A stretch of 62,981 nt of DNA, counting the filler, from an uncultured Methanosarcinales archaeon (lineage in GTDB: Archaea; Nanobdellota; Nanobdellia; Woesearchaeales; CAYNLP01), in the NCBI GenBank assembly GCA_964398115.1. It is 4 parts of 4 records of this genome, joined end to end, with 100 filler letters (N's around TTAATTAATTAA, not from the genome) between each part and the next. Parts side by side here need not be neighbours in the genome. Positions count along the whole stretch, not along the records: positions 16,027 to 31,841 come from CAYNLP010000022.1; 3 more parts are not named here. One strand, written 5' to 3'. How positions within the stretch are numbered: the stretch's first letter is position 1; every line of letters starts with the position of its first letter. The notes beneath the pieces are model-generated. The model had not been told where the DNA came from, searched no databases, and worked only from the letters and a program-made list of their open reading frames with translations. The position numbers and the translations under genes are program-made. Below are positions 1 to 62,981 of the stretch, piece after piece.

Positions 1-752
1 ACTTCTCGGTCAAGTATTTTTTCAGCTTCCATAGCTGTGATTTCAGAGACAGTGGTGAAAACGTCGCAAGCAGGCGCCGCCGCTTTCTCCGTAGTGTATT
101 TATCTTTCACTTGGTGTTCTTTAACTTCTTTCTCAACATCTAAATCTTGTAACTTTCCGTATAAGTGCTCTCCTGCTCCAGCTATGCTTCTTCCTAACAT
201 GGTAGCGTGTGTTGTGAAAACAGTTTTTACTTCAGGCCTCTTCTCTTCAAGGTATAAGATTGAAAAACTGCTCAACCATTCGTGGCAGTGATGTATTATA
301 TTCATCTTCCCTAAATATTCACTAATTCTCTCCATCAATATACCTACAGCCCAACTCCATACCATTGGTTCTTCAAAATCCCATCCACTGTTCATACTGT
401 CTATATTGTATTCTTCCCATAATTTTTTCTTTATCTCACCTTTTTTATCTACCAACCCGTCAAAGTCAAGAAGTACAGTTTTAGGATCACCTGCTACTTC
501 CCACTCGCCATAATGACATTCAACACCAAGTTCATTCATTTCTTCAAAAGCTTTTTTCAAAAAGTCAGGGATTTCTTCAAATTCGTTAAAACTTGATTCC
601 GCTTTTTCTTCAAAGTAGGGACCAATCAAGAAATAATTATCATAATGTTCTTGCATTGCTCGTACTTTACTCTTTACAACCGTGTAGATACCACCAACTT
701 TGTTGCACACTTCCCATGAACTTTCGAACAAGTAATCAGCTTTTTTCTCCAT
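1..752 (-). CDS. GT3-family (eukaryote/Bacteroidetes-type) glycogen synthase, N-terminal part; runs off the window edge
   Basis: Not in the ORF track. Manual translation from the ATG at 752 gives MEKKADYLFESSWEVCNKVGGIYTV...HCHEW...VFTTHATMLGR, hallmark GT3 motifs. The start overlaps the upstream stop (TAATG). Confidence 0.9.
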   Translation of the reverse strand, partial: MEKKADYLFESSWEVCNKVGGIYTVVKSKVRAMQEHYDNYFLIGPYFEEKAESSFNEFEEIPDFLKKAFEEMNELGVECHYGEWEVAGDPKTVLLDFDGLVDKKGEIKKKLWEEYNIDSMNSGWDFEEPMVWSWAVGILMERISEYLGKMNIIHHCHEWLSSFSILYLEEKRPEVKTVFTTHATMLGRSIAGAGEHLYGKLQDLDVEKEVKEHQVKDKYTTEKAAAPACDVFTTVSEITAMEAEKILDRE

Positions 753-1186
753 TATCCTAATGCGTTCAGCACACCTGCGGTTAGTAGTCCAAGTATGAAT
801 CCAAATATCAAACCGTATATGAATTCTTTACGTAAGAATTCTCCGTGTTCAGTTTCGATTGGATGGTCCACCTTTGCCTTTTTACCCTCAGATTCATTGG
901 AACTTTTGAAATCTTCTTTATAATGTTCTTTCACAACACGGTGTAAGACATCAATCATTTCTTTCCTGCTTTCACAATTTTCAACTTTTTCAGCTAATTC
1001 TTTTTTTTCATGAACATCTCTTATCCAATTTGCAAAGTCGTTTCTGTCATTAGTTACGTGTTGTTTAAATTCATCATCAGATATTTGTCTTAAGAATTCT
1101 AAAAGTTCTTCTATAGTACTAACTTGTTCCCCACTTACAAGTACAAATTCCTCTCCTTCCGGAGCGGGTTGATTAACCAAAATCAT
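752..1186 (-). CDS. Small glycogen-cluster protein (DUF5752-like) with a C-terminal transmembrane helix
   Basis: F.L..GE.V.TIEEL...L......F..HV....NDFANWIRDV motif; hydrophobic C-terminal tail FIYGLIFGFILGLLTAGVL. Confidence 0.6.
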   Translation of the reverse strand: MILVNQPAPEGEEFVLVSGEQVSTIEELLEFLRQISDDEFKQHVTNDRNDFANWIRDVHEKKELAEKVENCESRKEMIDVLHRVVKEHYKEDFKSSNESEGKKAKVDHPIETEHGEFLRKEFIYGLIFGFILGLLTAGVLNALG

Positions 1187-1199
1187 GTCACCTCTTTTT

Positions 1200-2438
1200 T
1201 TACAGTTTTGAACTTGGATTTTCCGTTATTTCGAGTTTAGGTTCTTCTTCTAATGCTTCAGGGTTGTGCTCTTTCAACCTTAATGTTATGTCATTAAGTA
1301 CATTCATAAATGAGATGTAAGCTTCGTAGGGACTGTCGTGTGGGTTGAAATATTTGTGTACGTCTCCATCAGCAAACCATTTTATGCACATGTAATAAAA
1401 GTGATCGCTAGTTGTTAATTTTCTCCAATCTTCTAATAGTTCTGGATCGCCGGCGTTTTTAATAGCTTCTTCTAATTCAAATAGTTGATTTAATGCCGCA
1501 TCTTGTATTGCGTTGCCCGTCCAAGCGCTCAAGTCTCTTTCCACATCTGCCCAACTTACGTGATGGTGAATGTCGAGTTCTCCTCTTGGTTCAAAATCTA
1601 ACACCTCGCTTGGAGTTCTAAAGTGAAGGTGATCGTGTTGGAGTATTTCTTCAGGTAATTCTTCTAAAAAGTCTAGGATTCCTGTATCTTCCCAGTGGTG
1701 TTCGCCAAAGGTTTCGTAGTCCATAAATAAGTTTATCGTGTCACCTTGTATTTGGCTGAGCCAGTGAGCAAATTTTTCTTTTGTCAAGGGGTGTTCTTCC
1801 CATCCTTCATTGCTGAATCTGAAAGCTATATCATCACTTAGCTTATAGTTTTTAGTAAGCATTTTCATGTTTTCAGTGCCTTTTGGTTTGTAGACAAAGT
1901 TGGGACTTCTCCATCCTAACGCGTGATCTGCGCCTTCAGCTAAGATTCCTTCATAACCCATGTCTTCAGCAAGCATAGCTAATTCATTATTATATATCAA
2001 TTCTGTGTTTCGGAAAACTTTTGGTTTTTGGTTGAAGTGTTCCTTTATCATCCTCTTGTGTTTTTCTACTTGTTGTTTGAATTCTTCTTGGCTATAGAGG
2101 AAAGCGAGAGAATGGTAGTATGTTTCTGATAAGAATTCTACCTTCCCTGTGTCGGCGAGTTTTTTGAAACTTTCTAGTACTTCGGGCGTATATTTTTTGA
2201 ATTGTTCCATCGCCGTACCTGTAATGCTGAACGCTACTTTGAAATCTCCGTCTTGTTTTTTAATTTGTTTTAGTAGTGCGTTATTTGCAGGAAGGTAACA
2301 TTTATTGGCTACTTTCTCCGCTACTTTTCTATTCTTTTGTTCGTCAAAATAATTGCTATGATTGCCTATATCGAAGACTCCGTAATCATCTAACCTCATT
2401 GGTTGATGTACTTGGAAGTAAAAGCATACTGAGGTCAT
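1200..2438 (-). CDS. Glycoside hydrolase family 57 (alpha-amylase type)
   Basis: FQVHQP, ETYYHSL, FRNTELIY, FMDYETFGEH, SWAD and TTSDH motifs of GH57. Confidence 0.92.
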   Translation of the reverse strand: MTSVCFYFQVHQPMRLDDYGVFDIGNHSNYFDEQKNRKVAEKVANKCYLPANNALLKQIKKQDGDFKVAFSITGTAMEQFKKYTPEVLESFKKLADTGKVEFLSETYYHSLAFLYSQEEFKQQVEKHKRMIKEHFNQKPKVFRNTELIYNNELAMLAEDMGYEGILAEGADHALGWRSPNFVYKPKGTENMKMLTKNYKLSDDIAFRFSNEGWEEHPLTKEKFAHWLSQIQGDTINLFMDYETFGEHHWEDTGILDFLEELPEEILQHDHLHFRTPSEVLDFEPRGELDIHHHVSWADVERDLSAWTGNAIQDAALNQLFELEEAIKNAGDPELLEDWRKLTTSDHFYYMCIKWFADGDVHKYFNPHDSPYEAYISFMNVLNDITLRLKEHNPEALEEEPKLEITENPSSKL

Positions 2439-3652
2439 GCTTTCACCTGCAATCTGTTGTATATGTCTATTACTTCAGCAGCTGGACGCCTCCAGTCAAA
2501 TTTCATAACTTCAACACTTCCATGTTCTTTCAAACTGTCGTTAACTTTCTGATAATTCAACAAAGCAAGTATGTTTTCAGCGATTTTATCAGTATCCCAA
2601 AAGTCTACTTTTATCACATGATCCAGTACTTCGCTCACTCCTGACTGTTTAGAAATTATAGCTGGTGTTTCTTGTACCATAGCTTCTAGTGGGACTAGTC
2701 CAAATGGTTCTGATACAGAAGGCATTACAAAAACGTCAGCCATGCTGTAAAGTTCTTCAACGTCATTTACAAATCCAGGGAAGATTATTTTATGTCCGAT
2801 ACCTAGACTTGCTGCTTTATCTATTACTTGTTGCATCATGTCGCCAGTACCCGCCATTATGAACTTGACTTTAGGATCGTGTTCTAATACTTTCTTCGCT
2901 GCTTCTACAAAGTAATCAGGACCTTTTTGAAGGGTTATCCTTCCAACGAAAAGTACGATTTTATCGTCTTTCTTAATATTTGAATCTGCGTGTTCTAATG
3001 GTGGATCTAGATTTACAGCGTTGTAAACTACTTCTATTTTTTCTTCTGGAATTCCATACTGTTCTATGCATCTTTGTTTTATCCTCTTGCTTACCGTTAT
3101 CACAACATCTGCTTCTTGCATTCCTTGTCTTTCTAGATCGTAGACTCTTTGGTTTACTCCTCCATCTCCGGTTCTGTCAAATTCGGTTGCGTGTACGTGG
3201 ACCACCATTGGTTTCCCACTTTGCTTCTTTGCTGCTATAGCCGCAGGATAGGTAAGCCAGTCGTGAGCGTGGATGACGTCATGGTCGTAGACTTTAGCTA
3301 GTTTCCCCCCGATTTCACCGAATCTATCAACTTCTTGGAAGAGAGTAGGGGAGTATACTTTTTTAGAAACTTTTTCCATTTCTTTTATTTCTTCATATTC
3401 TTCTTTGTATTGTTTTTCTGTAATGTATGGAGAAATGATTGATTCTACAGCTTCAACTCTCAGGTTAGATCCAAGGTTTTCAGCTACCTTTAGGTTAACG
3501 TAGTCAGCGTCTATGCCTTCTGGACCGAAGGGCATCACGTATGTTGTTTCCACTCCCATTTCACTCATGGCTTTTGTTAGTTCGTAGCAAACCACACCTA
3601 ATCCTCCAGAGAAATGAGGTGGAAACTCCCAGCCGAACATAAGGACCTTCAC
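2435..3652 (-). CDS. GT4 glycosyltransferase (alpha-glucan synthesis)
   Basis: GWEFPPHFSGGLG, HAHDWLT, HVHATE, QKGP and EPFGLVPLEA motifs. Confidence 0.9.
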   Translation of the reverse strand: MKVLMFGWEFPPHFSGGLGVVCYELTKAMSEMGVETTYVMPFGPEGIDADYVNLKVAENLGSNLRVEAVESIISPYITEKQYKEEYEEIKEMEKVSKKVYSPTLFQEVDRFGEIGGKLAKVYDHDVIHAHDWLTYPAAIAAKKQSGKPMVVHVHATEFDRTGDGGVNQRVYDLERQGMQEADVVITVSKRIKQRCIEQYGIPEEKIEVVYNAVNLDPPLEHADSNIKKDDKIVLFVGRITLQKGPDYFVEAAKKVLEHDPKVKFIMAGTGDMMQQVIDKAASLGIGHKIIFPGFVNDVEELYSMADVFVMPSVSEPFGLVPLEAMVQETPAIISKQSGVSEVLDHVIKVDFWDTDKIAENILALLNYQKVNDSLKEHGSVEVMKFDWRRPAAEVIDIYNRLQVKA

Positions 3653-3853
3653 AGCTTACCCACCCCATTGGAAAACATCGATAAATTCACCTCTTTTTTT
3701 GTATATAAGTGCTTTATCTTTTGTAGAGAACGTGTTCTATATAAAAAGTTTTTGTTTTAAAACTGGTTTTAGAAAAATATTTATTTTTACTTTAATTATT
3801 TAATAAACTATTTTTACTAAAATTTAAATAGTAGCATCCACGTACTTCAAAAT

Positions 3854-4510
3854 ATGAATATTTGGGACTTGCTGGATGAGAGCAAATGGGCGATTATAAA
3901 CCAACTCACTCACGGTAAAAAAACGATGAGGGAAGTAGCAGAGAATATAAATAGTTCTGTGGCAAATATTGGAAATCACTTAAAATTGATGGAAGCATAT
4001 GGATTTGTAGATAAGGAAAAAGACAAGAAGAATAAAGGCCCTGGTAAGCCTTCTCATATTTACGAACTCAAGCAAGATTTTTCTATGATAGCATACGCAG
4101 CTCATAACACCGCAGAGAGGAAAGTGATGGAAGACTTAGATAGGTATCATAAGATGATACTGAGTATTTTAATGCTTGAAAATCCGGAAGACCATTACTT
4201 CTTACACAAGCTTTTATGGCAGAATGAAGAATTGATTCAAAATTGTAAAGCTATAAACTTTTTAGAAAGTGATAGAGAGAAGATACAACTTTTCATCGTA
4301 ACGGATCACTTAGAAGAGATAAGAGAAAACTTTAGTAATGTAGTTTTAGAAAATCCAGGGGGAGAAGAAAAAAAGGTGGTGTGTTGGAGTCACAACGAAG
4401 ATGAAATCGAAAGGGGTTTAGAAGAAGACGACGAGTATTATGAAGATTTAGTTGACGAGTTTAAAATAATCTATGATCCAGAAAATATTATGAGGAGGTG
4501 GAGTTCTTGA
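3854..4510 (+). CDS. Winged-HTH (ArsR-like) transcriptional regulator with an uncharacterised C-terminal domain
   Basis: N-terminal wHTH (TMREVAENINSSVANIGNHLKLMEAYGFV...GPGKPSHIY); divergent from the glycogen cluster. Confidence 0.7.
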   Translation: MNIWDLLDESKWAIINQLTHGKKTMREVAENINSSVANIGNHLKLMEAYGFVDKEKDKKNKGPGKPSHIYELKQDFSMIAYAAHNTAERKVMEDLDRYHKMILSILMLENPEDHYFLHKLLWQNEELIQNCKAINFLESDREKIQLFIVTDHLEEIRENFSNVVLENPGGEEKKVVCWSHNEDEIERGLEEDDEYYEDLVDEFKIIYDPENIMRRWSS

Positions 4511-4791
4511 ATAAATTAGTTAAAATAATTGAATCGATGGATAGAGAAGATTTGAATAAGATAAAGCGAGATTTAGAAGAAGGAAACATCAGACGGTTAG
4601 TAAACAAGAGATTGAATGAATTAGATGATGATAACAAAGTTTGTCCAGTTTGCAGTACAAAAGTCACTAGTGATGATTACGTCTTGGAATTCGGCGAAGT
4701 AGGTTTGAGGATGAAAGCAACTTTTGATGAACTGGATTGTTTACAACACTTCATTAAGAAGAGACGATCTTCCGACTCTTCATCCTCATGA
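4498..4791 (+). CDS. Small protein with a TRASH/YHS-like metal-binding motif
   Basis: CPVC...ATFDELDCL; start overlaps the regulator gene. Confidence 0.5.
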   Translation: MEFLNKLVKIIESMDREDLNKIKRDLEEGNIRRLVNKRLNELDDDNKVCPVCSTKVTSDDYVLEFGEVGLRMKATFDELDCLQHFIKKRRSSDSSSS

Positions 4792-4915
4792 AAGTCTTTC
4801 CGTTACGACGTTCAATTTGAAGATGTTTCATAGTGTCATCTTCAACTTTTACAGAATCTCGAATTGTTTTATCATCTAGTTCTCTCTTGTTAAAAAACTT
4901 GCATTCCATTATCAT
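4754..4915 (-). CDS. Small hypothetical protein (53 aa)
   Basis: Manual translation MIMECKFFNKRELDDKTIRDSVKVEDDTMKHLQIERRNGKTFMRMKSRKIVSS; GGGGGT immediately upstream. Confidence 0.4.
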   Translation of the reverse strand: MIMECKFFNKRELDDKTIRDSVKVEDDTMKHLQIERRNGKTFMRMKSRKIVSS

Positions 4916-5065
4916 ACCCCCAACGCTAGCAATGTGAAATAGAGATGGTTTTTAAGTATTATTGTGATGTTGTGCTTCTAGTATACTAATATGTATACTA
5001 TTTCCAAAACTTATTTATAACAAGAGGTGTTACTAACAATTGGGGGTTACACGATAAATAGCGCA

Positions 5066-5335
5066 ATGGATCAGTTAGATTTCGATGAAATCATGGATTT
5101 ACAGAGGAAGTTAGCCTCTGAAGTCGCCGAAGAGCAAGAGACTGATAATAAAATAACTCTGATGAGTATCATTAATGACATGACTAGCGGTGAAAAAGAC
5201 ATCATTCAGAAAGAACGCGTGATTATAGAAGCACAACAACAAGGCTTGAATGAAGAGCAAGTTGAGCGTTTGTTAAAAGAATTAGAAAGCGATAATTTCT
5301 TGATAGAAGAAAAAGGTTATATCAAAACGCTTTAA
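5066..5335 (+). CDS. Stand-alone winged-helix protein resembling the MCM C-terminal WH domain
   Basis: KITLMSIINDM...IIEAQQQGLNEEQVERLLKELESDNFLIEEKGYIKTL; ATG at 5066 preceded by GGGGG. Confidence 0.55.
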   Translation: MDQLDFDEIMDLQRKLASEVAEEQETDNKITLMSIINDMTSGEKDIIQKERVIIEAQQQGLNEEQVERLLKELESDNFLIEEKGYIKTL

Positions 5336-7671
5336 GCAAAACCACCTAGACTTGTCTGATGAGTTCCTTTCAAAACATCATCAAATTTCAATCCGTAAAA
5401 CTGCAGTATTTGATCTGCAATCGGCTTTAATTGTTTTTCTAAGTAGTGGTCGTAATCTATCGTGTGTTCAACACTATTTACTGGTTCAGGACCACCCACT
5501 GTCTGAACGTATTCTATTATGTTACTTTCTATATTTTCCATCTTCCTCGCAGCTTTAACATGCGGCGGCGTGGTCTTAACATAATCTTCAGGACTTTTTC
5601 TTAACGCTTTTCTGTAAACGAGTAAATCATCCAATTTTCCATCCTTTAATCTTTCCACGAATTCTGACACGAATTCTTTGGGATCCTCTTCTGCAAAAAT
5701 CCTCTTTAACAATCCTTTCTGAAATTCTTTTGCTAAATCCGTCCAGTCTCTCCTTACAATTTCTAATCCTACAACTTCCATGTCTTCTTCCTCTCCATCG
5801 GTTACAACGCCGGCGTATCTTTTTTTAGCTCCAGACTGGCTTCCTCTAGTCTTGGGCATGAAGAATTTTCTATACGTTTTTTCAAACTCCATCTGTATGT
5901 ATGATTTCAAATCGTGTTTTTCTCTCACGTGATCTTTGAAAAATTTGTTTATGTATTCTTCAATTTCTAATCCTATTTTTTGTGATTTGTCGTAGTTGTC
6001 AACATCTAAGTCTATGAATATCGAATCGGTGTCTCCGTATATGACGTCATATCCTTTTTCTCTTATTTTTTCAGCTGTCAGTTTGATTATGTGTTGTCCG
6101 AAGTGTGTTATGGCGTTGGCCATTTCGAAATTATAGAATCTGCAATTTGGATTTGCTAACACGCCGAATACTGAGTTCATTAGTACTTTTATTGCGTAGC
6201 TGGCTAGGTCATTGTTTTTTGCCTTGGCTTCATCCCGTCTCTCCCATAATTCTTGTAGTAAATCTGGTATTATCCCACTTTCTCTTCTGAATTTAGCTCC
6301 GTTAGGTGCTTCTATCAAATCACTGAATTCTTCTTCCTTGCTTGGTTGCACGTAGGTTAGTGGGTCGATGTTGAAGGTTCTCATAATGCTTGGGTACAGG
6401 CTGGCGAAGTCGCACACGATTACGTAATCATAGATTCCTGGTTTGCTTTCCATAACATGTCCGCCTGTTATTCTTTCGCCTTTAGATCTGTAATCTCTGG
6501 TTGGTGCTACGTATCCTCGATTTCTTAATTCTGTGAGGTATAGGTTGTCGAGGCTTGCGATTGAGCTTTTGACTCGGTCTAGTTGCATTCCTGTTATGAG
6601 ACTTCTTTGTATGGTTAGTGGCAAGACGCCGCTTTCTTCTAAGATGTCGTAGACAAGTTTTGCGTCTTTCAAATTGTATTTTATGAGTTTATCCTGATCG
6701 TTTTGATAAGCGTCTTCTATCTGGTCGTATTTATCATCGCCTTCTATTATTTTCTCTTCATCTAGATATTCTTTTGCTGCCGTGTCAAGTTTGTGGTCTT
6801 CCAAGCGTACGAAGCTTATCCTCATGAGGTGTATGCCATCGAGGATTTGCCTGCCAGGAAAGTCTGCTGTGCTGTCTCGCATAAAAGAACTGTATCTTCT
6901 CAAAGTGCACTTTTTGTCTGTTCTGCCCAAATCGAATTTGAGGTTATATTCTTTGAATTTTTCTTCTAAGAAGTCTAGGTCGAAATCTATTACGTTCCAT
7001 CCAGTTATTATGTCAGGATCTAATTTCAAAACAAGTTCTCGAAATCTTTTTAGAAGTTGTAGTTCGTTTGGATAACTTTCTGCGTTTTCAAACTCGTCTT
7101 CACTTTTTATCAGACAATTTTCGTATTCTCCTGTATAGAGGCTTATGCTATATAGTTGTTCTCCTTCCTTATCAGTTTCGATGTCAAAGGATAAAGTTTT
7201 GAGATTTGGAGTCCATGAAGTTGGGTTAATGTCAGGATCTACATATACTCGATCTACTCTTGCGTCGTGTTCTTCATCGTCTTCGTAATCACCCTCTATC
7301 TCCATTGAGCCACGGATTTCTTCATCTATGAAGTATCTGTATACGAATCGTACGTCTGCTTCGTAAGTCGGTATCTCATTATCATGCAACTTATCTCGTA
7401 TATCAGGAACGTTTTTCGGATTGGTTAAAGTTATCTTTGATACTGGTTCTCTGTTGAAGTTTTTGAGTTCTGTCTTTTCTGCTTTTACTTCGAATGGGAA
7501 TTTTTCGGCTATTACTCTTGCGTCTTCCATGTCTTCTTGTCGTATGAAGAAGTAGGGGTCTGTCGGGTGTATTGACAGGAAGGTTTCTCCGTTTTCCAAG
7601 CGTCCGAATATTTTTACTTTAGCCTGACTGTCTTTTACTTCGTAGGTTGGGTAGACGATAAATCCTTTCAT
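5332..7671 (-). CDS. polB: Family B DNA polymerase, E. coli Pol II-like
   Basis: ExoI FDIET, ExoII GWNVIDFD, DFASLYPS, KVLMNSVFG, YGDTDS, KKRY; C-terminal clamp motif QTSLGGF. Confidence 0.95.
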   Translation of the reverse strand: MKGFIVYPTYEVKDSQAKVKIFGRLENGETFLSIHPTDPYFFIRQEDMEDARVIAEKFPFEVKAEKTELKNFNREPVSKITLTNPKNVPDIRDKLHDNEIPTYEADVRFVYRYFIDEEIRGSMEIEGDYEDDEEHDARVDRVYVDPDINPTSWTPNLKTLSFDIETDKEGEQLYSISLYTGEYENCLIKSEDEFENAESYPNELQLLKRFRELVLKLDPDIITGWNVIDFDLDFLEEKFKEYNLKFDLGRTDKKCTLRRYSSFMRDSTADFPGRQILDGIHLMRISFVRLEDHKLDTAAKEYLDEEKIIEGDDKYDQIEDAYQNDQDKLIKYNLKDAKLVYDILEESGVLPLTIQRSLITGMQLDRVKSSIASLDNLYLTELRNRGYVAPTRDYRSKGERITGGHVMESKPGIYDYVIVCDFASLYPSIMRTFNIDPLTYVQPSKEEEFSDLIEAPNGAKFRRESGIIPDLLQELWERRDEAKAKNNDLASYAIKVLMNSVFGVLANPNCRFYNFEMANAITHFGQHIIKLTAEKIREKGYDVIYGDTDSIFIDLDVDNYDKSQKIGLEIEEYINKFFKDHVREKHDLKSYIQMEFEKTYRKFFMPKTRGSQSGAKKRYAGVVTDGEEEDMEVVGLEIVRRDWTDLAKEFQKGLLKRIFAEEDPKEFVSEFVERLKDGKLDDLLVYRKALRKSPEDYVKTTPPHVKAARKMENIESNIIEYVQTVGGPEPVNSVEHTIDYDHYLEKQLKPIADQILQFYGLKFDDVLKGTHQTSLGGFA

Positions 7672-7781
7672 ATTTTTTTGAATGAAAACTTTCGAATATA
7701 AAAAGACTAATTCTTTTCAATATAGACAATAATTATTTCTTCTTTAACTTTATATACACGCAACAATACTTCTACTACACG

Positions 7782-9548
7782 ATGCCAAAAGACCGAATGA
7801 TGATTGTGAAAAAGGAACGCTGCAACCCACAAGGCTGTGGCGGGTACCTTTGCGTAAGAGTTAGCCCTAGCAATAGGGCTGGAAAAGACGCGATAGTAAA
7901 AAGCGACGATGGTAAAGTGGAAGTAAACGAAGACCAGATAACCCAAGCAGATTTTATAGCAGCTAAGAAATGTCCTTTCGACGCGTTGAAACTAGTAAAC
8001 CTTCCTCAAGAACTTGAAAGAGAACCTTTACACAGGTTTGACAAAAACAGCTTTGCACTCTACAACCTACCCGTGCCAAAGTTTGGAAAAGTAACCGGAG
8101 TGATAGGAAAAAACGGAATTGGAAAAAGCACCGCAGTAAAAATACTCGCCGGCCTTATACAACCCAACCTTGGAGATTACGAAAGCGACGGAGCTAGCTT
8201 TGAAGAGGTCAAAGACTACTTTAAAGGTACGGAAGCACAAAACTACTTTCAAAAACTTCAAGATGGGGAGATAGAAGTAAGTTACAAACCGCAAAGAGTA
8301 GAGCTCATTCCTAAAAAATACGACGGTACATGCAAAGACCTATTAGAAAATGTGAACGAAAAAAGCGACGAATACCTAGAAGAACTGATAGAAACTCTCG
8401 AATTAAAGAAGATATTAGACCACGATATTAACAATGTAAGTGGAGGAGAACTACAAAGAATGGCAATAGCCGCCACTGTTTTGAAAGACGCCAATGTTTA
8501 CATCTTTGATGAACCAACCAGCTACCTAGACATTAAGCAAAGACTGAAACTTAGCAAATTCATCCGAGAATTAGCTGATGCCGACACCGCTGTCATGATA
8601 ATCGAACACGACCTAATAATCTTGGATTATATGACAGACTTAATCCATCTCATGTATGGAGAAGCCACGGCTTACGGCATAGCAAGTCAAACTCAAAGCA
8701 CAAAGTCAGGAATAAACACTTACCTATCCGGATACCTCGCAAGTGAAAACATCCGGTTCCGAGATCACGAAATAGAGTTTGAAAAGAGAGCTCCGACAAA
8801 AAGCACGAAGATACAAACTCTGACTGAATGGGAAGACTTCACCGAAACTATCGGAAATTTTGAACTAGAAGCAAACTCGGGAACTATAAAACAAGGAGAA
8901 ATCATAGGCATCCTTGGTGAAAACGCTATTGGAAAAACCAGTTTTGTGAGAATACTCGCAGGCGAAATAGGCAATCACGAACTTAAAAATTTAGACGTTG
9001 CTTACAAACCACAATATCTAGAACCCGATGATCAAAGAGTATCTGTGTTTTTGAAAGACGCAATACAAAACCATAAAAACGACATAGTTGAACCACTCGG
9101 TATAAACGCTGTCGTAAATCTTAAATTATCTGACTTGAGCGGAGGAGAATTACAAAGAGTTATGATAGCCAAAGCATTAAGTGAAGACGTGGATCTCATA
9201 TTACTTGATGAACCAAGCGCGTATCTAGATGTAGAACAAAGATTGAAAGTAAGTGAAATTATCAGAAGCGTGGTAGAAAACACAGACAAAAGCGCATTAG
9301 TGGTAGATCACGATTTGCTATTCCTAGATTACCTAAGCGATCGACTCACAGTTTTCGACGGCGAACCTGCAGTAAAAGGAAACGTGAACGGACCATACAG
9401 CATGGAGGAAGGAATGAACAAGTTCTTACAAGACATTGGTATGACTTTCCGTCGAGATGAAGAAAACAACCGGCCACGAGCGAATAAAGTAGGTAGTGTG
9501 AAAGATCGCGAGCAGAAGAAATCAGGCAACCTCTATTACACGGGTTAA
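7782..9548 (+). CDS. rli: Ribosome recycling ATPase ABCE1/RLI
   Basis: N-terminal Fe-S domain, two ABC domains (GKNGIGKST, GENAIGKTS, SGGELQR x2), C-terminal RPRANK..S.KD.EQK. Confidence 0.97.
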   Translation: MPKDRMMIVKKERCNPQGCGGYLCVRVSPSNRAGKDAIVKSDDGKVEVNEDQITQADFIAAKKCPFDALKLVNLPQELEREPLHRFDKNSFALYNLPVPKFGKVTGVIGKNGIGKSTAVKILAGLIQPNLGDYESDGASFEEVKDYFKGTEAQNYFQKLQDGEIEVSYKPQRVELIPKKYDGTCKDLLENVNEKSDEYLEELIETLELKKILDHDINNVSGGELQRMAIAATVLKDANVYIFDEPTSYLDIKQRLKLSKFIRELADADTAVMIIEHDLIILDYMTDLIHLMYGEATAYGIASQTQSTKSGINTYLSGYLASENIRFRDHEIEFEKRAPTKSTKIQTLTEWEDFTETIGNFELEANSGTIKQGEIIGILGENAIGKTSFVRILAGEIGNHELKNLDVAYKPQYLEPDDQRVSVFLKDAIQNHKNDIVEPLGINAVVNLKLSDLSGGELQRVMIAKALSEDVDLILLDEPSAYLDVEQRLKVSEIIRSVVENTDKSALVVDHDLLFLDYLSDRLTVFDGEPAVKGNVNGPYSMEEGMNKFLQDIGMTFRRDEENNRPRANKVGSVKDREQKKSGNLYYTG

Positions 9549-9551
9549 AAA

Positions 9552-10199
9552 ATGCGAAAAGCGTTAAAAATAACTGCCATCATCACCCTAGTTTACTTTT
9601 TACTAACCACTGCTTTCTACATACCATACTACAACCACGATTATTGGTATGAAAGATTTGAACAAGTCAACACTTTCGAAAGGTTAGGAGAAGAAAAAGC
9701 TAAATCTATCTTTAAAGATATGAAAGAGTACTGGGACAAAGATTACTTCGGTTATGAACGCACTCATTTAATATCTTCTTTCAGCGAGAAAGAACAAAGA
9801 CATTTGAAAAGTGTTAAGAAAATAATAGACTGGATATGCATACTATATTATATAGCCATCCTAACTCTAATTTTAACCTTTGGATACCTATTTTACAAGA
9901 AAAGAGAAGAAATATCTACAATACTGCTTTATGGAGGAGCCTCCTCTTTCGGAATCATACTTTTAGCTGGAATTATTTCATTGATAGACTTCAACTTCTT
10001 CTGGAATTCACTTCACCAAATCTTGTTTTCAGGAAATTGGACTTTCCAATCAGATTCATTAACAATTCAACTCTTTGGTAACACCACTGTTTTCTTTTCA
10101 GAATTCACTGAAACGATATCAATCATAGCGTTAATCCTTTCAGGTATAACAACAAGTGTGGGTTACCAATTGAAATCCTCTAAATCTTTTTCTATCTGA
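9552..10199 (+). CDS. Integral membrane protein, DUF1461/TIGR01906-like
   Basis: FSEKEQRHLKSVK, FNFFWNSLHQILFSGNWTF motifs; 4 transmembrane segments. Confidence 0.7.
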   Translation: MRKALKITAIITLVYFLLTTAFYIPYYNHDYWYERFEQVNTFERLGEEKAKSIFKDMKEYWDKDYFGYERTHLISSFSEKEQRHLKSVKKIIDWICILYYIAILTLILTFGYLFYKKREEISTILLYGGASSFGIILLAGIISLIDFNFFWNSLHQILFSGNWTFQSDSLTIQLFGNTTVFFSEFTETISIIALILSGITTSVGYQLKSSKSFSI

Positions 10200-10408
10200 T
10201 CCATTTCAGAAAAGTTCAAATCATCAGTCACGTTATCCTTACTACCGCTCGTATCGTTGGAACCTTTAACACTTCCAGAATTATTGTCAAAATCGCTATT
10301 TGAATTTTCAATTTTATCGTTAGATTTGTTTATATTGTTATCGACATTAGTTTTACAAGCAACTAGAACTAACAATACGATTACTAAAGTCAATGCTATT
10401 TTTTTCAT
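10163..10408 (-). CDS. Small putative lipoprotein
   Basis: MKK + hydrophobic stretch + LVAC lipobox; N/S/D-rich disordered body. Confidence 0.6.
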   Translation of the reverse strand: MKKIALTLVIVLLVLVACKTNVDNNINKSNDKIENSNSDFDNNSGSVKGSNDTSGSKDNVTDDLNFSEMDQIEKDLEDFNW

Positions 10409-10425
10409 CTAAATAAAATGTAATA

Positions 10426-10484
10426 TGAGGTGATGAGGAGATTAACCTTTTGGGGGAGGGGTAAGTTTGACTCCTCATCCCTCA
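10426..10484. repeat. Intergenic inverted repeat / stem-loop
   Basis: TGAGG(T)GATGAGGAG at 10426-10440 pairs with CTCCTCATCCCTCA at 10471-10484; 30-nt loop. Confidence 0.7.
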
Positions 10485-10501
10485 CTTGTTTTTTGCCGGT
10501 T

Positions 10502-11287
10502 CTACTTCCAAATCCAGCCGAAGAGTCCTTTCTTACTCTTTTCTTTTTGTGCTAGGTTTTGCAACCTGTCTTGCTCTTGCTGGAGTTTTTGAATTTGATT
10601 TTGCATGAAGGATTTCACTTCTTCGTTGCAGTTTTCGCAGTTTTGTGTGATGTTTTGCAACTGGTTGATGCGTTGCTTGTTTTCTTGAACTTTGGATTGA
10701 AGGTTGTCTGCCGCTTTATGATTTCCTCCGAAGAGTAGTTCACCTACTCCGCCTTTCTGAATCTTTGCTTCTGCGTTAATTGTTTCATTCACCGTTTCAT
10801 TAATGTCTCTGGCGATTTGACTGACTTGTTTGCCAATTCCTCCAGAGAGGTTTTCAGTTGCTAGTAAGCCGTGAACTGCTTCGCTAATACCTCTTTGTTT
10901 CTTCGCCACGGATTCTTGAGCTACTGAAAGTCCTTTTGGACTTTTATTCGCTTTTTCTTCAATCATTTTTTGAACTTTTTCTAAATGTTGTGAAATGTTT
11001 TCAGGCTTGCCTCCGGCGAACGCTGGTTTGCCTTTTGACTCGTTTGGCTTGTTTTCTCGTGTTTTGTTTGGCATTTTGTTTTCAGCTTGTCTAGCTTGAG
11101 CGTCTTTGGTTTGATTCGCTTTTTCATTTACTTGTTTGTCTTGAGCTTGTTTAGAGTCAGCACTGTCTTTTTGTCCTTGCATTTCTACTTGTACTTCTCG
11201 TGGTTTTTTATCGGCTGCTTGTCCTTGAGCTACTGCTAGTGAAACCACAAACATTAATCCTGTGAGTAATGCGATTGTTTTTTTCAT
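10502..11287 (-). CDS. Secreted coiled-coil protein
   Basis: Signal peptide, Q/K-rich linker, helical C-terminus with GGIGKQVSQIA and KGLFGW. Confidence 0.75.
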   Translation of the reverse strand: MKKTIALLTGLMFVVSLAVAQGQAADKKPREVQVEMQGQKDSADSKQAQDKQVNEKANQTKDAQARQAENKMPNKTRENKPNESKGKPAFAGGKPENISQHLEKVQKMIEEKANKSPKGLSVAQESVAKKQRGISEAVHGLLATENLSGGIGKQVSQIARDINETVNETINAEAKIQKGGVGELLFGGNHKAADNLQSKVQENKQRINQLQNITQNCENCNEEVKSFMQNQIQKLQQEQDRLQNLAQKEKSKKGLFGWIWK

Positions 11288-11292
11288 GATTT

Positions 11293-11523
11293 TTACACCT
11301 CAACTTTTGATCTATTTTTCGGCATTAAAGCCGTGACTGCCTTTATACCCTCTATTGATTCTTTTAAATTTGTTTGATAAGATGCTACATCATTAACGTC
11401 TGCAGCTAGTGCTATGTCAAATGCTCCACATACCGGATAGGCTCCATTGATTTCAGGGAGGGCGTTTAATTCTTGTAATATTCTTTCTTCACGGTCACAT
11501 AGTATTAGGAATATAGCTTTCAT
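11293..11523 (-). CDS. Stand-alone Lrp/AsnC ligand-binding (RAM) domain protein
   Basis: MKAIFLILC...ELNALPEINGAYPVCGAFDIAL pattern. Confidence 0.6.
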   Translation of the reverse strand: MKAIFLILCDREERILQELNALPEINGAYPVCGAFDIALAADVNDVASYQTNLKESIEGIKAVTALMPKNRSKVEV

Positions 11524-11537
11524 GGCAACTCACCTCA

Positions 11538-13520
11538 TCATTCGTTTACAGTTAAATAGCTGGTTTGGTTTGTGAATTCTTCAAATCTTATTTCTAAACC
11601 TTCAACCTCTTCATCTTCACCCAGTTCAATCGTGACTTCTTCATCGTTTATTGTGAAACTTCCTTCATCTTCGTTCATTCCTTGGAATGTGAAGTTGTAA
11701 TTCTGTCCTGAAATTGTTATGGCCTTGTTTTCTCCTTCATCTAACTCTATTTGGTATCCTTGAAATTCGTATTCAATCTCGATTTCTATCTCGCCTTCTG
11801 TGTCATTTACTAAATTCGTTGCTTGTTGTTTCAAACTTTCCAACAAATCTGTTTCGGTGTCTGTCAAGTTTCCTTCTTCATCAACATCGATATCTACTTG
11901 TCCATCTTCATTCTCTGCTTCAATTTCTAACCTTGTTGTTTGATTTTTCTTAGCAATGCTAGAAGCCAGGGTGACAGAGTCGTTTTTCATCTGATTGGTT
12001 ATGTTAAAAGTGGATGTTATCTCAATTTGTGAACCTCCTATTTCTTTTTTAAATTCAAATTCTTCCTTTTCTGTAGTCTCGTTTTCACCATCATATTCTT
12101 CTGTTTCAACTTCTAATTCGTGTTCTAATCTTATCTCTATACTTGTTCCATCACTAACATTTTCAAATGATACGACAACTTCTTTTGTTAAGTTATTCCA
12201 TAATTGTTTTTGAAGCATGGTAAGGTTTCCATCTTTAGTATCTACATTGCTTTCATTCATTGTTTGATTTCTTTCTCTGGTAACATTAAGTCTTAACTCG
12301 TATTCACCAGTCTTGTTTTTGAAACTTTCTACTAATTCATCAAGTGTACGTTTTGCTTTGCTAGATAGATTGATGTTTCCTTTTATCTCAACTTTAGTTT
12401 CAACTTCTTTTGTTTTATTTTCGTCATCTTCTGCTTCTTGCTGGTCTTTTGCAAAGTTTTCTGCAACACATCCAGCTAAGCTTCCACCTGCTTTGTGGAT
12501 GGTCTTTACTATATCTTTTGAAATTTTGTGTGCGTCTTTCAAATCATCGTGTCCTTCTTTTATTTCGTCTTTTGCAATTTTGAAGTTGCTGGAGTTCCAA
12601 GCCAATCTTGCGTTGTCGAAATGACTTCTTGCTTCGTTCAATTTTTCGTCAAATTCTGTCATTTTATCTTCTACTTCTTCTGCAACTTCTGTTGAAGAAT
12701 TCAACCGATCAACGGCACAGTCCAGTTTAGCTTCCATACGTTCTGCTTGTTTAATTATCAAACCTATTTTTTTACCTGCAGCTCTATAACTGTGTGTTTT
12801 AACGGTTTCTTCAGATTCATCCCATACATCACTTACGGTGTGTGCTAGGGTTTGAAGTTCTCTTTTTGTTTCTGCAGTTTTGATTTTTTTCTTTATTTTT
12901 TCTAATCTTTCAACCACGTTATCAATATCTTTAACTGCCTTCTCTGCCTCGCTGTCAGTCAAAGCGTCAGAACTGTCAATGTTGGATTTGGTTTGTTCTA
13001 GCTTTTGGATCATTTGGTTAGCGGCAGTAGTAAGATATTCCTTAGCTTCAGAATTTATTTGATTTTCTAATTCTTCACAGTTTCTTCCTTCTTCTTCACA
13101 TTGTTGAAGTTCTTGTTTAGTTTTAAGAAATTGTTTCTTTTCTTTAACATATTGTTTTTTAGCGTTTTTGTATTTCTTTTTAGCCTTTTGATATTTTTGT
13201 TGTGCTTTGGCTACTTTTTCTTCAGAAACTTCTCTTCCTTTAATTTTGATCTTTTTTCTTTCCTTTATTCTCTTCTTTCGTTCTTCTTTCTTCTTTTCTA
13301 TTTCCTTTCTTTTTTCTATTTCGAATTTTTTACCTTTGTTCTTACCATTCCCAGGTTTATTCTCTATCTGTGGTTTTTCTTTTATAGTAGCAGTTGTAGG
13401 TGGACCGTTTTCTTTCTTCTTATCTGCATTTCCTGGATTTTCAGGTTTATCCGCAGTTACAAGTGTTGCTAAGCTAAGTGCGAACATCGTGACTATAAAC
13501 ATTGTAAGTAATTTTTTCAT
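11538..13520 (-). CDS. Large secreted coiled-coil protein with acidic C-terminal repeats
   Basis: Signal peptide, K-rich region, long heptad helices, two similar E-rich C-terminal modules; SD GAGGTG upstream. Confidence 0.75.
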   Translation of the reverse strand: MKKLLTMFIVTMFALSLATLVTADKPENPGNADKKKENGPPTTATIKEKPQIENKPGNGKNKGKKFEIEKRKEIEKKKEERKKRIKERKKIKIKGREVSEEKVAKAQQKYQKAKKKYKNAKKQYVKEKKQFLKTKQELQQCEEEGRNCEELENQINSEAKEYLTTAANQMIQKLEQTKSNIDSSDALTDSEAEKAVKDIDNVVERLEKIKKKIKTAETKRELQTLAHTVSDVWDESEETVKTHSYRAAGKKIGLIIKQAERMEAKLDCAVDRLNSSTEVAEEVEDKMTEFDEKLNEARSHFDNARLAWNSSNFKIAKDEIKEGHDDLKDAHKISKDIVKTIHKAGGSLAGCVAENFAKDQQEAEDDENKTKEVETKVEIKGNINLSSKAKRTLDELVESFKNKTGEYELRLNVTRERNQTMNESNVDTKDGNLTMLQKQLWNNLTKEVVVSFENVSDGTSIEIRLEHELEVETEEYDGENETTEKEEFEFKKEIGGSQIEITSTFNITNQMKNDSVTLASSIAKKNQTTRLEIEAENEDGQVDIDVDEEGNLTDTETDLLESLKQQATNLVNDTEGEIEIEIEYEFQGYQIELDEGENKAITISGQNYNFTFQGMNEDEGSFTINDEEVTIELGEDEEVEGLEIRFEEFTNQTSYLTVNE

Positions 13521-13742
13521 TGCGGATTCACCTCGCGATTTTCTAATTATTTGTTATTCATCTAGGTAATATTAGTGAAGGTTATTTAAAAATATACTTT
13601 TATTTTGAAAAATAAAAACGTCATATTAGCTTTCTAAAACTTTATAATGGTTGAAAACCCTTTAATTTTTGTAAAGAAGAGTTTTTTGAAGTTTTTACTT
13701 TGAAAAACCTTTTTATACGTGACTTTCTTTTATATCCTCTTA

Positions 13743-14423
13743 ATGAAGAAAATAGTAACAGTTGTGTTTTTAATCGCTCTCATACCAGGAGTAGGAGCCG
13801 CTACTCTGAAAGGAAACGTGTATGACTTTTCTCTAGAACCCATTACAGCGGTAATACAAATAAACACTACACCTACTCAACAAATTGTAGCAGATGGAGA
13901 GTACTCGCTAGAGGTTCCACCTGGTAGTTATAAGCTAGTGGCTCAACAGAAAAAAGGAGGGAAAACGATAGCCGCTGCTAAGGAGAATGTTACTATAAAG
14001 AATAATGGAACTTTCAACCTTGATCTTATATTGTTTCCGGAAGTAGATGTGAATGAAAGCTTAGATATTGAAGGACCTGGATTTGAGGATGAAGAGTTCA
14101 ATTATTGGAAGCCTTTAAATCAAGCACTTCCATACTTAACCGCTATTTCCCTTCTCTTGATTCTTTGGGGCTTACACTATTCTCATAAGAGGCATATGGA
14201 GGAACAAGCTACTCAAGAGTGGGAGGAAGAGTTAGAATTAGATGACGATGCAAGAAAGATATTAGAGTTTATAGATCGTGAGAAGCGGGTGACTCAGAAA
14301 GAAATACGAGAAAGGTTTTCATATTCACAGAGTAAAATCTCTCTTATAATAACAGAATTAGAGGATAAAGGATTAGTTAGGAAGATAAAGCGTGGAAGAG
14401 GAAACGTTATTATTCGAAACTAA
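13743..14423 (+). CDS. Membrane-anchored regulator: extracellular Ig-like domain, TM helix and C-terminal wHTH (COG2512-like)
   Basis: Signal peptide, beta-rich domain, TM, then RVTQKEIRERFSYSQSKISLIITELEDKGLVRKIKRGRGN. Confidence 0.75.
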   Translation: MKKIVTVVFLIALIPGVGAATLKGNVYDFSLEPITAVIQINTTPTQQIVADGEYSLEVPPGSYKLVAQQKKGGKTIAAAKENVTIKNNGTFNLDLILFPEVDVNESLDIEGPGFEDEEFNYWKPLNQALPYLTAISLLLILWGLHYSHKRHMEEQATQEWEEELELDDDARKILEFIDREKRVTQKEIRERFSYSQSKISLIITELEDKGLVRKIKRGRGNVIIRN

Positions 14424-15001
14424 GCCCCACCTCTGCTTTCTCCATCTACAATCCCACTTGCTATGATATGCGCAACCCTGATAGCTTCTGGAATGTCGCT
14501 GTTTGGACTGCACACGTTGATAAATTCTTCTGCTTCTTCTCTTCCAATATTTACAAGTTGAGCATAAACGTTATTGACTTTAACTGGTTCCGGCATTTGC
14601 TTGACAAGACTTATTTTTCTCTCCATATCTAAGTTTCGTAGGGCCTGGCAAAAACTTTCTAAATTTGGTTTCTCCCTCACAATCACTATAACTGGCAATC
14701 CTGTTTTTTCACTCAACGTTTTCGCGTTAATAACGTTAAATCCTGCAACTGCAATTCCATCCAAAAATATAGCTTGAAGTTGAGGCTTAAACTTGCAATT
14801 GTTAATCATTTGTATAAGCTTAACAGTCGCATCATCACCATCTTTTTCCACTTCTGTAGAGACAACTCCATCCATGTAGTTACCCCCACGATAAACAGTT
14901 CCTATAATCTTAACCTGCTTATTTACTGGATCAAACTTATCAAAAGGAGCATCATCAATCCCTATAACCCTAGCTTCATCCTTTACTTTATCCAAATTCA
15001 A
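14420..15001 (-). CDS. DUF99 / endonuclease V-like protein (UPF0215)
   Basis: VIGIDDAPF, DGDDAT, LDGIAVAGFNV, PEAIRVAHIIA motifs. Confidence 0.88.
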   Translation of the reverse strand: MNLDKVKDEARVIGIDDAPFDKFDPVNKQVKIIGTVYRGGNYMDGVVSTEVEKDGDDATVKLIQMINNCKFKPQLQAIFLDGIAVAGFNVINAKTLSEKTGLPVIVIVREKPNLESFCQALRNLDMERKISLVKQMPEPVKVNNVYAQLVNIGREEAEEFINVCSPNSDIPEAIRVAHIIASGIVDGESRGGA

Positions 15002-15414
15002 CCACCTACGTATTGATCAAAAACATCTGATAAGTTTGGAATTATATTATATTCTTCATGACTTTCGGGATTTATCCATTTATATTCTTCATGATCTCTG
15101 CCAAGTATTACTTCTTTACTGTCTGCTTTGCATTTGAAGAAAACTCCTACAATTTGCCACTTTTCACCCTTAACTTCAGGACGCCACTCCCTTACAGCAA
15201 AAGGAGAATTAATCTCTACATTTAATCCTGTTTCTTCTTTCACTTCTCTTTTCAAACTTTCATCATATTTTTCACCCGGTTCTACACGGCCACCTACGAC
15301 GTCAAAAAGTCCTTCATTACTTCCATCACTATAGTCAGACGACTCTCTAATTACCAAGACCTTTCCATCATGTTCTATGAAAGCTTTAGTTGCAACGAAT
15401 AACTCATCTACCAT
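14998..15414 (-). CDS. NUDIX hydrolase (MutT-like)
   Basis: Nudix box GGRVEPGEKYDESLKREVKEETG. Confidence 0.9.
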   Translation of the reverse strand: MVDELFVATKAFIEHDGKVLVIRESSDYSDGSNEGLFDVVGGRVEPGEKYDESLKREVKEETGLNVEINSPFAVREWRPEVKGEKWQIVGVFFKCKADSKEVILGRDHEEYKWINPESHEEYNIIPNLSDVFDQYVGG

Positions 15415-15417
15415 AAA

Positions 15418-15491
15418 AGCGCGGGGAGGGATTTGAACCCCCGAATCGAGGCTCTGCAGGCCCCTGCCTTACCGGCCTTGGCTACCCGCGC
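15418..15491 (-). tRNA. tRNA-Cys (GCA)
   Basis: Cloverleaf GCGCGGG...CCCGCGC, anticodon loop CTGCAGA, TTCAAATC T-loop, U73 discriminator. Confidence 0.95.
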
Positions 15492-15527
15492 AGCTAGATG
15501 AAAAGAAAAAAAGTGTGTTTATATAAG

Positions 15528-15743
15528 TTATCGCTTGATTTCAATCCACTCAGTCCTGTCAACTATTAATTCGCTAATAGCTGCGAATGGTAGAGCTACT
15601 AAGAAGATGATTCCTAAAACTTTCCATGTTATTGGATCTCCACTAGCTAATTTAAACACGAGCAAGTCTTCTATAATACCTAAGACAAGGCCAAATATCA
15701 AGAATTCAAGGAATACTTCAACTCTTTTCGAAACTTCCATCAA
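15528..15743 (-). CDS. Small two-TM membrane protein
   Basis: Two hydrophobic helices (EFLIFGLVLGIIEDL; IFLVALPFAAISELIVD). Confidence 0.6.
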   Translation of the reverse strand: MMEVSKRVEVFLEFLIFGLVLGIIEDLLVFKLASGDPITWKVLGIIFLVALPFAAISELIVDRTEWIEIKR

Positions 15744-15777
15744 GTTGGTTTATGCCAGAATTGGTATTTAAAAGATG

Positions 15778-15852
15778 CGGACCTGGAGGGATTTGAACCC
15801 TCGACCCTTGGCTTAGAAGGCCAATGCTCTATCCAGGCTGAGCTACAGGTCC
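15778..15852 (-). tRNA. tRNA-Arg (TCT)
   Basis: GGACCTG...CAGGTCC G; anticodon arm TTGGC-CTTCTAA-GCCAA. Confidence 0.95.
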
Positions 15853-15926
15853 ATACAGAATTCTACGACTAGAATTTAATTTATAAACTTTTACAATCTG
15901 TTCTTCCTTCCCATCCACACCAACGC

Positions 15927-16026
15927 NNNNNNNNNNNNNNNNNNNNNNNNNNNNNNNNNNNNNNNNNNNNTTAATTAATTAANNNNNNNNNNNNNNNNNN
16001 NNNNNNNNNNNNNNNNNNNNNNNNNN
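15927..16026. other. Artificial contig spacer
   Basis: N44-TTAATTAATTAA-N44 six-frame stop linker. Confidence 0.98.
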
Positions 16027-16066
16027 AGACGAAGATAGGAACAAGGACGCGGACGGACATATCGTT

Positions 16067-19000
16067 TTGACAAAGAAAAACCCACACAGGACTCTAGTGG
16101 TTGTCAACAGGAAAGAAAAGGCTGACCTCTCTTGTGAACAAGGAGCCTGGCACCTTGACATGGAAGGAAGCCCAGAAAACCTATATTTAGTTAATCCATC
16201 AACCGGTGAAGGAACACTAAAGCAAACTTACGAGGATGGACTTGGAAGCGTCGCCTCCTTCAATGATGGCAACAAGCTATACGGCTTAGAATGGGACGGA
16301 ACCAACACCGGAAACTTAACAGTACTAAATACGGATGGAACCCGAACCGATGTCGGACCAACAGGTCTTTCCGGAAACACGGTCGCGATGGAGTTTGGAC
16401 CTGACGGAACGCTTTACGCTGCCAACCAAGACAGTGACAAGCTATACACAATCAATTTGAGCACGGGCGCAGCCACACCCATCCATACTTTCAGTTCTCT
16501 TGATATAAACGGCGGAGACCTAACCGTCACCTCAGATAATACATTAGTATATGTGAGGAACAACGGAGAGGTCTGGACAGTTGACCTTGACGGTGGATTC
16601 ACCGAGACACACGTCGGAACGCTGAGCGGGACTTCAAGCATCACGAGTACAGCCTTACACAATGGACAGCATTATGCTATGGCTCGAGACGGTGACGAGT
16701 TCTACAAATTCGACATCAATCCATTTAACTCTTCCCTAGTGGATGACGAGATTGGACCTTTCAGTTACGGGGACGGAACTGCTTGTCCCGCACCTGAAAA
16801 AGACACGATAAAAGGAGTCAAGTGGAGTGATGAAGATAGAGATGGTGAGAGAGACGAAGAAGAATCAGGAGTTCCGGGATGGAAGATACTCATCCATCCA
16901 ACCGATGAAGAACCAGTAGAAACTTTAGAAGTTGACAGCGGTGATACAGAAGGAGAAGTCAGCCAAGTGTTGGAGAACGGCACGAAATACTTGATAGAAG
17001 TCAGCGGAACTTACAAGAACGCTATAAACAGAGATGAAAGTGAAAAAGCTGACGCCGAACACTCCACCCTTGACAACTGGGACACGCACAGGGACACCGT
17101 ACCTGACAGAGATGTCAAGATGCTAGACTTGGTCATGGACAATCAGAATGTTGACTGGGGAACTTTCAACGACGAACACCTATACAAGACTATAGTTGAA
17201 GGAGACGGAGAACAACACACCTTCAGAGTCTGGGATCAACCATCTGAAGGAGACTTGAGACCCGGTTGGTACGATGACAACGAAGGAACACTAACAGTAA
17301 ATATTTACGAAATCACGAGTGACGAAGTAGTAGTCACCGATGAAGAAGGTCATTACTCCAAGGAAGTAGAACCGAGAGAATACCAGATAGTCGAGATGCA
17401 GAGAGAAGGCTGGATCCAGACCGGACACCCCAGCAGACAACCCGACTACTGCCATATCAACACAACAGAGACAGAGACTGAAGGAGTAGAAGTTTGCAAC
17501 TTCGGCAACTATAAGAACTTCACAGAGCCGAAAGGCGACGTATTGATAACCAAGTACATCTGTGAAAACGGTACTGAAGTCACGAGAGAAGAGAACGGCC
17601 CCGACGTGGAAGGCAATCACGAAGCACCCGAAAAATGCAGAGTCGACGCGGGTCATGAATTCGCCTACACCTACCAATCTGAAAAAGAAGAAGGCGATCA
17701 GAGCGGGCCATATCCAAGAACTCCTAAAACTCAAATAGCCGGAGCCACCAACGGAACCGGACAGCTCTTGGTAGAAAACCTCAGCACGGTCGGAAGATAC
17801 AACTTCATGGAAACCGAAGACGAAGAATTGAGGGACGATGAGAAAGTGCTAGGATTCTACTGCTTCGGAGACGAAGGCAAGAGCACGGACAACCTCGACT
17901 TCACCTTCGTGGATGAAGAAGTGACAAGGCATTGCGTAGTATATAATAAGAAAGACGCATGCACGGCAGAGGAAGTAACGGTGCAGGAAGCCGACTATCC
18001 CGCTGACAGCGTGGCTGAAGAGAACCAAGGCTTGCAGAAGGACGGAGACTCCGTACCTTCTGTCAGGTCAGATTCTGAAGACGCGTTGGCGTTCAACGAC
18101 ACCAGATTCAACTTCTTCAGCCTCGGCTTTGGCGGCAACATAACCGTAGAGTTCGACAACCCAGCGCAGAACGAGATCGGACCGGACGTGAGAATCACTG
18201 AAGATACATACGGAAGCGGAGGATATCCGAATGAGACCGCAGCCGTGTACGCAAGCGAAGATGGAAGCAGCTGGCTGTTCCTCGGAACAGCAGACAACTT
18301 TGACGCTGCCACTAGCTCCAACGATCACTCAGTGAACGAATTCGACTTGAAAGGGTTGGATTACGCCAAGTACATCAGGATAGTTGATACGAGCAACGAA
18401 AGCGATTTCGGAGAAGGGTCCGGATCTAGAGGTCTTGACGCCGACGGCTTTGACATCAACGGCGTAGAAGCACTGCACGACTTCACAGATTGTAGAGCAT
18501 GTGAAGCTGAAAAGAACCTTGTTGCCAACGGAAACTTCGAAACACCTGAAGTTACTCACGAGAAAAACTGGGACATCTACGCTGACGGAACATCTGGACT
18601 TGAATGGAACGTTGAATGGGTAAGTCCAGAATCAGGCGCTCCCGAAGATGCAAATGTAGAATTGCATAAAGGAGTGCTTGGAGCAGCTGCGGAAGGCGAC
18701 CAGTACACAGAGCTTGACAGCGACTACGAAGGTCCTGGAAGCAGTGGTGGAGAAAGTGCAAGCACTATAATCACGCAAGAGATAGAAACAATCCCTGGTG
18801 AGGTCTACACAATCGAATTTAGCTTTTCACCAAGACCAGATACGAGTGTGACAAACAACTTCGTAGGAGTCAACATTGACGGAAATCAGAAAGCGAACTT
18901 CAGCGCGGACGGTAGTTCCAACACAGGCACGGATTGGGAGAACCACACTATCACGTTCGTGGCAGACAGCCCAACAACCACCATAGAGTTTGAAGACCTA

Positions 19001-20398
19001 GGAACGTCAGACTCTAAAGGAACTTTCGTAGACGACGTAAGAGCAACTTGTGTCCAAGAAAAAGAAGAGGAAGAAAAAGAAAATGTCACTCTAGCAGCAG
19101 GATGCACCGCATCTGACTACGGAGGCCAAGTATCACCAGGTCAAGTCAACGGTTCACTCGCAACCAATCAATCATGCAGTCTGATGAAGAATGTTACAAC
19201 GGGCGAGACTGCAACTGCAGATCCGGAAGTGTACTTCATGGTAGACTCCACCGGAAGCATGAGTGGAGCGATAAGCAACGTCCAAGCTAACATCGAATCA
19301 ATACTCAACTCATCCGTAGATGCTGACTTCGGAGCCGGAGACTACAAGGACTTCCCGGACGATGAATATGCATTTGAAAACAAACAATCCATAACCAGCA
19401 ACAAGTCCTTGGTGGAAGATGCCATCAATTCCATGTCTGCATCTGGAGGATCTGATGGCGCAGAAGGTCAGCTCTTCGCTCTCGACCAAATTGCGAATAG
19501 CGCAGCCGGATTCAGCTCTGACGCAACCAAGATAGTGGTGTGGTTCGGCGACGCACCGGGTCACGACCCGATATGCAGCGATATCAGCGGAGAGCCCGAT
19601 AACATCACAGAATCCAGCGCGATCAACGAATTAGTGGATGCGGGCATAACAGTCATAGCTATCAGCACCACCAGCGGATTCGACGACGCCTTAGATGACG
19701 ACCCAACCAGCAGTGCCTACGATTATTCCGGAACTTGCGTGATTGACGGGTCAAGCGGACAGGCAACCCGCATCGCAAACGCAACCGATGGAGTGCACCT
19801 GACAGAAGTAGGCGCATCCGACATAACTAACGCGATCATCAATTCCGTCGGCAACGCGACGTCAACCACTGACGTTGTGCCTGATGCCTCGGAGTGTGAA
19901 GCTCGCGGCTTAGCCGTAGACTTCTCACCTGATAAGTACGAAGATGTCGGAGCTCTCACAACGGTCAAGTTCAACGAAACCATAACGAGGACTGCCGCAG
20001 CTGGAAACGACACAGTAACCTGTGACATCCACTTCAGATCAGGAGAAGGAGGGGGAATCATAGGAACTCAAACCGTGAATCTCACCTGGGGAGCAGGAAA
20101 CGAAAGTACCGAAGACACTGATGAAAACGGTTCAGAAGATCCAGAAACTGCTGTCTTGGGTGGATTGAGCATTCCACACACAAGCAGCGGTAGAGACATG
20201 GGCACCTTCGGAACAGAAAGTAATGTTGAATTACTTTCAAACGGTCAAGGTGACAACTTACAAAGAGATAATTTGAGAGGTAGCGGAAGTTGCACCAGTT
20301 TTGTAGTAAAGAACAAATGGCCAAACGGCGGAGTTAGTAAAGAAGTAGTTCCGCAATTCTGTGGCTTCATAGGAAACGCTACAAAAGCTACAGAATAA
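16067..20398 (+). CDS. Giant multidomain surface/adhesin protein (beta-propeller, SdrD-B-like, jelly-roll/DUF642-like, vWA); 5' end probably lost at the contig break
   Basis: Propeller repeats (FGPDGTLYA, LYTINLSTGAAT), KGVKWSDEDRDG, SLGFGGNITVEF, NGNFETP..., vWA MIDAS DSTGSMS; acidic and Cys-paired; no signal peptide visible. Confidence 0.85.
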   Translation: MTKKNPHRTLVVVNRKEKADLSCEQGAWHLDMEGSPENLYLVNPSTGEGTLKQTYEDGLGSVASFNDGNKLYGLEWDGTNTGNLTVLNTDGTRTDVGPTGLSGNTVAMEFGPDGTLYAANQDSDKLYTINLSTGAATPIHTFSSLDINGGDLTVTSDNTLVYVRNNGEVWTVDLDGGFTETHVGTLSGTSSITSTALHNGQHYAMARDGDEFYKFDINPFNSSLVDDEIGPFSYGDGTACPAPEKDTIKGVKWSDEDRDGERDEEESGVPGWKILIHPTDEEPVETLEVDSGDTEGEVSQVLENGTKYLIEVSGTYKNAINRDESEKADAEHSTLDNWDTHRDTVPDRDVKMLDLVMDNQNVDWGTFNDEHLYKTIVEGDGEQHTFRVWDQPSEGDLRPGWYDDNEGTLTVNIYEITSDEVVVTDEEGHYSKEVEPREYQIVEMQREGWIQTGHPSRQPDYCHINTTETETEGVEVCNFGNYKNFTEPKGDVLITKYICENGTEVTREENGPDVEGNHEAPEKCRVDAGHEFAYTYQSEKEEGDQSGPYPRTPKTQIAGATNGTGQLLVENLSTVGRYNFMETEDEELRDDEKVLGFYCFGDEGKSTDNLDFTFVDEEVTRHCVVYNKKDACTAEEVTVQEADYPADSVAEENQGLQKDGDSVPSVRSDSEDALAFNDTRFNFFSLGFGGNITVEFDNPAQNEIGPDVRITEDTYGSGGYPNETAAVYASEDGSSWLFLGTADNFDAATSSNDHSVNEFDLKGLDYAKYIRIVDTSNESDFGEGSGSRGLDADGFDINGVEALHDFTDCRACEAEKNLVANGNFETPEVTHEKNWDIYADGTSGLEWNVEWVSPESGAPEDANVELHKGVLGAAAEGDQYTELDSDYEGPGSSGGESASTIITQEIETIPGEVYTIEFSFSPRPDTSVTNNFVGVNIDGNQKANFSADGSSNTGTDWENHTITFVADSPTTTIEFEDLGTSDSKGTFVDDVRATCVQEKEEEEKENVTLAAGCTASDYGGQVSPGQVNGSLATNQSCSLMKNVTTGETATADPEVYFMVDSTGSMSGAISNVQANIESILNSSVDADFGAGDYKDFPDDEYAFENKQSITSNKSLVEDAINSMSASGGSDGAEGQLFALDQIANSAAGFSSDATKIVVWFGDAPGHDPICSDISGEPDNITESSAINELVDAGITVIAISTTSGFDDALDDDPTSSAYDYSGTCVIDGSSGQATRIANATDGVHLTEVGASDITNAIINSVGNATSTTDVVPDASECEARGLAVDFSPDKYEDVGALTTVKFNETITRTAAAGNDTVTCDIHFRSGEGGGIIGTQTVNLTWGAGNESTEDTDENGSEDPETAVLGGLSIPHTSSGRDMGTFGTESNVELLSNGQGDNLQRDNLRGSGSCTSFVVKNKWPNGGVSKEVVPQFCGFIGNATKATE

Positions 20399-20401
20399 AA
20401 A

Positions 20402-21655
20402 TTATATTTTTTCCTTTAATCTTTTCTTTACATCTTCTAAACTCAGCATTTCTTCATCGCCACTATCCATATCCTTCAAAGTGTATTTCTCTTGCTCTAC
20501 TTCATCCTCTCCAATTATCAAACAATAATGGATGTCGTACCAGTCTGCATAGCTCAAGTTTTTACTGACGCCACGACCTACGACGTCGATATCTGTCTTG
20601 ATATTTTCACTTCTTAACTCGTCAGCTATCTTGTCAGCTTGTTCCCTTACACCTATTGGTATTATCAGAACGTCTGCGGTGCTTCTAACTTCAACTTTGT
20701 CTGCTAACAAAGTACAAATTGGTTCAACACCAAAACTTATTCCCACGGCGGGATAGTCTCCTCTTTCCACGAGTTGTCCTATCATTTCATCATAACGACC
20801 ACCTGCGGCGAGGCTGCTGTCAAACTCCTCAGTAAATACTTCGAAAATAGTTCCTGTATAGTAGGCGAGGCCTCGAGCGAGGCTGGGATCGAATTCTAGT
20901 CGGTCATCATCTACAAGTTCAAATAATTGTTTCAATTCTTCCGCGCCTTCACTTTGGAATTCAGTTTCTAAAAGTATGAGTTCTTCACTTTGCAAGTCTT
21001 CAACCAAGTCTAACAAGTCGTATGCTTTGTCCTGGTCTATACCTCGTTCTTTCATCTCTTCTACGACGCCTTCTCCACCAATTTTCAACAACTTATCCAA
21101 GCTCAAGATGGCGTCTTCCGCTTTCACCTCTCTAATGCCAACCTGTTCTATCATGTCATTCAGTAATTTGCGATTGTTTACTCGTATCTTGACAGGAATT
21201 CCAATTTTGTCAAATGCGTCTAGAGTTAGTTTGATTAGTTCTGCTTCTGCAAACATACTCTCGCTTCCGATAATGTCAACATCTGCTTGGTAGAACTGTC
21301 TACGCCTACCTTTCTTCACCGGGCCATCTCTAAAAACAGGACCGATTTGATATCTTTTGAAAGGCATTTTCAACGTCGGGTTCATACCAATATATCTTGC
21401 CAACGGGACGGTAAGGTCGTATCTAAGTCCGAGTTCTCTCCCTCCCTGATCAGTTAACTTATACGTTTCTTTCAAAATTTCATCTCCACCAGCGTATTTA
21501 CTAGAAAGAACACCCCACTTCTCCATCACAGGCGTTTCTAACGGGTTAAAACCATAATTTTCGAAAATGTTTTGTAACGTGTTAACTACGCTATTCCTAA
21601 GAATCTTCTCCCGAGGTTCATAGTCTTCCATTCCTTTCGCTGTTTCTAATCTCAC
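20402..21655 (-). CDS. hisS: Histidyl-tRNA synthetase
   Basis: LRYDLTVPLARY, FRDGPVKKGRRRQFYQ, ARGLAYYTG, GGRYD motifs. Confidence 0.97.
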   Translation of the reverse strand: MRLETAKGMEDYEPREKILRNSVVNTLQNIFENYGFNPLETPVMEKWGVLSSKYAGGDEILKETYKLTDQGGRELGLRYDLTVPLARYIGMNPTLKMPFKRYQIGPVFRDGPVKKGRRRQFYQADVDIIGSESMFAEAELIKLTLDAFDKIGIPVKIRVNNRKLLNDMIEQVGIREVKAEDAILSLDKLLKIGGEGVVEEMKERGIDQDKAYDLLDLVEDLQSEELILLETEFQSEGAEELKQLFELVDDDRLEFDPSLARGLAYYTGTIFEVFTEEFDSSLAAGGRYDEMIGQLVERGDYPAVGISFGVEPICTLLADKVEVRSTADVLIIPIGVREQADKIADELRSENIKTDIDVVGRGVSKNLSYADWYDIHYCLIIGEDEVEQEKYTLKDMDSGDEEMLSLEDVKKRLKEKI

Positions 21656-21692
21656 AATACCCCTCTAAATGTTTGAGTATTTAAGTTTTGAG

Positions 21693-21764
21693 GGCGGCTG
21701 GCGGGAATTGAACCCGCTTCTGGAGCTCCACAGGCTCCTGTGTTACCATTGCACCACAGCCACC
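21693..21764 (-). tRNA. tRNA-His (GTG) with genomically encoded G-1
   Basis: G-GTGGCTG...CAGCCGC-C; anticodon arm GGAGC-CTGTGGA-GCTCC. Confidence 0.95.
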
Positions 21765-21956
21765 ATATAGAAATTGTAGAGAATTGACTAGCAAAACCTC
21801 GGGTGTTAATGAAAACAACCAACTCTAGTCATAACATTATCAAGAGAACATATTTCGTTTTTAAATGTTTTCCTAACAAAAAAGAGAAATTGTAAAAACT
21901 TTACGAAATTTTTAGGGAAAAACTATTAAGTCTCAATAGATTAAAAAATAGATAGA

Positions 21957-22142
21957 ATGAAGAAAACACAAAAGTTTAAAAACAAACCATCAGGAAAACC
22001 CTACGATAGTTATAGGAATGCAGTAGAGAATCGAAAAAGCGATGAAATAACAGTTTACGACGAAAGAGAAGAAAAATTCTATAATATAAAGAAATCCAAT
22101 TTCCGAAAAAGAAGGAACAAGTGGGCACATGCCAGAGCATAA
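21957..22142 (+). CDS. Small basic hypothetical protein
   Basis: 61-aa K/R-rich ORF overlapping the next ORF. Confidence 0.35.
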   Translation: MKKTQKFKNKPSGKPYDSYRNAVENRKSDEITVYDEREEKFYNIKKSNFRKRRNKWAHARA

Positions 22143-22623
22143 CTCAGAGTCAGCGTTACAATACCTTATTGAACACTATTCCTACATTTCTAACGTGGCT
22201 GAATTAGTAAGAGATTATCCCTCATTCGACAAAAAATATAGAAATTTGTTAACCAAGTCAAACCTAACAATGAAGGAATGTGACAATTTCTTAACAGAAT
22301 TTTTCCAACAAGTGCTTATAGACTACTGTATTTCAATTATACAAGAAATAAAAGACTTAGAAGGCACCCAATTTGCTTATTCATCTCATAGACAGAAAAT
22401 CCAAGATTACCTCGCTATACTGAGAAACGAAAAATTAACCTTGACAGAACTATATCACGCCGATGAACTGATCAAGAGAGAAGACGAAAAACTTTACGAA
22501 AAATCGCAAATAGAAAACTATAACCGAAGAAAATTCTGGATATCTTTCATTTCAAGCCTAGCATTAAGCTTCTTACTAGGAATCGCAAGCGGATACCTCC
22601 TATGGCTTCTAGGATATTCCTAA
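22129..22623 (+). CDS. Hypothetical protein with a C-terminal TM helix
   Basis: Helical body, C-terminal hydrophobic anchor. Confidence 0.55.
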   Translation: MPEHNSESALQYLIEHYSYISNVAELVRDYPSFDKKYRNLLTKSNLTMKECDNFLTEFFQQVLIDYCISIIQEIKDLEGTQFAYSSHRQKIQDYLAILRNEKLTLTELYHADELIKREDEKLYEKSQIENYNRRKFWISFISSLALSFLLGIASGYLLWLLGYS

Positions 22624-22663
22624 ACCTGAACTTATAAAAAATTTTCTCACTTTTCTCTAAAAT

Positions 22664-23464
22664 ATGGAGAACAAAGTATTATGGGTGTTAGTAACCGCGT
22701 TAATCCTCGTAGCTGGATACAACGCCTACAACATAGAACAAAACAGCCAACAAGTAAATGAGTTAAGGAAAAGCGTTGCAGAAGTAAGCGGACAACTCGG
22801 AACTGTCTCCTCCACCCTACAAAAAGATGTAGACACTAACGTTTCTCCCAGCACGACACGTTCCATGCCTATAGTAGCGGTGAGCAGAGAAGGCGAAGGC
22901 ATAGTGGGCAATGTCACTATCAAGTTAATCCCAGGCAACAATAACGTTTTGATAAACACCAACCCGTTCTTACGAGCCGATCTGCAATACAGCATGAACA
23001 AAGCCGTAGCGGTAGCAAAACAACACTCCCAGTCTGGTTTTGATAAAGACTACATTTTCAACTTCCAAGCAGGCCAAGCTCAACTCGTCGGAGGAGGAAG
23101 CGCTGGCGCCGCAGCCACTATAGGCGTCATAGCAGCATTACAAGACAAAAAATTAAACAAGAATGTAGCCATAACCGGAACAATAAACTCAGACGGGACT
23201 ATAGGAAGAGTCGGCGGGATTTTAGAAAAAGCAAGAGCCGCAGCCAACGCCGGCTACAACACTTTCTTAGTGCCAGAAGGACAAGCCCAAGTCACATATT
23301 ACGAGAGAGTGGTAGAAGAAAGACCTTCACGCTTCGGCTTCACAATTAGAGACACGACGTATCGTCCCAGAACTATTGACTTACGAGAAGAAGGCGAAGA
23401 ATGGAACCTCACTGTAGAAGAAGTTTCAAACATTGAACAAGCACTACCCCACTTCTTTAATTAA
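22664..23464 (+). CDS. Membrane-anchored Lon-type (S16) serine protease domain without ATPase
   Basis: N-terminal TM and coiled coil; VGGGSAG (Ser), TGTINSDGTIGRVGGILEKA (Lys) dyad. Confidence 0.88.
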   Translation: MENKVLWVLVTALILVAGYNAYNIEQNSQQVNELRKSVAEVSGQLGTVSSTLQKDVDTNVSPSTTRSMPIVAVSREGEGIVGNVTIKLIPGNNNVLINTNPFLRADLQYSMNKAVAVAKQHSQSGFDKDYIFNFQAGQAQLVGGGSAGAAATIGVIAALQDKKLNKNVAITGTINSDGTIGRVGGILEKARAAANAGYNTFLVPEGQAQVTYYERVVEERPSRFGFTIRDTTYRPRTIDLREEGEEWNLTVEEVSNIEQALPHFFN

Positions 23465-23536
23465 CCATTTACAAGTAGTCAGAAACCAAAATCTTTATAT
23501 ATTTACAAAATTTCCACAACAAACGGTGACACCTGG

Positions 23537-24346
23537 TTGACCGATAACAACGGCCGACACTTCGGACTACAAATCCTCAAAAAAGGGGAAGGAAGAGAAT
23601 ACTTCGGTCAAAACACAGAAGAAGCTCTGGAACAACTAATAAAATCCGGCAAAGAACCTCTCGACTCCATACAAATCACAGACATGAGAAGGTTCGGAAA
23701 ATCAAGTTTCTGGAAAAGATATCAAGATGCAAACACACTAGTAGTTACAGGAAACGCTAATTCTAGAGGATCACCACAATACAAAACCGTAATAATCCAC
23801 GGACAAAACCCATTAACAAATCCAGAAAGATTAAGAGAAGCATGGAGAGACGGTTTAAGAAAAGGTGGTGCAGCCATTATCAACCCTGATGAGTTTGAAC
23901 AATTACTCAACCGAGAAGGGATGAAAAGACACGATGAGCAAGTAGTTTACGTGAGAGACACAGAAGAACTCTACAATCATAAGCCAAATAAGAAAATGAG
24001 TGTAGCACAAGCAATGGAAAACGCTTGGATCACACCTCTACTAGGAGAAAAAAGAGGAAGACATTACCTTGAAGTTTACAAGAAAAAAAGAGACAACCAG
24101 ATAAGCATACAATACAATGATGATCGGAACAAAGACTTCCCACTCGGAAGACTTGTAAGACACTCAACCGTAGGACTAGAAATCAATACCAGCTTAGACA
24201 CAGGAAGAAGATTCATAGGAGTAAATCCAGGATTGATAAAAAGTGAAGAACCAGATCGCGAAGAATTAATATCAGACTTGAAAAACGTCGTACCCAACGC
24301 ACTACACACCCAGTTAGAAGAAATAATCAGCTCATACCTAAACTGA
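23537..24346 (+). CDS. Hypothetical protein
   Basis: 269-aa ORF with SD GGTGA and typical codon usage; no recognised motif. Confidence 0.6.
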   Translation: MTDNNGRHFGLQILKKGEGREYFGQNTEEALEQLIKSGKEPLDSIQITDMRRFGKSSFWKRYQDANTLVVTGNANSRGSPQYKTVIIHGQNPLTNPERLREAWRDGLRKGGAAIINPDEFEQLLNREGMKRHDEQVVYVRDTEELYNHKPNKKMSVAQAMENAWITPLLGEKRGRHYLEVYKKKRDNQISIQYNDDRNKDFPLGRLVRHSTVGLEINTSLDTGRRFIGVNPGLIKSEEPDREELISDLKNVVPNALHTQLEEIISSYLN

Positions 24347-24381
24347 CAAAAATTTTTAAACTCACTCTACCTACCCATAAC

Positions 24382-25800
24382 TTGATGTCACACAACTACC
24401 AAGAACTAGGATTCAAATCAGGCCTAGAAATCCATCAACAACTACAAGGAACCAAACTATTCTGCAATTGCCCCACCGAGATTAGAAAAGACGACGCCAA
24501 CTTCAAAGTCATGCGCAGACTAAGAGCAAGCAAAGGAGAAACGGGACAAGCAGACCAAGCCGCAGTTTACGAAATGGAAAAAGCAAAAGAATACATCTAC
24601 CAAGGCTATGAAGACAGCACGTGCCTAGTAGAAATAGACGAAGAACCACCCAACCCAATAAACAAAGAAAGCTTGAAAACAGCGTTGCAAGTCGCGAAAA
24701 TGTTAAACATGAACGTAGTCGATCAAATACAAGTCATGAGAAAAATCGTAGTAGACGGCAGCAACCCAAGCGGTTTTCAAAGAACCGCGTTGATAGGAAG
24801 AAACGGCCACATAGAAGTAAATGGCGAAAAGATCAAGATAGAAAGCTTGTGCTTGGAAGAAGAAGCATGTCAAGTTATTGAAAGAACGGAAGACAAAGAC
24901 GTTTACAACCTAAGCCGTCAAGGAATACCACTCTTAGAAATAGCTACCGCGCCAGACATTGAAACAGCAGAACAAGCTAAAAAAGTAGCTGGCAAGATCG
25001 GCATGATACTTCGAAGTACAGGAGAAGTGAAAAGAGGACTTGGCAGTATAAGGCAAGACGTCAATTTAAGCATTGAAGGCGCCGGCCGAATTGAAGTGAA
25101 AGGATTCCAAGACCTGAAAAGCATTCCGAAAGTTATAGATAACGAGATTGAAAGACAACTAGAACTAATGGAAGATGGTGAAGAAATCGAACCTCACGTG
25201 AGGAGAGCAGAAGACGACTATAGCACAAAGTATTTAAGGCCGATGCCCGGCGCAGACAGGATGTATCCTGAAACAGACATACCCAAGATAGAAACACCAA
25301 GCCTGGAAGAGGTTAAAACTCCAAAACTACTTTCAGAAAAAGCAAGTGAATACGAAGAAAAGTATGACTTGCCTGAAGGTTATGGAAAGCAATTAGTAGA
25401 TGAACAAGTAAGCTTTAGAAAATACGCTGACAAGTACAAAGGTGTAGACAACACTTTCTTGGCAGAATTCTTTATCAAAATCCCGAAAGATTTGAAGAGT
25501 CGAGAAAGTGTGGAAGTCGACCCAAGAAAACATTTGGACGTTCTTGAAAAATTAGACGAAGGCATGATTCCGAAAAGCGCCATTCCCGAAATACTCTTGA
25601 AAAAATCACAAGGTGAAAGAGTTGATTACTCCGATTATGAAAAAATTAGTGAAGATGAGATTAGAGAAGCGGTGAAAGAAGCGATTGAGGATGATCCGGA
25701 CGCTCCCATGGGTGCCTTGATGGGTCAACTCATGTCAAAGTTTAAAGGACAAGTTGAAGGAAATCGAGTTAAACAAGTATTGCAGGAAGAGTTAGAATAA
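24382..25800 (+). CDS. gatE: Glu-tRNA(Gln) amidotransferase subunit E, short form without the GAD insertion
   Basis: GLEIHQQL, KLFCNCP, DEEPP, MRKIVVDGSNPSGFQRT, RGLGSIRQDVN, RPMPGADRMYPETD. Confidence 0.93.
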   Translation: MMSHNYQELGFKSGLEIHQQLQGTKLFCNCPTEIRKDDANFKVMRRLRASKGETGQADQAAVYEMEKAKEYIYQGYEDSTCLVEIDEEPPNPINKESLKTALQVAKMLNMNVVDQIQVMRKIVVDGSNPSGFQRTALIGRNGHIEVNGEKIKIESLCLEEEACQVIERTEDKDVYNLSRQGIPLLEIATAPDIETAEQAKKVAGKIGMILRSTGEVKRGLGSIRQDVNLSIEGAGRIEVKGFQDLKSIPKVIDNEIERQLELMEDGEEIEPHVRRAEDDYSTKYLRPMPGADRMYPETDIPKIETPSLEEVKTPKLLSEKASEYEEKYDLPEGYGKQLVDEQVSFRKYADKYKGVDNTFLAEFFIKIPKDLKSRESVEVDPRKHLDVLEKLDEGMIPKSAIPEILLKKSQGERVDYSDYEKISEDEIREAVKEAIEDDPDAPMGALMGQLMSKFKGQVEGNRVKQVLQEELE

Positions 25801-26838
25801 ACCATTCTCTCTGATTTTATCCCAAAAATTCTTTCCTTTACTCGCATATTTTTCAAACACCTGCCTTACTTCAAATCCGTAATAACCTAAACTGGTTAAT
25901 CCCCAAGCGCTTAATAAGAGTCCTCGAACTCTGGTGAGGAGCGCAACCATAACCCCTCCTTTTGTGTCTTTGTTGAACAGTGCAAAAACTGTGATTTGAC
26001 TCACTTCTAAAGTTCCAAGGCCAAGAGGGACAGGTATTAAGTAAACGGCGCCGACAAACTGGCTTATCAGGAAGAGCTGCGCCCAGTTAAAGTCAAATCC
26101 AAGCATTAAAGTTAAGTACTTGAATTCTATCAAACTCATAATCCACGTCGGCATAGCAGTTAAAAAACTAAGAATAAACGCTTTCTTACTCTTACTGTAG
26201 AAGTCGTGCAAGTGGTTTTCAAACTTTACAATTCCTTTCTCCAACTTTCCTAAACTTTGAAACTGGTGAAGGCGTAACTTTCGGAACAAGTATTGAAAAA
26301 CGCTTTTGTCCTTACTCATCCCATAGAAAAACGTTCCGATAAATCCTATGAACACTATAGAAATCGTCCAAAAAACTATCTCCCAAAATTGAGGAACGTC
26401 AACAAAAGGCGTGATAACTATCATTCCTACCATTAAAAACATCGCGTTGCTAAAAATCTCCATCGTCTTATCAATCACAGTACTTGAAAGACCTTTGCTG
26501 TAGTCAATGTCGTGTTTTTCCATCAAACCACTGCGCGTAAATTCACCCCCTACTTTCGGCCCGGGTGTTAAGAAACTTATAGTGTAATCCACAATGCGAT
26601 AGTTCAATAAGGTAAGATAAGGGAGGTTTTCACCCTGACTTTTCAATATTATGTTCCAAACTTGTGTGAATGCCATTTGTCTGCCAACGCTAACCGCCAG
26701 ATAGATGAGAACATAGTGAAGCTTGACATTGTCTAACAAGCTTATTGTTTCACCAAGAGGAATGTCTCCCAAGACGTAGGCGAATAACCCTACACCAAGT
26801 ACGAGAGAAACTACTATTATCCACGTGTCTCTATCCAT
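25792..26838 (-). CDS. Lysylphosphatidylglycerol-synthase TM domain / flippase-like membrane protein (UPF0104)
   Basis: Multi-TM; TPGPKVGGE and PVPLGLGTLE motifs. Confidence 0.85.
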   Translation of the reverse strand: MDRDTWIIVVSLVLGVGLFAYVLGDIPLGETISLLDNVKLHYVLIYLAVSVGRQMAFTQVWNIILKSQGENLPYLTLLNYRIVDYTISFLTPGPKVGGEFTRSGLMEKHDIDYSKGLSSTVIDKTMEIFSNAMFLMVGMIVITPFVDVPQFWEIVFWTISIVFIGFIGTFFYGMSKDKSVFQYLFRKLRLHQFQSLGKLEKGIVKFENHLHDFYSKSKKAFILSFLTAMPTWIMSLIEFKYLTLMLGFDFNWAQLFLISQFVGAVYLIPVPLGLGTLEVSQITVFALFNKDTKGGVMVALLTRVRGLLLSAWGLTSLGYYGFEVRQVFEKYASKGKNFWDKIRENGLF

Positions 26839-26951
26839 AGATTTCGTTACAAAATGTTTTGATTTAAAGAATTTATCATCTAATCCTTTTCAGTAATGAA
26901 CAAGAAAATGATAGGTTATAAAGTGAAATGGAATAAACTCTGTAAAGAAAT

Positions 26952-27434
26952 TTATTTTATCAAGGAAACTTCTGCTTCAACACTATTACTATCTAACGGG
27001 TTACCTTGGCTATCGCTAACAATCGCCGCGGTGATTTCAGGACTCGCTTCTCCACTACCCGTTTTAGAAAAGTAAGCCGTAGCGATAGTTCCACTACCAC
27101 TGACTCCACTATCTGAAACTCTAACAACGATTATGTCTTCAATAACTCCCGGCGTGTCAGGATTTTCATTCACACGGAAGAAAGTCTCAGCACCGTCTTG
27201 TTTCAAGAATGAACCTTCTTCAACCCTTTGATAATCCAGCAGTTGATCGTCATATTTCAAAGTGATTTGAGCTCCCGCTACATCATCTACATTATTAGCT
27301 TTCAAATCAACCTTAACTGTTTGACCAGAAACGTTATCACCACTGCCTTGCATTAAGAACAAACCAATAACGCCCACTATAACTATAGCGATAGCGACAA
27401 ATTGCAACTTGTTACCAGCCTTTGACTCTGCCAT
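26952..27434 (-). CDS. Membrane-anchored cohesin-domain protein
   Basis: N-terminal TM then GQTVKVDL.ANNVDDVAGAQITLKYD..LL.Y..VEEGSFL...SGSGTIATAYF, a cohesin consensus. Confidence 0.85.
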   Translation of the reverse strand: MAESKAGNKLQFVAIAIVIVGVIGLFLMQGSGDNVSGQTVKVDLKANNVDDVAGAQITLKYDDQLLDYQRVEEGSFLKQDGAETFFRVNENPDTPGVIEDIIVVRVSDSGVSGSGTIATAYFSKTGSGEASPEITAAIVSDSQGNPLDSNSVEAEVSLIK

Positions 27435-27597
27435 ACCCCTCTTTACAAAAGTCTTAGTATTAAAAACTTACGATTCTTCTTTAATATTCCTCAACTAAAG
27501 ACTAACTTAATTAGCACGAAAAACTATCCTAACTGTCAACACAACTTTTCCTAATCTATAAAAACTCTTTTTCAACCTTTATACCATAAAAATTTCT

Positions 27598-30500
27598 TTA
27601 TCTACCGCTGATATAAAATTCTCCGACCAGATGATAATCATCATGCTCGTTAGTTCCTCCTGCTATAGGATACCACTGGATACCATCAAACTTAGTAGAA
27701 GTATCTGTATCATCCGTCCATTGTATATCATCTCTCCCACCCATAAGTTCTCCATCCACCCAAAGCCTAGCCACACCATCGCCAGCCCCTACGCTAGATT
27801 CGCCTTTCAAGTACAACTCAACTTGCTGCCACTCACCCAATTTCCAAGTAGCATCATTACCTGCCAACCACTGACTCCCCGTTGGCCCAGTCTGCTTAGT
27901 AGGTATCATGGCCCCATTAGAAGAATGCGACAGATAATACTCTGTCGGCCCCGTAGCATCATCACCAAACACGCCACCACCATACCAATGCTTATGACCA
28001 TGCGACAAATCATAATTCGGATCATGATAAACCCAATAAGAAATATACAACTCCTGATAAGATTGAGAACCAATATCAGAAAAACTATCAAGAGTGGTCA
28101 AGCCACCACCTCTCTCTCCCGCAAAAGTCCTATACGCCAAAACAGAACCACTACCCACAGGATTAGGAGGAGCCGGACTCTCACCATCCGACAAAATCTC
28201 AACATTCCTCGGTTCCTCATCATTAGCCCACTTCGAAGTCTCACCCCAACCATCAAAATGCTTACGCTCACCTGTCATATTAAAAACCACGTTCATATTG
28301 GATGGCTCGTTAGGATGCAAACTGTCAGAAAAGTTACTACTAGAGCTTTCGGAAGATCCCCATCCAGGATTTTGGGTGTAAATCTTGACATCATCGAGAT
28401 GGAACTTGGTAAGGTTACGATATCCAACGTTAGCCCATCCAAACCATCTGATATGATCCCAATGCGTGTTAGCCGGATCTTCGGCGTTTAAGTCATATAA
28501 AGAAGTATTGGAATATATAAGTTCATCGTCCTTCCAAACTTCGACAACTCCGTTAGGCACACCGTCATCGCTAGTCTTCACATGCCAACGCATCCTATGC
28601 CAGTTTCCACGATCAGCACTTGTTAAATGATTGTCCTGAATATTTATATGACCCTTGCTAGTATGGGGGACGTAGTCGTGGCCTCGCGCCCACGTAACAT
28701 CTGCATTATTAAAGGTTGAATCATCACCCGGCCACATCGTTCCAGTAATAGCTACATCTTCACCACTACGACTACCTGCCCAAACTTGGAACCATTTATT
28801 ATTGTCAGGACCGTCGGGATCATTCTCATAACGGAAGTTTTCGGGAACCCTGATGTAATACTCAATCCACATCTCATTAGGGGAAGTACTAGAAAAATCT
28901 AGCTGCAATGCTGAACTAGAATCACCCAAGCCAGGCCGAGGAGCAAATGCGATGCTCATACTATTACTACCTGACCACGCATGTTCCCCTGTCACGGTAG
29001 TGTTCCCACCAGCACCCCAATTTCCACCCCAGCTAAAACCATTTTCCGAGTGTGAGAGATCTCCACTTTCAAAGCTGTCTTGGAATACCAGTCCGGTGGT
29101 ATTGGAAGTTCCAGTATCGCATACTCCACCTTCATCTACCTCTCCGTCGCAGTCATTATCCTCTCCATCACACACTTCTTCCGAAGGAGTACACGAATCA
29201 CCATCAGAGCCTTGAGAACCAGCTCCGACAATTCGTTGTACTATCCTTACAAGGTCAAAGACATTAACACTGCCATCACCATTCAAATCAAAACCACTGT
29301 CTGAACTACCAATATTCTGAGCAACCGTAACCAAATCAAAGATATTCACGCTGCCGTCTTGATTTATGTCTTCCTTGACAAAAGATGGGGTTTGAGATGT
29401 TCCATTTCTATTTTGATTATCGAATTTCTCATTCAATAAGGATTGTATTTTTTCTTCTGAGAGGGTGGTGTTGTATAGTCTGACTTCATCTATCAAGCCT
29501 TTTATATAGCCCGTTTGGTATGCTTCTCTCTGTGCCCATCCAATACGTAGAGGATTTTTGCTCGTATTCAAAGTCTCATTAGCTTCTAGTGTGGAAACTC
29601 TCGAACCATTTATGTAGAAACGCACTTCCGACCTGTTCCAAACCACTGTAAGCATTGCAAGTTCTTGATAGGGGAAGACGTAGCCAGTCCAGTGATCATC
29701 CCCCATGTGGGTAGCGGTCAGACGAGTTTTGCCACCAATGATGCTGTCGCCCCCGTTCTGCATTATCCCCCAAGACCTTCCACCTTTTGATATTATACCG
29801 TCTACTACTCCGCCGACAGAAAGATTATCTAGACGCACCCAAGCGTTGAAAGTATATTCATCTTGTAAATCTATAGTGGGACTATGCGGGATTCTAATCT
29901 CATCATCCACACCATCCATTAATAGTGCAGATCCATATCTGCCCTGAACCCACTTTGGATTCCCTTCTATAGTTCCGTAATTTTCATTTCCAGAAACGTC
30001 TGTCGCTGTTTCCCCACCGTTCTCATCCAATGGGTAGTAGGCTACCAGGTTCGGTTCGCTGACTGTACCGTTCAGTGCAGTGGATGCACAGCCTTCATCA
30101 ACTATACGGTCGCAATCGTTATCAGCTTCATCACATGTTTCTTCGGGCGGGGTGGGGCAACTGTTTGCACAAACTTGGTGAGTGCCACAGGTGTTGCCGT
30201 CGTAGTTGCAGGTTATGGTATCTTGAACGCTTGGGTCGTTATCGTCACAGTCATTGCTCCAAGTGGCATTGTCGTCATCCGCGTCTGTCTTGCTATAAGT
30301 GTTGTTAATCCAGCCAGGATTTTCACTGTAAAACTTAATATCGTCGATGTAATTCGCGGTTTCCTTGTTATAGCCTGCATTGGACCATCCCATGAGATAT
30401 CCTTGGGCCATGTAGTGGTTGCCGTCGGGCGCGCCGGTTACCACATCCGTTGCTTCCGAAACAAGTTTGTTATCAATCCACCACCTGTAGATACCGTTTG

Positions 30501-31191
30501 AAGCTCCTGCCGGGTCAGAGAGTTTCATATAAAATTGGAATTTATGCCATTGACCTCGATCGACGTAACCGTCCGGCGTGCCGTCAGTGCCGGATAGAGC
30601 TGGATCTACATTAGGAGCTTGAGTCAGTAGAGCACCGTCAGGGTTTCGGATTATGGTTGTGTAGACAGAGCCGCCGTCATAAGAGTCGCTTGGAGAGTTT
30701 GAGTTGGCTCCCCACTTGAAGCTATTGTCATAATGGTCTCCCCAAATCCTATTAAGCTTTACACCGCTTTGCGGGGCTGAAGGACACTCCCCATCTGAAG
30801 AATTGGAACCTCTATAATTAATTTCGTATTGGCTAACGTTTGGAAATCCTTCCGTGCCGTTGGGATAATAGACGTAGTACTCTAGCCACAATTCTTTTGT
30901 TTTTTGACCCATGGAAAAACCCATCTGAGCCCAGGCATCATCACACGGGTCACCGTTATTGTCATGCCATTTGAATTTGAGGGAGTAGTTACCCGATCTC
31001 GAGTTTTCATTCGTTATGCCAGCATTGACACTTCCTCCTTTGCTTGAATTTTCCCATAAAAACCCGTTGGTGCTGTGTGATAAATCCCCTGTTTCGAAAT
31101 CATCCGCAAAGAAAGGAGTCGCAGACTGAGCTTGAACAGCAGATAAAGAAAGAAGAAAAACCAACAAAAGCGATAAAAATAACTTCTTCAT
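27598..31191 (-). CDS. Secreted dockerin-containing protein with three polysaccharide-lyase/lectin-like jelly-roll domains, LamG and MopE-like Cys/Asp repeats
   Basis: Signal peptide; duplicated dockerin EF-hand DINQDGSVNIFDL / DLNGDGSVNVFDL (about 29229-29373); LamG (YYPLDE...GLIDEVRLYN); EETCDEADNDCDRIVDEG and EEVCDGEDNDCDGEVDEG repeats. Confidence 0.88.
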   Translation of the reverse strand: MKKLFLSLLLVFLLSLSAVQAQSATPFFADDFETGDLSHSTNGFLWENSSKGGSVNAGITNENSRSGNYSLKFKWHDNNGDPCDDAWAQMGFSMGQKTKELWLEYYVYYPNGTEGFPNVSQYEINYRGSNSSDGECPSAPQSGVKLNRIWGDHYDNSFKWGANSNSPSDSYDGGSVYTTIIRNPDGALLTQAPNVDPALSGTDGTPDGYVDRGQWHKFQFYMKLSDPAGASNGIYRWWIDNKLVSEATDVVTGAPDGNHYMAQGYLMGWSNAGYNKETANYIDDIKFYSENPGWINNTYSKTDADDDNATWSNDCDDNDPSVQDTITCNYDGNTCGTHQVCANSCPTPPEETCDEADNDCDRIVDEGCASTALNGTVSEPNLVAYYPLDENGGETATDVSGNENYGTIEGNPKWVQGRYGSALLMDGVDDEIRIPHSPTIDLQDEYTFNAWVRLDNLSVGGVVDGIISKGGRSWGIMQNGGDSIIGGKTRLTATHMGDDHWTGYVFPYQELAMLTVVWNRSEVRFYINGSRVSTLEANETLNTSKNPLRIGWAQREAYQTGYIKGLIDEVRLYNTTLSEEKIQSLLNEKFDNQNRNGTSQTPSFVKEDINQDGSVNIFDLVTVAQNIGSSDSGFDLNGDGSVNVFDLVRIVQRIVGAGSQGSDGDSCTPSEEVCDGEDNDCDGEVDEGGVCDTGTSNTTGLVFQDSFESGDLSHSENGFSWGGNWGAGGNTTVTGEHAWSGSNSMSIAFAPRPGLGDSSSALQLDFSSTSPNEMWIEYYIRVPENFRYENDPDGPDNNKWFQVWAGSRSGEDVAITGTMWPGDDSTFNNADVTWARGHDYVPHTSKGHINIQDNHLTSADRGNWHRMRWHVKTSDDGVPNGVVEVWKDDELIYSNTSLYDLNAEDPANTHWDHIRWFGWANVGYRNLTKFHLDDVKIYTQNPGWGSSESSSSNFSDSLHPNEPSNMNVVFNMTGERKHFDGWGETSKWANDEEPRNVEILSDGESPAPPNPVGSGSVLAYRTFAGERGGGLTTLDSFSDIGSQSYQELYISYWVYHDPNYDLSHGHKHWYGGGVFGDDATGPTEYYLSHSSNGAMIPTKQTGPTGSQWLAGNDATWKLGEWQQVELYLKGESSVGAGDGVARLWVDGELMGGRDDIQWTDDTDTSTKFDGIQWYPIAGGTNEHDDYHLVGEFYISGR

Positions 31192-31293
31192 AAGTCAACT
31201 ACTCTTCCTCTTACTATAAAAAAGTTTCTGTATAATTATTTTCGATATTGATAATAAATATGACTTAATCTCTAAGAAATTTATAGATATAGG

Positions 31294-31841
31294 CTACCAA
31301 CCAGGATCTTTATCATAAATCCTATAATTATCTATATAGAAAGTTGTGTCATTTCTATAACCAGCGTTACACCAACCCATTATCCTATGCATACTGAAGT
31401 AGTTGTCACCTTCCGAAGCACGAAGCTCTGCACCACCTTTCCCTTTGCCAGAATAAATTTGCTCTCCATCCTTCCAAACCTCTATCAAAGAATCGTTAGC
31501 GTTAGGACCACTCGCAGCCCTAAGATGGAATTGTAAATGCATCCACCTTCCCCTATCCGACTCTGTAATAAAAGGATCCTGAATAGTTTGCGCCCCAGTA
31601 AAACTACCGTCTTCATGCACTTGCACAATCAACTCTGAAATACCAGAACTAGAAGGATACAAATTGAATTGCGCCGCTACCATCTCACTATCATTCACAT
31701 TACTCCGTCCCTTGTTATAAACTCGAGTGAACTTTCTAAGGTCATTGCCTGAAGCGTCTCCATGATCATAATTATCCGGGATCCTCAATTGGAACTCAAC
31801 CCACACCTCTCTCACATCAGTCCTAGGCGTCCACTCACTAT
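31294..31841 (-). CDS. Lyase-like jelly-roll domain protein, paralogous to domains in the neighbouring dockerin protein; 5' truncated by the contig end
   Basis: Frame open up to the gap; WVEFQLRIPDNY, DRGRW, GWCNAGYRN, IDNYRIYDKDPGW. Confidence 0.8.
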
Positions 31842-31941
31842 NNNNNNNNNNNNNNNNNNNNNNNNNNNNNNNNNNNNNNNNNNNNTTAATTAATTAANNN
31901 NNNNNNNNNNNNNNNNNNNNNNNNNNNNNNNNNNNNNNNNN
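31842..31941. other. Artificial contig spacer
   Basis: N44-TTAATTAATTAA-N44. Confidence 0.98.
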
Positions 31942-31995
31942 GCATGGCTTAGTCGGATTCTCATAGCAGCGATCTCCCGCAGGATCAACGGGAAT
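31942..31995 (-). rRNA. rrs: 16S rRNA, first ~54 nt only (cut by the contig end)
   Basis: Reverse complement ATTCCCGTTGATCCTGCGGGAGATCGCTGCTATGAGAATCCGACTAAGCCATGC matches the archaeal 16S 5' end. Confidence 0.93.
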
Positions 31996-32200
31996 TTGCG
32001 ATTACGGGTACGCAAGGCATTCCTTGAAAAAAATTGGCTAAGGAATACACAAAGTACTCCGTACTATGGCACTCCTACCTTTGCAAGATGTATAATTAAT
32101 ACACCTTGGAAGCTAGCTTGCGCTAGCGTTTTAGGTTGGCTTTCGCCAGTCGCCCACCAATAATGGTGGACTAGAATAGGTGGTGATTGTAAAAACACAC
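31996..32200 (-). ncRNA. Pre-16S rRNA 5' leader (external transcribed spacer)
   Basis: Non-coding and directly upstream of 16S; string of hairpins incl. GCTAGC-GCAA-GCTAGC, TGGC-GAAA-GCCA, GTCCACCA-TTAT-TGGTGGGC. Confidence 0.7.
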
Positions 32201-32243
32201 AATAATTTTTCTATCGTGTGTGTTTATGTGAGAAAATCATCCT

Positions 32244-32256
32244 CTTTATAAACTTT
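32244..32256 (-). promoter_or_regulatory. Probable TATA box of the rRNA promoter
   Basis: AAAGTTTATAAAG on the minus strand ~250 nt upstream of the 16S start. Confidence 0.5.
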
Positions 32257-32311
32257 ATGGTATGCGCGTATTAGATTAATGCTTTATTTTAGAAGAAGGT
32301 ATTTTGGTTTT

Positions 32312-32995
32312 TTAGGTGAAGGTTTTTTTCAAGTCTCGCCAGATGTAGTTTAGTAAAAACTTGGAAACGTCGAAGAAGTTTAGTGGTTGTGAAACTATTT
32401 CAACATCGCCGTTTTTCACGGCGGAGAAGATGTCTTCGATTTTCTTATTTGCTTTAATCTTGGTGTAGGTCGTTCCTAGTTGCCATAGGTTATGAACGTC
32501 TGAATTTCCTACTATGCTTAAATCGTATTTTTCTGCTACTTGTTCTGCTTTTTCGTTCCAACTTTTCCACCAATTCGTGTAGAAGTGTACGTGTTCGATG
32601 GCGTCGAACAAGTGGTGGTAGTTGTGTATTTCTTCATCTACGGAGCAGGTGAATGGAAGGAATGGGTGTGGTGCGACTATGAGGGTGTCATCTCTTTTTA
32701 CCTTTTTCAAATCTTGTAAGGTTTCTAAGTTTTCAGCTTCTTCTTTGGTTATATTATATACTAAAACGTCGCATCCTTCTAGTTGTAGTTCCACGCCGGG
32801 TATTAGTAGGATGCCGTGTTTCTCCGCCCATTCTTGATATTTTTCTGGATAGTAAAATTTGTCATGTAACGTGATAGAGAGTATGTCGAAATCTTGATTG
32901 GCTGCTTCTTTTATCAGGTCTTTTGCAGAATGATTTAAGCAATAGTCAATTGGGTCGTCCCAACAATGAGTGTGTAGTTCTGCTTTTAACATCAT
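32312..32995 (-). CDS. PHP-domain metal-dependent phosphoesterase
   Basis: ELHTH, SITLHD, IPGVE, APHPF, GNSDVH motifs. Confidence 0.9.
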   Translation of the reverse strand: MMLKAELHTHCWDDPIDYCLNHSAKDLIKEAANQDFDILSITLHDKFYYPEKYQEWAEKHGILLIPGVELQLEGCDVLVYNITKEEAENLETLQDLKKVKRDDTLIVAPHPFLPFTCSVDEEIHNYHHLFDAIEHVHFYTNWWKSWNEKAEQVAEKYDLSIVGNSDVHNLWQLGTTYTKIKANKKIEDIFSAVKNGDVEIVSQPLNFFDVSKFLLNYIWRDLKKTFT

Positions 32996-33026
32996 AAAAA
33001 TAAAGAAATAAAGAATATTAAAAAGG

Positions 33027-33797
33027 TTACGAGATTTTGTACTCTACGTTGACATTAGCTCTAACTTCAACTTTTTGGGGTTGGATTTGTGTTTGAGGTG
33101 TTCCACCTGCACCTGCATCGCTTTCCGCCCTAGCAAAGTCAGTTTTGTAAGGAACGTAGTCAAAGCTGGATTCTGAAATTTTCACAGGTAATCCAAGGCT
33201 GACTCCCATCTGATTTGCTATTGCTTCTGCTTTACCCTTTGCTTGTTGACTTGCTCGTTTCAAAGCTTGTTCTTTGATTTTTTCTTTTTCACTATCAGAC
33301 AGACTAAATTCTATCCTATCTACTCCGTTGGCTCCAGATTCGACTGCTGTGTCGATCAAACTTCCAACTTCATCTAAGTTTTCAGTTGAAACTTTTACCA
33401 CGTTAACCAGTTTGTATCCTTTGAATTCTTCTTCGCGTGTTTTAGGATTGTAATCTTCTTCTCTTTCAAGTCTGTAATCCACGGTTTCAATCTGGCTTTC
33501 ACTTACGCCCTGATCTTTTAGTGCTTGAATTACAGAGTCTGATTTTTCTCTGTTCTCATTTTGTACTTGTTGTGCATCTTCATTTCTGGTTTCAATTCTT
33601 AAAAAAATGTCCGCTTTGTTTGGATCTGCTTTAACTTCGCTTTCTCCAGAAGTACTTAAGGTGTTTTGTTCTTGCTGTTGTAAGACGAATTCTTGGTTTC
33701 CGCTTGTCACTCCTATCACGATAGCTACTATCGCTAGAGCGATAGCTACTAGTGAGTATAAATTTGAATTATTCTCTGCCATTTTTTCATCACCCAT
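33027..33797 (-). CDS. SIMPL domain (DUF541/YggE) protein
   Basis: N-terminal TM; LSTSGESEVKADPNKA, GANGVDRIEF, AKGKAEAIA, IQPQKVEVRANV. Confidence 0.9.
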   Translation of the reverse strand: MGDEKMAENNSNLYSLVAIALAIVAIVIGVTSGNQEFVLQQQEQNTLSTSGESEVKADPNKADIFLRIETRNEDAQQVQNENREKSDSVIQALKDQGVSESQIETVDYRLEREEDYNPKTREEEFKGYKLVNVVKVSTENLDEVGSLIDTAVESGANGVDRIEFSLSDSEKEKIKEQALKRASQQAKGKAEAIANQMGVSLGLPVKISESSFDYVPYKTDFARAESDAGAGGTPQTQIQPQKVEVRANVNVEYKIS

Positions 33798-34030
33798 TTT
33801 GGTGTAGAAATCTTTTGACTTTATATTCTTTCTTATAGCTAAAAATTAGATTTTACTTTTTTATTCAACCAGAAGAAGAGACTAAAACTAACTATTTTTT
33901 GGTATAAACGTTACACTTATCTACTAAAAATCAGCAAGATACTCCAAAATTTTCCAGACTTTTTCGCAGAGTTACTTCACATTTACTATAATTTTCTACC
34001 ACAACGTCCTTTTCCAGAAAAAAGACTAAA

Positions 34031-34149
34031 TGCCCCGGCCGGGATTTGAACCCGGGTGTTCGGCTGTCTTCTATCCTCATCGGCTTTCGCCTCGGTTTTT
34101 TCGGGATATCGAAAGGCCGAAATGATTGGCCGGACTACACCACCGGGGC
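34031..34149 (-). tRNA. tRNA-Glu (TTC) with a 44-nt intron at 37/38 (34066-34109)
   Basis: GCCCCGG acceptor; TCGGC-CTTTCG|intron|A-GCCGA; canonical bulge-helix-bulge: CTTT/GAAG helix, CGA and ACA bulges, TATCC/GGATA stem. Confidence 0.93.
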
Positions 34150-34384
34150 TTACGTGGACAAAAGACAATAAGTTAATTTATAAAGATTGCGCAACATTGA
34201 CTCCTAGTATAGATAAACAAAAGACTAAGTAAGTGCTCAAGAAGGAAAAACAAGATTGATTTCCTCCAAAATATCTTTATTTATCCTAAAATTAGGAATT
34301 ACCAACAAGGGCCTCCTTACTTTAGTTGAGATTTCATTCAAGAAATCAGATAAATTTTTAAAAACGTCCTTTTTTCTAAGGAAT

Positions 34385-34570
34385 ATGGCAAAGAAAGAAC
34401 TTCACAAGTCTGAAGATAAGATGCTATGTGGGGTTTGTGCCGGCATAGCCGAGTATATGGACTCAGACGTTACCTTAGTACGCTTATTAGGAGCAGTAAT
34501 CGTCATCTTCACATTCCCTATAGGTTTACTTCTTTACTTACTGGCCTGCGTTATAATGCCTGAAGAATAA
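34385..34570 (+). CDS. pspC: PspC domain protein
   Basis: KELHKSEDKMLCGVCAGIAEYMDSDVTLVR...LLYLLACVIMPEE. Confidence 0.88.
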   Translation: MAKKELHKSEDKMLCGVCAGIAEYMDSDVTLVRLLGAVIVIFTFPIGLLLYLLACVIMPEE

Positions 34571-34572
34571 AG

Positions 34573-34645
34573 TGGGCCCGACCGGAGTCGAACCGGCGAC
34601 CTTCGCCATGTGAAGGCGACGTCATAGCCACTAGACCACGGGCCC
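34573..34645 (-). tRNA. tRNA-Val (CAC)
   Basis: GGGCCCG...CGGGCCC A; anticodon arm TCGCC-TTCACAT-GGCGA. Confidence 0.95.
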
Positions 34646-34800
34646 AAGTAGACTTTAGGTCTATGTAATTGCTTATAAAACTTGCTTATTTAAATACAGT
34701 AAAAGATTTAATAAAAAATTTTAGTCTTGCACTAATATTACGAGGTTCGGAAAAGTTTTTAATTTTACAATTGTCCATATATCAGAGTGATTTGTTCAGT

Positions 34801-34915
34801 ATAACTAAAAGACTTGATGGAAGAGAAGTTCAAGAAAGTTTGAGGGAAAAAATTTCTGAGGAGGTATCTCTGAAGTAGAGGCATGACTCCATCTCTTGCT
34901 GTTCTTTGGCCTGAT
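34801..34915 (+). pseudogene. Possible degraded folD N-terminus
   Basis: (ATA)TKRLDGREVQESLREKISEEVSLK* then +1 frame GMTPSLAVL resembles FolD 'IDGK.IA..IR..IKEEV...G.TPGLAVIL'. Confidence 0.4.
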
Positions 34916-35110
34916 CAAAGAGAAATATTAGAAGAATTAGAATCCAGAATTAACAAGTTATTTGAAGAAAGCAAAGCTTCAACCAAGTTTAAATACACCC
35001 AAAAAACTATTTACCACCTTCCAACAATATTAAAGACCACTCTCCAATCAAAAACCAAAGTGAACTGGCAGAAGTTTTTAGAGAAGCAACGATAAATCCA
35101 AACTAAAAAA

Positions 35111-35857
35111 TTACGAAAACAAATTCTTATAATTCCTTAAAACTCGATCTGCCATTTCCATCACCGCCAATCCTTTAACCTCAGCTATTTTCTGCAAAGA
35201 TTCTTTCACAAAACCTGGTTCGTTCCTATCCACATTCGGATAAGGACTTAAGAAAGGAGCATCCGTTTCTGTTAAAATCCTATCAGCTGATACCATGTCT
35301 GCTACCATTTGAAAATGCTCCAACCTAGTAACTATAGTAGGAATTGAAAAATACCAATCATTATCGATAACCCTATTTATCTCATTCTTATTACCGCTGA
35401 AACAATGCATGACCACTTTGTCATAAGTGAAACTTTCTAACAATTCTATAACTTCCTCCTCTGCACTCCTACTGTGAACTATTACCGGCACGTCTAATTC
35501 CTTCGCAAGTTGAACTTGTTTTTCAAAAACACTCTTCATCTTTTCCTCATCCACTTCTTCCTTAAAGTCAAGACCACACTCTCCAATCGCCACCGGATCT
35601 TGCTCCTCTATAAAACTCAACTCTTCACTTATCTCCTCCTCACCCAGTTCCAAACCATCATTAGGGTATATTCCCAACGCAGGCTCTACCATTTCATAAT
35701 TTTCAGAAATCTCCAATACTCGCCGATTACTTTCAGGATTAGTACCATTACAAATTATTTTCCTAACCCCCTCCTCTGAAGCATTTTTTACAACCTCATC
35801 TCTATCATCGTCGAAGTTTTCAAAATCCAAATGACAGTGCACATCTACCAGTTCCAT
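35111..35857 (-). CDS. tatD: TatD family nuclease
   Basis: DVHCHL, AIGECGLD, VHSR, MHCFSG, ETDAPFL. Confidence 0.95.
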   Translation of the reverse strand: MELVDVHCHLDFENFDDDRDEVVKNASEEGVRKIICNGTNPESNRRVLEISENYEMVEPALGIYPNDGLELGEEEISEELSFIEEQDPVAIGECGLDFKEEVDEEKMKSVFEKQVQLAKELDVPVIVHSRSAEEEVIELLESFTYDKVVMHCFSGNKNEINRVIDNDWYFSIPTIVTRLEHFQMVADMVSADRILTETDAPFLSPYPNVDRNEPGFVKESLQKIAEVKGLAVMEMADRVLRNYKNLFS

Positions 35858-35886
35858 AACACTTCCAGATAGAAAGAAATTGCTTA

Positions 35887-36276
35887 TTAGTCTTGTGGTT
35901 TCTTCTTCATCTTCTCAAAACTCTTCTTTAAATCAACCACGTACTTACCATCACCCATACGATATATCAAAGGCTCACCCTCTTTAAACAACTTCACAAG
36001 ATCAATTTCATAAGTTCCAGGTTGAGAAATATTTACAGCTTCAAAGTCAAGCACTACAGGCTTGTCAGGCTCTTTCTCTTCCCCAATGATGTCGTAAACG
36101 TCTTCTTCAATCTGTTCTTTATCCTCATCAGATAAATCTTCAACTTGCTCTTTAGCTTCCTCCATCTGATCATCTCGGATGTAAAAGAAAACACTAGCTC
36201 CACATTCACAACCTTGAATTATCTCCTGAGCTCCATCATCATAAATAGTGTTACACTTCACACACTGGTGTGGCAT
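35887..36276 (-). CDS. oapC: OapC/ArvC Zn-ribbon protein (DUF2072)
   Basis: MPHQCVKC...GCECGASVFFY...PGTYEIDL. Confidence 0.88.
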   Translation of the reverse strand: MPHQCVKCNTIYDDGAQEIIQGCECGASVFFYIRDDQMEEAKEQVEDLSDEDKEQIEEDVYDIIGEEKEPDKPVVLDFEAVNISQPGTYEIDLVKLFKEGEPLIYRMGDGKYVVDLKKSFEKMKKKPQD

Positions 36277-36281
36277 CTTTT

Positions 36282-36650
36282 CTAATCTCCCTCAGTAAAA
36301 AGCTGAATCTTTTCAGGATCTTGCTTTATCTCCTTCACTATCTTTGCCGGTCCTATCACAGTAAGACCTTGCCTGTCTCCAAGCAAGAAATTGTAAAACT
36401 TATTCTTCACACGCTCAAAAATATCTTCCTCTTCCTCATTAGGATAAATAACGGCGATTTCAACACCTTTGAACTTGTCACTTATCTCCTCCATAGTTCT
36501 TTGAATTAACTCCGCCTCTTCTTCACTCCTCAACTTTCCTTCCATAACCACAATGTTTTCTTCTTTAACCAAATCTAGAAGTTTTTCAATACGCTCATCT
36601 GAAGTCAAGTTTGCAACTTCCGCATGTGGCACGAATTGTAACGTCAGCAT
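36282..36650 (-). CDS. oapB: OapB/ArvB protein (DUF2073)
   Basis: IVVMEGKL..EEEAELIQRTMEEI...FKGVEI...GLTVIGPA. Confidence 0.88.
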   Translation of the reverse strand: MLTLQFVPHAEVANLTSDERIEKLLDLVKEENIVVMEGKLRSEEEAELIQRTMEEISDKFKGVEIAVIYPNEEEEDIFERVKNKFYNFLLGDRQGLTVIGPAKIVKEIKQDPEKIQLFTEGD

Positions 36651-36654
36651 TTTT

Positions 36655-37278
36655 TTATTCCGTCATTTTGAAAAGCATTTCATAAAATTCATCCATGTTA
36701 TCTCCATACTTCGCGCTGATACCCACAACTTCGTATTGTGGAAACGCTGCTTTCACTTTCTTCAAATCACTATCTTTCAAATCAGTCTTATTACCCACAA
36801 CAAGAACAGGTACTTCCCTAGCTTCCAAGTTACCAATGATAGTAATGTTTACTTGGCTGTAAGGATCTCTAGTGCTGTCAAGAACTACAACAACTATATC
36901 CATATCGTCCAACCAGTTGATAGCGTCAACAACTCCTTTAGTAGCTTCTTTAGCTTCATCTTCTTCCATTCCTTCTTCTAAGAATTCTTCATAATCAATT
37001 TTTGTCGCAATACCAGGAGTGTCAACCAAGTTGAAAGTTAGCTCCTGACCATCTTCGTTTTCAAGAGTTATCTTCTCTTTCATCTGAATCTCTCTAGTTT
37101 CGTGAGCGATGTTAGAAACACTTCCTAGTTCTTCACCTGTCCAGTCTTTACAAACCCGATTTGCTAATGTGGTTTTTCCACCATTAGGTGGTCCGTAAAG
37201 ACCAAGCTTAACCTCTCCCTTGTCCTCAAACAAGTTCCCTAAGAACTTTTGGAGGAAATTCTTAAAAATTCCAAACAT
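36655..37278 (-). CDS. oapA: OapA Era-like GTPase
   Basis: GPPNGGKTTLAN, HETR, DTPG, QVNITIIGN, NKTD, SAK. Confidence 0.9.
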   Translation of the reverse strand: MFGIFKNFLQKFLGNLFEDKGEVKLGLYGPPNGGKTTLANRVCKDWTGEELGSVSNIAHETREIQMKEKITLENEDGQELTFNLVDTPGIATKIDYEEFLEEGMEEDEAKEATKGVVDAINWLDDMDIVVVVLDSTRDPYSQVNITIIGNLEAREVPVLVVGNKTDLKDSDLKKVKAAFPQYEVVGISAKYGDNMDEFYEMLFKMTE

Positions 37279-37311
37279 AGTTATCAGTATCTCGAGCTCT
37301 CTTTAAATAGG

Positions 37312-38052
37312 TTACGATTCTATCCACTCGTAACCTTCCTCTTCTAACTTTTGTGCAAGTTCCGGACCGCCACGTTCTGCAATCTTTCCATCAATCATTA
37401 CATAAACGTTATCTGGCTCTATATAGTTGAGGATTCTTTGATAGTGAGTTATCAACATGACTCCCATATCTTCATTTTTTTCCATCTCATTATTTACTCC
37501 ATTCGCTACTATTTTCAAAGCGTCAATATCTAAACCACTATCTGTTTCGTCAAGAATAGCAAGTTTGGGTTGTAATACCGCCATTTGTAGTATTTCAGCT
37601 CTTTTCTTTTCGCCTCCGCTGAATCCTTCATTCAAATACCTGTTCGCGAATTTGTCATCCATTTCTAACAAGTCAAGTTTTTCCTGCAATAATTTTCTGA
37701 ATTCTCCAACGGAAACATCTTCTTCTCTCCTACTGTTTAATGCTGTTCTGAGAAAGTTTGACATAGTAACTCCTGGCACTTCACTGGGATATTGGAAGCT
37801 TAGGAATAATCCTAGCTGTGCTCTCTCATCGGGTTCCATTTCTAACACGTCTTCTCCTCTGAAATAAATCTCTCCTTTTTCAACTTCAAACTTTGGATGT
37901 CCCATTATTACATATGCTAGTGTGCTTTTTCCACTACCGTTCGGACCCATAATCACACTGACTTCTCCAAGGTTTATTTCTAAATCTATCCCTTTCAATA
38001 TTTTAGTGTCTTCCACGCTGGCATGTAAATCTTTAATTACTAAGTCACTCAT
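37312..38052 (-). CDS. sufC: Fe-S assembly ATPase SufC
   Basis: GPNGSGKST, FLSFQYP, GFSGGEKKR, LDETDSGLD, ITHYQR. Confidence 0.97.
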   Translation of the reverse strand: MSDLVIKDLHASVEDTKILKGIDLEINLGEVSVIMGPNGSGKSTLAYVIMGHPKFEVEKGEIYFRGEDVLEMEPDERAQLGLFLSFQYPSEVPGVTMSNFLRTALNSRREEDVSVGEFRKLLQEKLDLLEMDDKFANRYLNEGFSGGEKKRAEILQMAVLQPKLAILDETDSGLDIDALKIVANGVNNEMEKNEDMGVMLITHYQRILNYIEPDNVYVMIDGKIAERGGPELAQKLEEEGYEWIES

Positions 38053-38441
38053 GTTTTTCCTCCTCCGTTTTTGTGAATGAATAACGCTTTTTTAAGTGCT
38101 TTTAATCCTAGTAACGCACACTTTATCCGAAGTGGTGTTAAGTCTACTCCTAACATGTCAAATATTTGTTCTTTTTCAATATCTTCTACTTCTTCAATTG
38201 TTTTACCCTTGACCTTGTCTGTGAGCATGCTAGTGCTTGCCTGACTGATAGCGCATCCTCTGCCTTCAAATTTAACTTCTGTAATTTCACCATCTTCAAT
38301 TTTTACAAACCATTCAATCACGTCTCCACAGCTAGGATTGTTTTCTTCAATACTTATGTCTGCATTTTCTATACAGCCTTTATTCCTAGGATTTTTGTAA
38401 TGATCTATGATGTTCTCACGGTACATTTGCCTGCCTTTCAT
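38049..38441 (-). CDS. sufU: SufU/IscU-type scaffold or sulfur-transfer protein
   Basis: IIDHYKNPRN, NPSCGD, GCAISQAS, RIKCA. Confidence 0.92.
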   Translation of the reverse strand: MKGRQMYRENIIDHYKNPRNKGCIENADISIEENNPSCGDVIEWFVKIEDGEITEVKFEGRGCAISQASTSMLTDKVKGKTIEEVEDIEKEQIFDMLGVDLTPLRIKCALLGLKALKKALFIHKNGGGKT

Positions 38442-39616
38442 GAAAACACCTCTCGTGCTTTCAACAATCCTTCCTTCAACTTTTGTATATCTTCTTCATT
38501 ATTATATAGGTAGAAACTAGCTCGGCACGATGCTGAAATATCCATTTTTTTATGTAACGGCATGACACAATGATCTCCTCCTCTTACGGCAATTCCATAA
38601 TCGTTTAGTATGGTGCTCAAATCATGAGGGTGTATGTTTTCAAAGTTAAAGGAAACAACGCCAATTCTTTCCTCCGGTCCATAAACTTCAGCCCCCATTT
38701 GTTCTAATTCCTTTGCTGCTTTTTCTGCTAATCTTCTGCTATGTTTTTCCACTTCATCCAAGCCGTGATTTTGTAAGTATTCAATTGCTTTTCCAAGGGC
38801 TATCGCGTCAGCTATGTTGGGAGTTCCGGCTTCAAACTTCCACGGTAAATTATTGAAAGTGGTATTTTCAAAACTCACTTCTCTTATCATGTCACCACCG
38901 TACAAGAAGGGTTTCATTTCTTCCAATAACTCCTTTTTTCCATACAGAACTCCTATACCTGTAGGTCCTAACATTTTATGTCCGGAAAAAGCTAAAAAGT
39001 CAGCGTTTAACTCTTCAACGTCAACATTCATATGGGGCACGGATTGAGCAGCGTCTAAAACAAAATACGCGTTTTGTTCATGAGCCAACTCCTCTAATTT
39101 TTTAATGGGGTTAATGGTTCCGAGAAAGTTGCTAACATGAGTTACGGAAACGATTTCTGTATTGTCATCAATTAACTTCTCCGCTTTTTCCATGTCTAGT
39201 TTGCCATCCCTAACAGGTATATACTTTACATCGAAATCTCTTTCTTGACTTAGTTGTTGCCAAGGAACTAAATTGCTATGATGTTCCATTTCTGATAAGA
39301 CGACATCACCAGTTATGTCCTTGGTTAGGGTGTAAGCTAGCAGGTTTAACGATTCCGTTGTGTTCTTGGTAAATATGATTTCTTCAGATTCAGCGTTTAT
39401 GAACTCAGCCACTTTTTCATGTACTTTTTCATATTTCACCGTTGCTTCTTCACTCATTTCGTGCATTCCACGATGGATATTTGCATTGTAATCTTCATAA
39501 TATTTCTTAATCTCATCTATTACTATCTGTGGTGTGAGGCTAGTTGCTGCATTATCTAGATAAATCAACTTGTTACCATTCACTTCTTTAGATAAAGCAG
39601 GGAAGTCAGAATTCAT
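38438..39616 (-). CDS. sufS: Group II cysteine desulfurase SufS
   Basis: YLDNAATS, MEHHSNLVPW, SGHKMLGP, FEAGTP, RGGDHC. Confidence 0.95.
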   Translation of the reverse strand: MNSDFPALSKEVNGNKLIYLDNAATSLTPQIVIDEIKKYYEDYNANIHRGMHEMSEEATVKYEKVHEKVAEFINAESEEIIFTKNTTESLNLLAYTLTKDITGDVVLSEMEHHSNLVPWQQLSQERDFDVKYIPVRDGKLDMEKAEKLIDDNTEIVSVTHVSNFLGTINPIKKLEELAHEQNAYFVLDAAQSVPHMNVDVEELNADFLAFSGHKMLGPTGIGVLYGKKELLEEMKPFLYGGDMIREVSFENTTFNNLPWKFEAGTPNIADAIALGKAIEYLQNHGLDEVEKHSRRLAEKAAKELEQMGAEVYGPEERIGVVSFNFENIHPHDLSTILNDYGIAVRGGDHCVMPLHKKMDISASCRASFYLYNNEEDIQKLKEGLLKAREVFS

Positions 39617-40815
39617 GACAGCCTCCGAACAACTAAGCCTTCCATTTCTTCTCTGAGCTGTTCAGATTTTACTCGATTTATCATGCTTCCTAGAAATCCT
39701 TTGACTATTTCTCTCTCTGCTTCTTTTCTGGAAAGCCCTCTAGTTTGCATGTAAAACAATTTTTCCTTATCGACTTGTCCAATAGTAGCTCCATGACTAC
39801 ACCGTACATCGTTATTTTCAATTTCTAGATTGGGAACTGCATCCGCCTCTGCATAGTCACTTAGTATTAAAGTGTCCTCTTTTTGATACCCGTTGCTATC
39901 ATGCGCTTTTTCCTTTACTTTTACTAAGCCTCTATAAACGCTTTTCGCTCTGTCCTTAACTATCCCCTTATTATCCATGTCGCTGTCTGTATGTGGTTCA
40001 CTATGCACTACTGTATTGTAAGTGTCGAATTCTTGTTTGCCTGTTCCCATGAAAACTCCATAATTGTTTGATTGACTTCCACTACCGGCAAGATCTGCAC
40101 TCACTTCCACTTTACTATGTTTGGCACCCATAGTACCAGTAAACCAGTTGATGCAAGCGTTGTTATCTAAAACCGCTCGTTTAGTGCTAAAATGCCAAAC
40201 ATTAGTGTTCAAGTCTTGTAGGCTTTCATACGTGATTTCCGAACCTTCTTTCAAGAACGCCTCTACACCGTGGCTTTTCAAACCATAACTTAATCCTTCA
40301 CTTTTTGAAACTTCGGTAATGTGAGCTTTGCTATTTTCTTCCGCTATTACTAGTATATGGGAAAGACTGTGTTGCTCTTTCATATTCATCTCTATCTTTA
40401 TCGTCTCTTCACATTCCACTCCTTCCGGAACGTAAATGAATAATCCTTTAGCCCAAAAAGCTCCATGCATCGCTGTTATTTTATTCTCACCTAGATAATA
40501 CGCTTTTTGCATCCAGTATTGCTCGATTAATTCTTTGTACTCATCTTTTTTCAGCGCGTCTTGCACATTCATAACCACAGCGTCGGTTGAATTTTTAACT
40601 TCAATCTTTTCTTGTAAGGCGTGTCGCGGATTTACTTCTTCCAGCTTCGCTCCTCTTATCGGCATATAAAGAGAAAGCCCATATTTGAATAAAGGTTTAT
40701 CTAGTTTTTCAAAGTAATCAAAGGATTCCTTTCTTAATTTTTTCAACCATTCAGGCTCATCCAGTCTCTCAGAAATTTGTAAGACCTTTTTGTCTTTCTG
40801 CATTTCCAAATTCAC
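39613..40815 (-). CDS. sufD: Fe-S assembly protein SufD
   Basis: PNLEIENNDVRCSHGATIG, FYMQTRG. Confidence 0.93.
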   Translation of the reverse strand: MNLEMQKDKKVLQISERLDEPEWLKKLRKESFDYFEKLDKPLFKYGLSLYMPIRGAKLEEVNPRHALQEKIEVKNSTDAVVMNVQDALKKDEYKELIEQYWMQKAYYLGENKITAMHGAFWAKGLFIYVPEGVECEETIKIEMNMKEQHSLSHILVIAEENSKAHITEVSKSEGLSYGLKSHGVEAFLKEGSEITYESLQDLNTNVWHFSTKRAVLDNNACINWFTGTMGAKHSKVEVSADLAGSGSQSNNYGVFMGTGKQEFDTYNTVVHSEPHTDSDMDNKGIVKDRAKSVYRGLVKVKEKAHDSNGYQKEDTLILSDYAEADAVPNLEIENNDVRCSHGATIGQVDKEKLFYMQTRGLSRKEAEREIVKGFLGSMINRVKSEQLREEMEGLVVRRLS

Positions 40816-42218
40816 CCTACGCTTCCTTCCATCTCTAACTCTATCAATCGGTTTAACTCCACTGCGTATTCCAGAGGTAATTTTTTCGTTATTGGTTCTA
40901 TAAATCCTGACACTATCAATTTCTTAGCTTCTTCCTCTTCAATGCCTCTACTTTGCAAGTAGAATACTTGTTCATCACTAATCTTACCTACGGTCGCTTC
41001 GTGTCCAACGTCAACCTTGCTCTCGTTTATTTCAATATTTGGCCAAGTGTTAGTGTTGCTTTCATCATCTAAGAGGAGCGCGTCACATTCAACATTTGCC
41101 TTGCTATGATGTGCTCCGTTTACAATTTTTAGTATTCCTCTGTAACTGGCAGTTCCTCCGCCTTTGCTTATACTTTTACTTTCTATCGTGCTTGAAGTAT
41201 GAGGAGCCATATGGTATACTTTCGCTCCCGTATCCTGATTTTGTCCTGGCCCTCCAAAAGCGATAGTTATGTGATCTGCTTTGGCTCCTTCTCCCATTAG
41301 CATGCTGCAGGGGTAGAGCATTGTCACTCCACTTCCCAGGTTTCCGCTAACCCATTCTATAGTTCCGTTTTCTTCTACTATCGCTCTTTTAGTGTTTAAA
41401 TTGTACGTATTTCTTGACCAGTTTTCCACCGAGCTGTATCTAACTCTTGCTCCTTCTTTAACGAATATTTCTACGCATCCTGCGTGTACGCTTGTCTCGC
41501 TGTATTGCGGTGCGCTGCATCCTTCGATGTAGTGGACTTCTGAATTTTTATCTGCAACTATTAAGGTGTGTTCGAATTGTCCCATTTTTTGACTGTTCAT
41601 TCGGAAATAAGCTTGTAATGGGATGTCTACTTTAACTCCTTCTGGAACGTATATGAATGTTCCCCCACTCCACACGGCTGCGTGTAGCATTATGAATTTG
41701 TGATCGTTTATTGGAATGCAATCATCCATAAAGTACTCTTTAACTAAGTCTGGATATTTCTTAAGTGCTTCATCCATATCTAAGAAGATAACTCCTTTGT
41801 CTTCCCATTCTTCCTTGAGCTTGTGATATACGACTTCACTCTCATATTGTGCTCCAGCTCCTCCAAGAGCTTTCCGCTCCGCTTCTGGAATCCCTAATTT
41901 TTCAAAAGTATTCTTTATATCATCTGGTACTTCATCCCAATCTCTACTATTTTTCTTAGCATCTGGTTTTATATAGTAAGTTAAAGAGTCAAAGTCGATA
42001 TCGCTCAAGTCTACACCCCATGTAGGCACGGGTGTTTCTTTAAATAATTCTAAAGCTTCAAGCCTTTTTTTCAACATCCATTCTGGTTCGTCTTTGTCAG
42101 CGGATATCTTCCGTACGGTTTCTTCAGTTAAACCCGGCGCTGCCTTGTACGTATGGCTATCTTCATTACGATGGTCGAATCTACTCCTATCGAAATCCAT
42201 GAAGCTTTCTACTCCCAT
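40812..42218 (-). CDS. sufB: Fe-S assembly protein SufB
   Basis: GAQYESE, WSGGTFIYVP, GQFEHT, YIEGCSAP, LYPC, CDALL, HEATVGKI. Confidence 0.97.
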   Translation of the reverse strand: MGVESFMDFDRSRFDHRNEDSHTYKAAPGLTEETVRKISADKDEPEWMLKKRLEALELFKETPVPTWGVDLSDIDFDSLTYYIKPDAKKNSRDWDEVPDDIKNTFEKLGIPEAERKALGGAGAQYESEVVYHKLKEEWEDKGVIFLDMDEALKKYPDLVKEYFMDDCIPINDHKFIMLHAAVWSGGTFIYVPEGVKVDIPLQAYFRMNSQKMGQFEHTLIVADKNSEVHYIEGCSAPQYSETSVHAGCVEIFVKEGARVRYSSVENWSRNTYNLNTKRAIVEENGTIEWVSGNLGSGVTMLYPCSMLMGEGAKADHITIAFGGPGQNQDTGAKVYHMAPHTSSTIESKSISKGGGTASYRGILKIVNGAHHSKANVECDALLLDDESNTNTWPNIEINESKVDVGHEATVGKISDEQVFYLQSRGIEEEEAKKLIVSGFIEPITKKLPLEYAVELNRLIELEMEGSVG

Positions 42219-43372
42219 TGCTTTACCTCCATTTCTTCTAATTTTCGTAAACTTGTAACGATACCTTCGATTTGTTTAGCAGCTGTTTTCATCTCTTCTT
42301 CAGTATTATATCTGCTAAGCGTCAATCTTATAGTTGATCTTCCTTCTTTTTCTGTCAATCCTATCGCTTTTAACACGTGACTTGGTTCAAGAGTTTGTGA
42401 AGTACATGCGCTGCCGGCGGAAACAGCTATTCCTTTGTGATTTAAGTGTTTCATTAAATCTTGAGCGTCCACATTTTGGAATGTGATATTTAAATTATTG
42501 CATACTCTCTGGTTTTTAGCCCCATTAAGCTTGGTTTCAGGAATTTTTAACAATCTCTCAGCTAACATATCTCTTAATCTTCTCATTCTCTTATTTTGTT
42601 GATCCGTTGCAAGTTTTACTGCTTTGGCGAATCCTGCTATTCCCGGAACGTTTTGAGTTCCAGGTCTCAAATCACTTTCTTGATGTCCACCATTCATTAT
42701 TTTCTGTATTGAAGCGTTTTTATCTACATAAAGCGCCCCTACACCGTTAGGACCGTGTATTTTATGTGAGGACAACGACATTAAATCAATATTTAAATCA
42801 TTCACGTCTAATTCTATCTTGGTAAAAGCTTGAACGGCGTCAGTATGGAACAAAACTTCTTTTTTCTCACAAATCTCTCCAATCTTGTCAAGTTTTTGGA
42901 TAGTTCCTATTTCGTTATTCACTGCCATTACACTTACTACTACAGTATCTTCTGTGATACTATTTTCTAATTCTTTTAAGTCTATGAAACCTTTTCTATC
43001 TACTGGTAGGTAGGTAACTTCATAACCTTCTTTTTCTAATTGTTTACAAGTGTTTAAAACGGCAGGGTGTTCAATTTCAGTTGTTATGATATGGTTTCCT
43101 TCATTTCCTTTCATACTTCCTTTAATTGCAAGGTTGTCTGATTCAGTTCCTCCGCTTGTAAAGATTATTTCTGAAGGTTCACTTCCTATCTGTGATGCTA
43201 TGGTTTTTCTTGATTTTTCCATTAAATCCTTGGATTTTCTTCCTTGTTTATGTAGGGAGTTTGGATTTCCGTAATTTTCTTTCATGCATTTATTTATAGT
43301 ATTGATTACTTCAGGAGCTACTTGTGTTGTAGCTGCGTTATCCAAGTATATATCTGTCGTCATATTTTTCAC
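42209..43372 (-). CDS. iscS: Group I cysteine desulfurase IscS/NifS
   Basis: YLDNAATT, FTSGGTESDN, HTDAVQ, SSHKIHGP, SAGSAC. Confidence 0.95.
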   Translation of the reverse strand: MKNMTTDIYLDNAATTQVAPEVINTINKCMKENYGNPNSLHKQGRKSKDLMEKSRKTIASQIGSEPSEIIFTSGGTESDNLAIKGSMKGNEGNHIITTEIEHPAVLNTCKQLEKEGYEVTYLPVDRKGFIDLKELENSITEDTVVVSVMAVNNEIGTIQKLDKIGEICEKKEVLFHTDAVQAFTKIELDVNDLNIDLMSLSSHKIHGPNGVGALYVDKNASIQKIMNGGHQESDLRPGTQNVPGIAGFAKAVKLATDQQNKRMRRLRDMLAERLLKIPETKLNGAKNQRVCNNLNITFQNVDAQDLMKHLNHKGIAVSAGSACTSQTLEPSHVLKAIGLTEKEGRSTIRLTLSRYNTEEEMKTAAKQIEGIVTSLRKLEEMEVKQWE

Positions 43373-43740
43373 CTAAAGCATATCTTACATGTTTCATCTA
43401 CTTCGCTGTCTTTTTCTCTGTGGACTTTACACATTGATTCTTTTACGGGTTTGCTTTTTGTCAATTTATACATTTCTTCTTGTAGGTCAGCTTGTTGGTT
43501 CACTACTTTTTTGCAAGATTCTTTTATTTTCTTTTTAGCTTCTTTATCAAATTTTACTTTTTTACCTCTTTTTGAACCGAAATATTGTGAAACTGCGGCT
43601 TCTGTTACTCCTAGTTTTTCGGCGGTTTTTTTCTGACTGAAACCATGTTCTTCTACTAAGTGTGTGGCGAATTCTCTACGTAGTGCTGGTAGTATGTACC
43701 ATACTTGTATCTCTTGAGGCATGTATTCCATTAATACCAA
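43369..43740 (-). CDS. HTH transcriptional regulator (COG2522-like) heading the Fe-S operon
   Basis: PQEIQVWYILPALRR...SQKKTAEKLGVTEAAVSQY...KRG; C-terminal C..H...C..C. Confidence 0.85.
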   Translation of the reverse strand: MVLMEYMPQEIQVWYILPALRREFATHLVEEHGFSQKKTAEKLGVTEAAVSQYFGSKRGKKVKFDKEAKKKIKESCKKVVNQQADLQEEMYKLTKSKPVKESMCKVHREKDSEVDETCKICFR

Positions 43741-43786
43741 CCTTTCTTAACTATGGTTAATTAATAGAAATTGGTGTTTTAAATAT

Positions 43787-44233
43787 TTATTCCCCGGTTT
43801 CGGAGTCATCCGAGGGTTCTTCTTCATAGTTGAAAACTGGTGATATTGTCACATTTCCATCAGAACAACACTGGATAGAGTGCTTTCTCACTTGATTACT
43901 TATACCCCCTTGTACCCCTGCTGGTAAGAACCTTATATAGTCTAGATCTCCATAGGATATTACCAAATCCCTATTGCCTTGTATGCTTATGGTGTATGGT
44001 TCTCCTTGCAAAGTTTGGGGGATGCTGAAATTCCTTTCATATCCTTCACCGACTTGTGCTGCCATTTCTACCTCAGTAGAAACTACGTTACCTAATTGGT
44101 TTAATACTTGCATGTTTTTAGCATCTCTTATATCTCCCATCCTGGTTTGAAGAACGAGGAACACTCCTCCGAATACGAATAGCATGAAAGTTGCGATAAG
44201 TACAAATTCTATCGTTACTTGTCCTTTTTTCAT
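43787..44233 (-). CDS. Class III signal peptide (pilin-like) protein
   Basis: MKKG|QVTIEF followed by a hydrophobic helix. Confidence 0.8.
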   Translation of the reverse strand: MKKGQVTIEFVLIATFMLFVFGGVFLVLQTRMGDIRDAKNMQVLNQLGNVVSTEVEMAAQVGEGYERNFSIPQTLQGEPYTISIQGNRDLVISYGDLDYIRFLPAGVQGGISNQVRKHSIQCCSDGNVTISPVFNYEEEPSDDSETGE

Positions 44234-44679
44234 GAGACTTCTTTAAGCATTACTTTTCTTCCTTGAGATGTTACTCTTATCTTCATCAAGCCGGTGTGGA
44301 AATTTCCTGTGACGTTACGACGATTATCAACCTCTGGTTGGTTTGTGGTCATGTTTACTCGGCTGAAAAACACTGTTTCACTCTTTCCAAACGGGGTTTC
44401 GTATTCAATTACTAACTCTTTTTCATTTAAAATGTAAAAACCTGTTACTTGTTCAGGTAAGTTTACACCCACTGTTGTCCAAGAGTTCTCTCCAGCAGCG
44501 TACATTGCACGTACTTGATCTATTATTTGTGTTCCCGCCCGGTGTAGTTGAGATCCTTGCATTTCAGTTTGAGATCCTTGACTGTAATTATAAAATAGAT
44601 ATGCACCTGGAAGCAATAAGAAGAAAGCCAAGCCAAGAATCATCATGTACTCTACTGAAACTTGTCCACCTCTTTTCAT
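44230..44679 (-). CDS. Class III signal peptide (pilin-like) protein
   Basis: MKRGG|QVSVEY followed by a hydrophobic helix. Confidence 0.8.
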   Translation of the reverse strand: MKRGGQVSVEYMMILGLAFFLLLPGAYLFYNYSQGSQTEMQGSQLHRAGTQIIDQVRAMYAAGENSWTTVGVNLPEQVTGFYILNEKELVIEYETPFGKSETVFFSRVNMTTNQPEVDNRRNVTGNFHTGLMKIRVTSQGRKVMLKEVS

Positions 44680-44763
44680 AAGACTATTTTCATAAGCGAG
44701 AGTATAAAAGCTTTATGAAAACTTACCAAAATCTTTATTAATCTATCACTCAACCCCGAAAAT

Positions 44764-45747
44764 ATGCCCAGTCGTAGAGAAAGGAAGAAGATGAGAAGGA
44801 GGGGTAAAAGCCCTTCTGACGATGAGGACAATTCGGAACCAGAGAAGGAAGAAAAAGATGAATCTAGAGATAGAGGCCCTATCAAAGCTTTTTACGAAGA
44901 TAATTACAAGAAGCTATTGATAATTCCTTTCGCCATCTTGTTAGCAGGATTTATAGTTATCGGGATTCAAATAGCTACGACTGGAGAGTTCATCGCGAAA
45001 GATGTTTCTTTATCTGGAGGTTTGACCGTTAATGTACTTACAGAGCAAGATATAGATACTTCTCAACTTGAAACACAATTACAGAGTGAATTTCCTGAAG
45101 CAAGTGTTCGAGTCAGATCTTTAACTGAATTAGGAACTCAAGTGGGAGTGATAATAGAAGCTTCTGACATCAATCAAGATGACTTGTCAAATTTCTTATC
45201 TGGAAAAATCGATAATTTTGAGCAGAATCATTCAGTTGAGCAAATCGGGCCTGCGTTAGGAGAAAGCTTTTTCCGGCAAACAATGATATCAATTGGTGTA
45301 GCTTTCTTATTCATGTCACTAGTTGTGTTCTATTACTTTAGAACGTTGGCTCCAAGTGCGGCGGTAGTCCTCGCAGCATTTTCAGATATTGTCGTTACCG
45401 TGGGGGTAATGAATGTATTGGGTATAAGGTTGTCCACAGCTGGGATTGCAGCGTTGTTAATGCTTATCGGTTATTCAGTTGACACAGACATTTTGTTAAG
45501 TACAAGGATTTTGAAGAGAAAACAAGATAGTCTTATGGAGAGAATGTATAGTGCAATCTCTACAGGCCTTACTATGAACATTACTACTATGGTGGCTTTG
45601 ACAGTTGCTCTCATAATTTCTCAGTCTCAGACTATCAGTCAAATCATGACTATATTATTGATTGGTTTAGCAATTGACGTTGTCAATACTTGGATTCAAA
45701 ACGCTGGCATACTCAGATGGTATGCTGAAAGAGAAGGGATATCATGA
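44764..45747 (+). CDS. secF: Protein translocase subunit SecF
   Basis: LSGG, IGPALG, LIGYSVDTDILLS, DVVNTW. Confidence 0.93.
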   Translation: MPSRRERKKMRRRGKSPSDDEDNSEPEKEEKDESRDRGPIKAFYEDNYKKLLIIPFAILLAGFIVIGIQIATTGEFIAKDVSLSGGLTVNVLTEQDIDTSQLETQLQSEFPEASVRVRSLTELGTQVGVIIEASDINQDDLSNFLSGKIDNFEQNHSVEQIGPALGESFFRQTMISIGVAFLFMSLVVFYYFRTLAPSAAVVLAAFSDIVVTVGVMNVLGIRLSTAGIAALLMLIGYSVDTDILLSTRILKRKQDSLMERMYSAISTGLTMNITTMVALTVALIISQSQTISQIMTILLIGLAIDVVNTWIQNAGILRWYAEREGIS

Positions 45748-47459
45748 GCAAGGTTAAAGAATTATTTACGAACTGGAGGATTTTAGTCTTGATAGCTGCT
45801 ATAATTCTCGCTGTTGTTTCTATAAATCCAACTTTTGGACAACAAGGGGTGGCTATACAAAGTGTGGAGAAGAATAGCACGGCGGCAAGAGCTGGTATAT
45901 CGAGTCCTGAATCTAACGTAGCTCCTAGAAGCTTAGAAGTTATCAAATCCATAAATAACATCCCGATCAATAGTGTTGAAGAGTATCATAACCTCACTTC
46001 AAATCTTCCTGTCAATCAATCCATTTCCGTTAAAACCAATAGGGACACTTATATTTTGGAAACTGAAGAAAAGATTAACATTACTAAGACTGGGAGGAAT
46101 ATAACTAGGAATGTTACAGAAGAAGTTTTCAACGAAACTTTGAACAAAACTGTTAATGTAACGAGAAGAGTGACTGAGCCCGAAGTGGTTAGGACTCCTA
46201 CTGGTGAAGTTGCTGATTTGGGAATTAATGTTATTGAAGCACCCACTACTAATATTCGTAAAGGTTTAGACTTGACAGGTGGTACGAGAGTTATATTACA
46301 ACCTCAAAGTGAGGTTAGTGAAGACGATATGGAGTTGTTGTTGGAAAACATACAGCAAAGGCTTAACGTTTTTGGATTAAGTGACGTGACGGTCAGATCT
46401 GCAAGTGACTTGAGAGGAAACCAGTTCGTCATTGTGGAAATCGCTGGTGTAACTCAGGAGAGAGTTACTGAATTAATTTCTGAGCAAGGAGTGTTTGAAG
46501 CTAAGATTGGAAATAAATCAGTGTTTACTGGTGGGGATGACGTAACTTACGTTTGTAGAAGCGCCGAGTGCTCCGGGATAGACTCTCAAAGAGGTTGTAA
46601 CCAGCAGCAAAACGGGCGTTGGATTTGTGGATTTAGATTCCAAATTAGTTTGAGTCCTGACGCTGCAGAAAGACAAGCAGACATTACGAGGAACTTGAGC
46701 GTGGTTGAAGGCCAAGGTGGAGGTTACTTGAGTAAACCTCTTGACTTGTATCTTGATGGGGAAAAAGTTGACAGTTTGCAAATCGCCGCTAGCTTGCAAG
46801 GAAGTGCTGTAACTGATATTTCTATAACTGGTTCAGGTAATGGAACGACGAGGAGAGAAGCTACTGATGACGCTTTGCAGGAGATGAAGAGGTTGCAAAC
46901 TATCTTGATCACGGGGAGTCTGCCTGTACAGCTTGACATTGCAAGGGTGGATGAGTTAAGCCCGGTTTTGGGAGAACAATTCTTGCAGAACGCTATTAAT
47001 ATTGGATTATTCGCCATTCTTTCAGTTGTCTTAACAGTGTTCATCAGATATAGGAGATTTGCTGTTAGCATCCCTATGATTATTGCAATGCTTAGCGAAG
47101 CTTTGCTAATATTAGGCGTAGCAGCAATTATTGGTTGGAATCTGGACTTAGCTGCTATCGCGGGTATAATAATTGCTATTGGTACTGGTGTTGACGATCA
47201 GATTGTCATCACTGATGAGACTCTTACAAAGAGAGGTAGAAGTAGGGGTAAGGGTTGGAAGGAACGTTTGAAGAGAGCTTTCTTCATCATCTTCGCTGCT
47301 TACTTCACGTTGGTAGTGGCTATGATCCCGTTGTGGTTTGCCGGTGCTGGAATGCTTAGAGGCTTTGCTATCACTACCATTTTGGGTGTTAGCGTGGGAG
47401 TATTTATTACGAGACCTGCTTTTGCAGAAATGGTTGAAATCTTCGCTGAAGAATATTAA
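45744..47459 (+). CDS. secD: Protein translocase subunit SecD
   Basis: GLDLTGG, RLNVFGL, GSLPV, IGTGVDDQIVI, GFAITT. Confidence 0.95.
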   Translation: MSKVKELFTNWRILVLIAAIILAVVSINPTFGQQGVAIQSVEKNSTAARAGISSPESNVAPRSLEVIKSINNIPINSVEEYHNLTSNLPVNQSISVKTNRDTYILETEEKINITKTGRNITRNVTEEVFNETLNKTVNVTRRVTEPEVVRTPTGEVADLGINVIEAPTTNIRKGLDLTGGTRVILQPQSEVSEDDMELLLENIQQRLNVFGLSDVTVRSASDLRGNQFVIVEIAGVTQERVTELISEQGVFEAKIGNKSVFTGGDDVTYVCRSAECSGIDSQRGCNQQQNGRWICGFRFQISLSPDAAERQADITRNLSVVEGQGGGYLSKPLDLYLDGEKVDSLQIAASLQGSAVTDISITGSGNGTTRREATDDALQEMKRLQTILITGSLPVQLDIARVDELSPVLGEQFLQNAINIGLFAILSVVLTVFIRYRRFAVSIPMIIAMLSEALLILGVAAIIGWNLDLAAIAGIIIAIGTGVDDQIVITDETLTKRGRSRGKGWKERLKRAFFIIFAAYFTLVVAMIPLWFAGAGMLRGFAITTILGVSVGVFITRPAFAEMVEIFAEEY

Positions 47460-47511
47460 ATCATTTTAATTATGTCTTCTTCTACTTTGTAAGTGTTGTT
47501 GCATTCTTCAC
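47456..47511 (-). CDS. 3' end of a small Zn-ribbon (Trm112-like) gene cut by the contig end
   Basis: Manual translation (C)EECNNTYKVEEDIIKMI*. Confidence 0.35.
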
Positions 47512-47611
47512 NNNNNNNNNNNNNNNNNNNNNNNNNNNNNNNNNNNNNNNNNNNNTTAATTAATTAANNNNNNNNNNNNNNNNNNNNNNNNNNNNNNNNN
47601 NNNNNNNNNNN
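47512..47611. other. Artificial contig spacer
   Basis: N44-TTAATTAATTAA-N44. Confidence 0.98.
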
Positions 47612-47681
47612 ACTTCCAAATCAAACTATTAAATAACGCACCCAAAAAGAGAGACAACTCAATCGTGGGGGAGAAGAAAGA

Positions 47682-49025
47682 TTGGTAGATAAACTAGAAA
47701 AAATCAGGAAGGGAGAACTAACCGCACGAGAAAACATTCAAAACTATCTAGACAAAATTGAAGACGACAAATACAACGCCTTCATCAGCGTGAATGAAAA
47801 CGCGATTGAAGAAGCAAAAAAAATCGACGAAAAAATAGAAAACAACGAAGCAGGCGAACTAGCCGGCCTAGCAATCGCAGTAAAATCAAACATTAGCGTA
47901 AAAGACCAAAAAGTAACCTGTGCATCTAAAACACTCGAAGACTACGAAGGAAGCTTCGACGCAGACGTTATCAAAAAAATCAAACAAGAAGACGGCATAA
48001 TAATAGGAATGACAAACATGGACGAATTCGCCGCAGGCGCTTCAGGTGAACACAGCGCCTATGCTCCTACAAAAAATCCTGAAAACCCAGACTACATAAC
48101 AGGAGGTTCAAGCAGCGGAAGCGCAGCCGCCGTCGCCGCCAACTACTGCGACATAGCACTAGGAAGCGACACCGGCGGAAGCATAAGAAATCCTGCCAGC
48201 CACTGCGGAGTCGTCGGAATAAAACCAAGCTACGGAAGAGTATCAAGATTTGGCTTGATCGACTTAAGCATGAGCCTCGACCAAATCGGACCCCTCACGA
48301 GAAACGTAGAACTAGCAGCACACACCCTAAAAATAATAGCCGGGCCAACAAAATACGACGCCACCACAGTAGACAAACCAGTAAATAACTACACACAATT
48401 CCCCGCCATAGAAGACTTCACCATCGGCATAAGTCCAGACTTCAAAAAACTCTGCACCAACGAAAAACTATACGAGAAAGTAACTGAAAAAGCGAAAAGC
48501 CTAGCGAAAAAACACGATATGGAAATAAAAGAAGTCTCATTAGATAACATCGATTTAGCAGTAGCCACCTACTATCCCATAGTCTACACCGAATTCTACA
48601 GTAGCACAAGAAAATTCGACGGAAGAAAATACGGAAAGAAAATAGAAGAAGCGGCAGGCGACGAAGTTAGGAGAAGGATATTAGGAGGAAAAGAAATCAG
48701 CAGAGCAGAATTCGAAGGGAAATACTACAGGAAAGCACTCGCCGCCAAAAAACTCATACAACAAGACCTAGAACAAGCATTCGAACAAGTCGACGTGTTA
48801 ATAACACCCGTCACGCCAAGACTACCTCACAAAATCGGCGAAGAAATAACGCCGGAAGAAGAATACGCATACGACGCCTTCACCATACCAGCAAACCTAG
48901 CCGGGAACTGCGCCGGGACAGTACCAGCCGGAAAAATAGACGATCTGCCATACGGCATACAAGTAATGGCACCCGAATTTAAAGAAGAAATGATGCTCGC
49001 CGTAATGAAAAGACTAGAAAGGTAA
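47682..49025 (+). CDS. gatA: Asp/Glu-tRNA amidotransferase subunit A
   Basis: Amidase signature GGSSSGSAAAVA, GSDTGGSIRNPA, GDEVRRRILGG, KYY.KA. Confidence 0.92.
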   Translation: MVDKLEKIRKGELTARENIQNYLDKIEDDKYNAFISVNENAIEEAKKIDEKIENNEAGELAGLAIAVKSNISVKDQKVTCASKTLEDYEGSFDADVIKKIKQEDGIIIGMTNMDEFAAGASGEHSAYAPTKNPENPDYITGGSSSGSAAAVAANYCDIALGSDTGGSIRNPASHCGVVGIKPSYGRVSRFGLIDLSMSLDQIGPLTRNVELAAHTLKIIAGPTKYDATTVDKPVNNYTQFPAIEDFTIGISPDFKKLCTNEKLYEKVTEKAKSLAKKHDMEIKEVSLDNIDLAVATYYPIVYTEFYSSTRKFDGRKYGKKIEEAAGDEVRRRILGGKEISRAEFEGKYYRKALAAKKLIQQDLEQAFEQVDVLITPVTPRLPHKIGEEITPEEEYAYDAFTIPANLAGNCAGTVPAGKIDDLPYGIQVMAPEFKEEMMLAVMKRLER

Positions 49026-49059
49026 CTTTATAAAAAACAGAGAGGTTTTCTCAAAATAC

Positions 49060-50820
49060 ATGCTAAGAACACACACTTGCGGAGAACTACGGAAAAAAGA
49101 CGAGGAAGAAGAAGTAACCCTAACAGGATGGGTACACAGCCGAAGAGACCACGGCGGAGTCATATTCATCGACCTAAGAGACCGCTACGGACTCACACAA
49201 GTAGTATTCGACCCCAGCTACGAAGAAACCACACACGAAGTAGCAGACGACCTACGAAGAGAAGACTGCATCCAAGTAAAAGGAGAAGTGAGAGAAAGGA
49301 AAGAAGGTATGAAAAACCCAGACCTCAACACAGGCGACATAGAAGTATTCGTTTCTGAACTAAATGTTTTAAAAGAAAGCGAAACACCACCAATAGAAGT
49401 CGACGATACTAAAGTACCTGGAGAAGACACTAGATTAAGATGGAGATACCTTGACCTACGCAGACCAAGCATGCAAGAGAACCTCGTTATGAAGCACAAA
49501 GCCAGACAAGCTGCAAGAGAATACCTAACAAAACATGATTTTGTAGAAATGGAAACACCAATGCTTATGAAAAGCACGCCGGAAGGAGCAAGAGACTACG
49601 TCGTACCAAGCAGAGTAAACCCTGGAGAATTCTACGCCTTACCACAAAGCCCACAACTATACAAACAAATCCTAATGGTAGCAGGCATGGACAGATACTT
49701 CCAATTCCCCAGATGCCTAAGAGATGAAGACTTGAGGCAGGACAGACAACCAGAACACACACAAATAGATATAGAAATGAGCTTCTGCGAACTAGACGAC
49801 CTCCTAGAAATGTGGGAAGACCTAATGAAACACATGTTCAAACAAGCCGCAGACATAGATATCAAAACACCCTTCCCCAGAATACCATACGACGAAGCAA
49901 TGGAAAAATACGGAACAGACAAACCAGACATCCGATTCGATCTCGAACTAACCGACGTGACAGACATAGTAAAAGAAAGCGACTTTGCAGTCTTCAAAAA
50001 CGTAGTAGAAAAAGGAGGCATCGTAAAATGCATCAACCCCGACGAACACTTTTCAAGGAATGAATTAGACGACTACATCCAGTACTGTCAAGAACAAGGT
50101 GCAAAAGGAATGGCCTATATGAAAGTAACCGAAGACGGCTTGGAAGGAAACATAGTCAAATACTTCCCAGAAGATGTGCAAGAAAAACTTGTAGAAGCAA
50201 CAAACGCAAAGCCGGAGAGCACGTTAATGTTCATCGCAGACACATACAAAACCACCAACCACGTCATATCAAGACTAAGAAACAAACTAGCCCGAGACCT
50301 AGACCTAATCGACGAAGATGAATACGCATTCTGCTACATAACAGACTTCCCACTATTCGAATGGGACCCAGACGAAGACAAATGGGTGCCAGCACACCAC
50401 ATGTTCTGCCAACCAAAAGAAGAAGACATAAAACACTTAGATGAAAACCCAGGCGAAGTAGAATGCACACAATACGACCTCGTCCTAAACGGAGTCGAAC
50501 TAGGAAGCGGAAGCCTAAGAGTAACCGACCCACAACTACAAGAAAAAATATTAGAAGTAATAGATTACAGCAAAGAAGAAGTCAAAGAAAAATTCGGCTT
50601 CTTACTAGAAAGCTTCAAATTCGGAGCGCCACCACACGGAGGCGTAGGACTAGGATTCGACAGAATAGTCGCACTCATGTGCGGATTCAACGACATAAGA
50701 GAAGTCATACCCTTCCCCAAAAATAAACAAGCACAAAACCCGATGGACGGCAGCCCCAGCCCTATAAGCGAAGAACAACTAAGCGAACTACACATACAAC
50801 TAGACTTGCCAGAAGACTAA
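49060..50820 (+). CDS. aspS: Aspartyl-tRNA synthetase, bacterial type (GAD insertion), probably non-discriminating
   Basis: MLRTHTCGELR, RRDHGG, STPEGARDY, LPQSPQLYKQILM, RQPE, YGTDKPD, GAPPHGG; 586 aa. Confidence 0.97.
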   Translation: MLRTHTCGELRKKDEEEEVTLTGWVHSRRDHGGVIFIDLRDRYGLTQVVFDPSYEETTHEVADDLRREDCIQVKGEVRERKEGMKNPDLNTGDIEVFVSELNVLKESETPPIEVDDTKVPGEDTRLRWRYLDLRRPSMQENLVMKHKARQAAREYLTKHDFVEMETPMLMKSTPEGARDYVVPSRVNPGEFYALPQSPQLYKQILMVAGMDRYFQFPRCLRDEDLRQDRQPEHTQIDIEMSFCELDDLLEMWEDLMKHMFKQAADIDIKTPFPRIPYDEAMEKYGTDKPDIRFDLELTDVTDIVKESDFAVFKNVVEKGGIVKCINPDEHFSRNELDDYIQYCQEQGAKGMAYMKVTEDGLEGNIVKYFPEDVQEKLVEATNAKPESTLMFIADTYKTTNHVISRLRNKLARDLDLIDEDEYAFCYITDFPLFEWDPDEDKWVPAHHMFCQPKEEDIKHLDENPGEVECTQYDLVLNGVELGSGSLRVTDPQLQEKILEVIDYSKEEVKEKFGFLLESFKFGAPPHGGVGLGFDRIVALMCGFNDIREVIPFPKNKQAQNPMDGSPSPISEEQLSELHIQLDLPED

Positions 50821-50854
50821 AACCTTAAAAACAAAACCACCTTTTTCTCCAAAC

Positions 50855-51346
50855 ATGGAAATAAATGTTAGGAACGAAAGCATAACAAGAATAGAAGTCG
50901 ACGGAATCATAAACCCAGCTAATAGCTTCGGATACATGGGGGGAGGCGTAGCAAAAGTAATCAAAGGCGTGGGCGGAGAAGACATAGAAGAAGAAGCAAT
51001 CCAAAACGCGCCTGTAGAAATAGGAAAAGCACTCGCCACCACAAGTGGAGACTTAAGATGTGATGCGATAATCCACGCACCAGTCATGAGGAACCCTAGC
51101 GAAACTACTGACACTCACAAGATAGAACAAGCCATAAGGGCCGCGTTAGAACTAGCAGAAGAAATGGAAATGAAAAAACTAGCCATACCCGGGATAGGAA
51201 CCGGTGTCGGTGGAGTAAAGCCGGAAGAAAGTGCCGAAGTTATGATAAAAGTCTTAAAAGAATTCAACGACAAATTCGAAAAAATAACCTTGATAGATAT
51301 CGATGAAGAAATGTGCCAAGCATGGGAGAAACTGTTAGAATCCTAA
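50855..51346 (+). CDS. Macro domain (ADP-ribose binding/hydrolase) protein
   Basis: DGIINPANS..YMGGGVA, IIHAP, PGIGTGVGG. Confidence 0.93.
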   Translation: MEINVRNESITRIEVDGIINPANSFGYMGGGVAKVIKGVGGEDIEEEAIQNAPVEIGKALATTSGDLRCDAIIHAPVMRNPSETTDTHKIEQAIRAALELAEEMEMKKLAIPGIGTGVGGVKPEESAEVMIKVLKEFNDKFEKITLIDIDEEMCQAWEKLLES

Positions 51347-51967
51347 GAATTCCATCGCTTTAGGTACTTCTTCAGATTCTATTATGAACAGAGTATCCTT
51401 CCAGCAGGACATCATCTCAACAATATTAACACCATTTTCAGCGAACCTACCTGTGAGATAAGAAACAACTCCAGGTGTTTCTTCAATACTTTCTGGTGAT
51501 TTGTAAATAATCAAAGCCAGATCAGATTTTACTTTCTCAATAAATTCCTGTAAATGATTTCTAACACTTTCATATTTTTCTTGTGTTATTAAAGTGTCTT
51601 TATCACTTCCTTCAATTAGATACCATGTTCCCTTATCCTCTTTTATAGATTCTCGCAAATCACTAATCTCATCATTATCATAACTCTTATCTAGGATGTA
51701 TACAGTAATTTTATTCTTAATTTCTATCTCGCTTTCTTCGATTAATTTTTTAATTTCATTATCAGTTCCACTTATTTTCTCTTTGTATCTGCGAGCTGCA
51801 ATTAGAATGGCATCTTTAGAAGTTTTATTTTGAATATTTAGTTCTGTAGCGATGTGTCTGGCGAGAGCTGAGTAGTTAATTAGGCCTTTTTTCAAGCAAT
51901 TTGCAATATGTGGGTGCTCTTTAACGTACTGCTTGGTTACATCTGAAGTGCTTTTATCCATATCCAA
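51335..51967 (-). CDS. HTH-ACT domain amino-acid-responsive regulator
   Basis: GLINYSALAR N-terminus; C-terminal ACT (TPGVVSYLTGRFAENGVNIVEMMSC). Confidence 0.8.
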   Translation of the reverse strand: MDMDKSTSDVTKQYVKEHPHIANCLKKGLINYSALARHIATELNIQNKTSKDAILIAARRYKEKISGTDNEIKKLIEESEIEIKNKITVYILDKSYDNDEISDLRESIKEDKGTWYLIEGSDKDTLITQEKYESVRNHLQEFIEKVKSDLALIIYKSPESIEETPGVVSYLTGRFAENGVNIVEMMSCWKDTLFIIESEEVPKAMEFLGF

Positions 51968-52087
51968 TATTGAACCATGTCTATATATAAATCTTATTAA
52001 TTTGTTTTAAATAAAACTCTTTTGTAAATAAGTGTTTGACTTCGTTCACGAAATATAAAACCTCCAACGTCATAACCAAAAAATACC

Positions 52088-53266
52088 ATGAAAACCATAC
52101 TTGCCTACAGCGGAGGACTGGACACTTCCATCATCCTACACTGGCTCACACAACACGACCACCACGTCACTTGTTACGTAGCAGATATAGGACAGAAAGA
52201 AGAACATCAAGAAATCAAAGACAAAGCAAAAAAATTAGGTGCAGAAAAAGTAATAATACAAGATTTAAAAGAAAAACTAATCAAAAAATTCTACCACCCA
52301 GCACTACAAGCCAACGCACTCTACCAAAACAAATACCTACTAGGAACCGCCATTGCACGCCCACTAATAGCCAAAGAAATGATTAAGACAGCAAAAAAAG
52401 AACACATCAAAAACCTAGCCCACGGAGCAACAGGAAAAGGAAATGACCAAATAAGATTCGAACTAGCATTCAAAAAACTAATGCCAGAAGCAAACATAAT
52501 CGCACCCTGGAAAAACGAAAAATTCCTAAAAAAATTCAAAGGAAGAAAAGACCTCATAAAGTACGCAGAAAAACACGAAATAGAGTATGATGAGAAAGTC
52601 ACATACAGCATAGATGAAAACCTACTCCACACAAGCTACGAAGGAGACAAAATAGAAAACATCAACCACTATCCAAACGAACAAGTATTCAAAAAGACCA
52701 CAAAACCTCAAAACGCCCCAGATAAAACAGTAAATATAGAAATAAAATTCTCCCATGGAAAACCCGTTCAAATAAAAACAGAAAAAGAAACAGTAAAAGA
52801 CCCTGTAGAAATAATTGAAAAACTCAACCAAATAGGTGGAGAAAACGCCATAGGAAGAACAGATCTCATAGAAGACAGAATAATAGGAATAAAATCACGT
52901 GGAATATACGAAGCACCAGCAGCTACAATCCTCCTAAAAGCACATCAAGAACTAGAACAGCTGACCCTAGACAAAGAACAATTACGGATAAAAAACCAAT
53001 TAGAACAAAAAATAACGGAAAAAATATACGCAGGCGAATGGTTCACGCCCGAAATGGAAATCATGCAAAAATCTATATTACAAACACAAGAAAAAGTAAA
53101 CGGAACAATCACTTTAGAGCTATACAAAGGTAATATGAAAGTAGTGAAGAGAAAGTCAAAAGACAAGATGTATAACCAGGGAAAATCCAGTATGGATAAA
53201 CTAGTCATCGATCCAACCGATAGTAAAGGATACATCAACACGAAAGCTTTGAGGTACCAAAAATGA
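52088..53266 (+). CDS. argG: Argininosuccinate synthase
   Basis: LAYSGGLDTS, LGTAIARP, HGATGKGNDQIRF, YSIDENL, KSRGIYEAP. Confidence 0.96.
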   Translation: MKTILAYSGGLDTSIILHWLTQHDHHVTCYVADIGQKEEHQEIKDKAKKLGAEKVIIQDLKEKLIKKFYHPALQANALYQNKYLLGTAIARPLIAKEMIKTAKKEHIKNLAHGATGKGNDQIRFELAFKKLMPEANIIAPWKNEKFLKKFKGRKDLIKYAEKHEIEYDEKVTYSIDENLLHTSYEGDKIENINHYPNEQVFKKTTKPQNAPDKTVNIEIKFSHGKPVQIKTEKETVKDPVEIIEKLNQIGGENAIGRTDLIEDRIIGIKSRGIYEAPAATILLKAHQELEQLTLDKEQLRIKNQLEQKITEKIYAGEWFTPEMEIMQKSILQTQEKVNGTITLELYKGNMKVVKRKSKDKMYNQGKSSMDKLVIDPTDSKGYINTKALRYQK

Positions 53267-54414
53267 AACTCTGGAAAAACAAAGAAACAGATGAAGAAAT
53301 AATAGAATTCACTGTGGGAAATGATCACAAACTAGATCAACAACTACTCCATTACGATTGTGAAGCCAGCAAGGCACACGCCAAAATGCTCAAAGAAATA
53401 GAGATACTTGATAGAAAAGAATACGAACAGATAAAGAAAGAACTAGAAAAAATTCAAGACGAAGGGTTGAAAATTGAAAAAGAAGATGAAGACTGCCATA
53501 CGGCAATAGAAAAACACTTAACAAAAAAATTAGGAGATACAGGAAAGAAAATACATACAGGAAGAAGCCGTAACGATCAAGTAATGGCTGCACTACGTCT
53601 CTATGAAAAAGAAAACCTAGAACAAATAAAAGAATACCTAGATATCTACTTAGATAAAATAGAAGAAAAAATAAAGACAAAAGGTTCTACAAAAATTCCA
53701 GGCTACACGCACACACGCAAAGCCATGCCTACAACAGTAAAAAACTGGCTTGGATCATTTAAAGAATCCGGACAAGATAACAAAGAATTGCTAGAATTAA
53801 CCAAGAAAATAATAGACAAGTCGCCCTTAGGAACCGCTGCAGGTTTCGGAGTGAAACTATCACTTGACAAACAAATGGTGGCACAAGAACTCAATTTTAG
53901 CCAAACAACAAAACACCCCTTATATGTTCAAAATACAAGAGGGAAAATAGAACTACAAATACTCAACTGCCTAGGACAAATCATGCTCAACCTAAATAAA
54001 CTCGCAACAGACCTGATAACCTACAGTACAGAAGAATACAATCTAATCAAAATACCAGAAAAATTTTGTACCGGAAGTTCAATAATGCCTCATAAACAAA
54101 ATCCAGACGTGCTAGAAATAATAAGAGCTAAATATTCAAAAATAAAGGGAGCGCAAGCCCAAATCTCCAACCTATGCGCAAACTTAATGTCAGGATATCA
54201 TAGAGACATGCAACTGATTAAACAACCTTTATTTGAATCGATCAAAACCGTGAAGGAGTGCCTCTATATGATGACTAAAATAATTGAAGGAATAGAATTT
54301 AAAGGAGCAGAATGTGAAAGTGCTATCACCGAAGAGATGAAATCAGTTGAAAGAATAAACGAGAAAGTAAAAAACGGCACTACCTTTAGAGATGCTTATC
54401 AAGAGGAAGCCTAA
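53263..54414 (+). CDS. argH: Argininosuccinate lyase (short form)
   Basis: MKLW, EDCHTAIE, HTGRSRNDQ, PGYTH, TGSSIMPHKQNPD. Confidence 0.93.
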   Translation: MKLWKNKETDEEIIEFTVGNDHKLDQQLLHYDCEASKAHAKMLKEIEILDRKEYEQIKKELEKIQDEGLKIEKEDEDCHTAIEKHLTKKLGDTGKKIHTGRSRNDQVMAALRLYEKENLEQIKEYLDIYLDKIEEKIKTKGSTKIPGYTHTRKAMPTTVKNWLGSFKESGQDNKELLELTKKIIDKSPLGTAAGFGVKLSLDKQMVAQELNFSQTTKHPLYVQNTRGKIELQILNCLGQIMLNLNKLATDLITYSTEEYNLIKIPEKFCTGSSIMPHKQNPDVLEIIRAKYSKIKGAQAQISNLCANLMSGYHRDMQLIKQPLFESIKTVKECLYMMTKIIEGIEFKGAECESAITEEMKSVERINEKVKNGTTFRDAYQEEA

Positions 54415-55130
54415 CCAAAATTGTCAAGAACGCCTTCTTCATCCAATTCCTCAACAACTACTTCTTCATCCTTGTAAACCTTGTAAGCACTCGCATTTTC
54501 ATCACTTCTTAAAATCTTGTACTCATCATCTATAACTTCCAAAGCAGCCTTGTTATCAACTGCAATACCTGTCTGATTAAACTTGTCCACCATTCTTTTG
54601 AAACCTTCTCTTCTTCCTTCACTGTCAAAGTGCGGGCAATGAATCCCAGGCAATAATCCTAAACCAGTAACGCGGATGTAATCCCAATCATCATAATCAT
54701 AAAAACGATAACTATCACTATGACCAAAGTCAAACCAGCAAATGCTCCCCGCGCTCAAACCAGTTAAGACCGTACCGCTATAATGCGCCTCTCGTAAAGC
54801 GTCATCAAAGCCCAAGAAACGCCAACGCCTCATCATCTTCAAAGTATTACCACCACCAACATAAATGATATCAGCATCAACTGCTTGTTGAACCAAACTC
54901 TCCTTCGTAGGTTTCTGATCTAAAAGATATAAAGGCTTAACGTTACAACCAAGCTCGTCTTCATACACACCTTTAAATTTCTTAACATAACCACGATCGT
55001 CACCACTCGCCGTCGGGACAAACAAAACACTAGGCTCGTCATTCCCCGCCAATTCAACTACACGTTTATCTATATCTAAAGTTTCACCATCTCCAATCTC
55101 TCCACCCCCAATAGCAACTATTTTACCCAT
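54411..55130 (-). CDS. pepE: Peptidase E (S51 family)
   Basis: AIGGG, VPTAS, YVGGGNT, GLSAGS, CPHF. Confidence 0.9.
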   Translation of the reverse strand: MGKIVAIGGGEIGDGETLDIDKRVVELAGNDEPSVLFVPTASGDDRGYVKKFKGVYEDELGCNVKPLYLLDQKPTKESLVQQAVDADIIYVGGGNTLKMMRRWRFLGFDDALREAHYSGTVLTGLSAGSICWFDFGHSDSYRFYDYDDWDYIRVTGLGLLPGIHCPHFDSEGRREGFKRMVDKFNQTGIAVDNKAALEVIDDEYKILRSDENASAYKVYKDEEVVVEELDEEGVLDNFG

Positions 55131-56338
55131 TATAACCCTAAAACTTCTTTAGCTTCTTCCTGAACTCTTTCTTCATACTCGTACTTCTTCTCACCCTCAT
55201 CTTTCTCCTGACCCAATGCTTTCATAACCTTCCTAGTCATATCCTTTTCCTCATCACTAAAACTCGTCTCAACCTGACCAGTGTGTTCTTCAATAGCTCT
55301 TCTTTCAATCTCTTCAGGCGTTCCCTGCTCAACCTTAACCTCTTCAAACTCCTCCGTCGTCAACTTACTAGTATTTTTCATAACAAAATAAGCACCTTTC
55401 TCATACATCTCTTCAAAAACTTTACTAAAATCAATATCACTAACACGACCACTACTCAACTGACCCTCAACCCGGACCAAGACGATGGTGTCAACAAACT
55501 CCTGCTTTTCAACCTCATCCTCTAACTCTAACTCAACCTCTTCCGCGCTCTTATTCTCCGCATCCACCCGTAATTTATAAACAGATTTCAGCATGACATC
55601 CTTCCTCTCAATATCACCATCATCATAAATGTAAAAACCGCCATGTTCTAACTCTTCTAACTCGTCAAAACTAGCGGGGAATAAAGGACCAGGATAAACA
55701 ATATTTTCATAACCATCCATATCCGTCGCTTCAACCATGTGCACATGACCACCAGCGTAATAATCAAAACCCTTAGGCAACAAACTAACAGGCGCGCCAG
55801 GAACTTTTTCAAAACGCTTCGGCTTCAACTCCTCAATCGCACTATGGAACAAGAAAATCTTAAAACCATCCTCGCTTTCTAAATGCTCCCTATCCAAATC
55901 CTCATAATAACCCTTCTCCAACGCGCCACGCCTCCCTAAAATGCCAGTGAGCTTAGCACCAGTCTGTGGATCTTCTGTGAACTTTAAACGAAGACCATCC
56001 TCATAATCTCTATCCATCTTATTCACTTTCGTAACCACCCCTGCCTCTTCTAAAACGTTAAGCATGGTCTTACCACTCGTACTATAATCATGACTACCAG
56101 GAATGACATAAGTCGGAATTCCTGAGTTCTTCAAACGCACCAACTCTTTAACGCCATCACGCACAACGTCAATACTAGGAAGGCTCGTATTCAAGAAATC
56201 ACCAGCGATAACAACAAAATCAACGCCTTCATCCAAACAAGTAGAAACAGCCTCACTGAAAGCTTCCTGCACCAAGCTACTCATCTTAGGATCACGCCAA
56301 GCACCCAAGTGAACGTCAGCCATGTGAGCAAATTTCAT
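55130..56338 (-). CDS. mre11: DNA repair nuclease Mre11/SbcD
   Basis: HMADVHLG, AGD, PGSHD, YYAGGHVH, YPG. Confidence 0.9.
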   Translation of the reverse strand: MKFAHMADVHLGAWRDPKMSSLVQEAFSEAVSTCLDEGVDFVVIAGDFLNTSLPSIDVVRDGVKELVRLKNSGIPTYVIPGSHDYSTSGKTMLNVLEEAGVVTKVNKMDRDYEDGLRLKFTEDPQTGAKLTGILGRRGALEKGYYEDLDREHLESEDGFKIFLFHSAIEELKPKRFEKVPGAPVSLLPKGFDYYAGGHVHMVEATDMDGYENIVYPGPLFPASFDELEELEHGGFYIYDDGDIERKDVMLKSVYKLRVDAENKSAEEVELELEDEVEKQEFVDTIVLVRVEGQLSSGRVSDIDFSKVFEEMYEKGAYFVMKNTSKLTTEEFEEVKVEQGTPEEIERRAIEEHTGQVETSFSDEEKDMTRKVMKALGQEKDEGEKKYEYEERVQEEAKEVLGL

Positions 56339-56375
56339 AAACGTTAAAGAATAAGAAGATGTATAAAAAACTTAT

Positions 56376-56870
56376 CTAGTAACCAGCCGCGTCCTTCCAT
56401 TCCTCATCAATCTTTAATTCTTTTGCAATCCTTTCTTCCAACTTATTCAAAGGCTTAGCCAGGTCTTTCAATTTTAGTTCAGCCTCTTTCTTACTCTTTA
56501 TCTCCTTCAGAACTAACAAACGCTTAAACTTTTCCAACGCCTCAGCGTATTCTCTCGCGGAAGATGCAATGTCCCGATCGAATGTATTCGCACTATTTTT
56601 CAATTGCTTTTCCAAATTTTCAGCAACTTCAATCTCTTCATTAATCAAAGAAAATACTTTAGGAGCTCTAGACTTCATATTGTCAGTTCCAAGCTCATCG
56701 CTATGAGTGTGTATCAATGATTTGAGTTTATCGAAAAATTCAACCCTTTCATTCAAAAGCTCATGCAGACTTTCAATTTTTTCTCTAAGCCTTCGATTAA
56801 TTTGCTTATCTGATTTTTTAATGGCGGCAGCCATTTTTTCTGCGTGACTTCTAGTAAACATCTTACCCAC
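56376..56870 (-). CDS. Helical hypothetical protein, paralog of 56917-57396
   Basis: Charged all-helical ORF that aligns by eye with its neighbour. Confidence 0.65.
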   Translation of the reverse strand: MGKMFTRSHAEKMAAAIKKSDKQINRRLREKIESLHELLNERVEFFDKLKSLIHTHSDELGTDNMKSRAPKVFSLINEEIEVAENLEKQLKNSANTFDRDIASSAREYAEALEKFKRLLVLKEIKSKKEAELKLKDLAKPLNKLEERIAKELKIDEEWKDAAGY

Positions 56871-56916
56871 TTTTTTGATAAGACTTTTATATAAACTTTT
56901 CCGAAAAATCAGGGTT

Positions 56917-57396
56917 TTAACTGACTAAATCCACTATGTCTTTATCAGTTGCTAACTCTAACTCAATCTCATCTCGAACCTGATTCGTTAAGTAAGGACG
57001 GATTTTATTAGCAACTTTTCTCTTAGCCTCCGCAGCGGTTTGCTTCCTATCTTTTTGAAGCGACCGTCTGAAATCAATCAACCTCTTCCTATACTCTAAC
57101 AACACTTCTCCCATGTCCTGAACGTGTCTACTATCAGCCTTTTCCCACTTTTTATAGTCACTAAGGTGTTCTATCTCTTGCCCGATAAAAGATATTAAAG
57201 GGCTTAAAACCGTTTTTGGATTCGGCTTTTTAAACTGGTCTTCATGCTTCTTAATCCTCCTTTCTAACTCTTTCAGAAACTCTAATCTTTTACGATAAAT
57301 ATCTTTCAGATAATTATACTCTTTCTTAGAACCCTCAATGATTTCATTATGTGAATCCAACACCTTATTAGCGTCACTGTCAAACATGGTATACAA
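56917..57396 (-). CDS. Helical hypothetical protein, paralog of 56376-56870
   Basis: Charged all-helical ORF that aligns by eye with its neighbour. Confidence 0.65.
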   Translation of the reverse strand: MYTMFDSDANKVLDSHNEIIEGSKKEYNYLKDIYRKRLEFLKELERRIKKHEDQFKKPNPKTVLSPLISFIGQEIEHLSDYKKWEKADSRHVQDMGEVLLEYRKRLIDFRRSLQKDRKQTAAEAKRKVANKIRPYLTNQVRDEIELELATDKDIVDLVS

Positions 57397-57424
57397 GCAT
57401 TTTAGTTAACTCAATATTTAAACC

Positions 57425-58945
57425 TTACCCCATACCCGCATAACTCTTACTTTCTTCCTCTTCCTCAATCTCATCCTTAACCCATTCATCAAAGAAAGGA
57501 ATACTCAAAGGCAAGGCGAACTTAGCGAAGTTACTACTCACGATCGCTTCACCTTTATCCAAACTCGCGATGTTCCTATCATCAGAACTTAAATCCTGAC
57601 TCGCACTCTCAATAATAGCCTTCCTCTCTGTGTTCATCTCTGTACCCAAAATGATTTTAGTGTTCATATTAGCAAGAATCTCTCTAGGAATCAAACTAGG
57701 AAGCTGTGTGATAGCGCTCAAACCAATATTAAACTTCCTACCCTCTCGAGCAATCGTACTAAAAACATTACTTCCACTCTCCAAAGCATCTTTACCCAAG
57801 ACCCGAGGAGCTTCTTCCAAAACAATACTTACTGCAGGTTTATCTTTCAAATCACCTGTCCTCTTGAAATACTTGTACCTGTTCAACAATTCATTTGCAA
57901 TTAGAGAACCTATCAAGAGTTCAACCTTGCCGGATAAGTTACTCGTGTCAATAATTACAGACTTTTCTGACTCAAGTTCTTGAATTATTGTCGAAATAGT
58001 GGTTTCTCCTTGATCAAGTTTGAAAATGCCATTACAACTAAGTTTTTGATTACTAAAGTTCAAGTCCAATATAGACAACATTTTTCTTTTGAGAACACTA
58101 ACAGTTGCTTCATGAACTTCAACCTCCAGTGGCTTTTGCAAAATTATCGCCTCCAGCCAATCCTTCCCGTACTCTCTATAATAAGCTTGCATCGCGTCTT
58201 TCTGAGCACTGCTAAAATTCAAGAAACCAAAGTGATAGGGTCTTAAAACTTTCATATTAACATTTAAAGTGCGTTCCCCCGGCGGAACGTCCTGACTGGT
58301 ATAATAAACTACGTCACTCTTTCTAGGATGATCTTTCAAACCAACTTCATTCCTACCATAATATTCATCGTGCGGATCGAGAACGAGAGTAGCACAATAA
58401 TCACACTTAGTAGCGTCCCACAACAAATTACTCATTAAAACACTCTTCCCCTTACCAGTGGTCCCAGTAACCAAGATGTGATGTGAAAATACTTTATTTC
58501 CAGGAAGGTAAAGGTCTACATCTATCTCCTTCGTTCCACTTCTCAACTTACCCAAGTAAAGCGGGTTGTCAGGTTCTGTCAAAAACTTCAAATCATCTTC
58601 TCTTACACTACGAACAGTACTGAAAAAATCAGGCAGGCTTTTAGAAGCAATAGCCTCACCATCACCTTTGACAGTGATTAAATTCTTCAAATGTCCAATC
58701 GTGTAATTCCGAAGCTCAGGATCCATAAACTCTAAGTCAGTATTTTCCTCCAACTGCATTCCAGAAATTAATTCCCGATTTTGATCACTAATCTGACTTC
58801 CATAAAGCAAGTCGTAAACCTGCATGATAATCTTTTTATCACTGCTTTCCGCAACTAATAGCTCGCCAAGTTCCAACTCTTCATCAGACTTCTGCCGTAC
58901 TTTTATTTCACCAAACCTGCCAGCTATAACTTGCCCCTTAGTCAT
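57425..58945 (-). CDS. herA: HerA helicase/translocase
   Basis: HAS barrel N-terminus, [41 protein letters not shown]. Confidence 0.92.
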
Positions 58946-59029
58946 ACATGTTCTGAAAGAAATATGACATTATAAAGCTGTTGTTAATATGAGTAAATTT
59001 ATATAGAAAAATCGCCTAAATCACTTGGT

Positions 59030-60235
59030 ATGAACAAAACATTTACAGACATAATAAAACTAGTACTTCCAATATCCGATGAAAAAGAAGAACAGCTAGA
59101 AACATTAAGCCAATTCTTAGGAGAGAAAGACATTGAAGAAATAAAGTACTGGCTTAAAATGGACAAACTCTCAACCAAGACGAAAAAAATTGGAAGTAAA
59201 AACTTAGAAGCAAACGAAGAATACCCGCAGATAAAAATTGAAGCAGAAGATCCAGATCCCGAACTTGAAAACTTGGTGCAAAAATGGAATGAAGAAATCG
59301 AACACGACGTTCAAGAAGAAGTTTTCAAAAAATTCAGCTTACACGCAGGGAGTAAAATTGTAGATGTTATAGCTCCCAACATCATCGGCATGAGAGACGT
59401 GAAAGAAGCTGTCATGCTACAATTATTTGCAAATGAAAGAGTACACGTCTTACTCTTAGGAGATCCAGGAACAGGAAAGACAGATATATTAAGAGCCGCT
59501 GAAGAACTAGCCCCCGTAGCAAGTTTCGGCTTAGGATCCGGTACTAGCGGTGCAGGACTCACCGTGACGGTGAAAGGAAAAGAAACTGTTAAAGGACTCT
59601 TGCCTATGGCAGACGGCGGTTTATGCTGTGTAGATGAACTAAACCTTATGAAAGACAGAGATAGGGCTGGTTTGCTAAACGCGATGGAGAAAGGATTCGT
59701 CAGCTATGACAAAGGCAATAAACACATTCAAGTAGACGCTGATGTCAGAGTCTTAGCAAGTGCTAATCCAAAGGGAGATCAATTTGCAGGATTCCAAATA
59801 GAAACTTTAAAGAAACAACTACCTTTTGACCCAGCCTTGTTGTCAAGATTCCACCTCGTATTCTTGGTTAAGAGGCCTGACACTGAAGAATTTAAAGAAA
59901 TAAGCAAGAAAATAGTGAAAGATGAACGAAAAGAAGTGCCAGAAAAAGACAAGCGATTCGTTAAAGACTACATAAACTACGTGGAAGATATAGACGTGAC
60001 TTTCGACAAAAGCTTGGAGCCGATGATAACAGACTTTGTTGAAAGCGTTAAAGAAAATGAAGAAGAATACTTGATTGACGTCAGCCCACGCCTAGTAGTA
60101 GGGATTATGAGAATGAGCAAAGCAAGTGCAAGAATAAGTATGAGAGATAAAGTTACAGAAACAGATGTTGAAAACGTTATTGAACTTGTGAAGAAAAGTT
60201 TAAAATTAGATAAAGCAAAGAAAAAAGAAAAATAG
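59030..60235 (+). CDS. MCM-family AAA+ ATPase lacking the N-terminal OB/Zn and C-terminal WH domains
   Basis: IAPNIIG...VKEAVMLQLF, HVLLLGDPGTGKT, SGAGLT, ADGGLCCVDE, NAME, ASANP, LLSRF, SPR. Confidence 0.88.
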   Translation: MNKTFTDIIKLVLPISDEKEEQLETLSQFLGEKDIEEIKYWLKMDKLSTKTKKIGSKNLEANEEYPQIKIEAEDPDPELENLVQKWNEEIEHDVQEEVFKKFSLHAGSKIVDVIAPNIIGMRDVKEAVMLQLFANERVHVLLLGDPGTGKTDILRAAEELAPVASFGLGSGTSGAGLTVTVKGKETVKGLLPMADGGLCCVDELNLMKDRDRAGLLNAMEKGFVSYDKGNKHIQVDADVRVLASANPKGDQFAGFQIETLKKQLPFDPALLSRFHLVFLVKRPDTEEFKEISKKIVKDERKEVPEKDKRFVKDYINYVEDIDVTFDKSLEPMITDFVESVKENEEEYLIDVSPRLVVGIMRMSKASARISMRDKVTETDVENVIELVKKSLKLDKAKKKEK

Positions 60236-60246
60236 GTTGAAGGATT

Positions 60247-60639
60247 TTAACCTTCATCAATGCTTTTTGCTCCAGCTCCTCCCAGCATGAGCGCAATTGC
60301 TCCTCCTAAGAGGCCAAAGTCTTTCCAAATAGCTGGTCCCACACTAAATAAAGAATCTCCTGCAAACATACCAGCCAACATGCTAACTGCAAAGAAAACT
60401 GTTAGGATAAGACCGGCTGTTCTAACTTGCCAGCCAACAATTAGCATAATTGACACTATCGCTAAAAGTATACCTAGGGCTATGACGAGACCGCTAGACA
60501 TGAATCCAAGTCCTAGCGCATCCATCATATTTGTGACCTGATTAGTCGCACCGAATTTAGTTTTTACAGACCACAAGAGGGTTAAAGCAACACCAATTCT
60601 TAAAAATAAATTAGCTTTGTCTTCGTTTCCTTCAAACAT
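60247..60639 (-). CDS. DoxX family membrane protein
   Basis: LFLRIGVAL...GWQVRTAG...KDFGLLGGAIALMLGGAGAKSID; SD GGAGG before ATG 60639. Confidence 0.85.
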   Translation of the reverse strand: MFEGNEDKANLFLRIGVALTLLWSVKTKFGATNQVTNMMDALGLGFMSSGLVIALGILLAIVSIMLIVGWQVRTAGLILTVFFAVSMLAGMFAGDSLFSVGPAIWKDFGLLGGAIALMLGGAGAKSIDEG

Positions 60640-60767
60640 AATTATCCAACCTCCTCTTAAACTCTTTTGTTTTAAGAATACCATCTTTAAAATAAATGCT
60701 ATGTTTAACACTAAAATAAATATTTAAACAAATAACTATTTAAAAGAAGATAGCTTCAAAGGAATGT

Positions 60768-61334
60768 ATGGCAGACGTTAGAAGAATACTCGTAATATTC
60801 GTCATAGCAACCTTATTCTCAATATTCGTATTTACAAGCATCGACGCATTCTACCCTAGTCCAGACTATAGCGACTACTGCGAAGAAGATAAATTTGATC
60901 AACCCAAACCCTACAAGCCAAGACCAGACAATTACACATGTCCAGACGTAGAATTTAACGAACAAGCAATGAAAGAATGCAGAGACCGAGGAGGAGAAAT
61001 AAGATACGAACAAAACGAGTACAGTTGCAACATAAACTGGACTTGCAGCATGTGTCAGAAAAACTACAACGAAGCCCGAGAACAACACAACCTATGGAGA
61101 TTCATAATATCTGCAATACTAGGATTAATAGCCATCACAATCGGACTGGTACTTCCTGAAGAGAAGACGATGAATGAATGGGTAGGAAGCGGACTAATGC
61201 TAGGAGGCCTAATCACCATATTTGTAGGGACAGCAATGAGCTTCGGAGACTTACACAGGTGGATAAGGCCGATTATAATACTCTTTGAACTCCTATTAGT
61301 AATATTCCTTGCCTACAAGAAAATGAGCAAATAA
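60768..61334 (+). CDS. Membrane protein with a Cys-rich extracellular loop
   Basis: One N-terminal and three C-terminal TMs; FYPSP.Y...C motif. Confidence 0.7.
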   Translation: MADVRRILVIFVIATLFSIFVFTSIDAFYPSPDYSDYCEEDKFDQPKPYKPRPDNYTCPDVEFNEQAMKECRDRGGEIRYEQNEYSCNINWTCSMCQKNYNEAREQHNLWRFIISAILGLIAITIGLVLPEEKTMNEWVGSGLMLGGLITIFVGTAMSFGDLHRWIRPIIILFELLLVIFLAYKKMSK

Positions 61335-61366
61335 AGAATTTATTAAACAGCCTCACGTATCTTCTA

Positions 61367-62047
61367 ATGATGAAGAAAATAATACTGGTATCGGCGCTCA
61401 TCCTACTCGTATCGTGTCAACTATTGCAACAAACAAATCAAAACAGTAACAAAACGTATGTCCTTAACATAACAAATAACGAAACAACTAAATCAGAAAC
61501 AAAAGTTTCTACCACAGCTGCTGAATCTAAAAAAGTGAACGTGACAGAAAACCAATGGATAGGAATACAAATAGGAAAGAGAGAAATAGTTTTAAGATTT
61601 GAAGGAATACGAGAAAATTCAGCCGTGTTGAAAATGAACGGATCAAATAATGAAGTGACGCTTTACGAAACAATAAACTATGAAGGAGTTAACATAACAG
61701 TCACAAACCTGTGGAAAGACAAAACAACAAAGGAATTAGGCAGCCAAGTAAGATTATGGCTCGGGACAAAAAACGGTGCAATCCCTGACATGTTAGAAGA
61801 AAGACAAAACAACACCTACACGACCGGTGACAAAACTTACAACGTAAGTGTTAAATTCATAGGAGAAGGACAAAACGAGAAACCGCGAGTCTTATTCAAA
61901 ATAAACGGTGAAAACACTAAAACATTAAAAGAAGGCGAAACAACGATGTTAAACCAAAATGAATTTATACTCATAAGAGAAATACTATATCGAGACAACC
62001 CCGTCCGTGTTAACCTGGATAAAGCCGAACTACAAGTGGAGATATAA
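61367..62047 (+). CDS. Putative lipoprotein/surface protein
   Basis: MKK + hydrophobic stretch + LVSC; beta-rich; many N-x-S/T sequons. Confidence 0.65.
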   Translation: MMKKIILVSALILLVSCQLLQQTNQNSNKTYVLNITNNETTKSETKVSTTAAESKKVNVTENQWIGIQIGKREIVLRFEGIRENSAVLKMNGSNNEVTLYETINYEGVNITVTNLWKDKTTKELGSQVRLWLGTKNGAIPDMLEERQNNTYTTGDKTYNVSVKFIGEGQNEKPRVLFKINGENTKTLKEGETTMLNQNEFILIREILYRDNPVRVNLDKAELQVEI

Positions 62048-62356
62048 ATGGAATTAGTCTACACAGTATGTAAAGACGAAAAACAAGCAGAAGAGATAAG
62101 CAGAGTCCTCGTCGATAAAGGACTAGCAGCATGTACCAACTATACCGATATAAAGAGTGTATTCATCTGGGACGGTCTCCAAAAAGAAAACGAAACCGCA
62201 ATGATCATAAAAACAAGAGAAGAAAACGTCCCCGCCGTTTTCGAAAAAGTAAAAGAACTACACACTTACGACACACCAGCCTTATTTTCAATACCAGTAA
62301 ACTTTGTAGAAGACGAATACCACGAATGGATATACAAAGAAACAGAACCAAGTTAA
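62048..62356 (+). CDS. cutA: Divalent-cation tolerance protein CutA
   Basis: GLAAC.N, S.FIWDG, IIKT, LHTYDTP, Y..WI. Confidence 0.93.
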   Translation: MELVYTVCKDEKQAEEISRVLVDKGLAACTNYTDIKSVFIWDGLQKENETAMIIKTREENVPAVFEKVKELHTYDTPALFSIPVNFVEDEYHEWIYKETEPS

Positions 62357-62416
62357 CTTCCCAGAATATTTACTCCTTATACAATAAACTTATAAGTTTT
62401 TCTCACTTAACTAGAT

Positions 62417-62608
62417 ATGAGGGCTTTGGAGATGAAGACAAAAACCAAATTGTTTGAACAAACTGAAGACATCGAAAAGTACTTTTTAGAAGTGGGTTCA
62501 GAAGATCAAGTAAAAATTTTACTGGTTTTGCACCACGCACCTACGCAAACAACTATTGTAGAGAGAATTCTAGAAATTTCTGCTCCAGAAAGTTTCAAGC
62601 AAACATAA
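62417..62608 (+). CDS. Small hypothetical protein
   Basis: 63-aa ORF between cutA and the NUDIX gene. Confidence 0.3.
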   Translation: MRALEMKTKTKLFEQTEDIEKYFLEVGSEDQVKILLVLHHAPTQTTIVERILEISAPESFKQT

Positions 62609-62632
62609 TCCTTTTAGAAAGTGGGTTTTTTG

Positions 62633-62981
62633 ATGAAAGAGGAAAAAAGTTGTGGAGTAGTACTTTATAAAAAAGATAATGGTGTCAAATTCTTAGTTCT
62701 AAAATATGACGCGGGACACTGGGGCTTTCCAAAAGGCCACATGGAAGAAGGGGAAGGAGAAAAAGAGACTGCAAGGAGAGAAACAAGAGAAGAAACAGGC
62801 ATTTCTAACCTACAATTCGTAGAAGGCTTCCGAGAAGTTATCAACTATAAATACAAGCGCAAGGGAGAGCTGAGAAGTAAAAAAGTAATTTTCTTCCTAG
62901 CAGAAACAAAAAAAGACAAAGTAGAATTGTCTCACGAACATAAAAAATATGCTTGGCTAGAATATGATGAAGCAAAAGAAA
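62633..62981 (+). CDS. NUDIX hydrolase, asymmetric Ap4A hydrolase-like; runs off the window edge
   Basis: MKEEKSCGVV...GHWGFPKGHMEEGE..KETARRETREETG...LSHEH. Confidence 0.88.
   Translation, partial: MKEEKSCGVVLYKKDNGVKFLVLKYDAGHWGFPKGHMEEGEGEKETARRETREETGISNLQFVEGFREVINYKYKRKGELRSKKVIFFLAETKKDKVELSHEHKKYAWLEYDEAKE

Follow-up and report, generated by a model that had tools for sequence, protein, structure and literature searches.

A candidate non-cellulosomal cohesin-dockerin surface-display system for polysaccharide-lyase-like proteins in a small-genome archaeon

The stretch of DNA analysed here (the window; 62,981 nt) is composed of four contigs joined by N spacers, and the cohesin and dockerin genes described below are located at the end of one of them, contig C22 (window positions 16027-31841). 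Three open reading frames, all on the minus strand like every feature for which coordinates are given, make up the locus: a gene for a 160-aa single-cohesin membrane-tethered protein (26952..27434; Pfam, AF2, Foldseek), a gene for a 1197-aa secreted multidomain protein (27598..31191; Pfam and sequence reading) and a partial frame (31294..31841). An earlier, sequence-only reading had placed the cohesin gene downstream of the large gene on the same strand, and this arrangement holds, with a spacer of 163 bp, read from the sequence, between the two (27435..27597). The spacer contains a T-run 3' of the stop codon of the dockerin gene, a TATA-like A/T-rich element (tttttaata) about 25-33 nt 5' of the cohesin ATG and a purine-rich agagggg just 5' of that ATG. 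These elements may serve as a putative terminator and promoter and, as the TATA-like element lies inside the spacer, co-transcription of the dockerin and cohesin genes would not be obligatory. The third frame runs without a stop up to base 31839, with the contig ending at 31841. Since the window consists of joined contigs and the frame is open at the contig end, it represents a cut-off C-terminal piece of a further PL-like gene. The fragment scored 26.7 bits against PF14099, below the cut-off of 29.9, and matched domain b of the 1197-aa protein (phmmer 5.7e-24). The upstream paralogous gene of the sequence-only reading is thus upheld with respect to the similar domain, but not as a stand-alone gene, the contig end having cut it.

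The archaeal identity of the host was confirmed by two TBP repeats (106 and 104 bits); among the control genomes, this marker was positive in the four archaeal ones and in no other. When compared with named genomes, GatB matched only distant Archaeoglobi and Methanosarcinales. The genome, 91% complete, measures 1.0 Mb, and those of relatives in the order range from 0.6 to 2.7 Mb; the DPANN/Woesearchaeota label fits the 1.0-Mb genome size.

The 160-aa protein consists of a membrane anchor and one cohesin and nothing more, as had been proposed. The hydrophobicity scan and the AF2 helix place a transmembrane helix at residues 9-28 (27351-27410), followed by a cohesin beta-sandwich at residues ~36-160 (26955-27329; Pfam, AF2). 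The Pfam Cohesin profile (PF00963) matched residues 36-142 with 36.5 bits (cut-off 24.1), and the same module scored 35.8 bits in a genome-wide profile scan. In the AF2 model (mean pLDDT 90.6), helix 9-28 leads into an all-beta domain that has the fold of the cohesin family, a nine-stranded beta-sandwich of jelly-roll type. Comparison of this model with the PDB using Foldseek gave 50 matches at E<=0.001 and, among the matches listed, all are cohesin modules. The best is the non-cellulosomal cohesin of Archaeoglobus (2xdh; E 4.8e-06, TM 0.52/0.59), and type II cohesins reach TM values of up to about 0.6; a profile of 27 small homologues likewise matches type II cohesins and 2xdh in the PDB. The profile scan, which the sequence-only reading had named as a check, and the fold comparison both show that the 160-aa protein carries a genuine cohesin. 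At least 26 further proteins of 136-198 aa with a single cohesin match occur among the best 150 of 1645 database matches, most of them opening with a hydrophobic N-terminal segment.

The 1197-aa protein is arranged in the order signal peptide, PL-like domain a, Cys-rich linker, LamG, dockerin, Cys-rich linker, PL-like domain b and PL14-like domain c. Its N-terminus is a Sec-type signal peptide, MKKLFLSLLLVFLLSLSAVQA (residues 1-24, 31120..31191; MKKLFLSLLLVFLLSLSAVQAQSA, hydrophobicity scan), and the hydrophobicity scan of the protein found no hydrophobic segment past residue 24, in agreement with the earlier description of a secreted protein without an anchor of its own. The dockerin (residues 607-654, 29230..29373) is made up of the loop-helix pairs DINQDGSVNIFDLVTVAQNIG ... 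DLNGDGSVNVFDLVRIVQRIVG and matched Dockerin_1 (PF00404) above the cut-off of 22.9, with 30.3 bits when the whole protein was scanned and 46.2 bits when the segment was scanned by itself. Dockerin loops follow the consensus D-x-[ND]-x-[DN]-G-...-D, and both 12-residue Ca loops are intact here (DINQDGSVNIFD followed by LVTVAQNIG, and DLNGDGSVNVFD followed by LVRIVQRIVG); the duplicated Ca-binding dockerin recognized earlier is complete, and the HMM scan suggested for it lies above the Pfam cut-off. Searched by sequence against the PDB, it best matches the dockerin-bearing fragment 2jnk/2ozn, from a hyaluronoglucosaminidase of Clostridium perfringens, with cellulosomal dockerins next, and the segment also matches EF-hand models, weakly. 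In most characterised cases the dockerin is C-terminal, and so it is in the dockerin-tailed proteins of one relative, G044, whereas in the 1197-aa protein it has an internal position, flanked by LamG and a PL-like domain. A word-indexed protein search with the 1197-aa sequence as query found no full-length homologue, most matches spanning the LamG part only.

The LamG and three lyase/lectin-like domains that had been read from the sequence were all recovered in Pfam and domain searches. Laminin_G_3 / LamG (residues 426-583, 29443..29916) matched PF13385 over its full length (profile positions 1-151) with 73.5 bits against a cut-off of 27.6. The PL-like jelly-roll domains a (residues ~32-286, 30334..31098) and b (residues 695-945, 28357..29109) are paralogous and matched PF14099 (Polysacc_lyase) with 37.9 and 35.7 bits, respectively, both above the cut-off. 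The PL14-like C-terminal domain c (residues 940-1197, 27601..28374) was assigned using PF21294, which gave 39.5 bits over two stretches of the whole protein and 20.4 bits for domain c alone, and the ESM Atlas, in which the nearest clusters carry PF14099, PF21340 or PF21294. The AF2 model of domain b is of moderate confidence (pLDDT 66.9, pTM 0.76), and its best Foldseek matches are the PL20 glucuronan lyase 2zzj, Cip1, TtX122 and PL36 and PL14 alginate lyases at TM 0.5-0.63; generic ConA-like lectin folds match as well. The cargo domains are lyase-like by HMM and language-model features and appear so by fold. A His/Tyr/Arg/Gln set is typical of jelly-roll lyases. In a six-sequence alignment no such invariant set stands out, the invariant columns being mostly W, G, P, N, D and K. 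Given this result and the moderate domain model, the PL-like domains may be lectins rather than enzymes.

In order to place the locus in its genomic setting, cohesins and dockerins were counted by genome-wide scans. Of the three cohesin modules in the genome, one is encoded on C22 and the other two belong to a 770-aa protein encoded on contig C6. This protein is likewise membrane-anchored: it combines a signal peptide, two cohesins above the Pfam cut-off and a C-terminal transmembrane helix, and gave no CBM match in the Pfam scan. The 160-aa cohesin is distant from the two C6 modules (phmmer 7e-12 and 1e-4). Dockerins also number three, on C22, C17 and C40, so that the count the sequence-only reading had called for adds two proteins to the one at the locus; the dockerins on C17 and C40 are each 67% identical to the C22 dockerin over the aligned segment.

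We then asked how cohesins and dockerins are distributed among 61 genomes of the same order, accepting matches at E<=0.001. Cohesins were found in 8 genomes, dockerins in 14 and both in 6, about three times the number expected by chance (about 1.8; Fisher one-sided p=0.0012, or 0.0038 without the present genome). The dockerin matches of G003 lie below the Pfam cut-off, and with the strict cut-off the overlap is 5/8. A cohesin match is absent from 8 of the 14 dockerin genomes, and a dockerin match from 2 of the 8 cohesin genomes. In four of the six genomes with both (G000, G004, G025 and G044), the genes are on one contig, a few kb apart. The proposed check of whether the pair is conserved in relatives gave dockerins in 6 of 8 cohesin genomes and clustering in 4 of 6. 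The closest relatives provide poor support: neither module was matched in G001 (same genus, 83% complete), and in G002 (same family, 84% complete) cohesins were matched without any dockerin. The richest system is that of G044, whose 2.7-Mb genome exceeds all others in the sample. It gave 15 dockerin matches, Pfam Dockerin_1 matched at least 13 of its ORFs at E<=0.001, and the cargo includes PL8, chondroitinase-B-like, GHL15-like and malectin domains. On its contig C6, four dockerin-tailed genes, among them one PL8 and one chondroitinase-B-like, are followed on the same strand first by the gene for an 881-aa cohesin protein and lastly by that for a small one of 169 aa, the same order of dockerin genes before cohesin as at the C22 locus. 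The small cohesin proteins of G044 and G002 have lipobox-like signals (LVAAC and LLAAC), which by their sequence may be another route to the same membrane tethering.

Several known systems share features with this locus. That of Archaeoglobus fulgidus, the source of the best fold and profile match (2xdh), is likewise archaeal and non-cellulolytic; compared with the A. fulgidus system, the cohesin protein here is reduced to a transmembrane helix and one module in a ~1-Mb genome, and the neighbouring dockerin cargo consists of LamG and three PL-like domains. In Clostridium thermocellum OlpA/OlpC (3ul4 and 4dh2, both among the Foldseek matches of the 160-aa model) and Sca2 of the Ruminococcus bromii amylosome, one cell-bound cohesin takes up enzyme dockerins with no large scaffoldin. 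Those anchors are SLH domains or sortase attachment to the Gram-positive wall and their cargo is cellulase or amylase, whereas here an N-terminal transmembrane helix (lipobox-like in relatives) is seated in an archaeal membrane and the cargo is lyase-like. The glycoside-hydrolase complexes of C. perfringens, whose cohesins 2vo8, 2jh2 and 2w1n are among the Foldseek matches, are also non-cellulosomal and comprise enzymes for complex, partly acidic glycans. The C. perfringens pairs link secreted enzymes to one another in a bacterium; here, in contrast, the socket is membrane-anchored and the host an archaeon, and sequence identity is low. With the bacterial cellulosome the system shares the same two module families and, in the G044 cluster, the succession of dockerin-tailed carbohydrate-active proteins and cohesins. 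A cellulosome, however, has a many-cohesin scaffoldin, CBM3 and dockerin-tailed cellulases, whereas here there are at most two cohesins per protein and the dockerin is internal. No cellulase or cellulose-binding family was among the matches in Pfam scans of the genome's dockerin proteins, which comprise PL-like, LamG and Cys-rich motif families, and this is why the label 'mini-cellulosome-like' of the sequence-only reading is mere analogy. A cellulosome in the strict sense, with dockerin-bearing cellulases or hemicellulases and a cellulose-binding scaffoldin, was considered and rejected on this result and on the largest cohesin protein, which has two modules and no CBM.

For ANME archaea, Chadwick et al. 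2022 (PMC9012536) describe numerous proteins with cohesins or dockerins that have no connection with cellulose and are proposed to organise surface proteins; those proteins have up to five cohesins each and other dockerin cargo, compared with three modules of each kind and PL-like cargo here. The same paper, citing Bayer 1999 and Haimovitz 2008, states that archaeal cohesin-dockerin pairs bond specifically and strongly. No such DPANN system surfaced in a search for cohesin or dockerin together with DPANN-type taxa, in a literature that took in few subscription journals. The dockerin protein that PMC10066038 deals with is bacterial, and the available passages of Cai et al. 2021 (PMC8091004) mention neither module. 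Systems of this kind are known; the host and the cargo are what make the present candidate unusual.

As a membrane cohesin adjoins a secreted dockerin-bearing protein, the archaeon probably clips such proteins onto its surface, and we consider a non-cellulosomal cohesin-dockerin system that holds lyase-like proteins at the cell surface the reasonably probable reading of the locus. The 1197-aa protein, itself anchorless, would be exported by Sec, and its internal, Ca-loaded dockerin would plug into a membrane-tethered cohesin. The most likely socket would be the adjacent 160-aa protein with its single N-terminal transmembrane helix, and the two cohesins of the C-terminally anchored 770-aa C6 protein may also accept the dockerin. 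LamG and the three PL-like jelly rolls would thereby be kept at the cell surface, and the two further proteins with nearly the same dockerin would use the same sockets. The displayed modules would most likely bind, and possibly cleave, acidic polysaccharides of the uronic-acid type near the cell. Points that count against this reading are the internal dockerin, the cohesin gene's own TATA-like element, the poor support from the closest relatives, the genomes of the order in which just one of the two modules was matched, the missing invariant set of lyase residues in the alignment and the lack of a full-length counterpart.

The identity of the socket is open to a competing explanation, in which the 770-aa C6 protein receives all three dockerins and the adjacency of the 160-aa protein is incidental, the latter having another ligand or being redundant. 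The C6 protein does resemble a small scaffoldin, the distance between its modules and the 160-aa cohesin means that specificities could differ, and the cohesin gene has a promoter-like element of its own. However, with one dockerin type only in the genome, a second specificity would be left without a visible partner, and in G044 the small cohesin gene stands last in a dockerin cluster, after the gene of a larger cohesin protein. This cluster suggests that both sockets take one set of plugs, and we regard an exclusive role of the C6 protein as unlikely. A more radical possibility is that there is no interaction at all, the dockerin-like segment being a Ca-stabilised EF-hand-pair linker and the small protein a generic anchored beta-sandwich with some other role. 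The internal position of the segment, its weak EF-hand scores and the dockerin-positive relatives that lack a cohesin match are compatible with this, but cohesin and dockerin each pass curated family thresholds, the cohesin fold matches solved dockerin-binding cohesins, and the modules co-occur beyond expectation and cluster in most of the genomes that have both. It is therefore very improbable.

What the cargo is aimed at is a separate question. Host-dependent DPANN archaea have small genomes, and the 1.0-Mb genome is of this kind; LamG and lectin-like jelly rolls are frequent parts of adhesins; and the best PDB sequence match of the dockerin belongs to a C. perfringens hyaluronoglucosaminidase, an enzyme that joins non-cellulosomal cohesin-dockerin complexes attacking host glycans. 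It is tempting to speculate from these observations that, in an episymbiotic or predatory lifestyle, the lyase/lectin modules are directed at a host glycocalyx, capsule or S-layer rather than at free polysaccharides, but we consider this doubtful. The locus and the genome as examined offer no link to any host, G044 with its rich system has the largest genome, its cargo resembles a set of polysaccharide-degrading enzymes, which fits nutrient scavenging, and Cai et al. 2021 (PMC8091004) interpret secreted carbohydrate-active enzymes of DPANN archaea as serving to feed on environmental carbohydrates. The opening of a host glycocalyx or S-layer fits no better than the scavenging of acidic polysaccharides from the environment. 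On a wider scale, one may tentatively envisage an order-wide, membrane-bound 'lyase-some' with acidic-polysaccharide cargo, used at partner-cell contact or in a capsule/EPS matrix, which would be the first enzyme-loaded DPANN analogue of a cellulosome, although we would hold this broader picture to be rather improbable. In the present genome the cargo in question is of PL20/PL14-like type, and in the relative with at least 13 dockerin enzymes it comprises PL8, chondroitinase-B-like and GHL15-like proteins. If true, DPANN archaea would have in this assembly a machine of exchangeable modules for host interaction or for digesting a matrix.

How ultra-small archaea retain proteins on their surface, feed and contact other cells is largely unknown. 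The locus offers a simple two-part assay, with a 130-residue cohesin and a 60-residue dockerin, which could reveal how secreted glycan-active proteins stay on a cell that lacks machinery for wall anchoring. Should the lyase-like domains prove active, uronic-acid polysaccharides would count small-genome sediment archaea among their direct degraders, and the plug-and-socket principle of the cellulosome would reach archaeal polysaccharide lyases.

The cohesin-dockerin locus occupies the final 4.9 kb of contig C22 (window 16027-31841). The window also holds contigs C21 (1-15926), C23 (31942-47511) and C24 (47612-62981), and since the four are separate, neighbourhood arguments must not cross the N spacers with a 12-base separator that lie between them (15927-16026, 31842-31941 and 47512-47611). 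The locus consists of three minus-strand frames: an upstream polysaccharide-lyase-like (PL-like) frame, open to the contig end (31294-31841), the gene of the large dockerin protein of 1197 aa (27598-31191) and the gene of the small cohesin protein of 160 aa (26952-27434). The spacers between these frames measure 102 bp and 163 bp, and both carry an A/T-rich TATA-like element approximately 25-35 nt upstream of the start codon, so the three genes may be transcribed separately. The upstream frame matches the second PL-like domain of the 1197-aa protein, domain b, in a phmmer comparison (5.7e-24) and gives 26.7 bits with PF14099, under the cut-off; it is the C-terminal fragment of another PL-like gene. 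Thus, the further paralogous gene proposed upstream by the sequence-only reading is real as a domain, and the gene is cut by the contig end. A separate small paralogous gene at this position was rejected, as the frame runs off the contig.

We then considered the 160-aa protein, in which Pfam detects a cohesin at residues 36-142 (36.5 bits, cut-off 24.1). When 1.84 billion representatives were searched exhaustively with phmmer, 1645 matches were obtained at E<=0.001, 176 of them at E<=1e-10; a word-indexed search gave no match except the protein itself, and a single-protein query found no relative in named genomes. Among the 150 best of the 1645 matches are 26 proteins of 136-198 aa, each with a single cohesin match and no space for a second module, most of which open, as judged by eye, with a hydrophobic N-terminal segment. 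Using an alignment of these 26 proteins and the query as input, AlphaFold2 produced a model with a mean pLDDT of 90.6, in which a helix at residues 9-28 is followed by an all-beta domain. Foldseek gave 50 PDB matches at E<=0.001; the matches listed are all cohesin modules, headed by the non-cellulosomal cohesin of Archaeoglobus fulgidus (2xdh), after which come cellulosomal cohesins of types II and I and those of Clostridium perfringens. A profile search against PDB sequences is in agreement. Pfam, the AlphaFold2 model and Foldseek therefore corroborate the view that the protein comprises a membrane anchor and one cohesin. Because the hydrophobic segment contains neither a cysteine nor an obvious cleavage site, we infer that it is an uncleaved signal anchor, which would place the cohesin outside the membrane.

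The adjoining 1197-aa protein opens with a Sec-type signal peptide and lacks any later hydrophobic segment, which supports secretion without an anchor of its own. Pfam scans of the whole protein and of pieces gave the following order: domain a (PF14099, Polysacc_lyase, residues ~32-286, 37.9 bits), a Cys-rich region containing a weak MopE-like motif (window 29917-30309, minus strand), Laminin_G_3 (residues 426-583, 73.5 bits), Dockerin_1 (residues 607-654, 46.2 bits as an isolated segment), a second Cys-rich, MopE-like motif (window 29092-29214, minus strand), domain b (PF14099, residues ~707-898, 35.7 bits) and the C-terminal, PL14-like domain c (PF21294, 39.5 bits over two stretches in the whole protein and 20.4 for the piece alone). 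Both calcium loops of the dockerin are intact, and its two halves, DINQDGSVNIFDL and DLNGDGSVNVFDL, are near-identical, sharing 10 of 13 residues. In PDB, the sequence closest to the dockerin comes from a C. perfringens hyaluronoglucosaminidase, in a fragment that bears a dockerin (2jnk/2ozn); cellulosomal dockerins rank next. Domains a and c matched no sequence in PDB at E<=1, and the closest ESM Atlas clusters of domain c carry PF14099, PF21340 or PF21294. As the word-indexed search yielded two homologues of domain b, its structural model was built on six sequences only (pLDDT 66.9, pTM 0.76); it most resembles the PL20 glucuronan lyase 2zzj, Cip1, TtX122 domains and PL36 and PL14 alginate lyases, and generic ConA-like lectin folds match it too. 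The Pfam matches and the comparisons for domains b and c thus bear out a dockerin set among LamG and three lyase- or lectin-like domains. A full-length counterpart of this architecture was not found, nearly all of the 33 matches being limited to the LamG region. The Cys-rich MopE-like motif (C-D-x-x-D-x-D-C-D type) recurs beside cohesin or dockerin modules in the window, at G000:C6:6574-8883 and at loci L008, L009 and L013, i.e., in this genome and three relatives, and may serve these surface proteins as a characteristic linker stabilised by disulfides or metal.

Two other genes of contig C22 deserve mention. An ORF of 1443 aa with VWA_4 and DUF642 (window 16067-20398, plus strand) probably encodes another large surface-exposed protein; G+C around it is 0.47-0.51 versus approximately 0.38 elsewhere, and the dockerin gene is also G+C-richer (0.42-0.44). 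At 22664-23464 (plus strand), a 266-aa protein combines one N-terminal hydrophobic segment with a Lon_C proteolytic domain alone, lacking the ATPase part.

The assembly (G000) comprises 1.0 Mb in 67 contigs, is 91% complete and is archaeal: TBP repeats were found, and the controls were positive in archaea alone. Six-frame scans with Pfam-based and custom HMMs gave an exact count of three cohesin modules and three dockerins. The two further cohesins (residues ~30-160 and ~295-415) share a single 770-aa protein encoded on contig C6, which carries a signal peptide, is Cys-rich in the middle and has a transmembrane helix at its C-terminal end. The remaining two dockerins belong to proteins on contigs C17 and C40, whose frames both run off their contigs. 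In the C17 protein, a PL-like end and the dockerin are accompanied by a C-terminal part that resembles a beta-helix by eye and for which no Pfam match was found; the C40 frame starts within the dockerin and continues with a putative LamG-like stretch and two PL-like domains. Across the aligned segment, each of these two dockerins shares 67% identity with that of the window and keeps most of the helix residues; by this comparison the three are close paralogues. This, together with the start of the C40 frame inside its dockerin, points to repeated sequence as the place where the assembly broke, and the true number of dockerin genes may be higher. The contig ends of C17 (start), C40 (end) and C22 (end, window 31841) lie in or beside PL-like or dockerin-coding sequence; the assembler has probably collapsed or broken the family, whose copies may exceed the three counted. 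A PL-like gene of a single domain (C40:483-1235, minus strand), lying downstream of the dockerin gene on C40, is split over three frames and represents either a pseudogene or assembly errors. The neighbours of the C6 and C17 proteins look ordinary on inspection of ORF translations, contig C22 also carries housekeeping genes (HisRS, GatB) and an LPG_synthase_TM membrane protein, and the locus is chromosomal. Only two sequencing runs contain the stretch, both of DNA, labelled sediment metagenome and from one study; among the runs listed there is none of RNA.

To place these proteins in their order, we scanned 61 genomes, G000 included and nearly all from different families. Cohesin occurs in 8 of them, dockerin in 14 at E<=0.001 (12 above the cut-off) and both together in six (G000, G003, G004, G025, G041 and G044); the dockerin matches of G003 fall under the cut-off, so the strict overlap is five of the eight. 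About 1.8 genomes with both would be expected by chance (one-sided Fisher p=0.0012, or 0.0038 without G000), a test that relatedness makes optimistic. The genes are clustered in four of the six genomes having both. In G004 (contig C62), an 852-aa dockerin protein is directly followed by a CBM96 and cohesin protein, and several cohesin and dockerin genes adjoin in G025 (contig C125). In G044 (2.7 Mb), four dockerin-tailed genes, one of them PL8 and another chondroitinase-B-like, precede two cohesin genes on the same strand, first that of an 881-aa protein (cohesin/fn3/MopE) and then that of a small one of 169 aa (L008, C6:73000-89044). With L024 and L025 this genome has three arrays of dockerin-tailed genes in total, and 13 of its ORFs carry Pfam Dockerin_1 at E<=0.001, besides two dockerin-like tails recognised by eye. 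The cargo includes Golvesin_C, GHL15-like, PL8 and malectin, chondroitinase-B-like and DUF362 domains; G044 appears to possess a complete cohesin-dockerin system loaded with enzymes, within this order of archaea. The same-genus relative G001 (83% complete) has neither module, and the same-family G002 (84% complete) has two cohesin proteins and no dockerin match, both of which count against a surface-display reading. Lipobox-like signals in small cohesin proteins of G044 and G002 (LVAAC/LLAAC) point to another possible route to a membrane-tethered single socket. At the G025 locus (L010, C125:4000-16000), an 806-aa protein has a cohesin fused to a squalene-hopene-cyclase/prenyltransferase-like alpha-alpha toroid domain, and a separate 693-aa protein contains a cohesin, PKD and a weak dockerin in a single chain.

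Non-cellulosomal cohesin and dockerin modules of archaea have been known since the work on A. fulgidus. The accessible text of later studies describes them at scale in ANME archaea (PMC9012536), mentions dockerins as possible adhesins in the ultra-small bacteria Omnitrophota (PMC10066038) and reports secreted carbohydrate-active enzymes, including polysaccharide lyases, in DPANN MAGs, with no mention of cohesin or dockerin in that portion (PMC8091004). Within the accessible parts of the literature on cohesin and dockerin in DPANN-type taxa and on Woesearchaeota polysaccharide lyases, such a system was not found described. Distinctive here are the minimal anchor protein adjoining its presumed client, the placement of the dockerin inside the 1197-aa chain and the PL-like cargo, mirrored by a much larger enzyme set in G044.

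The simplest mechanism would be that of known cohesin-dockerin systems, i.e., the secreted, anchorless 1197-aa protein would be kept at the cell surface by its dockerin (the plug) seated in a membrane-bound cohesin (the socket). In view of its adjacency, and of the parallel order of genes in G044, the 160-aa protein is the likeliest socket; the 770-aa C6 protein, with its two cohesins and transmembrane helix, could fill this role additionally or instead. A strict cellulosome was rejected, the Pfam scans containing no cellulase or cellulose-binding family. The sequence-only reading had proposed a mini-cellulosome-like surface assembly, possibly directed at a host; its observation is confirmed and its interpretation supported in part only. 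The lyase-like and LamG cargo, together with the apparent enzymes among the cargo of G044, suggest that the target is acidic polysaccharide, which may be free environmental polymer, a biofilm matrix or a host envelope.
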